64,000 bases of DNA, from the NCBI GenBank assembly GCA_009914755.4, contig CP086569.2:43360001-43424000 (forward strand), in the 5' to 3' direction. Positions within the stretch are counted from its first letter, which is position 1, and the number at the start of each line of letters is the position of its first letter. The DNA comes from the human T2T-CHM13v2.0 reference genome, Homo sapiens. The translations under genes and the position numbers were made by a program. Shown here piece after piece: positions 1 to 64,000 of this stretch. Below the pieces are notes generated by a model that was not told where the DNA came from, searched no databases, and worked only from the letters and a program-made list of their open reading frames with translations.

Positions 1-1092
1 ATTAAATATATATTATATGACTATGTTATTAATTACATGTCACATATGTTATATATTATATATTTTACATAGAATATACCGGTTACATACAATATATACT
101 ATGTTACCTATAATGTATAATTGATTACATGTAAAATAAAGAATGCAATATATTATGTATAATTTATAATATACAATATGTGGAATGTGATATATATAAC
201 ATATAATATATGATATATGATATACAGTATATGATAATTAACATACAATATATGATACCTAATATATATGGTATACAATATATATTTTATGATATGTATT
301 CTCTATGTTTTATATTCTGTTATATATAACTATTTGAAATTATATATAACTGTATAATATTTTATGTAAATATGTAATATAATATATATAACTATATAAT
401 ATATTATATATAAGTATATATTATGTTATATATACTTTTATAACATAATTTGCATAAAATATCATAATATAATATATATTATATTATTTCACATTACATA
501 ATATATATTACATATCACACAATATAAGTAACATACATAATATTATAATATAGATTATATTATGTTATATTAAATATCATATATATCATGTATCATATAT
601 CCTATAATATATATTACACATTATATAATATGTATGTTGTCTATTATGTGATATATATAACTATATATATAATTATATTATTATACATATAACTAGATAA
701 ACATGTAATTCTACATAATTTCATTTATAATATATAGAATTATATAATCATATATAATTATTTATATTCTATAAAAAATTATATCATTATATAAATTATA
801 ATATAAAAAAATTATAATATGTACTACAAATATATATATTATATATCATATATGATATAGTACCTTAGTTATATATCATAATACATATAAATGTGTATTA
901 TGTTATCTATAATTATATAATTTCATATATAAGTTGTATAATATGTATTATATATTGTCTATGTTATGTAATATATATAGTATATATAAGCTGACACAGG
1001 ATAAATATTATATACTATGACATATAAAATATATGAGGTTATATGTTACATATAAGGCATAGCACATAACATGTAATATATATCATATATAA

Positions 1093-1390
1093 TTTTTTTT
1101 TAGACAGAGTCTTGTCCTGTTGCACAGGGTGGAGTACAATGCCGCCAACTTTGCTCACTGCAACATCTGCCTCACGGGTCCAAGCGATTGTCCTCCCTCA
1201 GCCTCCCAGGTAGCTGGGACTACACCACACTGGGACTACAGCAGCTGCCACCATGCCTAGCTAATTTTTTGGATTTTTAGTAGTGACAGCGTTTCACTGT
1301 ATTGGCCAGGATGGTCTTGATCTCTTCACCTTGTGATCCCCTTGCCTTGGCCTCCAAATTTGCTGGGATTACAGGCCTGAGCCAAGATCC
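1093..1390 (-). mobile_element. Alu SINE, copy 1, full-length dimeric, old and CpG-decayed. It is a unit-internal component that was amplified together with the array.
   Basis: Poly-T (minus-strand A-tail) at the left edge, then 'agacagagtcttgtcctgttgcacagggtggagtacaatgg...cctcagcctcccaggtagctgggactaca...ttttagtagtgacagcgtttcactgtattggccaggatggtcttgatctc...tgctgggattacaggcctgagcc'. This is the reverse-complement Alu consensus with many CpG to TpG/CpA changes. Confidence 0.93.
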
Positions 1391-3489
1391 ATATTTTTTA
1401 AATGAAAAAAAATTTCAAAGGTACTCTGCTTGGTACAATAATCAAATGTATAAACTGAGGAATAAAACATAACCATGAAACCTACTTATAACTGCATATG
1501 GAAAATACAGAGGATAATTTTTTAAATAACATATTTTGAAAGCCTTAAGTAGTAATTTGAAGAGTTGGCATTAGAAAGGCCAGTATGAATATACCTTCAA
1601 AGCAGCAACACAGGTTCCCCATGAGAAAAAGCAAACTCAGGGAAAATAAAACCACAAAGGTTCAATCTCTTCTGACCTTTGAAAGACACAGCACAGACAG
1701 TGGTCCTTAGGACGAAGAGCAGGAGACCCCTAATTCCGTCACCATGGCGATAGGGCATAAACATTGCTGGGTGAGGGCACAATCCACATTGTGAGGTCCA
1801 ACTGCTGCCAGGAAGACAGGAGTGCTTTTACATATACCGAAACGTCATTGAAGGCTCAGAGTTTTATTTCAAGAACTGAATCCCAAGCCCACACGTTATT
1901 AGGCTGCGCTTCTTAAAACAAGTTATGAGATGGGAAAAAGGGCACCCACAAACATACGTATACATTATGTATATAATAATATACAGTATCATATATATAA
2001 TATATATAACCTATGTATAATATTGTTTTACATCCTGCATCTTCTGTTATATATATTGTATAAAATATAATAATTGATAATATATAAGTTTTATATATAT
2101 ACAATATGACATATAGTATATATTATAATTTATGACATATATAATATATGTTATGTATCATATATAGAATATATTATACGGTTAATATACGTATTAAATA
2201 TAAATTATACATTATATATATTATATATAATATATCTGTTATATATAATACCCATTATGCATAATATATATATTATGTCTATGTTATATATAGTATAAAA
2301 CAACACATAATAATATACAATTGTATATATAAAATGCGACATATAATATATATTATATTTTATGACATATGTAATATATATTATATATTATATATAATAC
2401 GTTGTAGGTATAATTCCTATATTAAATATATATTATAGGACTATGTTATTAATTACATGTCACATATGTTATATATTATATATTTTACATAGAATATACC
2501 GGTTACATACAATATATACTATGTTACCTATAATGTATAATTTATTACATGTAAAATAAAGATTGCAATATACTATGTATAATTTATAGTATACAATATG
2601 TGGATTGTGATATATATAACATATAATATATGATATATGATATACAGTATATGATATATAACATACAATATATGATACCTAATATATATGGTATACAATA
2701 TATATTTTATGATATGTATTCTCTATGTTTTATATTCTGTTATATATAACTATTTGAAATTATATATAACTGTATAATATTTTATGTAAATATGTAATAT
2801 AATATATATAACTATATAATATATTACATATAACTATATATTATGTTATATATAGTTTTATAACATAATTTACATAAAATATCATAATATAATATATATT
2901 ATATTATTTCATATTACATAATATATATTACATATCACCCAATATAAGTAACATACATAATATTATAATATAGATTATATTATGTTATATTAAATATCAT
3001 ATATATCATGTATCATATATTCTATAATATATATTACACATTATATAATATGTATGTTGTCTATTATGTGATATATAGAACTATATATATAATTATATTA
3101 TTATACATATAACTACATAAACATGTAATTCTACATATTTTCATTTATAATATATAGAATTATATAATCATATATAATTATTTATATTCTATAAAAAATT
3201 ATATCATTATATAAATTATAATATATAAAAATTATAATATGTACTACAAACTGATATATTATATATCATATATGATACAGTACCTTTGTTATACATCATA
3301 TAACATATAAATGTGTATTATGTCATCAATAATTATATAATTACATACATAAGATGTATAATATGTATTATATATTATATATGTTATGTAATATATATAG
3401 TATATATAAGCTGACACAGCATAAATATTATATACTATGACATATAAAATATATGAGGTTATATGTTACATATAAGGCATAGCACATAA

Positions 3490-3810
<321 letters not shown>

Positions 3811-4378
3811 ATATTTTTTAAATGAAAAAAAATTTCAAAGGTACTCTGCTTGGTACAATAATCAAATGTATAAACTGAGGAATAAAACATAACCATGAAA
3901 CCTACTTATAACTGCATACGAAAAATGCAGAGGATAATTTTTTAAATAACATATTTTGAAAGCCTTAACTAGTAATTTGAAGAGTTGGCATTTGAAAGGC
4001 CAGGATGAATATACCTTCAAAGCAGCAACACAGGTTCCCCATGAGAAAAAGCAAACTCAGGGAAAATAAAACCACAAAGGTTCAATCTCTTCTGACCTTT
4101 GAAAGACACAGCACAGACAGTGGTCCTTAGGACGAAGAGCAGGAGACCCCTAATTCCGTCACCATGGCGATAGGGCATAAACATTGCTGGGTGAGGGCAC
4201 AATCCACATTGTGACGTCCAACTGCTGCCAGGAAGACAGGAGTGCTTTTACATAGACCGAAAGGACATTGAAGGCTCAGAATTTTGTTTCAAGAACTGAA
4301 TCCCAAGCCCACACGTTATTAGGCTGCGCTTCTTAAAACAAGTTATCAGATGGGAAAAAGGGCACCCACAAACATACG
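3811..4378. other. Representative non-Alu core segment of the unit (~570 bp, ordinary complexity, CpG-poor, no recognisable repeat family). The same segment follows every Alu copy.
   Basis: It begins right after the Alu 5' end ('gccaagatcc|atattttttaaatgaaaaaaaatttcaaagg') and ends at 'gggcacccacaaacatacgta', where the AT-rich segment starts. It contains the recurrent 61 aa minus-strand ORF artefact. Confidence 0.8.
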
Positions 4379-5932
4379 TATACATTATGTATATAATAAT
4401 ATACAGTATCATATATATAATATATATAACCTATGTATAATATTGTTTTACATCCTGCATCTTATCTTATATATATTGTATAAAATATAATAATTGATAA
4501 TATATAAGTTCTATATTTATACAATATGACATATAGTATATATTATAATTTATGTCATATATAATATATGATATATATCATATATAGAATATATTATACG
4601 GTTAATATACGTATTAAATATAAATTATACATTATATATATTATATATAATATATCTCTTATATATAATACCCATTATGCATAATATATATATTATGTCT
4701 ATGTTATATATAGTATAAAACAACACATAATAATATATAATTGTATGTATAAAATGCGACATATAATAGATAATATATTTTATGACATATGTAATATATA
4801 TTATATATTATATATAATACGTTGTATGTATAATACCTATATTAAATATATATTATATGACTATGTTATTAATTACATGTCACATATGTTATATATTATA
4901 TATTTTACATAGAATATACCGGTTACATACAATATATACTATGTTACCTATAATGTACAATTTATTACATGTAAAATAAAGAATGCAATATATTATGTAT
5001 AATTTATAATATACAATATGTGGAATGTGATATATATAACATATAATATATGATATATGATATACAGTATATGATATATAACATACAATATATGATACCT
5101 AATATATATGGTCTACAATATATATTTTATGATATGTATTCTATATGTTTTATATTCTGTTATATATAACTATTTGAAATTATATATAACTGTATAATAT
5201 TTTATGTAAATATGTAATATAATATATATAACTATATAATATATTATATATAACTATATATTATGTTATATATACTTTTATAACATAATTTACTTAAAAT
5301 ATCATAATATAATATATATTATATTATTTCATATTACATAATATATATTACATATCACCCAATATAAGTAACATACATAAGATTATAATATAGATTATAT
5401 TATGTTATATTAAATATCATATATATTATGTATCATATATTCTATAATATATATTATACATTATATAATATGTATGTTGTCTATTATGTGATATATATGA
5501 CTAAATATATAATTATATTATTATACATATAACTAGATAAACATGTAATTCTACATATTTTCATTTATAATATATAGAATTATATAATCATATATAATTA
5601 TTTATATTCTATAAAAAATTATATCATTATATAAATTATAATATATAAAAATTATAATATGTACTACAAATATATATATTATATATCATATATGATATAG
5701 TACCTTTGTTATATATCATATTACATATAAATGTGTATTATGTCATCTATAATTATATAATTTCATACATAAGATGTATAATATGTATTATATATTTTAT
5801 ATGTTATGTAATATATATTGTATATATAAGATGACACAGGATAAATATTATATACTATGACATATAAAATATATGAGGTTATATGTTACATATAAGGCAT
5901 AGCACATAACATGTAATATATATCATATATAA
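4379..5932. repeat. Representative AT-rich low-complexity segment of the unit (~1.55 kb, about 85-90% A+T, dense in TA/AT steps, internally degenerate). It is present in every unit.
   Basis: Composition seen directly ('tatacattatgtatataataatatacagtatcatatatataatatatataacc...'). Loosely repeated sub-motifs ('tatgacatat...', 'ttatatatta') recur within it. It ends at the Alu poly-T. Confidence 0.85.
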
Positions 5933-6230
<298 letters not shown>

Positions 6231-8351
6231 ATATTTTTTAAATGAAAAAAAATTTCAAAGGTACTCTGCTTGGTACAATAATCAAATGTATAAACTGAGG
6301 AATAAAACATAACCATGAAACCTACTTATAACTGCATATGGAAAATACAGAGGATAATTTTTTAAATACCATATTTTGAAAGCCTTAACTAGTAATTTGA
6401 AGAGTTGGCATTTGAAAGGCCAGTATGAATATACCTTCAAAGCAGCAACACAAGTTCCCCATGAGAAAAAGCAAACTCAGGGAAAATAAAACCACAAAGG
6501 TTCAATCTCTTCTGACCTTTGAAAGACACAGCACAGACAGTGGTCCTTAGGACGAAGAGCAGGAGACCCCTAATTCCGTCACCATGGCGATAGGGCATAA
6601 ACATTGCTGGGTGAGGGCACAATCCACATTGTGAGGTCCAACTGCTGCCAGGAAGACAGGAGTGCTTTTACATAGACCGAAAGGTCATTGAAGGCTCAGA
6701 GTTTTGTTTCAAGAACTGAATCCCAAGCCCACACGTTATTAGGCTGCGCTTCTTAAAACAAGTTATGAGATGGGAAAAAGGGCACCCACAAACATACGTA
6801 TACATTATGTATATAATAATATACAGTATCATATGTATAATATATATAACCTATGTATAATATTGTTTTACATCCTGCATCTTATATTATATATATTGTA
6901 TAAAATATAATAATTGATAATATATAAGTTTTATATTTATACAATATGACATATAGTATATATTATAATTTATGACATATATAATATATGTTATATATCA
7001 TATATAGAATATATTATACGGTTAATATACGTATTAAATATAAATTATACATTATATATATTATATATAATATATCTGTTATATATAATACCCATTATGC
7101 ATAATATATATATTATGTCTATGTTATATATAGTATAAAACAACACATAATAATATATAATTGTATATATAAAATGCGACATATAATATATATTATATTT
7201 TATGACATATGTAATATATATTATATATTATATATAATACTTTGTATGTATAATACCTATATTAAATATATATTATATTACTATGTTATTAATTACATGT
7301 CACATATGTTATATATTATATATTTTACATAGAATATACCGGTTACATACAATATATACTATGTTACCTATAATGTATAATTTATTACATGTAAAATAAT
7401 GAATGCAATATATTATGTATAATTTAAAATATACAATATGTGGAATGTGATATATATAACATATAATATATGATAGAGGATATACAGTATATGATATATA
7501 ACATACAATATATGATATCTAATATATATGGTATACAATATATATTTTATGATATGTATTCTATATGTTTTATATTCTGTTATATATAACTATTTGAAAT
7601 TATATATAACTGTATAATATTTTATGTAAATATGTAATATAATATATATAACTATATAATATATTATATATAACTATATATTATGTTATATATACTTTTA
7701 TAACATAATTTACTTAAAATATCATAATATAATATATACTATATTATTTCATATTACATAATATATATTACATATCACCCAATATAAGTAACATACATAA
7801 GATTATAATATAGATTATATTATGTTACATTAAATATCATATATATCATGTATCATATATTCTATAATATATATATACATTATATAATATGTATGTTGTC
7901 TATTATGTGATATATATAACTATAAATATAATTATATTATTATACATATAACTAGATAAACATGTAATTCTACATATTTTCATTTATAATATATAGAATT
8001 ATATAATCATATATAATTATTTATATTCTATAAAAAATTATATCATTATATAAATTATAATATATAAAAATTATAATATGTACTACAAACAGATATATTA
8101 TATATCATATATGATATAGTACCTTTGTTATATATCATATTACATATAAATGTGTATTATGTCATCTATAATTATATAATTTCATATATAAGTTGTATAA
8201 TATGTATTATATATTTTATATGTTATGTAATATATATTGTATATGTAAGATGACACAGGATAAATATTATATACTATGACATATAAAATATATGAGGTTA
8301 TATGTTACATATAAGGCATAGCACATAACATGTAATATATATCATCTATAA

Positions 8352-8649
<298 letters not shown>

Positions 8650-10745
8650 ATATTTTTTAAATGAAAAAAAATTTCAAAGGTACTCTGCTTGGTACAATAA
8701 TCAAATGTATAAACTGAGGAATAAAACATAACCATGAAACCTACTTATAACTGCATACGGAAAATACAGAGGATAATTTTTTAAATAACATATTTTGAAA
8801 GCCTTAACTAGTAATTTGAAGAGTTGGCATTTGAAAGGCCAGTATGAATATACCTTCAAAGCAGCAACACAGGTTCCCCATGAGAAAAAGCAAACTCAGG
8901 GAAAATAAAACCACAAAGGTTCAATCTCTTCTGACCTTTGAAAGACACAGCACAGACAGTGGTCCTTAGGACGAAGAGCAGGAGAACCCTAATTCCGTCA
9001 CCATGGCGATAGGGCATAAGCATTGCTGGGTGAGGGCACAATCCACATTGTGAGGTCCAACTGCTGCCAGGAAGACAGGAGTGCTATTACATACACCGAA
9101 AGGTCATTGAAGGCTCAGAGTTTTGTTTCAAGAACTGAATCCCAAGCCCACACGTTATTAGGCTGCGCTTCTTAAAACAAGTTATGAGATGGGAAAAAGG
9201 GCACCCACAAACATATGTATACATTATGTATATAATAATATACAGTATCATATATATAATATATATAACCTATGTATAATATTGTTTTACATCCTGCATC
9301 TTATATTATATATATTGTATAAAATATAATAATTGATAATATATGTTTCATATTTATACAATATGACATATAGATATATTATAATTTATGACATATATAA
9401 TATATGTTATATATCATATATAGAATATATTATACGGTTAATATACGTATTAAATATAAATTATATATTATATATATTATATATAATATATCTGTTATAT
9501 ATAATACCCATTATGCATAATATATATATTATGTCTATGTTATATATAGTATAAAACAACATATAATAATATATAATTGTATATATAAAATGCGACATAT
9601 AATATATATTATATTTTATGACATATGTAATATATATTATATATTATATATAATACGTTGTAGGTATAATACCTATATTAAATATATATTATATGACTAT
9701 GTTATTAATTACATGTCACATATGTTATATAGTATATATTTTGCATAGAATATACCGGTTACATACAATATACACTATGTTACCTATAATGAATAATTTA
9801 TTACATGTAAAATAAAGAATGCAATATATGATGTATAATTTATAATATACAATATGTGGAATGTGATATATATAACATATAATATATGATATATGATATA
9901 CAGTATATGATATATAACATACAATATATGATTCCTAATATATATGGTATACAATATATATTTTATGATATGTATTCTCTATGTTTTATATTCTGTTATA
10001 TATAACTATTTGAAATTATATATAACTGTATAATATTTTATGTAAATATGTAATATAATATATATAACTATATAATATATTATATATAACTATATATTAT
10101 GTTATATATACTTTTATAAAATAAATTACATAAAATATCATAATATAATATATAATATATTATTTCATATTACATAATATATATTACATATCACCCAATA
10201 TAAGAAACATACATAATATTATAATATAGATTATATTATGTTATATTAAATATCATATATATCATGTGTCATATATTCCATAATATATTTTATACATTAC
10301 ATAATATGTATGTTGTCTATTATGTGATATATATAACTATATATATAATTATATTATTATACATATAACTAGATAAACATGTAATTCTACATATTTTCAT
10401 TTTTAATATATAGAATTATATAATCATATATAATTATTTATATTCTATAAAAAATTATATCATTATATAAATTATAATATATAAAAATTATAATATATAC
10501 TACAAAAATATATATTATATATCATATATGATATAGTACCTTTGTTATATATCATAATACATATAAATGTGTATTATGTCATCTATAATTATATAATTTC
10601 ATATATAAGATGTATAATATGTATTATATATTATATATGATATGTAATATATATAGTATATATAAGATGACACAGGATAAATATTATATACTATGACATA
10701 TAAAATATATGAGGTTATATGTTACATATAAGGCATAGCACATAA

Positions 10746-11066
<321 letters not shown>

Positions 11067-13165
11067 ATATTTTTTAAATGAAAAAAAATTTCAAAGGTAC
11101 TCTGCTTGGTACAATAATCAAATGTATAAACTGAGGAATAAAACATAACCATGAAACCTACTTATAACTGCATATGGAAAATACAGAGGATAATTTTTTA
11201 AATAACATATTTTGAAAGCCTTAACTAGTAATTTGAAGAGTTGGCATTTGAAAGGCCAGTATGAATATACCTTCAAAGCAGCAACACAGGTTCCCCATGA
11301 GAAAAAGCAAACTCAGGGAAAATAAAACCACAAAGGTTCAATCTCTTCTGACCTTTGAAAGACACAGCACAGACAGTCGTCCTTAGGACGAAGAGCAGGA
11401 GACCCCTAATTCCGTCACCATGGCGATAGGGCATAAGCATTGCTGGGTGAGGGCACAATCCACATTGTGAGGTCCAACTGCTGCCAGGAAGACAGGAGTG
11501 CTTTTACATAGACCGAAAGGTCATTGAAGGCTCAGAGTTTTGTTTCAAGAACTGAATCCCAAGCCCTCACGTTATTAGGCTGCGCTTCTTAAAACAAGTT
11601 ATGAGATGGGAAAAAGGGCACCCACAAACATACGTATACATTATGTATATAATAATATACAGTATCATATATATAATATATATAACCTATGTATAATATT
11701 GTTTTACATCCTGCATCTTATATTATATATATTGTCTAAAATATAATAATTGATAATATATAAGTTTTATATTTATACAATATGACATATAGTATATATT
11801 ATAATTTATGACATATATAATATATGTTATATATTATATATAGAATATATTATACGGTTAATATACGTATTAAATATAAATTATACATTATATATATTAT
11901 ATATAATATATCTGTTATATATAATACCCATTATGCATAATATATATATTATGTCTATGTTATATATAGTGTAAAACAACATATAATAATATATAATTGT
12001 ATATATAAAATGCGACATGTAATATATATTATATTTTATGACATATGTAATATATATTATATATTATATATAATACGTTGTATGTATAATACCTATATTA
12101 AATATATATTATATGACTATGTTATTAATTACATGTCACATGTGTTATATAGTATATATTTTGAATAGAATATACCGGTTACATACAATATATACTATGT
12201 TACCTATAATGTATAATTTATTATATGTAAAATAAAGAATGCAATATATTATGTATAATTTATAATATACAATATGTGGAATGTGATATATATAACATAT
12301 AATATATGATATATGATATACAGTATATGATATATAACATACAATATATGATACCTAATATATATGGTGTACAATATATATTTTATGATATGTATTCTCT
12401 ATGTTTTATATTCTGTTATATATAACTATTTAAAATTATATATAAATGTATAATATTTTATGTAAATATGTAATATAATATATATAACTATATAATGTAT
12501 TATATATAACTATATATTATGTTATATATACTTTTATAAAATAAATTACATAAAATATCATAATATAATATATATTATATTATTTCATATTACTTAAGAT
12601 ATATTACATATCACCCAATATAAGTAACATACATAATATTATAATATAGATTATATTATGTTATATTAAATATCATATATATCATGTATCATATATTCCA
12701 TAATATATTTTATACATTATATAATATGTATGTTGTCAATTATGTGATATATATAACTTTATATATAATTATATTATTATACATATAACTAGATAAACAT
12801 GTAATTCTACATATTTTCATTTATAATATATAGAATTATATAATCATATATAATTATTTATATTCTATAAAAAATTATATCATTATATAAATTATAATAT
12901 ATAAAAATTATAATATATACTACAAATATATGTATTATATATCATATATGATATAGTACCTTTGTTATATATCATAATACATATAAATGTGTATTATGTT
13001 ATCTATAATTATATAATTTCATATATAAGATGTATAATATGTATTATATATTATATATGATATGTAATATATATAGTATGTATAAGATGACACAGGATAA
13101 ATATTATATACTATGACATATAAAATATATGAGGTTATATGTTACATATAAGGCATAGCACATAA

Positions 13166-13487
<322 letters not shown>

Positions 13488-15586
13488 ATATTTTTTAAAT
13501 GAAAAAAAGTTTCAAAGGTACTCTGCTTGGTACAATAATCAAATGTATAAACTGAGGAATAAAACATAAGCATGAAACCTACTTATAACAGCATATGGAA
13601 AATACAGAGGATAATTTTTTAAATAACATATTTTGAAAGCCTTAACTAGTAATTTGAAGAGTTGGCATTTGAAAGGCCAGTATGAATATACCTTCAAAGC
13701 AGCAACACAGGTTCCCCATGAGAAAAAGCAAACTCAGGGAAAATAAAACCACAAAGGTTCAATCTCTTCTGACCTTGGAAAGACACAGCACAGACAGTGG
13801 TCCTTAGGACGAAGAGCAGGAGACCCCTAATTCCGTCACCATGGCGATAGGGCATAAACATTGCTGGGTGAGGGCACAATCCACATTGTGAGGTCCAACT
13901 GCTGCCAGGAAGACAGGAGTGCTTTTACATAGACCGAAAGGTCATTGAAGGCTCAGAGTTTTGTTTCAAGCACTGAATCCCAAGCCCACACGTTATTAGG
14001 CTGCGCTTCTTAAAACAAGTTATGAGATGGGAAAAAGGGCACCCACAAACATACGTATACATTATGTATATAATAATATACAGTATCATATATATAATGT
14101 ATATAACCTATGTATAATATTGTTTTACATCCTGCATCTTATATTATATATATTGTATAAAATAAAATAATTGATAATATATATGTTTTATATTTATACA
14201 ATATGACATATAGTATATATTATAATTTATGACATATATTATATATGTTATATATCATATATGGAATATATTATACGGTTAATATTCGTATTAAATATAA
14301 ATTATACATTATATATATTATATATAATATATCTGTTATATATAATACGCATTATGCATAATATATATATTATGTCTATGTTATATATAGTATAAAACAA
14401 CATATAATAATATATAATTGTATATATAAAATGCGACATATAATATATATTATATTTTATGACATATGTAATATATATTATATATTATATATAATACGTT
14501 GTATGTATAATACCTATATTAAATATATATTATATGACTATGTTATTAATTACATGTCACATATGTTATATATTATATATTTTACATAGAATATGCCGGT
14601 TACATACAATATATACTATGTTACCCATAATGAATAATTTATTACATGTAAAATAAAGAATGCAATATATTATGTATAATTTATAATATACAATATGTGG
14701 AATGTGATACATATAACATATAATATATGATATATGATATACAGTATATGATATATAACATACAATATATGATACCTAATATATATGGAATATAATATAT
14801 ATTTTATGATATGTATCCTATATGTTTTATATTCTGTTATATATAACTATTTGAAATTATATATAACTGTGTAATATTTTATGTAAATATGTAATATAAT
14901 ATATACAACTATATAATATATTATATATAACTATATATTATGTTATATATACTTTTATAACATAATTTACATAAAATATCATAATAAAATATATGTTATA
15001 TTATTTCACATTACGTAATGTATATTACATATCACCCAATATAAGTAACATACATAATATTATAATATAGATTATATTATGTTATATTAAATCTCATATA
15101 TATCATGTATCATATATTCTATAATATATATTATACATTATATAATATGTATGTTGTCTATTATGTGAGATATATAACTGTATATATAATTATATTGTTA
15201 TACATATAACTAGATAAACATGTAATTCTACATATTTTCCTTTATAATATATAGAATTATATAATCATATATAATTATTTATATTCTATAAAAAATTATA
15301 TCATTATATAAATTATAATATTTAAAAACTATAATATGTACTACAAATATATATGTTATATATCATATATGATATAGTACCTTTGTTATATATCATAATA
15401 CATATAAATGTGTATTATGTTATCTATAATTATATAATTTCATTTATAAGATGTATAATATGTATTATATATTATATACGTTATGTAATATATATAGTAT
15501 ATTTAACCTGACACAGGATAAATATTATATACTATGACATATAAAATATATGAGGTTATATGTTACATATAAGGCATAGCATATAA

Positions 15587-15908
<322 letters not shown>

Positions 15909-18007
15909 ATATTTTTTAAATGAAAAAAAATTTCAAAGGTACTCTGCTTGGTACAATAATCAAATGTATAAACTGAGGAATAAAACATAACCATGAAACC
16001 TACTTATGACAGCATATGGAAAATGCAGAGGATAATTTTTTAAATAACATATTTTGAAAGCCTTACCTAGTAATTTGAAGAGTTGGCATTTGAAAGGCCA
16101 GTATGAATATACCTTCAAAGCAGCAACACAGGTTCCCCATGAGAAAAATCAAACTCAGGGAAAATAAAACCACAAAGGTTCAATCTCTTCTGACCTTTGA
16201 AAGACACAGCACAGACAGTGGTCCTTAGGACGAAGAGCAGGAGACCCCTAATTCCGTCACCATGGCGATAGGGCATAAACATTGCTGGGTGAGGGCACAA
16301 TCCACATTGTGAGGTCCAACTGCTGCCAGGAAGACAGGAGTGCTTTTACATAGACCGAAAGGTCATTGAAGGCTCAGAGTTTTGTTTCAAGCACTGAATC
16401 CCAAGCCCACACGTTATTAGGCTGCGCTTCTTAAAACAAGTTATGAGATGGGAAAAAGGGCACCCACAAACATACGTATATATTATGTATATAATAATAT
16501 ACAGCATCATATATATAATATATATAACTTATGTATAATATTGTTTTACATCCTGCATCTTCTGTTATATATATTGTATAAAATATAATAATTGATAATA
16601 TATAAGTTTTATATATATACAATATGACATATAGTATATATTATAATTTATGACATATATAATATATGTTATGTATCATATATAGAATATATTATACGGT
16701 TAATATACGTATTAAATATAAATTATACATTATATATATTATATATAATATATCTGTTATATATAATACCCATTATGCATAATATATATATTATGTCTAT
16801 GTTATATATAGTATAAAACAACACATAATAATATACAATTGTATATATAAAATGCGACATATAATATATATTATATTTTATGACATATGTAATATATATT
16901 ATATATTATATATAATACGTTGTAGGTATAATTCCTATATTAAATATATATTATAGGACTATGTTATTAATTACATGTCACATATGTTATATATTATATA
17001 TTTTACATAGAATATACCGGTTACATACAATATATACTATGTTACCTATAATGTATAATTTATTACATGTAAAATAAAGATTGCAATATACTATGTATAA
17101 TTTATAGTATACAATATGTGGATTGTGATATATATAACATATAATATATGATATATGATATACAGTATATGATATATAACATACAATATATGATACCTAA
17201 TATATATGGTATACAATATATATTTTATGATATGTATTCTCTATGTTTTATATTCTGTTATATATAACTATTTGAAATTATATATAACTGTATAATATTT
17301 TATGTAAATATGTAATATAATATATATAACTATATAATATATTATATATAACTATATATTATGTTATATATAGTTTTATAACATAATTTACATAAAATAT
17401 CATAATATAATATATATTATATTATTTCATATTACATAATATATATTACATATCACCCAATATAAGTAACATACATAATATTATAATATAGATTATATTA
17501 TGTTATATTAAATATCATATATATCATGTATCATATATTCTATAATATATATTACACATTATATAATATGTATGTTGTCTATTATGTGATATATAGAACT
17601 ATATATATAATTATATTATTATACATATAACTACATAAACATGTAATTCTACATATTTTCATTTATAATATATAGAATTATATAATCATATATAATTATT
17701 TATATTCTATAAAAAATTATATCATTATATAAATTATAATATATAAAAATTATAATATGTTTTACAAATATATATATTATATATCATATATGATATAGTA
17801 CCTTTGTTATATATCATAATACATATAAATGTGTATTATGTTATCTATAATTATATAAATTCATATATAAGATATATAATATGTATCATATATTATATAT
17901 GTTATGTAATATATATAGTATATATAAGCTGACACAGGATAAATATTATATACTATGACATATAAAATATATGAGGTTATATGTTACATATAAGGCATAG
18001 CACATAA

Positions 18008-18328
<321 letters not shown>

Positions 18329-20427
18329 ATATTTTTTAAATGAAAAAAAATTTCAAAGGTACTCTGCTTGGTACAATAATCAAATGTATAAACTGAGGAA
18401 TAAAACATAACCATGAAACCTACTTATAACTGCATGTGGAAAATACAGAGGATAATTTTTTAAATAACATATTTTGAAAGCCTTAACTAGTAATTTGAAG
18501 AGTTGGCATTTGAAAGGCCAGTATGAATATACCTTCAAAGCAGCAACACAGGTTCCCCATGAGGAAAAGCAAACTCAGGGAAAATAAAACCACAAAGGTT
18601 CAATCTCTTCTGACCTTTGAAAGACACAGCACAGACAGTGGTCCTTAGGACGAAGAGCAGGAGACCCCTAATTCCGTCACCATGGCGATAGGGCATAAAC
18701 ATTGCTGGGTGAGGGCACAATCCACATTGTGAGGTCCAACTGCTGCCAGGAAGACAGGACTGCTTTTACATAGACCGAAAGGTCATTGAAGGCTCAGAGT
18801 TTTGTTTCAAGAACTGAATCCCAAGCCCACACGTTATTAGGCTGCGCTTCTTAAAACAGGTTATGAGATGGGAAAAAGGGCACCCACAAACATACGTATA
18901 CATTATGTATATAATAATATACAGTATCATATATATAATATATATAACCTATGTATAATATTGTTTTACATCCTGCATCTTATGTTATATATATTGTATA
19001 AAATATAATAATTGATAATATATAAGTATTATATTTATACAATATGGCATATAGTATATATTATAATTTATGACATATATAATATATGTTATATATCATA
19101 TATATAATATATTATATGGTTAATATACGTATTAAATATAAATTTTACATTATATATATTATATAAAATATATCTGATATATATAATACCCATTATGCAT
19201 AATATATATATTATGTCTATGTTATATATAGTATAAAACAACACATAATAATATATAATTCTATATATAAAATGCGACATATAATATATATTATATTTTA
19301 CGACATATGTAATATATATTATATATTATATATAATACGTTGTAGGTATAATTCCTATATTAAATATATATTATAGGACTATGTTATTAATTACATGTCA
19401 CATATGTTATATATTATATATTTTACATAGAATATACCGGTTACATACAATATATACTATGTTACCTATAATGTATAATTTATTACATGTAAAATAAAGA
19501 TTGCAATATATTATGTATAATTTATAGTATACAATATGTGGATTGTGATATATATAACATATAATATATGATATATGATATACAGTATATGATATATAAC
19601 ATGCAATATATGATACCTAATATATATGGTATACAATATATATTTTATGATATGTATTCTATATGTTTTATATTCTGTTATATATAACTATTTGAAATTA
19701 TATATAACTGTATAATATTTTATGTAAATATGTAATATAATATATATAACTATATAATATATTATATATAACTATATATTATGTTATATATAGATTTATA
19801 ACATAATTTACATAAAATATCATAATATAATATATATTATATTATTTCATATTACATAATATATATTACATATCACCCAATATAAGTAACATACATAATA
19901 TTATAATATAGATTATATTATGTTATATTAAATATCATATATATCATGTATCATATATTCTATAATATATATTACACATTATATAATATGTATGTTGTCT
20001 ATTATGTGATATATAGAACTATATATATAATTATATTATTATACATATAACTACATAAACATGTAATTCTAAATATTTTCATTTATAATATATAGAATTA
20101 TATAATCATATATAATTATTTATATTCTATAAAAAATTATATCATTATATAAATTATAATATATAAAAATTATAATATGTACTACAAATATATATATTAT
20201 ATATCATATATGATATAGTACCTTTGTTATATATCATAATACATATAAATGTGTATTATGTTATCTATAATTATATAAATTCATATATAAGATGTATAAT
20301 ATGTATCATATATTATATATGTTATGTAATATATATAGTATATATAAGCTGACACAGGATAAATATTATATACTATGACATATAAAATATATGAGGTTAT
20401 ATGTTACATATAAGGCATAGCACATAA

Positions 20428-20748
<321 letters not shown>

Positions 20749-22843
20749 ATATTTTTTAAATGAAAAAAAATTTCAAAGGTACTCTGCTTGGTACAATAAT
20801 CAAATGTATAAACTGAGGAATAAAACATAACCATGAAACCTACTTATAACTGCATATGGAAAATACAGAGGATAATTTTTTAAATAACATATTTTGAAAG
20901 CCTTAACTAGTAATTTGAAGAGTTGGTATTTGAAAGGCCAGTATGAATATACCTTCAAAGCAGCAACACAGGTTCCCCATGAGGAAAAGCAAACTCAGGG
21001 AAAATAAAACCACAAAGGTTCAATCTCTTCTGACCTTTGAAAGACACAGCACAGACAGTGGTCCTTAGGACGAAGAGCAGGAGACCCCTAATTCCGTCAC
21101 CATGGCGATAGGGCATAAACATTGCTGGGTGAGGGCACAATCCACATTGTGAGGTCCAACTGCTGCCAGGAAGACAGGAGTGCTTTTACATAGACCGAAA
21201 GGTCATTGAAGGCTCAGAGTTTTGTTTCAAGAACTGAATCCCAAGCCCACACGTTATTAGGCTGCGCTTCTTAAAACAGGTTATGAGATGGGAAAAAGGG
21301 CACCCACAAACATACGTATACATTATGTATATAATAATATACAGTATCATATATATAATATATATAACCTATGTATAATATTGTTTTACATCCTGCATCT
21401 TATGTTATATATATTGTATAAAATATAATAATTGATAATATATAAGTATTATATTTATACAATATGGCATATAGTATATATTATAATTTATGACATATAT
21501 AATATATGTTATATATCATATATAGAATATATTATACGGTTAATATACGTATTAAATATAAATTTTACATTATATATATTATATATAATATATCTGATAT
21601 ATATAATACCCATTATGCATAATATATATATTATGTCTATGTTATATATAGTATAAAACAACACATAATAATATATAATTGTATATATAAAATGCGACAT
21701 ATAATATATATTATATTTTACGACATATGTAATATATATTATATATTATATATAATACGTTGTAGGTATAATTCCTATATTAAATATATATTATAGGACT
21801 ATGTTATTAATTACATGTCACATATGTTATATATTATATATTTTACATAGAATATACCGGTTACATACAATATATACTATGTTACCTATAATGTATAATT
21901 TATTACATGTAAAATAAAGAATGCAATATATTATGTATAATTTATAATATACAATATGTGGAATGTGATATATATAACATATAATATATGATATATGATA
22001 TACAGTATATGATATATAACATACAATGTATGATACCTAATATATATGGTATACAATATATATTTTATGATATGTATTCTATATGTTTTATATTCTGTTA
22101 TATATAACTATTTGAAATTATATATAACTGTATAATATTTTATGTAAATATGTAATATAATATATAACTATATAATATATTATATATAACTATATATTAT
22201 GTTATATATACTTTTATAACATAATTTACATAAAATATCATAATATAATATATATTATATTATTTCATATTACATAATATATATTACATATCACCCAATA
22301 TAAGTAACATACATAATATTATAATATAGATTATATTATGTTATATTAAATATCATATATATCATGTATCATATATTCTATAGTATATATGATACATTAT
22401 ATAATATGTATGTTGTCTATTATGTGATATATATAACTATATATAATTATATTATTATACATATTACTAGATAAACATGTAATTCTACATATTTTCATTT
22501 ATAATATATAGAATTATATAATCATATATAATTATTTATATTCTATAAAAAATTATATCATTATATAAATTATAATATATAAAAATTATAATATGTACTA
22601 CAAATATATATATTATATATCATATATGATATAGTACCTTTGTTATATATCATAATACATATAAATGTGTATTATGTTATCTATAATTATATAATTTCAT
22701 ATATAAGATGTATAATATGTATCATATATTATATATGTTATGTAATATATATAGTATATATAAGATGACACAGGATAAATATTATATACTATGACATATA
22801 AAATATATGAGGTTATATGTTACATATAAGGCATAGCACATAA

Positions 22844-23164
<321 letters not shown>

Positions 23165-25263
23165 ATATTTTTTAAATGAAAAAAAATTTCAAAGGTACTC
23201 TGCTTGGTACAATAATCAAATGTATAAACTGAGGAATAAAACATAACCATGAAACCTACTTATAACTGCATGTGGAAAATACAGAGGATAATTTTTTAAA
23301 TAACATATTTTGAAAGCCTTAACTAGTAATTTGAAGAGTTGGCATTTGAAAGGCCAGTATGAATATACCTTCAAAGCAGCAACACAGGTTCCCCATGAGG
23401 AAAAGCAAACTCAGGGAAAATAAAACCACAAAGGTTCAATCTCTTCTGACCTTTGAAAGACACAGCACAGACAGTGGTCCTTAGGACGAAGAGCAGGAGA
23501 CCCCTAATTCCGTCACCATGGCGATAGGGCATAAACATTGCTGGGTGAGGGCACAATCCACATTGTGAGGTCCAACTGCTGCCAGGAAGACAGGACTGCT
23601 TTTACATAGACCGAAAGGTCATTGAAGGCTCAGAGTTTTGTTTCAAGAACTGAATCCCAAGCCCACACGTTATTAGGCTGCGCTTCTTAAAACAGGTTAT
23701 GAGATGGGAAAAAGGGCACCCACAAACATACGTATACATTATGTATATAATAATATACAGTATCATATATATAATATATATAACCTATGTATAATATTGT
23801 TTTACATCCTGCATCTTATGTTATATATATTGTATAAAATATAATAATTGATAATATATAAGTATTATATTTATACAATATGGCATATAGTATATATTAT
23901 AATTTATGACATATATAATATATGTTATATATCATATATATAATATATTATATGGTTAATATACGTATTAAATATAAATTTTACATTATATATATTATAT
24001 AAAATATATCTGATATATATAATACCCATTATGCATAATATATATATTATGTCTATGTTATATATAGTATAAAACAACACATAATAATATATAATTCTAT
24101 ATATAAAATGCGACATATAATATATATTATATTTTACGACATATGTAATATATATTATATATTATATATAATACGTTGTAGGTATAATTCCTATATTAAA
24201 TATATATTATAGGACTATGTTATTAATTACATGTCACATATGTTATATATTATATATTTTACATAGAATATACCGGTTACATACAATATATACTATGTTA
24301 CCTATAATGTATAATTTATTACATGTAAAATAAAGATTGCAATATATTATGTATAATTTATAGTATACAATATGTGGATTGTGATATATATAACATATAA
24401 TATATGATATATGATATACAGTATATGATATATAACATGCAATATATGATACCTAATATATATGGTATACAATATATATTTTATGATATGTATTCTATAT
24501 GTTTTATATTCTGTTATATATAACTATTTGAAATTATATATAACTGTATAATATTTTATGTAAATATGTAATATAATATATATAACTATATAATATATTA
24601 TATATAACTATATATTATGTTATATATAGTTTTATAACATAATTTACATAAAATATCATAATATAATATATATTATATTATTTCATATTACATAATATAT
24701 ATTACATATCACCCAATATAAGTAACATACATAATATTATAATATAGATTATATTATGTTATATTAAATATCATATATATCATGTATCATATATTCTATA
24801 ATATATATTACACATTATATAATATGTATGTTGTCTATTATGTGATATATAGAACTATATATATAATTATATTATTATACATATAACTACATAAACATGT
24901 AATTCTAAATATTTTCATTTATAATATATAGAATTATATAATCATATATAATTATTTATATTCTATAAAAAATTATATCATTATGTAAATTATAATATAT
25001 AAAAATTATAATATGTACTACAAATATATATATTATATATCATATATGATATAGTACCTTTGTTATATATCATAATACATATAAATGTGTATTATGTTAT
25101 CTATAATTATATAAATTCATATATAAGATGTATAATATGTATCATATATTATATATGTTATGTAATATATATAGTATATATAAGCTGACACAGGATAAAT
25201 ATTATATACTATGACATATAAAATATATGAGGTTATATGTTACATATAAGGCATAGCACATAA

Positions 25264-25584
<321 letters not shown>

Positions 25585-27679
25585 ATATTTTTTAAATGAA
25601 AAAAAATTTCAAAGGTACTCTGCTTGGTACAATAATCAAATGTATAAACTGAGGAATAAAACATAACCATGAAACCTACTTATAACTGCATATGGAAAAT
25701 ACAGAGGATAATTTTTTAAATAACATATTTTGAAAGCCTTAACTAGTAATTTGAAGAGTTGGTATTTGAAAGGCCAGTATGAATATACCTTCAAAGCAGC
25801 AACACAGGTTCCCCATGAGGAAAAGCAAACTCAGGGAAAATAAAACCACAAAGGTTCAATCTCTTCTGACCTTTGAAAGACACAGCACAGACAGTGGTCC
25901 TTAGGACGAAGAGCAGGAGACCCCTAATTCCGTCACCATGGCGATAGGGCATAAACATTGCTGGGTGAGGGCACAATCCACATTGTGAGGTCCAACTGCT
26001 GCCAGGAAGACAGGAGTGCTTTTACATAGACCGAAAGGTCATTGAAGGCTCAGAGTTTTGTTTCAAGAACTGAATCCCAAGCCCACACGTTATTAGGCTG
26101 CGCTTCTTAAAACAGGTTATGAGATGGGAAAAAGGGCACCCACAAACATACGTATACATTATGTATATAATAATATACAGTATCATATATATAATATATA
26201 TAACCCATGTATAATATTGTTTTACATCCTGCATCTTATATTATATATATTGTATAAAATATAATAATTGATAATATATAAATTTTATATTTATACAATA
26301 TGACATATAGTATATATTATAATTTATTACATATATAATATATGTTATATATCATATATAGAATATATTATACGGTTAATATACGTATTAAATATAAATT
26401 ATACATTATATATATTATATATAATATATCTGCTATATATAATACCCATTGTGCATAATATATATATTATGTCTATGTTATATATAGTATAAAACAACAT
26501 ATAATAATATATAATTGTATATATAAAACGCGACATATAATATATATTATATTTTATGACATATGTAATATATATTATATATTATATATAATACGTTGTA
26601 TGTATAATACCTATATTAAATATAAATTATATGACTATGTTATTAATTACATGTCACATATGTTATATATTATATATTTTACATAGAATATACCGGTTAC
26701 ATACAATATATACTATGTTACCTATAATGTATAATTTATTACATGTAAAATAAAGAATGTAATATATTACGTATAATTTATAATATACAATATGTGGAAT
26801 GTGATATATATAACATATAATATATGATATATGATATACAGTATATGATATATAACATACAATATATGATACCTAATATATATGGTATACAATATATATT
26901 TTATGATATGTATTCTATATGTTTTATATTCTGATATATATAACTATTTGAAATTATATATAACTGTATAATATTTTATGTAAATATGTAATATAATATA
27001 TAACTATATAATATATTATATATAACTATATATTATGTTATATATACTTTTATAACATAATTTACATAAAATATCATAATATAATATATATTATATTATT
27101 TCATATTACATAATATATATTACATATCACCCAATATAAGTAACATACATAATATTATAATATAGATTATATTATGTTATATTAAATATCATATATATCA
27201 TGTATCATATATTCTATAATATATATGATACATTATATAATATGTATGCTGTCTATTATGTGATATATATAACTATATATAATTATATTATTATACATAT
27301 TACTAGATAAACATGTAATTCTACATATTTTCATTTATAATATATAGAATTATATAATCATATATAATTATTTATATTCTATAAAAAATTATATCATTAT
27401 ATAAATTATAATATATAAAAATTATAATATGTACTACAAATATATATATTATATATCATATATGATATAGTACCTTTGTTATATATCATAATACATATAA
27501 ATGTGTATTATGTTATCTATAATTATATAATTTCATATATAAGATGTATAATATGTATTATATATTATATATGTTATGTAATATATATAGTATATATAAG
27601 ATGACACAGGATAAATATTATATACTATGACATATAAAATATATGAGGTTATATGTTACATATAAGGCATAGCACATAA

Positions 27680-28000
<321 letters not shown>

Positions 28001-30095
28001 ATATTTTTTAAATGAAAAAAAATTTCAAAGGTACTCTGCTTGGTACAATAATCAAATGTATAAACTGAGGAATAAAACATAACCATGAAACCTACTTATA
28101 ACTGCATATGGAAAATACAGAGGATAATTTTTTAAATAACATATTTTGAAAGCCTTAACTAGTAATTTGAAGAGTTGGCATTTGAAAGGCCAGTATGAAT
28201 ACACCTTCAAAGCAGCAACACAGGTTCCCCATGAGAAAAAGCAAACTCAGGGAAAATAAAACCACAAAGGTTCAATCTCTTCTGACCTTTGAAAGACACA
28301 GCACAGACAGTGGTCCTTAGGACGAAGAGCAGGAGACCCCTAATTCCGTCACCATGGCGATAGGGCATAAACATTGCTGGGTGAGGGCACAATCCACATT
28401 GTGAGGTCCAACTGCTGCCAGGAAGACAGGAGTGCTTTTATATAGACCGAAAGGTCATTGAAGGCTCAGAGTTTTGTTTCAAGAACTGAATCCCAAGCCC
28501 ACACGTTATTAGGCTGCGCTTCTTAAAACAAGTTATGAGATGGGAAAAAGGGCACCTACAAACATACGTATACATTATGTATATAATAATATACAGTATC
28601 ATATATATAATATATATAACCCATGTATAATATTGTTTTACATCCTGCATCTTATATTATATATATTGTATAAAATATAATAATTGATAATATATAAATT
28701 TTATATTTATACAATATGACATATAGTATATATTATAATTTATTACATATATAATATATGTTATATATCATATATAGAATATATTATACGGTTAATATAC
28801 GTATTAAATATAAATTATACATTATATATATTATATATAATATATCTGCTATATATAATACCCATTGTGCATAATATATATATTATGTCTATGTTATATA
28901 TAGTATAAAACAACATATAATAATATATAATTGTATATATAAAACGCGACATATAATATATATTATATTTTATGACATATGTAATATATATTATATATTA
29001 TATATAATACGTTGTATGTATAATACCTATATTAAATATAAATTATATGACTATGTTATTAATTACATGTCACATATGTTATATATTATATATTTTACAT
29101 AGAATATACCGGTTACATACAATATATACTATGTTACCTATAATGTATAATTTATTACATGTAAAATAAAGAATGTAATATATTACGTATAATTTATAAT
29201 ATACAATATGTGGAATGTGATATATATAACATATAATATATGATATATGATATACAGTATATGATATATAACATACAATATATGATACCTAATATATATG
29301 GTATACAATATATATTTTATGATATGTATTCTATATGTTTTATATTCTGATATATATAACTATTTGAAATTATATATAACTGTATAATATTTTATGTAAA
29401 TATGTAATATAATATATAACTATATAATATATTATATATAACTATATATTATGTTATATATACTTTTATAACATAATTTACATAAAATATCATAATATAA
29501 TATATATTATATTATTTCATATTACATAATATATATTACATATCACCCAATATAAGTAACATACATAATATTATAATATAGATTATATTATGTTATATTA
29601 AATATCATATATATCATGTATCATATATTCTATAATATATATGATACATTATATAATATGTATGCTGTCTATTATGTGATATATATAACTATATATAATT
29701 ATATTATTATACATATTACTAGATAAACATGTAATTCTACATATTTTCATTTATAATATATAGAATTATATAATCATATATAATTATTTATATTCTATAA
29801 AAAATTATATCATTATATAAATTATAATATATAAAAATTATAATATGTACTACAAATATATATATTATATATCATATATGATATAGTACCTTTGTTATAT
29901 ATCATAATACATATAAATGTGTATTATGTTATCTATAATTATATAATTTCATATATAAGATGTATAATATGTATTATATATTATATATGTTATGTAATAT
30001 ATATAGTATATATAAGATGACACAGGATAAATATTATATACTATGACATATAAAATATATGAGGTTATATGTTACATATAAGGCATAGCACATAA

Positions 30096-30416
<321 letters not shown>

Positions 30417-32511
30417 ATATTTTTTAAATGAAAAAAAATTTCAAAGGTACTCTGCTTGGTACAATAATCAAATGTATAAACTGAGGAATAAAACATAACC
30501 ATGAAACCTACTTATAACTGCATATGGAAAATACAGAGGATAATTTTTTAAATAACATATTTTGAAAGCCTTAACTAGTAATTTGAAGAGTTGGCATTTG
30601 AAAGGCCAGTATGAATACACCTTCAAAGCAGCAACACAGGTTCCCCATGAGAAAAAGCAAACTCAGGGAAAATAAAACCACAAAGGTTCAATCTCTTCTG
30701 ACCTTTGAAAGACACAGCACAGACAGTGGTCCTTAGGACGAAGAGCAGGAGACCCCTAATTCCGTCACCATGGCGATAGGGCATAAACATTGCTGGGTGA
30801 GGGCACAATCCACATTGTGAGGTCCAACTGCTGCCAGGAAGACAGGAGTGCTTTTATATAGACCGAAAGGTCATTGAAGGCTCAGAGTTTTGTTTCAAGA
30901 ACTGAATCCCAAGCCCACACGTTATTAGGCTGCGCTTCTTAAAACAAGTTATGAGATGGGAAAAAGGGCACCTACAAACATACGTATACATTATGTATAT
31001 AATAATATACAGTATCATATATATAATATATATAACCCATGTATAATATTGTTTTACATCCTGCATCTTATATTATATATATTGTATAAAATATAATAAT
31101 TGATAATATATAAATTTTATATTTATACAATATGACATATAGTATATATTATAATTTATTACATATATAATATATGTTATATATCATATATAGAATATAT
31201 TATACGGTTAATATACGTATTAAATATAAATTATACATTATATATATTATATATAATATATCTGCTATATATAATACCCATTGTGCATAATATATATATT
31301 ATGTCTATGTTATATATAGTATAAAACAACATATAATAATATATAATTGTATATATAAAACGCGACATATAATATATATTATATTTTATGACATATGTAA
31401 TATATATTATATATTATATGTAATACGTTGTATGTATAATACCTATATTAAATATAAATTATATGACTATGTTATTAATTACATGTCACATATGTTATAT
31501 ATTATATATTTTACATAGAATATACCGGTTACATACAATATATACTATGTTACCTATAATGTATAATTTATTACATGTAAAATAAAGAATGCAATATATT
31601 ATGTATAATTTATAATATACAATATGTGGAATGTGATATATATAACATATAATATATGATATATGATATACAGTATATGATATATAACATACAATATATG
31701 ATACCTAATATATATGGTATACAATATATATTTTATGATATGTATTCTATATGTTTTATATTCTGTTATATATAACTATTTGAAATTATATATAACTGTA
31801 TAATATTTTATGTAAATATGTAATATAATATATAACTATATAATATATTATATATAACTATATATTATGTTATATATACTTTTATAACATAATTTACATA
31901 AAATATCATAATATAATATATATTATATTATTTCATATTACATAATATATATTACATATCACCCAATATAAGTAACATACATAATATTATAATATAGATT
32001 ATATTATGTTATATTAAATATCATATATATCATGTATCATATATTCTATAATATATATGATACATTATATAATATGTATGTTGTCTATTATGTGATATAT
32101 ATAACTATATATAATTATATTATTATACATATTACTAGATAAACATGTAATTCTACATATTTTCATTTATAATATATAGAATTATATAATCATATATAAT
32201 TATTTATATTCTATAAAAAATTATATCATTATATAAATTATAATATATAAAAATTATAATATGTACTACAAATATATATATTATATATCATATATGGTAT
32301 AGTACCTTTGTTATATATCATAATACATATAAATGTGTATTATGTTATCTATAATTATATAATTTCATATATAAGATGTATAATATGTATTATATATTAT
32401 ATATGTTATGTAATATATATAGTATATATAAGATGACACAGGATAAATATTATATACTATGACATATAAAATATATGAGGTTATATGTTACATATAAGGC
32501 ATAGCACATAA

Positions 32512-32832
<321 letters not shown>

Positions 32833-34925
32833 ATATTTTTTAAATGAAAAAAAATTTCAAAGGTACTCTGCTTGGTACAATAATCAAATGTATAAACTGA
32901 GGAATAAAACATAACCATGAAACCTACTTATAACTGCATATGGAAAATACAGAGGATAATTTTTTAAATCACATATTTTGAAAGCCTTAACTAGTAATTT
33001 GAAGAGTTGGCATTTGAAAGGCCAGTATGAATATACCTTCAAAGCAGCAACACAGGTTCCCCATGAGAAAAAGCAAACTCAGGGAAAATAAAACCACAAA
33101 GGTTCAATCTCTTCTGACCTTTGAAAGACACAGCACAGACAGTGGTCCTTAGGACGAAGAGCAGGAGACCCCTAATTCCGTCACCATGGCGATAGGGCAT
33201 AAACATTGCTGGGTGAGGGCACAATCCACATTGTGAGGTCCAACTGCTGCCAGGAAGACAGGAGTGCTTTTACATAGACCGAAAGGTCATTGAAGGCTCA
33301 GAGTTTTGTTTCAAGAACTGAATCCCAAGCCCACACGTTATTAGGCTGCGCTTCTTAAAACAAGTTATGAGATGGGAAAAAGGGCACCTACAAACATACG
33401 TATACATTATGTATATAATAATATACAGTATCATATATATAATATATATAACCCATGTATAATATTGTTTTACATCCTGCATCTTATATTATATATATTG
33501 TATAAAATATAATAATTGATAATATATAAATTTTATATTTATACAATATGACATATAGTATATATTATAATTTATTACATATATAATATATGTTATATAT
33601 CATATATAGAATATATTATACGGTTAATATACGTATTAAATATAAATTATACATTATATATATTATATATAATATATCTGCTATATATAATACCCATTGT
33701 GCATAATATATATATTATGTCTATGTTATATAATATAAAACAACATATAATAATATATAATTGCATATATAAAACGCGACATATAATATATATTATATTT
33801 TATGACATATGTAATATATATTATATATTATATATAATACGTTGTATGTATAATACCTATATTAAATATAAATTATATGACTATGTTATTAATTACATGT
33901 CACATATGTTATATATTATATATTTTACATAGAATATACCGGTTACATACAATATATACTATGTTACCTATAATGTATAATTTATTACATGTAAAATAAA
34001 GAATGCAATATATTATGTATAATTTATAATATACAATATGTGGAATGTGATATATATAACATATAATATATGATATATGATATACAGTATATGATATATA
34101 ACATACAATATATGATACCTAATATATATGGTATACAATATATATTTTATGATATGTATTCTATATGTTTTATATTCTGATATATATAACTATTTGAAAT
34201 TATATATAACTGTATAATATTTTATGTAAATATGTAATATAATATATAACTATATAATATATTATATATAACTATATATTATGTTATATATACTTTTATA
34301 ACATAATTTACATAAAATATCATAATATAATATATATTATATTATTTCATATTACATAATATATATTACATATCACCCAATATAAGTAACATACATAATA
34401 TTATAATATAGATTATATTATGTTATATTAAATATCATATATATCATGTATCATATATTCTATAATATATATGATACATTATATAATATGTATGCTGTCT
34501 ATTATGTGATATATATAACTATATATAATTATATTATTATACATATTACTAGATAAACATGTAATTCTACATATTTTCATTTATAATATATAGAATTATA
34601 TAATCATATATAATTATTTATATTCTATAAAAAATTATATCATTATATAAATTATAATATATAAAAATTATAATATGTACTACAAATATATATATTATAT
34701 ATCATATATGATATAGTACCTTTGTTATATATCATAATACATATAAATGTGTATTATGCTATCTATAATTATATAATTTCATATATAAGATGTATAATAT
34801 GTATTATATATTATATATGTTATGTAATATATATAGCATATATAAGATGACACAGGATAAATATTATATACTATGACATATAAAATATATGAGGTTATAT
34901 GTTACATATAAGGCATAGCACATAA

Positions 34926-35246
<321 letters not shown>

Positions 35247-37339
35247 ATATTTTTTAAATGAAAAAAAATTTCAAAGGTACTCTGCTTGGTACAATAATCA
35301 AATGTATAAACTGAGGAATAAAACATAACCATGAAACCTACTTATAACTGCATATGGAAAATACAGAGGATAATTTTTTAAATAACATATTTTGAAAGCC
35401 TTAACTAGTAATTTGAAGAGTTGGCATTTGAAAGGCCAGTATGAATACACCATCAAAGCAGCAACACAGGTTCCCCATGAGAAAAAGCAAACTCAGGGAA
35501 AATAAAACCACAAAGGTTCAATCTCTTCTGACCTTTGAAAGACACAGCACAGACAGTGGTCCTTAGGACGAAGAGCAGGAGACCCCTAATTCCGTCACCA
35601 TGGCGATAGGGCATAAACATTGCTGGGTGAGGGCACAATCCACATTGTGAGGTCCAACTGCTGCCAGGAAGACAGGAGTGCTTTTACATAGACCGAAAGG
35701 TCATTGAAGGCTCAGAGTTTTGTTTCAAGAACTGAATCCCAAGCCCACACGTTATTAGGCTGCGCTTCTTAAAACAAGTTATGAGATGGGAAAAAGGGCA
35801 CCTACAAACATACGTATACATTATGTATATAATAATATACAGTATCATATATATAATATATATAACCCATGTATAATATTGTTTTACATCCTGCATCTTA
35901 TATTATATATATTGTATAAAATATAATAATTGATAATATATAAATTTTATATTTATACAATATGACATATAGTATATATTATTATTTATTACATATATAA
36001 TATATGTTATATATCATATATAGAATATATTATACGGTTAATATACGAATTAAATATAAATTATACATTATATATATTATATATAATATATCTGCTATAT
36101 ATAATACCCATTGTGCATAATATATATATTATGTCTATGTTATATAATATAAAACAACATATAATAATATATAATTGCATATATAAAACGCGACATATAA
36201 TATATATTATATTTTATGACATATGTAATATATATTATATATTATATATAATACGTTGTATGTATAATACCTATATTAAATATAAATTATATGACTATGT
36301 TATTAATTACATGTCACATATGTTATATATTATATATTTTACATAGAATATACCGGTTACATACAATATATACTATGTTACCTATAATGTATAATTTATT
36401 ACATGTAAAATAAAGAATGCAATATATTATGTATAATTTATAATATACAATATGTGGAATGTGATATATATAACATATAATATATGATATATGATATACA
36501 GTATATGATATATAACATACAATATATGATACCTAATATATATGGTATACAATATATATTTTATGATATGTATTCTATATGTTTTATATTCTGATATATA
36601 TAACTATTTGAAATTATATATAACTGTATAATATTTTATGTAAATATGTAATATAATATATAACTATATAATATATTATATATAACTATATATTATGTTA
36701 TATATACTTTTATAACATAATTTACATAAAATATCATAATATAATATATATTATATTATTTCATATTACATAATATATATTACATATCACCCAATATAAG
36801 TAACATACATAATATTATAATATAGATTATATTATGTTATATTAAATATCATATATATCATGTATCATATATTCTATAATATATATGATACATTATATAA
36901 TATGTATGCTGTCTATTATGTGATATATATAACTATATATAATTATATTATTATACATATTACTAGATAAACATGTAATTCTACATATTTTCATTTATAA
37001 TATATAGAATTATATAATCATATATAATTATTTATATTCTATAAAAAATTATATCATTATATAAATTATAATATATAAAAATTATAATATGTACTACAAA
37101 TATATATATTATATATCATATATGATATAGTACCTTTGTTATATATCATAATACATATAAATGTGTATTATGTTATCTATAATTATATAATTTCATATAT
37201 AAGATGTATAATATGTATTATATATTATATATGTTATGTAATATATATAGTATATATAAGATGACACAGGATAAATATTATATACTATGACATATAAAAT
37301 ATATGAGGTTATATGTTACATATAAGGCATAGCACATAA

Positions 37340-37660
<321 letters not shown>

Positions 37661-39755
37661 ATATTTTTTAAATGAAAAAAAATTTCAAAGGTACTCTGCT
37701 TGGTACAATAATCAAATGTATAAACTGAGGAATAAAACATAACCATGAAACCTACTTATAACTGCATATGGAAAATACAGAGGATAATTTTTTAAATAAC
37801 ATATTTTGAAAGCCTTAACTAGTAATTTGAAGAGTTGGCATTTGAAAGGCCAGTATGAATACACCTTCAAAGCAGCAACACAGGTTCCCCATGAGAAAAA
37901 GCAAACTCAGGGAAAATAAAACCACAAAGGTTCAATCTCTTCTGACCTTTGAAAGACACAGCACAGACAGTGGTCCTTAGGACGAAGAGCAGGAGACCCC
38001 TAATTCCGTCACCATGGCGATAGGGCATAAACATTGCTGGGTGAGGGCACAATCCACATTGTGAGGTCCAACTGCTGCCAGGAAGACAGGAGTGCTTTTA
38101 CATAGACCGAAAGGTCATTGAAGGCTCAGAGTTTTGTTTCAAGAACTGAATCCCAAGCCCACACGTTATTAGGCTGCGCTTCTTAAAACAAGTTATGAGA
38201 TGGGAAAAAGGGCACCTACAAACATACGTATACATTATGTATATAATAATATACAGTATCATATATATAATATATATAACCCATGTATAATATTGTTTTA
38301 CATCCTGCATCTTATATTATATATATTGTATAAAATATAATAATTGATAATATATAAATTTTATATTTATACAATATGACATATAGTATATATTATAATT
38401 TATTACATATATAATATATGTTATATATCATATATAGAATATATTATACGGTTAATATACGTATTAAATATAAATTATACATTATATATATTATATATAA
38501 TATATCTGCTATATATAATACCCATTGTGCATAATATATATATTATGTCTATGTTATATATAGTATAAAACAACATATAATAATATATAATTGTATATAT
38601 AAAACGCGACATATAATATATATTATATTTTATGACATATGTAATATATATTATATATTATATATAATACGTTGTATGTATAATACCTATATTAAATATA
38701 AATTATATGACTATGTTATTAATTACATGTCACATATGTTATATATTATATATTTTACATAGAATATACCGGTTACATACAATATATACTATGTTACCTA
38801 TAATGTATAATTTATTACATGTAAAATAAAGAATGCAATATATTATGTATAATTTATAATATACAATATGTGGAATGTGATATATATAACATATAATATA
38901 TGATATATGATATACAGTATATGATATATAACATACAATCTATGATACCTAATATATATGGTATACAATATATATTTTATGATATGTATTCTATATGTTT
39001 TATATTCTGTTATATATAACTATTTGAAATTATATATAACTGTATAATATTTTATGTAAATATGTAATATAATATATAACTATATAATATATTATATATA
39101 ACTATATATTATGTTATATATACTTTTATAACATAATTTACATAAAATATCATAATATAATATATATTATATTATTTCATATTACATAATATATATTACA
39201 TATCACCCAATATAAGTAACATACATAATATTATAATATAGATTATATTATGTTATATTAAATATCATATATATCATGTATCATATATTCTATAATATAT
39301 ATGATACATTATATAATATGTATGTTGTCTATTATGTGATATATATAACTATATATAATTATATTATTATACATATTACTAGATAAACATGTAATTCTAC
39401 ATATTTTCATTTATAATATATAGAATTATATAATCATATATAATTATTTATATTCTATAAAAAATTATATCATTATATAAATTATAATATATAAAAATTA
39501 TAATATGTACTACAAATATATATATTATATATCATATATGATATAGTACCTTTGTTATATATCATAATACATATAAATGTGTATTATGTTATCTATAATT
39601 ATATAATTTCATATATAAGATATATAATATGTATTATATATTATATATGTTATGTAATATATATAGTATATATAAGATGACACAGGATAAATATTATATA
39701 CTATGACATATAAAATATATGAGGTTATATGTTACATATAAGGCATAGCACATAA

Positions 39756-40076
<321 letters not shown>

Positions 40077-42171
40077 ATATTTTTTAAATGAAAAAAAATT
40101 TCAAAGGTACTCTGCTTGGTACAATAATCAAATGTATAAACTGAGGAATAAAACATAACCATGAAACCTACTTATAACTGCATATGGAAAATACAGAGGA
40201 TAATTTTTTAAATAACATATTTTGAAAGCCTTAACTAGTAATTTGAAGAGTTGGCATTTGAAAGGCCAGTATGAATATACCTTCAAAGCAGCAACACAGG
40301 TTCCCCATGAGAAAAAGCAAACTCAGGGAAAATAAAACCACAAAGGTTCAATCTCTTCTGACCTTTGAAAGACACAGCACAGACAGTGGTCCTTAGGACG
40401 AAGAGCAGGAGACCCCTAATTCCGTCACCATGGCGATAGGGCATAAACATTGCTGGGTGAGGGCACAATCCACATTGTGAGGTCCAACTGCTGCCAGGAA
40501 GACAGGAGTGCTTTTACATAGACCGAAAGGTCATTGAAGGTTCAGAGTTTTGTTTCAAGAACTGAATCCCAAGCCCACACGTTATTAGGCTGCGCTTCTT
40601 AAAACAAGTTATGAGATGGGAAAAAGGGCACCTACAAACATATGTATACATTATGTATATAATAATATACAGTATCATATATATAATATATATAACCCAT
40701 GTATAATATTGTTTTACATCCTGCATCTTATGTTATATATATTGTATAAAATATAATAATTGATAATATATAAATTTTATATTTATACAATATGACATAT
40801 AGTATATATTATAATTTATTACATATATAATATATGTTATATATCATATATAGAATATATTCTATGGTTAATATACGTATTAAATATAAATTATACATTA
40901 TATATATTATATATAATATATCTGCTATATATAATACCCATTGTGCATAATATATATATTATGTCTATGTTATATATAGTATAAAACAACATATAATAAT
41001 ATATAATTGTATATATAAAACGCGACGTATAATATATATTATATTTTATGACAGATGTAATATATATTATATATTATATATAATACGTTGTATGTATAAT
41101 ACCTATATTAAATATAAATTATATGACTATGTTATTAATTACATGTCACATATGTTATATATTATATATTTTACATAGAATATACCGGTTAAATACAATA
41201 TATACTATGTTACCTATAATGTATAATTTATTACATGTAAAATAAAGAATGCAATATATTATGTATAATTTATAATATACAATATGTGGAATGTGATATA
41301 TATAACATATAATATATGATATATGATATACAGTATATGATATATAACATACAATGTATGATACCTAATATATATGGTATACAATATATATTTTATGATA
41401 TGTATTCTATATGTTTTATATTCTGTTATATATAACTATTTGAAATTATATATAACTGTATAATATTTTATGTAAATATGTAATATAATATATAACTATA
41501 TAATATATTATATATAACTATATATTATGTTATATATACTTTTATAACATAATTTACATAAAATATCATAATATAATATATATTATATTATTTCATATTA
41601 CATAATATATATTACATATCACCCAATATAAGTAACATACATAATATTATAATATAGATTATATTATGTTATATTAAATATCATATATATCATGTATCAT
41701 ATATTCTATAATATATATGATACATTATATAATATGTATGTTGTCTATTATGTGATATATATAACTATATATAATTATATTATTATACATATTACTAGAT
41801 AAACATGTAATTCTACATATTTTCCTTTATAATATATAGAATTATATAATCATATATAATTATTTATATTCTATAAAAAATTATATCATTATATAAATTA
41901 TAATATATAAAAATTATAATATGTACTACAAATATATATATTATATATCATATATGATATAGTACCTTTGTTATATATCATAATACATATAAATGTGTAT
42001 TATGTTATCTATAATTATATAATTTCATATATAAGATGTATAATATGTATTATATATTATATATGTTATGTAATATATATAGTATATATAAGATGACACA
42101 GGATAAATATTATATACTATGACATATAAAATATATGAGGTTATATGTTACATATAAGGCATAGCACATAA

Positions 42172-42492
<321 letters not shown>

Positions 42493-44585
42493 ATATTTTT
42501 TAAATGAAAAAAAATTTCAAAGGTACTCTGCTTGGTACAATAATCAAATGTATAAACTGAGGAATAAAACATAACCATGAAACCTACTTATAACTGCATA
42601 TGGAAAATACAGAGGATAATTTTTTAAATAACATATTTTGAAAGCCTTAACTAGTAATTTGAAGAGTTGGCATTTGAAAGGCCAGTATGAATACACCTTC
42701 AAAGCAGCAACACAGGTTCCCCATGAGAAAAAGCAAACTCAGGGAAAATAAAACCACAAAGGTTCAATCTCTTCTGACCTTTGAAAGACACAGCACAGAC
42801 AGTGGTCCTTAGGACGAAGAGCAGGAGACCCCTAATTCCGTCACCATGGCGATAGGGCATAAACATTGCTGGGTGAGGGCACAATCCACATTGTGAGGTC
42901 CAACTGCTGCCAGGAAGACAGGAGTGCTTTTACATAGACCGAAAGGTCATTGAAGGCTCAGAGTTTTGTTTCAAGAACTGAATCCCAAGCCCACACGTTA
43001 TTAGGCTGCGCTTCTTAAAACAAGTTATGAGATGGGAAAAAGGGCACCTACAAACATACGTATACATTATGTATATAATAATATACAGTATCATATATAT
43101 AATATATATAACCTATGTATAATATTGTTTTACATCCTGCATCTTATATTATATATATTGTATAAAATATAATAATTGATAATATATAAATTTTATATTT
43201 ATACAATATGACATATAGTATATATTATAATTTATTACATATATAATATATGTTATATATCATATATAGAATATATTATACGGTTAATATACGTATTAAA
43301 TATAAATTATACATTATATATATTATATATAATATATCTGCTATATATAATACCCATTGTGCATAATATATATATTATGTCTATGTTATATAATATAAAA
43401 CAACATATAATAATATATAATTGTATATATAAAACGCGACATATAATATATATTATATTTTATGACATATGTAATATATATTATATATTATATATAATAC
43501 GTTGTATGTATAATACCTATATTAAATATAAATTATATGACTATGTTATTAATTACATGTCACATATGTTATATATTATATATTTTACATAGAATATACC
43601 GGTTACATACAATATATACTATGTTACCTATAATGTATAATTTATTACATGTAAAATAAAGAATGCAATATATTATGTATAATTTATAATATACAATATG
43701 TGGAATGTGATATATATAACATATAATATATGATATATGATATACAGTATATGATATATAATATACAATATATGATACCTAATATATATGGTATACAATA
43801 TATATTTTATGATATGTATTCTATATGTTTTATATTCTGATATATATAACTATTTGAAATTATATATAACTGTATAATATTTTATGTAAATATGTAATAT
43901 AATATATAACTATATAATATATTATATATAACTATATATAATGTTATATATACTTTTATAACATAATTTACATAAAATATCATAATATAATATATATTAT
44001 ATTATTTCATATTACATAATATATATTACATATCACCCAATATAAGTAACATACATAATATTATAATATAGATTATATTATGTTATATTAAATATCATAT
44101 ATATCATGTATCATATATTCTATAATATATATGATACATTATATAATATGTATGCTGTCTATTATGTGATATATATAACTATATATAATTATATTATTAT
44201 ACATATTACTAGATAAACATGTAATTCTACATATTTTCATTTATAATATATAGAATTATATAATCATATATAATTATTTATATTCTATAAAAAATTATAT
44301 CATTATATAAATTATAATATATAAAAATTATAATATGTACTACAAATATATATATTATATATCATATATGATATAGTACCTTTGTTATATATCATAATAC
44401 ATATAAATGTGTATTATGTTATCTATAATTATATAATTTCATATATAAGATGTATAATATGTATTATATATTATATATGTTATGTAATATATATAGTATA
44501 TATAAGATGACACAGGATAAATATTATATACTATGACATATAAAATATATGAGGTTATATGTTACATATAAGGCATAGCACATAA

Positions 44586-44906
<321 letters not shown>

Positions 44907-45763
44907 ATATTTTTTAAATGAAAAAAAATTTCAAAGGTACTCTGCTTGGTACAATAATCAAATGTATAAACTGAGGAATAAAACATAACCATGAAACCTA
45001 CTTATAACTGCATATGGAAAATACAGAGGATAATTTTTTAAATCACATATTTTGAAAGCCTTAACTAGTAATTTGAAGAGTTGGCATTTGAAAGGCCAGT
45101 ATGAATATACCTTCAAAGCAGCAACACAGGTTCCCCATGAGAAAAAGCAAACTCAGGGAAAATAAAACCACAAAGGTTCAATCTCTTCTGACCTTTGAAA
45201 GACACAGCACAGACAGTGGTCCTTAGGACGAAGAGCAGGAGACCCCTAATTCCGTCACCATGGCGATAGCGCATAAACATTGCTGGGTGAGGGCACAATC
45301 CACATTGTGAGGTCCAACTGCTGCCAGGAAGACAGGAGTGCTTTTACATAGACCGAAAGGTCATTGAAGGCTCAGAGTTTTGTTTCAAGAACTGAATCCC
45401 AAGCCCACACGTTATTAGGCTGCGCTTCTTAAAACAAGTTATGAGATGGGAAAAAGGGCACCCACAAACATACGTATACATTATGTATATAATAATATAC
45501 AGTATCATATATATAATATATATAACCTATGTATAATATTGTTTTACATCCTGCATCTTATATTATATATATTGTATAAAATATAATAATTGATAAAATA
45601 TAAGTTTTATATTTATACAATATGACATATAGTATATATTATAATTTATGACATATATAATATATGTTATATATCATATATAGAATATATTATACGGTTA
45701 ATATACGTATTAAATATAAATTATACATTATATATATTATATAAAATATATCTGTTATATATA

Positions 45764-46576
45764 ATACCCATTATGCATAATATATATATTATGTCTATGT
45801 TATATATACTATAAAACAACATATAATAATATATAACTGTATATATAAAATGCGACATATAATATATATTATATTTTATGACATATGTAATATATATTAT
45901 ATATTATATATAATACGTTGTATGTATAATACCTATATTAAATATATATTATATGACTATGTTATTAATTACATGTCACATATGTTATATATTATATATT
46001 TTACATAGAATATACCGGTTACATACAATATATACTATGTTACCTATAATGTATAATTGATTACATGTAAAATAAAGAATGCAATATATTATGTATAATT
46101 TATAATATACAATATGTGGAATGTGATATATATAACATATAATATATGATATATGATATACAGTATATGATATATAACATACAATATATGATACCTGATA
46201 TATATGGTATACAATATATATTTTATGATATGTATTCTCTATGTTTTATATTCTGTTATATATAACTATTTGAAATTATATATAACTGTATAATATTTTA
46301 TGTAAATATGTAATATAATATATATAACTATATAATATTTTATATATAACTATATATTATGTTATATATACTTTTATAACATAATTTACATAAAATATCA
46401 TAATATAATATATATTATATTATTTCATATTACATAATATACATTCCATATGACCCAATATAAGTAACATACATAATATTATAATATAGATTATATTATG
46501 TTATATTAAATTTCATATATATCATGTATCATATATTCCATTATATATTATACATTATATAATATGTATGTTGTCT
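45764..46576. repeat. First copy of an ~813 bp intra-unit segment duplicated out of register (upstream-family sequence)
   Basis: 'atacccattatgcataatatatatattatgtctatg...' through '...atgtatgttgtcta' carries upstream-type variants ('ttatgacatatg', 'aatacgttgtatg', 'tatatgactatg', 'catatgttat', 'ataccggttac'). Confidence 0.8.
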
Positions 46577-47392
46577 AATACCCATTATGCATAATATATA
46601 TATTATGTCTATGTTATATATAGTATAAAACAACATATAATAATATATAATTGTATATATAAAATGCGACATATAATATATATTATATTTTATAACATAT
46701 GTAATATATATTATATATTATATATAATATGTTGTATGTATAATACCTATATTAAATATATATTATTTGACTATGTTATTAATTACATGTCACATGTGTT
46801 ATATATTGTATATTTTACATAGAATATATCAGTTACATACAATATATACTATGTTACCAATAATGTATAATTTATTACATGTAAAATAAAGAATGCAATA
46901 TATTATGTATAATTTATAATATACCATATGTGGAATGGATATATATAACATATAATATATGATATATGATATACAGTATATGATATATAACATACAATAT
47001 ATGATTCCTAATATATATGGTATACAATATATATTTTATGATATGTATTCTATATGTTTTATATTCTGTTATATATAACTATTTGAAATTATATATAACT
47101 GTATAATATTTTATGTAAATATGTAATATAATATATATAACTATATAATATATTATATATAGCTATATATTATGTTATATATACTTTCATAACATAATTT
47201 ACATAAAATATCATAATATAATATATATTATATTATTTCATATTACATAATATATATTACATATCACCCAATATAACTAACATACATAATATTATAATAT
47301 AGATTATATTATGTTATATTAAATATCATATAAATCATGTATCATATATTCTATAATATATATTACACATTATATAATATGTATGTTGTCTA
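46577..47392. repeat. Second copy of the duplicated intra-unit segment (downstream-family sequence). Junction at about 46576/46577 with 'ta' microhomology.
   Basis: At 46571 'ttgtcta|atacccattatgc' joins a point about 813 bp later in the unit back to an earlier point. The second copy carries 'ttataacatatg', 'aatatgttgtatg', 'tatttgactatg', 'catgtgttat', 'atattgtatatttt', 'atatcagttac', 'ccatatgtggaatggatatat', 'actttcataac', 'catataaatcatg'. These match the unit at 56.26-57.5k (offset about 9683 bp = 4 units). This produces the single 3233 bp unit between Alu copies 19 and 20. Confidence 0.8.
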
Positions 47393-47818
47393 TTATGTGA
47401 TATATATAACTATATGTATAATTATATTTTTATACATATAACTAGATAAACATGTAATTCTACATATTTTCATTTATAATATGTAGAATTATATAATCAT
47501 ATATAATTATTTATATTCTATAAAAAATTTTATCATTACATAAATTATAATATATAAAAATTATAATATGTACTACAAATATATATATTATATATCATAT
47601 ATGATATAGTACCTTTGTTATATATCATAATACATATAAATGTGTATTATGTTATCTATAATTATATAATTTCATATATAAGATGTATAATATGTATCAT
47701 ATATTATATATGTTATGTAATATATATAGTATATATAAGATGACACAGGATAAATATTACATACTATGACATATAAAATATATCAGGTTATATGTTACAT
47801 ATAAGGCATAGCACATAA

Positions 47819-48139
<321 letters not shown>

Positions 48140-50238
48140 ATATTTTTTAAATGAAAAAAAATTTCAAAGGTACTCTGCTTGGTACAATAATCAAATGTAT
48201 AAACTGAGGAATAAAACATAACCATGAAACCTACTTATAACTGCATATGGAAAATACAGAGGATAATTTTTTAAATAACATATTTTGAAAGCCTTAACTA
48301 GTAATTTGAAGAGCTGGCATTTGAAAGGCCAGTATGAATATACATTCAAATCAGCAACACAGGTTCCCCATGAGAAAAAGCAAACACAGGGAAAATAAAA
48401 ACACAAAGGTTCAATCTCTTCTGACCTTTGAAAGACACAGCACAGACAGTGGTCCTTAGGACGAAGAGCAGGAGACCCCTAATTCCGTCACCATGGCGAT
48501 AGGGCATAAACATTGCTGGGTGAGGGCACAATCCACATTGTGAGGTCCAACTGCTGCCAGGAAGACAGGAGTGCTTTTACATAGACCGAAAGGTCATTGA
48601 AGGCTCAGAGTTTTGTTTCAAGAACTGAATCCCAAGCCCACACGTTATTAGGCTGCGCTTCTTAAAACAAGTTATGAGATGGGAAAAAGGGCACCCACAA
48701 ACATACGTATACATTATGTATATAATAATATACAGTGTCATATATTTAATATATATAACCTATGTATAATATTGTTTTACATCCTGCATCTTATGTTATA
48801 TATATTGTATAAAATATAATAATTGATAATATATAAGTTTTATAATTATACAATATGACATATAGTATATATTATAATTTATGACATATATAATATATGT
48901 TATATGTCATATATAGAATATATTATACGGTTAATATACGTATTAAATATAAATTACACATTATATATATTATATATAATATATCTGTTATATATAATAC
49001 CCATTATGCATAATATATATATTATGTCTATGTTATATATAGTATAAAACAACATATAATAATATATAATTGTATATATAAAATGCGACATATAATATAT
49101 ATTATATTTTATAACATATGTAATATATATTATATATTATATATAATACGTTGTATGTATAATACCTATATTAAATATATATTATATGACTATGTTATTA
49201 ATTACATGTCACATGTGTTATATATTATATATTTTACATAGAATATACCGGTTACATACAATATATACTATGTTACCTATAATGTATAATTTATTACATG
49301 TAAAATAAAGAATGCAATATATTATGTATAATTTATAATATACCATATGTGGAATGTGATATATATAACATATAATATATGATATATGATATACAGTATA
49401 TGATATATAACATACAATATATGATTCCTAATATATATTGTATACAATATATATTTTATGATATGTATTCTATATGTTTTATATTCTGTTATATATAACT
49501 ATTTGAAATTATATATAACTGTATACTATTTTATGTAAATATGTAATATAATATATATAACTATATAATATATTACATATAACTATATATTATGTTATAT
49601 ATACTTTTATAACATAATTTACATAAAATATCATAATGTAATATATATTATATTATTTCATATTACATAATATATATTACATATCACCCAATATAACTAA
49701 CATACATAATATTATAATATAGATTATATTGTGTTATATTAAATATCATATATATCATGTATCATATATTCTATAATATATATTACACATTATATAATAT
49801 GTATGTTGTCTATTATGTGATATATATAACTATATATATAATTATATTTTTATACATATAACTAGATAAACATGTAATTCTACATATTTTCATTTATAAT
49901 ATGTAGAATTATATAATCATATATAATTATTTATATTCTATAAAAAATTTTATCATTACATAAATTATAATATATAAAAATTATAATATGTACTACAAAT
50001 ATATATATTATATATCATATATGATATAGTACCTTTGTTATATATCATAATACATATAAATGTGTATTATGTTATCTATAATTATATAATTTCATATATA
50101 AGATGTATAATATGTATCATATATTATATATGTTATGTAATATATATAGTATATATAAGATGACACAGGATAAATATTACATACTATGACATATAAAATA
50201 TATCAGGTTATATGTTACATATAAGGCATAGCACATAA

Positions 50239-50559
<321 letters not shown>

Positions 50560-52658
50560 ATATTTTTTAAATGAAAAAAAATTTCAAAGGTACTCTGCTT
50601 GGTACAATAATCAAATGTATAAACTGAGGAATAAAACATAACCATGAAACCTACTTATAACTGCATATGGAAAATACAGAGGATAATTTTTTAAATAACA
50701 TATTTTGAAAGCCTTAACTAGTAATTTGAAGAGCTGGCATTTGAAAGGCCAGTATGAATATACATTCAAATCAGCAACACAGGTTCCCCATGAGAAAAAG
50801 CAAACACAGGGAAAATAAAAACACAAAGGTTCAATCTCTTCTGACCTTTGAAAGACACAGCACAGACAGTGGTCCTTAGGACGAAGAGCAGGAGACCCCT
50901 AATTCCGTCACCATGGCGATAGGGCATAAACATTGCTGGGTGAGGGCACAATCCACATTGTGAGGTCCAACTGCTGCCAGGAAGACAGGAGTGCTTTTAC
51001 ATAGACCGAAAGGTCATTGAAGGCTCAGAGTTTTGTTTCAAGAACTGAATCCCAAGCCCACACGTTATTAGGCTGCGCTTCTTAAAACAAGTTATGAGAT
51101 GGGAAAAAGGGCACCCACAAACATACGTATACATTATGTATATAATAATATACAGTGTCATATATTTAATATATATAACCTATGTATAATATTGTTTTAC
51201 ATCCTGCATCTTATGTTATATATATTGTATAAAATATAATAATTGATAATATATAAGTTTTATAATTATACAATATGACATATAGTATATATTATAATTT
51301 ATGACATATATAATATATGTTATATGTCATATATAGAATATATTATACGGTTAATATACGTATTAAATATAAATTACACATTATATATATTATATATAAT
51401 ATATCTGTTATATATAATACCCATTATGCATAATATATATATTATGTCTATGTTATATATAGTATAAAACAACATATAATAATATATAATTGTATATATA
51501 AAATGCGACATATAATATATATTATATTTTATAACATATGTAATATATATTATATATTATATATAATACGTTGTATGTATAATACCTATATTAAATATAT
51601 ATTATATGACTATGTTATTAATTACATGTCACATGTGTTATATATTATATATTTTACATAGAATATACCGGTTACATACAATATATACTATGTTACCTAT
51701 AATGTATAATTTATTACATGTAAAATAAAGAATGCAATATATTATGTATAATTTATAATATACCATATGTGGAATGTGATATATATAACATATAATATAT
51801 GATATATGATATACAGTATATGATATATAACATACAATATATGATTCCTAATATATATTGTATACAATATATATTTTATGATATGTATTCTATATGTTTT
51901 ATATTCTGTTATATATAACTATTTGAAATTATATATAACTGTATAATATTTTATGTAAATATGTAATATAATATATATAACTATATAATATATTACATAT
52001 AACTATATATTATGTTATATATACTTTTATAACATAATTTACATAAAATATCATAATGTAATATATATTATATTATTTCATATTACATAATATATATTAC
52101 ATATCACCCAATATAACTAACATACATAATATTATAATATAGATTATATTGTGTTATATTAAATATCATATATATCATGTATCATATATTCTATAATATA
52201 TATTACACATTATATAATATGTATGTTGTCTATTATGTGATATATATAACTATATATATAATTATATTTTTATACATATAACTAGATAAACATGTAATTC
52301 TACATATTTTCATTTATAATATGTAGAATTATATAATCATATATAATTATTTATATTCTATAAAAAATTTTATCATTATATAAATTATAATATATAAAAA
52401 TTATAATATGTACTACAAATATATATATTATATATCATATATGATATAGTACCTTTGTTATATATCATAATACATATAAATGTGTATTATGTTATCTATA
52501 ATTATATAATTTCATATATAAGATGTATAATATGTATCATATATTATATATGTTATGTAATATATATAGTATATATAAGATGACACAGGATAAATATTAT
52601 ATACTATGACATATAAAATATATCAGGTTATATGTTACATATAAGGCATAGCACATAA

Positions 52659-52979
<321 letters not shown>

Positions 52980-55101
52980 ATATTTTTTAAATGAAAAAAA
53001 ATTTCAAAGGTACTCTGCTTGGTACAATAATCAAATGTATAAACTGAGGAATAAAACATAACCATGAAACCTACTTATAACTGCATATGGAAAATACAGA
53101 GGATAATTTTTTAAATAACATATTTTGAAAGCCTTAACTAGCAATTTGAAGAGTTGGCATTTGAAAGGCCAGTATGAATATACCTTCAAATCAGCAACAC
53201 AGGTTCCCCATGAGAAAAAGCAAACACAGGGAAAATAAAAACACAAAGGTTCAATCTCTTTTGACCTTTGAAAGACACAGCACAGACAGTGGTCCTTAGG
53301 ACGAAGAGCAGGAGACCCCTAATTCCGTCACCATGGCGATAGGGCATAAACATTGCTGGGTGAGGGCACAATCCACATTGTGAGGTCCAACTGCTGCCAG
53401 GAAGACAGGAGTGCTTTTACATAGACCGAAAGGTCATTGAAGGCTCAGAGTTTTGTTTCAAGAACTGAATCCCAAGCCCACACGTTATTAGGCTGCGCTT
53501 CTTAAAACAAGTTATGAGATGGGAAAAAGGGCACCCACAAACATACGTATACATTATGTATATAATAATATACAGTATCATATATATAATATATATAACC
53601 TATGTATAATATTGTTTTACATCCTGCATCTTATGTTATATATATTGTATAAAATATAATAATTGATAATATATAAGATTTATAATTATACAATATGACA
53701 TATAGTATATATTATAATTTATGACATATATAATATATGTTATATATCATATGTAGAATATATTATACGGTTAATATACGTATTAAATATAAATTATACA
53801 TTATATATATTATATATAATATATCTGTTATATATAATACACATTATGCATAATATATATATTATGTCTATGTTATATATAGTATAAAACAACATATAAT
53901 AATGTATAATTGTATATATAAAATGCGACATATAATATATATTATATTTTATAACATATGTAATATATACTATATATTATATATAATACGTTGTATGTAT
54001 AATACCTATATTAAATATATATTATATGACTATGTTATTAATTACATGTCACATGTGTTATATATTATACATTTTACATAGAATATACCGGTTACATACA
54101 ATATATACTATGTTACCTATAATGTGTAATTTATTACATGTAAAATAAAGAATGCAATATATTATGTATAATTTATAATATACAATATGTGGAATGTGAT
54201 ATAGATAACATATAATATATGATATATGATATACAGTATATGATATATAACATACAATATATGATTCCTAATATATATGGTATACAATATATATTTTATG
54301 ATATGTATTCTATATGTTTTATATTCTGTTATATATAACTATTTGAAATTATATATAACTGTATAATATTTTATGTAAATATGTAATATAATATATATAA
54401 CTATATAATATATTATAGATAACTATATATTATGTTATATATACTTTTATAACATAATTTACATAAAATATCATAATATAATATATATTATATTATTTCA
54501 TATTACATAATATATATTACATATCACCCAATATAACTAACATACATAATATTATAATATAGATTATATTGTGTTATATTATATATCATATATATCATGT
54601 ATCATATATTCTATAATATATATTACACATTATATAATATGTATGTTGTCTATTATGTGATATATATAACTATATATATAATTATATTTTTATACATATA
54701 ACTAGATAAACATGTAATTCTACATATTTTCATTTATAATATGTAGAATTATATAATCATATATAATTATTTATATTCTATAAAAAATTTTATCATTATA
54801 TAAATTATAATATATAAAAATTATAATATGTACTACAAATATATATATTATATATCATATATGATATAGTACCTTTGTTATATATCATAATACATATAAA
54901 TGTGTATTATGTTATCTATAATTATATAATTTCATATATAAGATGTACAATATGTATCATATATTATATATGTTATGTAATATATATAGTATATATAAGA
55001 TGACACAGGATAAATATTATATACTATGACATATAAAATATATCAGGTTATATGTTACATATAAGGCATAGCACATAACATGTAATATGTATCATATATA
55101 A

Positions 55102-55399
55102 TTTTTTTTTAGACAGAATCTTGTCCTGTTGCACAGGGTGGGGTACAATGGCGCCATCTTTGCTCACTGCAACTTCTGCCTCATGGGTCCAAGCGATTGT
55201 CCTCCCTCAGCCTCCCAGGTAGCTGGGACTACACCACACTGGGACTACACCAGCTGCCACCATGCCTAGCTAATTTTTTGTATTTTTAGTAGTGACAGCG
55301 TTTCACTGTATTGGCCAGGATGGTCTTGATCTCTTCACCTTGTGATCCCCTTGCCTTGGCCTCCAAATTTGCTGGGATTACAGGCCTGAGCCAAGATCC
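55102..55399 (-). mobile_element. Alu SINE, copy 23 (domain-II variants plus 'ctcatgggtcc' and 'ttttgtatttttag')
   Basis: Same Alu sequence at the unit period. Confidence 0.92.
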
Positions 55400-57497
55400 A
55401 TATTTTTTAAATGAAAAAAAATTTCAAAGGTACTCTGCTTGGTACAATAATCAAATGTATAAACTGAGGAATAAAACATAACCATGAAACCTACTTATAA
55501 CTGCATATGGAAAATACAGAGGATAATTTTTTAAATAACATATTTTGAAAGCCTTAACTAGTAATTTGAAGAGTTGGCATTTGAAAGGCCAGTATGAATA
55601 TACCTTCAAAGCAGCAACACAGGTTCCCCATGAGAAAAAGCAAACACAGGGAAAATAAAAACACAAAGGTTCAATCTCTTCTGACCTTTGAAAGACACAG
55701 CACAGACAGTGGTCCTTAGGACGAAGAGCAGGAGACCCCTAATTCCGTCACCATGGCGATAGGGCATAAACATTGCTGGGTGAGGGCACAATCCACATTG
55801 TGAGGTCCAACTGCTGCCAGGAAGACAGGAGTGCTTTTACATAGACCGAAAGGTCATTGAAGGCTCAGAGTTTTGTTTCAAGAACTGAATCCCAAGCCCA
55901 CACGTTATTAGGCTGCGCTTCTTAAAACAAGTTATGAGATGGGAAAAAGGGCACCCACAAACATACGTATACATTATGTATATAATAATATACAGTATCA
56001 TATATATACTATATATAACCTATGTATAATATTGTTTTACATCCTGCATCTTATGTTATATATATTGTATAAAATATAATAATTGATAATATATAAGTTT
56101 TATAAATATACAATATGACATATAGTATATATTATAATTTATGACATATATAATATATGTTATATGTCATATATAGAATATATTATACGGTTAATATACG
56201 TATTAAATATAAATTATACATTATATATATTATATATAATATATCTGTTATATATAATACCCATTATGCATAATATATATATTATGTCTATGTTATATAT
56301 AGTATAAAACAACATATAATAATATATAATTGTATATATAAAATGCGACATATAATATATATTATATTTTATAACATATGTAATATATATTATATATTAT
56401 ATATAATATGTTGTATGTATAATACCTATATTAAATATATATTATTTGACTATGTTATTAATTACATGTCACATGTGTTATATATTGTATATTTTACATA
56501 GAATATATCGGTTACATACAATATATACTATGTTACCTATAATGTATAATTTATTACATGTAAAATAAAGAATGCAATATATTATGTATAATTTATAATA
56601 TACCATATGTGGAATGGATATATATAACATATAATATATGATATATGATATACAGTATATGATATATAACATACAATATATGATTCCTAATATATATGGT
56701 ATACAATATATATTTTATGATATGTATTCTATATGTTTTATATTCTGTTATATATAACTATTTGAAATTATATATAACTGTATAATATTTTATGTAAATA
56801 TGTAATATAATATATATAACTATATAATATATTATATATAACTATATATTATGTTATATATACTTTCATAACATAATTTACATAAAATATCATAATATAA
56901 TATATATTATATTATTTCATATTACATAATATATATTACATATCACCCAATATAACTAACATACATAATATTATAATATAGATTATATTATGTTATATTA
57001 AATATCATATAAATCATGTATCATATATTCTATAATATATATTACACATTATATAATATGTATGTTGTCTATTATGTGATATATATAACTATATATATAA
57101 TTATATTTTTATACATATAACTAGATAAACATGTAATTCTACATATTTTCATTTATAATATGTAGAATTATATAATCATATATAATTATTTATATTCTAT
57201 AAAAAATTTTATCATTACATAAATTATAATATATAAAAATTATAATATGTACTACAAATATATATATTATATATCATATATGATATAGTACCTTTGTTAT
57301 ATATCATAATACATATAAATGTGTATTATGTTATCTATAATTATATAATTTCATATATAAGATGTATAATATGTATCATATATTATATATGTTATGTAAT
57401 ATATATAGTATATATAAGATGACACAGGATAAATATTATATACTATGACATATAAAATATATGAGGTTATATGTTACATATAAGGCATAGCACATAA

Positions 57498-57818
<321 letters not shown>

Positions 57819-59917
57819 ATATTTTTTAAATGAAAAAAAATTTCAAAGGTACTCTGCTTGGTACAATAATCAAATGTATAAACTGAGGAATAAAACATAA
57901 CCATGAAACCTACTTATAACTGCATATGGAAAATACAGAGGATAATTTTTTAAATAACATATTTTGAAAGCCTTAACTAGTAATTTGAAGAGCTGGCATT
58001 TGAAAGGCCAGTATGAATATACATTCAAATCAGCAACACAGGTTCCCCATGAGAAAAAGCAAACACAGGGAAAATAAAAACACAAAGGTTCAATCTCTTC
58101 TGACCTTTGAAAGACACAGCACAGACAGTGGTCCTTAGGACGAAGAGCAGGAGACCCCTAATTCCGTCACCATGGCGATAGGGCATAAACATTGCTGGGT
58201 GAGGGCACAATCCACATTGTGAGGTCCAACTGCTGCCAGGAAGACAGGAGTGCTTTTACATAGACCGAAAGGTCATTGAAGGCTCAGAGTTTTGTTTCAA
58301 GAACTGAATCCCAAGCCCACACGTTATTAGGCTGCGCTTCTTAAAACAAGTTATGAGATGGGAAAAAGGGCACCCACAAACATACGTATACATTATGTAT
58401 ATAATAATATACAGTGTCATATATTTAATATATATAACCTATGTATAATATTGTTTTACATCCTGCATCTTATGTTATATATATTGTATAAAATATAATA
58501 ATTGATAATATATAAGTTTTATAATTATACAATATGACATATAGTATATATTATAATTTATGACATATATAATATATGTTATATGTCATATATAGAATAT
58601 ATTATACGGTTAATATACGTATTAAATATAAATTACACATTATATATATTATATATAATATATCTGTTATATATAATACCCATTATGCATAATATATATA
58701 TTATGTCTATGTTATATATAGTATAAAACAACATATAATAATATATAATTGTATATATAAAATGCGACATATAATATATATTATATTTTATAACATATGT
58801 AATATATATTATATATTATATATAATACGTTGTATGTATAATACCTATATTAAATATATATTATATGACTATGTTATTAATTACATGTCACATGTGTTAT
58901 ATATTATATATTTTACATAGAATATACCGGTTACATACAATATATACTATGTTACCTATAATGTATAATTTATTACATGTAAAATAAAGAATGCAATATA
59001 TTATGTATAATTTATAATATACCATATGTGGAATGTGATATATATAACATATAATATATGATATATGATATACAGTATATGATATATAACATACAATATA
59101 TGATTCCTAATATATATTGTATACAATATATATTTTATGATATGTATTCTATATGTTTTATATTCTGTTATATATAACTATTTGAAATTATATATAACTG
59201 TATAATATTTTATGTAAATATGTAATATAATATATATAACTATATAATATATTACATATAACTATATATTATGTTATATATACTTTTATAACATAATTTA
59301 CATAAAATATCATAATGTAATATATATTATATTATTTCATATTACATAATATATATTACATATCACCCAATATAACTAACATACATAATATTATAATATA
59401 GATTATATTGTGTTATATTAAATATCATATATATCATGTATCATATATTCTATAATATATATTACACATTATATAATATGTATGTTGTCTATTATGTGAT
59501 ATATATAACTATATATATAATTATATTTTTATACATATAACTAGATAAACATGTAATTCTACATATTTTCATTTATAATATGTAGAATTATATAATCATA
59601 TATAATTATTTATATTCTATAAAAAATTTTATCATTATATAAATTATAATATATAAAAATTATAATATGTACTACAAATATATATATTATATATCATATA
59701 TGATATAGTACCTTTGTTATATATCATAATACATATAAATGTGTATTATGTTATCTATAATTATATAATTTCATATATAAGATGTATAATATGTATCATA
59801 TATTATATATGTTATGTAATATATATAGTATATATAAGATGACACAGGATAAATATTATATACTATGACATATAAAATATATCAGGTTATATGTTACATA
59901 TAAGGCATAGCACATAA

Positions 59918-60238
<321 letters not shown>

Positions 60239-62360
60239 ATATTTTTTAAATGAAAAAAAATTTCAAAGGTACTCTGCTTGGTACAATAATCAAATGTATA
60301 AACTGAGGAATAAAACATAACCATGAAACCTACTTATAACTGCATATGGAAAATACAGAGGATAATTTTTTAAATAACATATTTTGAAAGCCTTAACTAG
60401 TAATTTGAAGAGTTGGCATTTGAAAGGCCAGTATGAATATACCTTCAAATCAGCAACACAGGTTCCCCATGAGAAAAAGCAAACACAGGGAAAATAAAAA
60501 CACAAAGGTTCAATCTCTTTTGACCTTTGAAAGACACAGCACAGACAGTGGTCCTTAGGACGAAGAGCAGGAGACCCCTAATTCCGTCACCATGGCGATA
60601 GGGCATAAACATTGCTGGGTGAGGGCACAATCCACATTGTGAGGTCCAACTGCTGCCAGGAAGACAGGAGTGCTTTTACATAGACCGAAAGGTCATTGAA
60701 GGCTCAGAGTTTTGTTTCAAGAACTGAATCCCAAGCCCACACGTTATTAGGCTGCGCTTCTTAAAACAAGTTATGAGATGGGAAAAAGGGCACCCACAAA
60801 CATACGTATACATTATGTATATAATAATATACAGTATCATATATATAATATATATAACCTATGTATAATATTGTTTTACATCCTGCATCTTATGTTATAT
60901 ATATTGTATAAAATATAATAATTGATAATATATAAGATTTATAATTATACAATATGACATATAGTATATATTATAATTTATGACATATATAATATATGTT
61001 ATATATCATATGTAGAATATATTATACGGTTAATATACGTATTAAATATAAATTATACATTATATATATTATATATAATATATCTGTTATATATAATACA
61101 CATTATGCATAATATATATATTATGTCTATGTTATATATAGTATAAAACAACATATAATAATGTATAATTGTATATATAAAATGCGACATATAATATATA
61201 TTATATTTTATAACATATGTAATATATACTATATATTATATATAATACGTTGTATGTATAATACCTATATTAAATATATATTATATGACTATGTTATTAA
61301 TTACATGTCACATGTGTTATATATTATACATTTTACATAGAATATACCGGTTACATACAATATATACTATGTTACCTATAATGTGTAATTTATTACATGT
61401 AAAATAAAGAATGCAATATATTATGTATAATTTATAATATACAATATGTGGAATGTGATATATATAACATATAATATATGATATATGATATACAGTATAT
61501 GATATATAACATACAATATATGATTCCTAATATATATGGTATACAATATATATTTTATGATATGTATTCTATATGTTTTATATTCTGTTATATATAACTA
61601 TTTGAAATTATATATAACTGTATAATATTTTATGTAAATATGTAATATAATATATATAACTATATAATATATTATAGATAACTATATATTATGTTATATA
61701 TACTTTTATAACATAATTTACATAAAATATCATAATATAATATATATTATATTATTTCATATTACATAATATATATTACATATCACCCAATATAACTAAC
61801 ATACATAATATTATAATATAGATTATATTGTGTTATATTAAATATCATATATATCATGTATCATATATTCTATAATATATATTACACATTATATAATATG
61901 TATGTTGTCTATTATGTGATATATATAACTATATATATAATTATATTTTTATACATATAACTAGATAAACATGTAATTCTACATATTTTCATTTATAATA
62001 TGTAGAATTATATAATCATATATAATTATTTATATTCTATAAAAAATTTTATCATTATATAAATTATAATATATAAAAATTATAATATGTACTACAAATA
62101 TATATATTATATATCATATATGATATAGTACCTTTGTTATATATCATAATACATATAAATGTGTATTATGTTATCTATAATTATATAATTTCATATATAA
62201 GATGTATAATATGTATCATATATTATATATGTTATGTAATATATATAGTATATATAAGATGACACAGGATAAATATTATATACTATGACATATAAAATAT
62301 ATCAGGTTATATGTTACATATAAGGCATAGCACATAACATGTAATATGTATCATATATAA

Positions 62361-62658
62361 TTTTTTTTTAGACAGAATCTTGTCCTGTTGCACAGGGTGG
62401 GGTACAATGGCGCCATCTTTGCTCACTGCAACTTCTGCCTCATGGGTCCAAGCGATTGTCCTCCCTCAGCCTCCCAGGTAGCTGGGACTACACCACACTG
62501 GGACTACACCAGCTGCCACCATGCCTAGCTAATTTTTTGTATTTTTAGTAGTGACAATGTTTCACTGTATTGGCCAGGATGGTCTTGATCTCTTTACCTT
62601 GTGATCCCCTTGCCTTGGCCTCCAAATTTGCTGGGATTACAGGCCTGAGCCAAGATCC
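62361..62658 (-). mobile_element. Alu SINE, copy 26 (domain-II variants plus 'ctcatgggtcc', 'ttttgtatttttag', private 'gacaatgtttcac')
   Basis: Same Alu sequence at the unit period. Matches copy 23 apart from the private changes. Confidence 0.92.
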
Positions 62659-64000
62659 ATATTTTTTAAATGAAAAAGAATTTCAAAGGTACTCTGCTTG
62701 GTACAATAATCAAATGTATAAACTGAGGAATAAAACATAACCATGAAACCTACTTATAACTGCATATGGAAAATACAGAGGATAATTTTTTAAATAACAT
62801 ATTTTGAAAGCCTTAACTAGTAATTTGAAGAGTTGGCATTTGAAAGGCCAGTATGAATATACCTTCAAAGCAGCAACACAGGTTCCCCATGAGAAAAAGC
62901 AAACACAGGGAAAATAAAAACACAAAGGTTCAATCTCTTCTGACCTTTGAAAGACACAGCACAGACAGTGGTCCTTAGGACGAAGAGCAGGAGACCCCTA
63001 ATTCCGTCACCATGGCGATAGGGCATAAACATTGCTGGGTGAGGGCACAATCCACATTGTGAGGTCCAACTGCTGCCAGGAAGACAGGAGTGCTTTTACA
63101 TAGACCGAAAGGTCATTGAAGGCTGAGAGTTTTGTTTCAAGAACTGAATCCCAAGCCCACACGTTATTAGGCTGCGCTTCTTAAAACAAGTTATGAGATG
63201 GGAAAAAGGGCACCCACAAACATACGTATACATTATGTATATAATAATATACAGTATCATATATATAATATATATAACCTATGTATAATATTGTTTTACA
63301 TCCTGCATCTTATGTTATATATGTTGTATAAAATATAATAATTGATAATATATAAGTTTTATAATTATACAATATGACATATAGTATATATTATAATTTA
63401 TGACATATATAATATATGTTATATATCATATGTAGAATATATTATACGGTTAATATACGTATTAAATATAAATTATACATTATATATATTATATATAATA
63501 TATCTGTTATATATAATACCCATTATGCATAATATATATATTATGTCTATGTTATATATAGTATAAAACAACATATAATAATATATAATTGTATATATAA
63601 AATGCGACAGATAATATATATTATATTTTATAACATATGTAATATATATTATATATTATATATAATACGTTGTATGTATAATACCTATATTAAATATATA
63701 TTATATGACTATGTTATTAATTACATGTCACATGTGTTATATATTATATATTTTACATAGAATATACCGGTTACATACAATATATACTATGTTACCTATA
63801 ATGTGTAATTTATTACATGTAAAATAAAGAATGCAATATATTATGTATAATTTATAATATACAATATGTGGAATGTGATATATATAACATATAATATATG
63901 ATATATGATATACAGTATATGATATATAACATACAATATATGATTCCTAATATATATGGTATACAATATATATTTTATGATATGTATTCTATATGTTTTA

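What the first reader, a model, noticed from the sequence alone, without database searches (positions are those of the whole stretch)
4379..5932. More than 40 kb of periodic, extremely AT-rich flexible DNA: candidate fragile or replication-stress site and nucleosome-organising sequence
About 1.55 kb of 85-90% A+T sequence, dense in TA steps and imperfect inverted repeats, recurs every 2.4 kb. AT-rich flexibility islands of much smaller total size underlie rare and common fragile sites (for example the AT-rich minisatellite expansions at FRA16B and FRA10B, and the flexibility peaks in FRA16D and FRA3B). Such tracts are known to stall replication forks and to form hairpin and cruciform structures. 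The regular alternation with a GC-normal ~870 bp block (Alu plus core) would also impose phased nucleosome or S/MAR-like organisation. This is inference from composition. It would also explain why such a locus is hard to sequence or clone.
Basis: inference. Interest (0 to 1): 0.5.

Follow-up and report, generated by a model that had tools for sequence, protein, structure and literature searches.

The report
Human Y-chromosome satellite DYZ2 (HSat1B)
The window is an internal stretch of a long-known human satellite, DYZ2/HSat1B, most likely from the Y-chromosome heterochromatin; its AT-rich block really is unusually flexible DNA, but nothing here or in the papers read shows it to be a fragile site or a nucleosome organiser.

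Summary
Positions 4379-5932 are a 1,554-bp block of 86% A+T. It recurs 26 times at a period of 2,414-2,421 bp (one 3,233-bp variant) and alternates with an 866-bp block of 43% GC, made of an antisense Alu and a 574-bp core.

This is the published human satellite HSat1B/DYZ2, not a new element. The unit length, the three-part architecture, the ~290-bp 5'-truncated Alu about 18% diverged, the 'ACATACG' junction, 24% GC and 1 CpG per 143 bp all match the descriptions from the T2T-Y assembly and the 43-Y-chromosome study. Both published DYZ2 probe primers match all 26 units.

The fragile-site reading is only partly supported:
- **For:** every 100-bp window of the block exceeds the TwistFlex 13.7 degree threshold, and predicted strand opening is confined to the block. 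Related modules flank the 22q11 translocation hotspot, and DYZ2 units are gained or lost about once per Y transmission.
- **Against:** there is no long palindrome. Inverted repeats are no denser than the dinucleotide content predicts. The published folding threshold for fragility is not met. There is no 10-bp nucleosome signal. No common fragile site is catalogued on the Y.

Verdict: already known, low interest.

The parts
1..64000 (.). Uninterrupted head-to-tail HSat1B/DYZ2 array: 25 complete units plus two partial ones. Neither array edge lies in the window, and there is no DYZ1/HSat3.
   Evidence: 26 anchors at a 2,414-2,421 bp period. Units are 96.7-99.96% identical, mean 98.0%. Overall GC is 24.3% with 1 CpG per 143 bp.
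3513..3804 (-). Alu subunit of the example unit: 292 bp, lacking about 12 nt at its 5' end, with its A-tail abutting the preceding AT block.
   Evidence: Local alignment to an AluY consensus recalled from memory covers consensus positions 13-289 at 82% identity. All 26 units give 81-83%. Published values are 290 +/- 2 bp, about 20% diverged and 5'-truncated.
3805..4378 (+). HSATI core of the unit: 574 bp, GC-normal and the least variable part.
   Evidence: The published HSATI part is 566 +/- 16 bp. Diversity among units is 0.012, against 0.023 in the AT block.
3881..4328 (.). In-silico amplicon (448 bp) of the published HSat1B/DYZ2 FISH-probe primers.
   Evidence: The primers come from the T2T-Y supplement. 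Each matches 26 of 26 units, 25 exactly, in convergent orientation, with 0 matches expected by chance.
4372..4378 (+). 'ACATACG' heptamer at the junction of HSATI and the AT-rich block.
   Evidence: Read directly in the sequence. The anchor GGGCACCCACAAACATACG is found in 26 of 26 units. The 43-Y-chromosome study describes this heptamer at this junction of its 2,420-bp consensus.
4379..5932 (.). The AT-rich block of the finding: 1,554 bp, 86.0% A+T, rich in alternating AT/TA steps and poor in A-tracts.
   Evidence: Composition, dinucleotide ratios and TwistFlex are. Internal repeats are degenerate; the best is a 230-bp unit in 1.9 copies at 76%. Predicted opening peaks fall at about 5163-5380 and 5493-5712.
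44617..47849 (.). Variant 3,233-bp unit whose AT block is 2,367 bp long.
   Evidence: Its spacing is 3,233 bp. The extra 813 bp (46125-46937) is an older internal duplication of the AT block at about 88-90% identity. The published Yq12 unit range is 1,275-3,719 bp, with length variation lying in the AT-rich part.
25295..44616 (.). Locally homogenised sub-block, units 11-18, with unit lengths of 2,414 or 2,416 bp.
   Evidence: These units are 98.9-99.8% identical to each other. The shorter lengths come from lost AT/TA dinucleotides at about 4705, 5228 and 5503 in unit coordinates.
50270..64000 (.). Recent three-unit (7,259-bp) higher-order duplication: units 21-23 against units 24-26.
   Evidence: Identity is 99.65% over 6,472 bp at a lag of three units, against about 98.9-99.0% at lags of one or two units.

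Best explanation
The window is a 64-kb internal piece of a human HSat1B (DYZ2, formerly HSATI) satellite array, most probably one of the DYZ2 blocks of the Yq12 heterochromatin.

**What the block is.** The 1.55-kb AT-rich block is one of three parts of the 2.42-kb composite unit: AT-rich block, ancient 5'-truncated Alu, and HSATI core.

**What the sequence shows.** The array is kept homogeneous by tandem duplication. One example is a three-unit duplicate; another is a 19-kb sub-block that is more than 99% uniform. The AT block is the fastest-changing part. It carries every length change, namely lost AT/TA dinucleotides and one 813-bp internal duplication.

**What is inferred from published work.** Unequal sister-chromatid exchange and gene conversion between units drive this turnover.

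**What is not shown.** No coding or regulatory role is evident. The block's flexibility and easy melting follow from its alternating AT/TA composition. Those properties may make it hard to replicate, but that is not shown.
For: - **Unit length:** 12 of 25 units are exactly 2,420 bp, the published consensus length, and the rest are 2,414-2,421 bp plus one of 3,233 bp.
- **Architecture:** the three parts and their sizes match the published description. Alu 292 bp at 82% identity to AluY, against 290 +/- 2 bp and about 20% diverged. HSATI 574 bp against 566 +/- 16 bp. AT block 86% A+T against more than 85%.
- **Junction:** the 'ACATACG' heptamer is present.
- **Composition:** 24.3% GC and 1 CpG per 143 bp, against the published 24% and 1 per 150 bp.
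- **Primers:** both published DYZ2 probe primers hit every unit.
- **Homogeneity:** mean identity between units is 98.0%, against 'over 98%' reported for Yq12.
- **Independent copies:** thirteen of 14 independent copies, found as human contamination in bacterial assemblies, are 97.7-99.2% identical to the window unit and carry the same Alu variant where an Alu is present. This is as expected if the window is of the most abundant type, since 14 Mb of DYZ2 lies on the Y.
- **Turnover pattern:** all indels lie in the AT block. Published de novo structural variants of 2,416-4,839 bp each remove or add whole DYZ2 units, and 2,416 bp is a unit length seen in the window.
Against: - No reference genome could be searched, so chromosomal placement is not shown.
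- HSat1B also occurs on the acrocentric short arms and chromosome 10.
- Only 48% of units here are exactly 2,420 bp, against 93.7% reported for Yq12. Units 1-7 are only about 97% alike. The array is therefore atypical: it may be peripheral, from another Y lineage, or not on the Y.
- No DYZ1 boundary lies in the window.
Confidence: 0.93

Rival explanations
1. It is the same satellite family, but the array lies on an acrocentric short arm (chromosome 13, 14, 15, 21 or 22) or on chromosome 10 rather than on Yq12.
For: HSat1B is present there in smaller amounts. Fewer units are exactly 2,420 bp here than reported for Yq12, 48% against 93.7%. The left third of the window is only about 97% homogeneous.
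Against: [quoted passage not shown] Low-identity allelic alignments (below 95%) on the proximal acrocentric short arms come mostly from HSat1B on chr15 and chr21, whereas units here average 98%. A unit length of 2,416 bp equals a de novo Yq12 variant size. Contaminant copies from unrelated laboratories are of the same type at 98-99% identity.
Confidence: 0.15
2. One reading: the AT blocks act as a fragile or replication-stress site. Forks stall at flexible, easily melted, hairpin-prone AT/TA-rich DNA, which causes breaks and rearrangements.
For: - Every window of the block is a TwistFlex flexibility peak, well above the composition expectation.
- AT/TA dinucleotides make up 57% of steps, close to the FRA16C element that creates a fragile site when moved elsewhere.
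- Predicted opening is confined to the block.
- Relatives of the module sit at the 22q11 translocation hotspot.
- 15% of Strand-seq libraries show sister-chromatid exchange in Yq12.
- Yq12 inversion breakpoints lie at AT-rich/Alu junctions.
Against: - The folding criterion for fragility is not met, and AT-block segments fold no better than Alu/HSATI segments.
- Folding is only 2.4 SD better than dinucleotide shuffles.
- Inverted-repeat density matches dinucleotide shuffles. The longest perfect arm is 15 nt, and there is no palindrome.
- Each block is 1.55 kb, below the class of 3 kb or more linked to fragile bands.
- No common fragile site is listed on the Y.
- The published authors attribute the high mutability to gene conversion and unequal exchange between near-identical units, which needs no fork stalling.
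Confidence: 0.25
3. The 2.42-kb alternation of AT-rich and GC-normal DNA imposes phased nucleosomes or scaffold attachment, giving the array an architectural role in heterochromatin.
For: The compositional alternation is strict and regular. The roughly 1:1 ratio of DYZ1 to DYZ2 units across men has been read as a sign of constraint.
Against: AA/TT/TA and TA steps show no 10-bp periodicity beyond shuffles, with 20-85% of shuffles reaching the observed power. A-tracts are depleted, with AA/TT at 0.45x expectation. The AT block is the most variable part in both sequence and length, which argues against a precise positioning code.
Confidence: 0.08

Closest known systems
HSat1B / DYZ2 (HSATI; the 'male-specific 2.47 kb tandem repeat with one Alu per unit', GenBank X00470)
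   Same: Unit length, three-part architecture, Alu length and divergence, junction heptamer, GC and CpG content, homogeneity, and exact matches to the published probe primers.
   Different: Nothing essential differs. This stretch has more 2,414 and 2,416-bp units than the reported Yq12 average and one 3,233-bp variant unit, all within the published range.
AT-dinucleotide-rich sequences of common fragile sites (FRA16C, FRA16D, FRA3B flexibility peaks)
   Same: Twist flexibility is above 13.7 degrees throughout the block, and AT/TA dinucleotide content is high, 57% against 66%.
   Different: Each block is 1.55 kb rather than 3 kb or more. Predicted single-strand folding does not reach the published fragility threshold. 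The setting is constitutive heterochromatin rather than large late-replicating genes. No cytogenetic fragility is recorded on the Y.
Rare fragile sites FRA16B and FRA10B (expanded AT-rich minisatellites)
   Same: Extreme A+T content and a tandem array. The comparison rests on my own knowledge of these sites.
   Different: Those are expansions of short units: about 33 bp at FRA16B and about 42 bp at FRA10B, both figures from my own knowledge. Here the AT block has no short-period array. The best internal tandem repeat is 230 bp in 1.9 copies at 76%, and the repeating unit is 2.42 kb.
22q11 translocation-breakpoint sequence with its palindromic AT-rich repeat (PATRR22)
   Same: It is built from the same HSATI/Alu/AT-rich module and is reported as 85% identical to Human Satellite I.
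   Different: Its breakage-prone part is a long near-perfect AT-rich palindrome. The DYZ2 block has none: the longest inverted pair has 96-nt arms at 76% complementarity, 283 nt apart, and perfect arms reach at most 15 nt.
HSat1A (formerly 'SAR'; 42-bp AT-rich satellite)
   Same: Both come from the same classical AT-rich density fraction and both are very AT-rich.
   Different: It is an unrelated sequence family with a 42-bp unit and no Alu or HSATI part.

Membership tests
HSat1B / DYZ2 | Tandem unit of about 2.4-2.5 kb (consensus 2,420 bp) | tested here: met
   Spacings are 2,414-2,421 bp, 12 of 25 units are exactly 2,420 bp, and one variant is 3,233 bp.
HSat1B / DYZ2 | One ancient 5'-truncated AluY-like subunit per unit, about 290 bp and about 20% diverged | tested here: met
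   The subunit is 292 bp, aligns to consensus positions 13-289, and is 81-83% identical in all 26 units. The AluY consensus was recalled from memory.
HSat1B / DYZ2 | Extremely AT-rich region (more than 85% A+T) of variable length | tested here: met
   A+T is 85.3-86.5% over 1,548-2,367 bp, and all length variation lies here.
HSat1B / DYZ2 | HSATI core sequence of about 566 bp, with 'ACATACG' at its junction with the AT block | tested here: met
   The core is 574 bp. Both published primers, which lie in this core, match 26 of 26 units. The heptamer is at 4372-4378, and its anchor is found in 26 of 26 units.
HSat1B / DYZ2 | About 24% GC and about 1 CpG per 150 bp | tested here: met
   The window has 24.25% GC and 1 CpG per 143 bp (published values).
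HSat1B / DYZ2 | Full-length alignment to the reference consensus (Dfam HSATI or the published 2,420-bp consensus) | not testable with these tools
   No human reference or Dfam model is available. As a substitute, 14 independent contaminant copies are 97.6-99.2% identical over their whole DYZ2 length.
Yq12 location (DYZ2 in the strict sense) | Array interleaved with DYZ1/HSat3 blocks on distal Yq | not testable with these tools
   The window holds no array edge and no pentameric satellite. Placement is inferred from abundance and homogeneity only.
Common-fragile-site AT-dinucleotide-rich sequence | TwistFlex flexibility above 13.7 degrees in 100-bp windows | tested here: met
   100% of windows in the block pass, with a mean of 14.9 degrees. 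The Alu+HSATI block has 0%. The threshold is; the dinucleotide values were recalled from memory.
Common-fragile-site AT-dinucleotide-rich sequence | At least 7 consecutive 300-nt segments with folding energy below -40 kcal/mol | tested here: not met
   16 of 425 segments pass and the longest run is 2. ViennaRNA DNA parameters were used rather than Mfold, so absolute energies may differ somewhat.
Common-fragile-site AT-dinucleotide-rich sequence | Length of 3 kb or more (the class enriched in fragile bands) | tested here: not met
   Blocks are 1,548-1,555 bp, and the variant block is 2,367 bp.
Common or rare fragile site | Recurrent gaps or breaks on metaphase chromosomes under replication stress or AT-binding drugs | not testable with these tools
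   The genome-wide catalogue lists none on chromosome Y, although part of that work used female cells.
FRA16B / FRA10B type | Expanded short-unit (tens of bp) AT-rich minisatellite | tested here: not met
   Tandem Repeats Finder reports only a 230-bp unit in 1.9 copies at 76% inside the block. Direct-repeat families are 63-86% degenerate.
Palindromic AT-rich repeat (PATRR) | Near-perfect palindrome of several hundred bp with little or no spacer | tested here: not met
   The longest inverted pair has 96-nt arms at 76% complementarity with a 283-nt spacer. Perfect arms reach at most 15 nt. Inverted repeats with a spacer of 4 nt or less number 5, against 3.2 +/- 1.8 in dinucleotide shuffles.

The most novel reading that the evidence does not exclude
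The thousands of 1.5-kb AT/TA-rich flexibility peaks in DYZ2 may make Yq12 a large cryptic replication-stress-sensitive region. It would have been missed because it was unassembled and because fragile-site catalogues partly used female cells. Yq12 holds about 2,700-6,700 such blocks per Y, a reported 14 Mb of DYZ2 in T2T-Y. On this reading, fork stalling in these blocks, rather than homology alone, drives three things: the roughly one whole-unit DYZ2 gain or loss per transmission, sister-chromatid exchange in Yq12, and the length polymorphism of Yq12.
Probability: 0.2. Interest if true: 0.5.

Novelty: already known. Interest (0 to 1): 0.12.

Why it matters
As a discovery it matters little. DYZ2 has been known since the 1980s and is fully described in the complete Y-chromosome assemblies.

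Three practical points follow:
- A scan should recognise this 2.42-kb Alu/HSATI/AT-rich unit as HSat1B and mask it.
- The same sequence contaminates many bacterial assemblies, 14 species representatives in the collection searched here.
- The physical premise of the finding is real and measurable. If anyone wants to ask whether AT/TA-rich satellite DNA is hard to replicate in vivo, complete Y assemblies now make DYZ2 against DYZ1 a natural internal comparison.

Tried and rejected
- **Rfam scan of the whole window** at gathering thresholds found nothing. The Alu is apparently too diverged to reach the signal-recognition-particle RNA family's threshold.
- **Paper search for DYZ2 primers** returned mostly unrelated papers. 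The primers were found instead in the T2T-Y supplement.
- **Babcock et al. 2007**, the paper linking the 22q11 AT-rich repeats to Yq12, is not held. I relied on papers that summarise it.
- **The single-stranded-DNA mapping preprint** gives no HSat1B-specific result in its main text.
- **The T2T replication-timing paper** covers CHM13, which has no Y. Its HSat1 statement (mid S phase) concerns the chr13p array, so the replication timing of DYZ2 remains untested here.
- **The ape sex-chromosome paper** says nothing about HSat1B.
- **A search on distamycin-induced undercondensation of Y heterochromatin** found nothing usable.
- **An ancient two-fold subrepeat in the AT block** was considered and rejected. 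Self-alignments of about 66% identity occur in every register and on both strands, which is low-complexity similarity.
- **A palindrome or cruciform reading** was considered and rejected.
- **A nucleosome-positioning code** was considered and rejected.

Full report
**Observation.**
A 400-bp composition profile shows strict alternation across the whole 64 kb. About 1.5 kb at 11-17% GC alternates with about 0.9 kb at 37-45% GC. Two anchor sequences, one at the start of the Alu and one at the end of the core, each occur 26 times. Their spacings are 2,414-2,421 bp, apart from one of 3,233 bp.

The AT-rich block delimited from these anchors falls exactly on the finding's coordinates: 4379-5932, 1,554 bp, 86.0% A+T. 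The 25 complete blocks total 39,618 bp. The partial blocks at the two ends bring the AT-rich total above 40 kb. The intervening block is 866 bp at about 43% GC in all copies. Aligned units are 96.7-99.96% identical, mean 98.0%.

**Identity.**
The unit's anatomy matches a published satellite. The complete Y-chromosome paper (10.1101/2022.12.01.518724) describes DYZ2, also called HSat1B, as a tandem repeat of about 2.5 kb with three parts. [quoted passage not shown] Most copies are over 98% identical.

The study of 43 Y chromosomes (10.1101/2022.12.01.518658) adds detail:
- a 2,420-bp consensus;
- a heptamer 'ACATACG' at the junction of the HSATI part and the AT-rich part;
- an Alu of 290 +/- 2 bp that is 5'-truncated;
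- an HSATI part of 566 +/- 16 bp;
- an AT-rich part of variable length;
- 24% GC and 1 CpG per 150 bp.

The window shows the following:
- units of 2,420 bp in 12 of 25 cases;
- ACATACG at 4372-4378;
- an antisense Alu of 292 bp covering consensus positions 13-289, at 81-83% identity in all 26 units (AluY consensus recalled from memory);
- a 574-bp core;
- 24.25% GC and 1 CpG per 143 bp.

As a direct sequence test I used the two PCR primers with which the T2T consortium made its HSat1B/DYZ2 FISH probe (supplement). Each matches all 26 units, 25 of them exactly. The primers are convergent and 448 bp apart, and no matches are expected by chance. I regard membership in HSat1B/DYZ2 as established.

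**Placement.**
No human reference can be searched with these tools, so the chromosome is inferred.
[quoted passage not shown] There are 14 Mb on Yq12 and smaller amounts on the acrocentric short arms and chromosome 10.
- Low-identity allelic alignments (below 95%) on the proximal acrocentric short arms come mostly from HSat1B on chr15 and chr21. The units here average 98%.
- A scan of one genome per bacterial species found the core sequence in 14 assemblies. All are human contamination, 97.6-99.2% identical to the window's unit over their DYZ2 length. The T2T-Y authors predicted this.
- Thirteen of the 14 are of the window's type. One, L005, has a distinctly less diverged Alu at 87.7%.

Against Yq12, only 48% of units here are exactly 2,420 bp, compared with 93.7% reported. 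Units 1-7 are also less homogeneous. That would fit a peripheral array, where divergence is reported to be higher, or another location. I put Yq12 at about 0.8.

**How the array evolves.**
Variation among units is highest in the AT block (diversity 0.023), intermediate in the Alu (0.0195) and lowest in HSATI (0.012). Every length difference lies in the AT block. The 2,416-bp and 2,414-bp classes arise from two or three lost AT/TA dinucleotides. The 3,233-bp unit carries an 813-bp internal duplication of the AT block that is itself about 10% diverged.

Units 11-18 form a sub-block more than 99% uniform. Units 21-23 and 24-26 are 99.65% identical at a lag of three units, against about 98.9% at lags of one or two, which indicates a recent 7.26-kb duplication. 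This fits the published picture of local expansion, unequal exchange and gene conversion between units. That picture includes about one de novo structural variant per Y transmission, each removing or adding whole DYZ2 units of 2,416-4,839 bp.

I used the twist-angle values of Sarai et al. (recalled from memory) with the published procedure of 100-bp windows and a peak threshold of 13.7 degrees (PMC6765107). Every window of the AT block is a flexibility peak. The mean is 14.9 degrees and the minimum 13.74. No window of the Alu+HSATI block is a peak.

Mononucleotide shuffles of the block give 12.47 +/- 0.13 degrees, with 1.2% of windows above threshold. The flexibility therefore exceeds what the base composition gives. 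The cause is that AT and TA steps are 1.5-fold enriched while AA and TT are about 2.2-fold depleted. AT+TA steps make up 57% of all steps. The 3.4-kb FRA16C element that created a fragile site when moved to the HPRT locus has 66%, and its control 11%.

**Duplex destabilisation.**
I used a single-bubble approximation of Benham's model, with parameters recalled from memory. It puts all predicted opening inside the AT block from a superhelical density of about -0.04. The peaks are near 5163-5380 and 5493-5712, and there is no opening in the Alu or HSATI parts. With copolymer energetics this outcome is inevitable for any 86% A+T block. It does not distinguish this block from other AT-rich DNA.

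**Hairpins and cruciforms.**
- Perfect inverted repeats (arms >=10 nt, spacer <=100) number 59 and cover 87% of the block. That is ten times a mononucleotide shuffle but only about 1.2 SD above dinucleotide-preserving shuffles (42.7 +/- 13.9).
- Cruciform-type repeats with a spacer of 4 nt or less number 5, against 3.2 +/- 1.8 in shuffles.
- The longest perfect arm is 15 nt.
- The longest imperfect pair has 96-nt arms at 76% complementarity, 283 nt apart.
- A 1-kb stretch folds 2.4 SD better than dinucleotide shuffles.
- The published folding criterion for aphidicolin-type fragility is at least seven consecutive 300-nt segments below -40 kcal/mol. Applied with ViennaRNA DNA parameters, 16 of 425 segments pass and the longest run is 2. 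AT-block segments fold at -28 to -37 kcal/mol, no better than Alu/HSATI segments at -24 to -38.

The T2T-Y authors also report that HSat1B is enriched in inverted and mirror repeats. My result says this enrichment is a consequence of dinucleotide content, not of a designed palindrome.

**Nucleosome organisation.**
AA/TT, TA and AA/TT/TA steps show no power at 9.8-10.8 bp beyond shuffles; 20-85% of shuffles reach the observed value. A-tracts are depleted. Nothing in the sequence supports a positioning code beyond the coarse 2.42-kb compositional alternation.

**What the papers say about fragility.**
A genome-wide analysis of aphidicolin-inducible common fragile sites lists three on the X and none on the Y. 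Part of the underlying cytogenetics used female cells, and Yq12 was unassembled at the time (PMC3371707).

The HSATI/Alu/AT-rich module is reported to be the origin of the 22q11 translocation-breakpoint sequence, at 85% identity to Human Satellite I. The fragile part there is a long AT-rich palindrome (PMC5906017), which DYZ2 lacks.

Several findings are compatible with replication trouble in the AT block:
- 15% of Strand-seq libraries show exchanges in Yq12.
- The fixed Yq12 inversions break at AT-rich/Alu junctions.

The authors explain these findings by exchange between near-identical repeats, which requires no fork stalling. Replication timing of DYZ2 could not be checked, because the available T2T timing study used a genome without a Y. 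That Yq12 replicates late is classical cytogenetics, cited from my own knowledge.

**Verdict.**
The feature is real and accurately described, but it is a textbook human satellite. The structural premises (hairpin or cruciform beyond composition, nucleosome code) are not. The biological claim of a fragile site is untested and has no cytogenetic support.

Novelty: already known. The most novel reading that remains open is that DYZ2 makes Yq12 a cryptic replication-stress-sensitive region and that this drives its turnover. I give that about 0.2.

Noticed in passing
window 44617-47849 (extra segment 46125-46937): One unit is 3,233 bp long because its AT block carries an 813-bp internal duplication. 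The duplicate is about 10-12% diverged from its source, far more than neighbouring units differ from each other. It is therefore an old variant unit that persists inside an otherwise homogenised array.
   Followed up: partly
window 50270-64000: Units 21-23 and 24-26 are 99.65% identical at a lag of three units (7,259 bp), against about 98.9% at lags of one or two. This indicates a recent three-unit duplication, a local higher-order repeat.
   Followed up: yes
window 25295-44616: Units 11-18 are 98.9-99.8% identical and share 2-bp AT/TA deletions, giving unit lengths of 2,416 and 2,414 bp. Overall only 12 of 25 units are exactly 2,420 bp, against 93.7% reported for Yq12. This array is therefore atypical in its unit-length mix.
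   Followed up: partly
Alu subunits of all units (e.g. window 3513-3804): Variants among the 25 Alu copies are mostly transversions: 10 transitions against 31 transversions, 12 of the latter G<->C. The AT block shows about 1:1 and HSATI 21:29. Numbers are small and the cause is unexplained.
   Followed up: no
L001-L014 (bacterial genome assemblies): Fourteen species-representative 'bacterial' assemblies contain DYZ2 sequence at 97.6-99.2% identity to the window. They include Mycobacterium, Bifidobacterium, Streptomyces, Azospirillum and Sphingobium. Most are whole short contigs that are nothing but human satellite, which means contamination.
   Followed up: yes
L005 5897-6920 (Nostocoides japonicum T1-X7, NZ_HF570958.1, 5.16-Mb scaffold): A 1,024-bp DYZ2 fragment sits between two runs of N inside a large bacterial scaffold, so a human contaminant contig was scaffolded into the genome. 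Its Alu is clearly less diverged from AluY than all window units and the other contaminants (87.7% against 81-83%). This suggests a different HSat1B subfamily, possibly not from the Y.
   Followed up: partly
window, second half of each GC-normal block (e.g. 4001-4400): There is a strong A-over-T strand asymmetry (AT skew +0.20 to +0.25) in the distal half of the Alu+HSATI block in every unit, against about 0 elsewhere. It was not examined further.
   Followed up: no

What the first reader, a model, noticed from the sequence alone, without database searches (positions are those of the whole stretch)
45764..47392. Out-of-register junction inside one unit: ~813 bp duplication, 'ta' microhomology, sits at the boundary between two sequence families
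At about 46576/46577 the sequence jumps back about 813 bp within the unit ('...atgtatgttgtcta|atacccattatgcat...'). This creates the only 3233 bp unit in the window. The copy left of the junction carries upstream-family variants. The copy to the right carries the downstream-family variants, which then persist to the window end. These are 'gacagaatcttg', 'gggtacaatgg' and 'aacttctgcc' in the Alu, and 'ttcaaatcagcaac' and 'caaacacagggaaaataaaaacac' in the core. The segment right of the junction matches the unit 4 periods downstream (56.26-57.5k) at several diagnostic sites. This looks like a fossil of a non-allelic, microhomology-mediated join between two diverged array segments (or haplotypes). 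It is not a simple in-register unequal crossover.
Basis: seen in the sequence. Interest (0 to 1): 0.65.

Follow-up and report, generated by a model that had tools for sequence, protein, structure and literature searches.

The report
Out-of-phase join inside DYZ2 satellite array
One repeat unit of a human-type DYZ2/HSat1B satellite array is 815 bp too long because two units of different, already diverged sub-families were joined out of phase without homology, an ordinary scar of satellite rearrangement that marks exactly where one sub-family ends and the other begins.

Summary
The window holds 26 tandem units of 2414-2421 bp of DYZ2/HSat1B type, and one unit (44610-47842) is 3233 bp. It holds two adjacent copies of the same 815-bp AT-rich segment (45764-46577 and 46578-47392) that are 96.3% identical. 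The join string is unique in the window and has no filler bases.

Thirteen near-fixed differences separate units 1-18 from units 20-25. The odd unit has the upstream allele at 10 of 10 sites left of the join and the downstream allele at 7 of 7 sites right of it.

The right copy is a sister of the unit four periods downstream (3 differences, 7 exclusive shared alleles). The two copies share no exclusive allele, so they are not sister duplicates.

- The left copy is an old upstream-lineage unit with 12 private variants. It does not belong to the adjacent homogenised sub-family.
- The 2-bp TA overlap arises by chance in 37% of random joins here, so "microhomology-mediated" is unproven.
- The "duplication" may only be a phase shift left by a large deletion or an unequal exchange.

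Best reading: a non-homologous end join between two diverged array segments. An assembly chimera cannot be excluded without reads. This is ordinary satellite dynamics and of low interest.

The parts
44610..47842 (.). The single 3233-bp variant unit (unit 19) of the array
   Evidence: The spacing of unit anchors is 3233 bp here and 2414-2421 bp everywhere else.
44610..44900 (-). 5'-truncated, roughly 20% diverged Alu of unit 19. Its sequence is identical to the Alu of upstream sub-family B units 10, 12, 13, 15 and 18.
   Evidence: Aligns to AluY consensus positions 13-288 on the minus strand (the consensus was recalled from memory). There is a sub-threshold hit to the Alu-derived family mir-1268. 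It has 0 differences from B units over columns 0-310.
45044..45463 (.). Interval that holds an in-register switch inside unit 19, from sub-family B (unit-14-like) to an old, unhomogenised upstream-lineage sequence
   Evidence: The last B/unit-14-specific allele is at column 434 (45044). The first missing B-derived allele that unit 14 itself carries is at column 853 (45463). All later B-derived alleles are absent.
45764..46577 (.). Left copy of the 815-bp AT-rich segment. It belongs to the upstream deep lineage and has 12 private variants.
   Evidence: It carries 4 of 4 upstream alleles at the fixed sites. It is 21-29 differences from every other unit and has 12 private variants. It shares no exclusive allele with the right copy.
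46576..46577 (.). TA dinucleotide shared by both parental contexts at the join. The join lies at 46577/46578, with no filler bases.
   Evidence: Comparison of the junction with the normal end and start contexts. The overlap is 2 bp on the left and 0 on the right; the chance of an overlap of 2 bp or more is 0.365.
46578..47392 (.). Right copy of the segment. It is the truncated first unit (type X) of the downstream family.
   Evidence: It carries 4 of 4 downstream alleles at the fixed sites. It has 3 differences from, and 7 exclusive shared alleles with, unit 23 at 56257-57071.
47393..47842 (.). Tail of unit 19, downstream-family type
   Evidence: It has 1-4 differences from units 20-25 and 11-25 from units 1-18. 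It carries 3 of 3 downstream alleles at the fixed sites.
25288..44609 (.). Upstream homogenised sub-family B (units 11-18, 2414-2416 bp)
   Evidence: Variant matrix and distances of 6-26 differences per unit.
47843..64000 (.). Downstream family C (units 20-26, 2419-2420 bp). With the truncated X at the join (46578-47842), the unit types read X Y Y Z X Y Z.
   Evidence: At all 13 fixed sites this family carries the allele that predominates in external DYZ2 copies.
56257..57071 (.). Closest relative (sister) of the right copy, in unit 23
   Evidence: 3 differences in 816 columns and 7 alleles shared exclusively.

Best explanation
The window is a tandem array of the human-type 2.4-kb DYZ2/HSat1B satellite. 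At 46577/46578 two units that were not neighbours or sisters were joined end to end without homology and out of phase.

On the left is an old, diverged unit of a locally isolated lineage, broken at unit offset about 1968. On the right is a type-X unit of a mainstream-type family with a repeating higher-order pattern of unit types, broken at offset about 1154.

The join was most likely made by end joining after double-strand breakage. It could have been a large intra-array deletion of n x 2420 - 815 bp, a non-homologous unequal sister-chromatid exchange, or one edge of an inserted block.

The apparent 815-bp duplication is the phase difference between the two broken units. The join has no function. 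It is a scar that fixes the boundary between two separately homogenised domains.

Shown: the anatomy, the lineage switch at the join, the lack of sisterhood between the two copies, and the absence of homology at the breakpoints.

Inferred: the repair pathway, the order of events, and that the join exists in the genome rather than only in the assembly.
For: - There is a single 3233-bp unit and a unique junction string.
- The two 815-bp copies are only 96.3% identical and share no exclusive allele. The right copy shares 7 exclusive alleles with unit 23.
- At the 13 near-fixed differences between units 1-18 and 20-25, unit 19 is 10 of 10 upstream left of the join and 7 of 7 downstream right of it.
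- At all 13 sites the downstream allele is the one that predominates in 20-odd external DYZ2 copies. The upstream alleles are rare there and never occur together as a haplotype. So the two sides belong to lineages that were separated long before the join.
- The right side is in phase with the downstream X-Y module that recurs at units 23-24. The full-length X unit has its own Alu and core. The downstream family therefore existed before one of its X units was cut.
- Ungapped identity around the two breakpoints is 40-50% over 40-160 bp, which I take to be about background for sequence this AT-rich (no null was computed), so homologous or homeologous recombination is not indicated.
- Other family transitions in the window (units 8-11, and inside unit 19 at 45044-45463) are in-register mosaics. 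This shows what homologous exchange looks like here.
Against: - Only one assembled haplotype is available and no reads, so an artefactual join cannot be excluded.
- A join between two different lineages is also what a chimeric contig would look like.
- The lineage switch is only localised to a 143-230 bp interval around the join, not to the base.
- An old local duplication could mimic this if its right copy was later overwritten by conversion up to the heterology boundary.
- The event type (deletion, exchange or insertion) cannot be resolved from the window.
Confidence: 0.6

Rival explanations
1. An old local tandem duplication of 815 bp arose inside a single unit, by replication slippage, template switching or end joining on one chromatid. 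Each side was later homogenised separately. The right copy was overwritten by the downstream family through gene conversion or crossover that stopped at the heterology created by the junction.
For: The structure is formally a head-to-tail duplication with a clean junction. A heterology boundary can stop heteroduplex extension, so a conversion tract ending at the join is conceivable (inference). In-register exchange is clearly active in this array.
Against: The two copies share no exclusive derived allele. The left copy is old, with 12 private variants, and the right is 3 differences from unit 23. This model therefore needs an extra event whose end falls within 117 bp of the join. By my estimate that is about 9% of the 1265 bp available if endpoints are random. 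It also still needs an independent reason why a mainstream-type lineage lies next to a long-isolated one at this spot.
Confidence: 0.2
2. The junction is an assembly or read chimera. Sequence from two different DYZ2 sub-arrays (or haplotypes or chromosomes) was concatenated, and the join does not exist in the genome.
For: The join coincides with a switch between two deep lineages, and the phase is arbitrary, as expected for a chimera. The junction was not seen in any of 27 external DYZ2 joints recovered from other public assemblies.
Against: Overlap-based assemblers make false joins in register, where long near-identical overlaps exist. They do not join across a 2-bp overlap (general knowledge). 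The junction is clean, without filler, adapter or low-quality sequence. The right side starts in phase with the downstream unit-type pattern, and both flanks are good DYZ2 sequence. Length-variant DYZ2 units of 1,275-3,719 bp are reported in validated Y assemblies. The external sample is small and mostly made of collapsed consensus units, so absence there says little.
Confidence: 0.12
3. Homeologous recombination between internal sub-repeats of the AT-rich region. On this view the join is out of register for the 2.4-kb unit but in register for a shorter internal repeat.
For: The AT-rich part is built from degenerate short repeats of 7-46 bp, with one 230-bp period.
Against: Ungapped identity across the two breakpoints is 50%, 42% and 41% over 40, 80 and 160 bp, which I take to be about background for this composition (no null was computed). 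The exact shared sequence is only 2 bp.
Confidence: 0.05

Closest known systems
DYZ2 / HSat1B satellite of human Yq12 and acrocentric short arms, including its known length-variant units
   Same: The period is about 2420 bp. The unit is tripartite: an AT-rich simple-repeat part, a 5'-truncated Alu of about 290 bp that is about 20% diverged, and a GC-richer HSATI part of about 560 bp. ACATACG sits at the HSATI/AT-rich boundary (45468-45474). The units are 98-99% identical to the DYZ2-type sequences found as contamination in bacterial assemblies (descriptions). Published Y assemblies report units of 1,275-3,719 bp, with length change mainly in the AT-rich part. The 3233-bp unit fits that pattern.
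   Different: The papers I read give length ranges. In the parts I read I saw no base-level anatomy of such a variant and no statement that one marks a sub-family boundary. Only about half of the units here are exactly 2420 bp, against 93.7% on Yq12, so this is a diverged part of the family. The chromosome of origin is unknown.
In-register unequal crossing-over and gene conversion, the standard model of satellite homogenisation
   Same: The window shows its usual products. There are homogenised blocks (units 11-18 and 20-25), a recurring X/Y/Z pattern of unit types, and in-register mosaic units at 18032-27703 and 45044-45463.
   Different: The join at 46577/46578 shifts the phase by 815 bp and has no homology at the breakpoints. 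It is not a product of that mechanism.
End-joining (NHEJ or alt-EJ/MMEJ) deletion and duplication junctions of structural variants
   Same: The junction is clean, has a 0-2 bp overlap and no flanking homology, and joins two non-adjacent sequences.
   Different: The pathway cannot be assigned. A 2-bp overlap is expected by chance in this AT-rich sequence (P = 0.365). There is no templated insertion.

Membership tests
DYZ2 / HSat1B satellite | Tandem unit of about 2.4 kb (median 2,420 bp) | tested here: met
   There are 25 spacings between 26 unit anchors. Twenty-four are 2414-2421 bp, of which 11 are exactly 2420.
DYZ2 / HSat1B satellite | Tripartite unit: AT-rich part above 85% AT, a 5'-truncated Alu of about 290 bp at about 20% divergence, and a GC-richer HSATI part of about 566 bp | tested here: met
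   GC is 0.12-0.15 in the AT-rich part and 0.30-0.40 in the rest. The Alu alignment covers consensus positions 13-288 at about 80% identity (the consensus was recalled from memory). The core spans about 44901-45467.
DYZ2 / HSat1B satellite | ACATACG at the junction of HSATI and the AT-rich repeat (Hallast et al. consensus) | tested here: met
   It is seen at 45468-45474 on the + strand in the sequence. The feature is described.
DYZ2 / HSat1B satellite | Location on Yq12 or on an acrocentric short arm | not testable with these tools
   No human reference was available. The only external copies are unlabelled contaminant contigs.
Microhomology-mediated end joining (MMEJ) | Microhomology at the junction beyond what chance gives | tested here: inconclusive
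   The overlap is 2 bp (TA). For random joins in the AT-rich part, P(2 bp or more) = 0.365 and the mean is 1.48 bp.
Homologous in-register unequal crossover | Repeat phase preserved and extended homology across the exchange point | tested here: not met
   The phase shifts by 815 bp. Identity at the breakpoints is 40-50%, which I take to be about background for this composition.
Recent local tandem duplication (sister copies) | The two copies are each other's closest relatives and share derived alleles | tested here: not met
   There are 30 differences between the copies and 0 exclusive shared alleles. The right copy's closest relative is unit 23, with 3 differences and 7 exclusive alleles.
Cruciform or palindrome-driven breakage (PATRR-like) | Unusually stable hairpin potential at the breakpoints | tested here: not met
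   DNA folding energies of 80-nt windows at the breakpoints are -4.4 to -8.6 kcal/mol. Across the AT-rich part and adjacent sequence the mean is -6.9 with sd 2.0.

The most novel reading that the evidence does not exclude
The junction may be the footprint of a transfer or seeding event. In this reading a block of mainstream (core-Yq12-type) HSat1B was joined by end joining onto a long-isolated, diverged HSat1B array, for example a peripheral Yq12 array or an acrocentric short arm. That would give a base-resolved and datable example of the inter-array seeding that has been proposed for this satellite family.
Probability: 0.12. Interest if true: 0.45.

Novelty: new member of a known kind. Interest (0 to 1): 0.2.

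Why it matters
The finding gives a base-level anatomy for one of the rare long DYZ2 units that Y-chromosome assemblies report only as a length class. It also shows that a boundary between two separately homogenised satellite domains can be a non-homologous, out-of-phase join rather than a gradual in-register mosaic.

The unique junction sequence (46562-46592) would make a convenient single-copy marker inside an otherwise unmappable array. It could be used to validate the assembly and to genotype or date this rearrangement across haplotypes.

It does not point to a new mechanism or function.

Tried and rejected
1. Extended or homeologous similarity at the two breakpoints: ungapped identity is 40-50%, with no sign of extended homology, so rejected.
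2. Microhomology as evidence of MMEJ: the 2-bp overlap has P = 0.365 by chance, so it is uninformative.
3. Hairpin or cruciform propensity at the breakpoints: not different from the rest of the AT-rich part, so rejected.
4. Sister-copy duplication: no exclusive shared alleles between the two copies, so rejected as the present state.
5. The junction in other public data: a degenerate pattern matching both the normal and the junction joints found 27 normal DYZ2 joints in contaminated bacterial-genome and metagenome contigs and none of junction type. The two AATA-type hits, L006 and L022, lie in unrelated DNA. Viral contigs gave nothing at all. This is too small and too consensus-like a sample to argue against the junction.
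6. An external home for the left copy's 12 private variants or for the upstream haplotype: none found.
7. Rfam scan of the odd unit: only a sub-threshold hit to the Alu-derived family mir-1268.
8. Chromosome assignment (Y or acrocentric): not possible with the collections available.

Full report
**What the window is.** The window is one tandem array. A blastn search with the GC-richer 861 bp of one unit finds 26 copies, all on the + strand. They are spaced 2414-2421 bp apart, with a single exception of 3233 bp between 44610 and 47843.

Each unit has three parts. The first is a roughly 290-bp stretch that aligns on the minus strand to AluY consensus positions 13-288 at about 80% identity (I recalled the consensus from memory). 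Rfam gives only a sub-threshold hit there, to the Alu-derived family mir-1268. The second part is a roughly 560-bp GC-richer core. The third is about 1.5 kb of sequence that is 85-88% A+T.

This matches the published description of DYZ2/HSat1B: a unit of about 2.4 kb with a median of 2,420 bp, made of an AT-rich simple repeat, a 5'-truncated and roughly 20% diverged Alu, and HSATI, with ACATACG at the HSATI/AT-rich boundary. That motif is at 45468-45474 here.

A pattern search of bacterial-genome and metagenome contigs recovered 22 contaminant contigs or contig pieces with the same repeat. The best of them are 98-99% identical to the window's units. This fits the report that HSat1B is a common human contaminant of microbial assemblies. 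The source is therefore very probably human. I could not tell whether it is Yq12 or an acrocentric short arm.

**Checking the observation.** The junction string GTTGTCTAATACCCATT occurs once, at 46570. The normal continuation GTTGTCTATTATGTG occurs 20 times.

The left copy (45764-46577) and the right copy (46578-47392) align with 30 differing columns of 816, which is 96.3% identity. Comparing the junction with the normal end and start contexts shows a clean join. There is no filler, and exactly two bases (TA) are shared by both parents.

The right copy and its tail each differ at 3 columns from the unit four periods downstream.

**Family structure.** I aligned 24 whole units plus two versions of the odd unit, each with one of the two copies removed. 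Three groups emerge:
- Units 1-10 are heterogeneous. Units 1-7 differ from one another at 41-82 columns per unit, and units 8-10 are in-register mosaics.
- Units 11-18 form a homogenised sub-family B. They are 2414-2416 bp long and differ at 6-26 columns.
- Units 20-25 form family C. They are 2419-2420 bp long and differ at 1-31 columns. Counting the right copy of unit 19 as the first X, the unit types read X Y Y Z X Y Z.

Thirteen columns are fixed or nearly fixed between units 1-18 and units 20-25. Unit 19 carries the upstream allele at all six of these sites in its Alu, core and proximal AT-rich part, and at all four in the left copy. It carries the downstream allele at all four in the right copy and at all three in the tail. 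The switch is confined to 46464-46694, an interval that contains the join.

At all 13 sites the downstream allele is the one that predominates among the external DYZ2 copies. The upstream alleles are rare outside the window (0-4 exact 21-mer matches each) and never occur together on one external contig. Units 1-19-left are therefore a locally isolated, diverged lineage, and family C is of the mainstream type.

The left copy is not of the adjacent sub-family B. From column 498 to the join, unit 19 lacks every B-derived allele. In the 815-bp segment it is 21-29 differences from every unit in the window, and it has 12 private variants there. Those figures resemble the old units 3, 5 and 6, which have 10-15 private variants each.

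Only the Alu and part of the core of unit 19 are of B type. The Alu has 0 differences from five B units, and one rare allele is shared with unit 14. There is an in-register switch somewhere in 45044-45463. Unit 19-left is best read as a relic of the old upstream array, caught between the B expansion and the join.

**Are the two copies sisters?** They are not. They share no exclusive or rare allele. By contrast the right copy shares seven alleles exclusively with unit 23, and known sister pairs in the window share 2-7.

The full-length X unit (unit 23) has its own C-type Alu and core, which unit 19 lacks. The most economical order of events is that family C already existed and one of its X units was cut at offset about 1154.

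**Mechanism.** There is no sign of homology at the breakpoints. Ungapped identity is 50%, 42% and 41% over 40, 80 and 160 bp, which I take to be about background for sequence this AT-rich; I did not compute a null for it. This argues against homologous or homeologous exchange.

The TA overlap carries no information. For random joins within the AT-rich part of a standard unit, an overlap of 2 bp or more occurs 36.5% of the time, and the mean overlap is 1.48 bp.

The breakpoints do not coincide with unusually stable DNA hairpins. Their folding energies are -4.4 to -8.6 kcal/mol, against a mean of -6.9 and sd of 2.0.

I conclude that the junction is an end-joining type scar between two units of different lineage and different phase. 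The "813-bp duplication" need not have been a duplication event. Three events give the same sequence: a deletion of n x 2420 - 815 bp between two distant units, a non-homologous unequal sister-chromatid exchange, or the edge of an inserted block. The window cannot separate them, because family C runs to its end.

**Rivals.**
- An old local duplication whose right copy was later overwritten by family C, up to the heterology boundary, remains possible. It needs an extra event ending within 117 bp of the join. It also does not explain why a mainstream lineage abuts an isolated one at this spot. I give it about 0.2.
- An assembly or read chimera would also produce a lineage switch at an arbitrary phase, and it cannot be tested without reads. 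Against it, overlap-based false joins should be in register, the junction is clean, and the right side is in phase with the downstream unit-type pattern. I give it about 0.12.
- Recombination between internal sub-repeats is disfavoured.

**Comparison with what is known.** Published analyses of complete Y assemblies report DYZ2 units of 1,275-3,719 bp. Of these, 93.7% are exactly 2,420 bp, and the length change lies mainly in the AT-rich segment. They also report more diverged units toward array and region peripheries, and evolution by unequal sister-chromatid exchange with gene conversion.

A 3233-bp unit at a boundary between a diverged block and a mainstream-type block fits that picture. What this analysis adds is a base-level anatomy. 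It also shows that this particular domain boundary is a non-homologous, out-of-phase join. The other transitions in the same window are in-register mosaics.

**Verdict.** The feature is real and correctly located. It is a new instance of a known kind of satellite structural variant, with no functional implication. Interest is low, about 0.2. Its main practical value is as a unique marker for validating and genotyping this array.

Noticed in passing
window 18032-27703 (units 8-11): The transition from the heterogeneous units to sub-family B runs through in-register mosaic units. Unit 9 is unit-8-like in its Alu, core and first half of the AT-rich part and B-like afterwards. Unit 11 has a unit-8/9-type Alu on a B body. 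These are typical products of homologous unequal exchange or conversion, and they contrast with the out-of-phase join at 46577.
   Followed up: partly
window 46578-62361 (right copy of unit 19 to unit 25): Family C has a repeating pattern of unit types, X Y Y Z X Y Z. Units 21 and 24 differ at 1 column and units 22 and 25 at 4, which suggests a 3-unit (about 7.26 kb) higher-order period with one extra Y. The partial unit 26 does not clearly continue the pattern.
   Followed up: partly
window 1094-3513 versus 15612-18031 (units 1 and 7): Units 1 and 7, six periods apart, are nearly identical in the 815-bp AT-rich segment (1 difference) but differ at 41 columns over the whole unit. This suggests a patchy long-range conversion or an old duplication inside the heterogeneous block.
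   Followed up: no
window 1-46577 versus 46578-64000: At all 13 near-fixed differences between units 1-18 and 20-25 the downstream allele equals the majority allele of external DYZ2 copies. The upstream block is therefore a long-isolated lineage and the downstream family is of the mainstream type. No external contig carries the upstream haplotype.
   Followed up: yes
L001-L005 (LZSC01000004.1 Mycobacterium sp.; CALPCJ010000037.1 Senimuribacter sp.; BMRF01000089.1 Actinomadura cremea; WYCU01000700.1 Azonexaceae bacterium; JAPCYN010000165.1 Legionella sp.): Small contigs (0.3-2.5 kb) in bacterial genome assemblies consist of DYZ2/HSat1B sequence. L001-L003 are 98-99% identical to the window's units; the shorter L004 and L005 carry the same normal joint. 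They are almost certainly human contamination, as the T2T-Y paper describes.
   Followed up: partly
window 44738-44760 (minus-strand Alu of each unit): Relative to the AluY consensus, the DYZ2 Alu carries an internal insertion of about 22 bp that repeats GTAGTCCCAG. It appears to belong to the unit itself and is not specific to unit 19.
   Followed up: no
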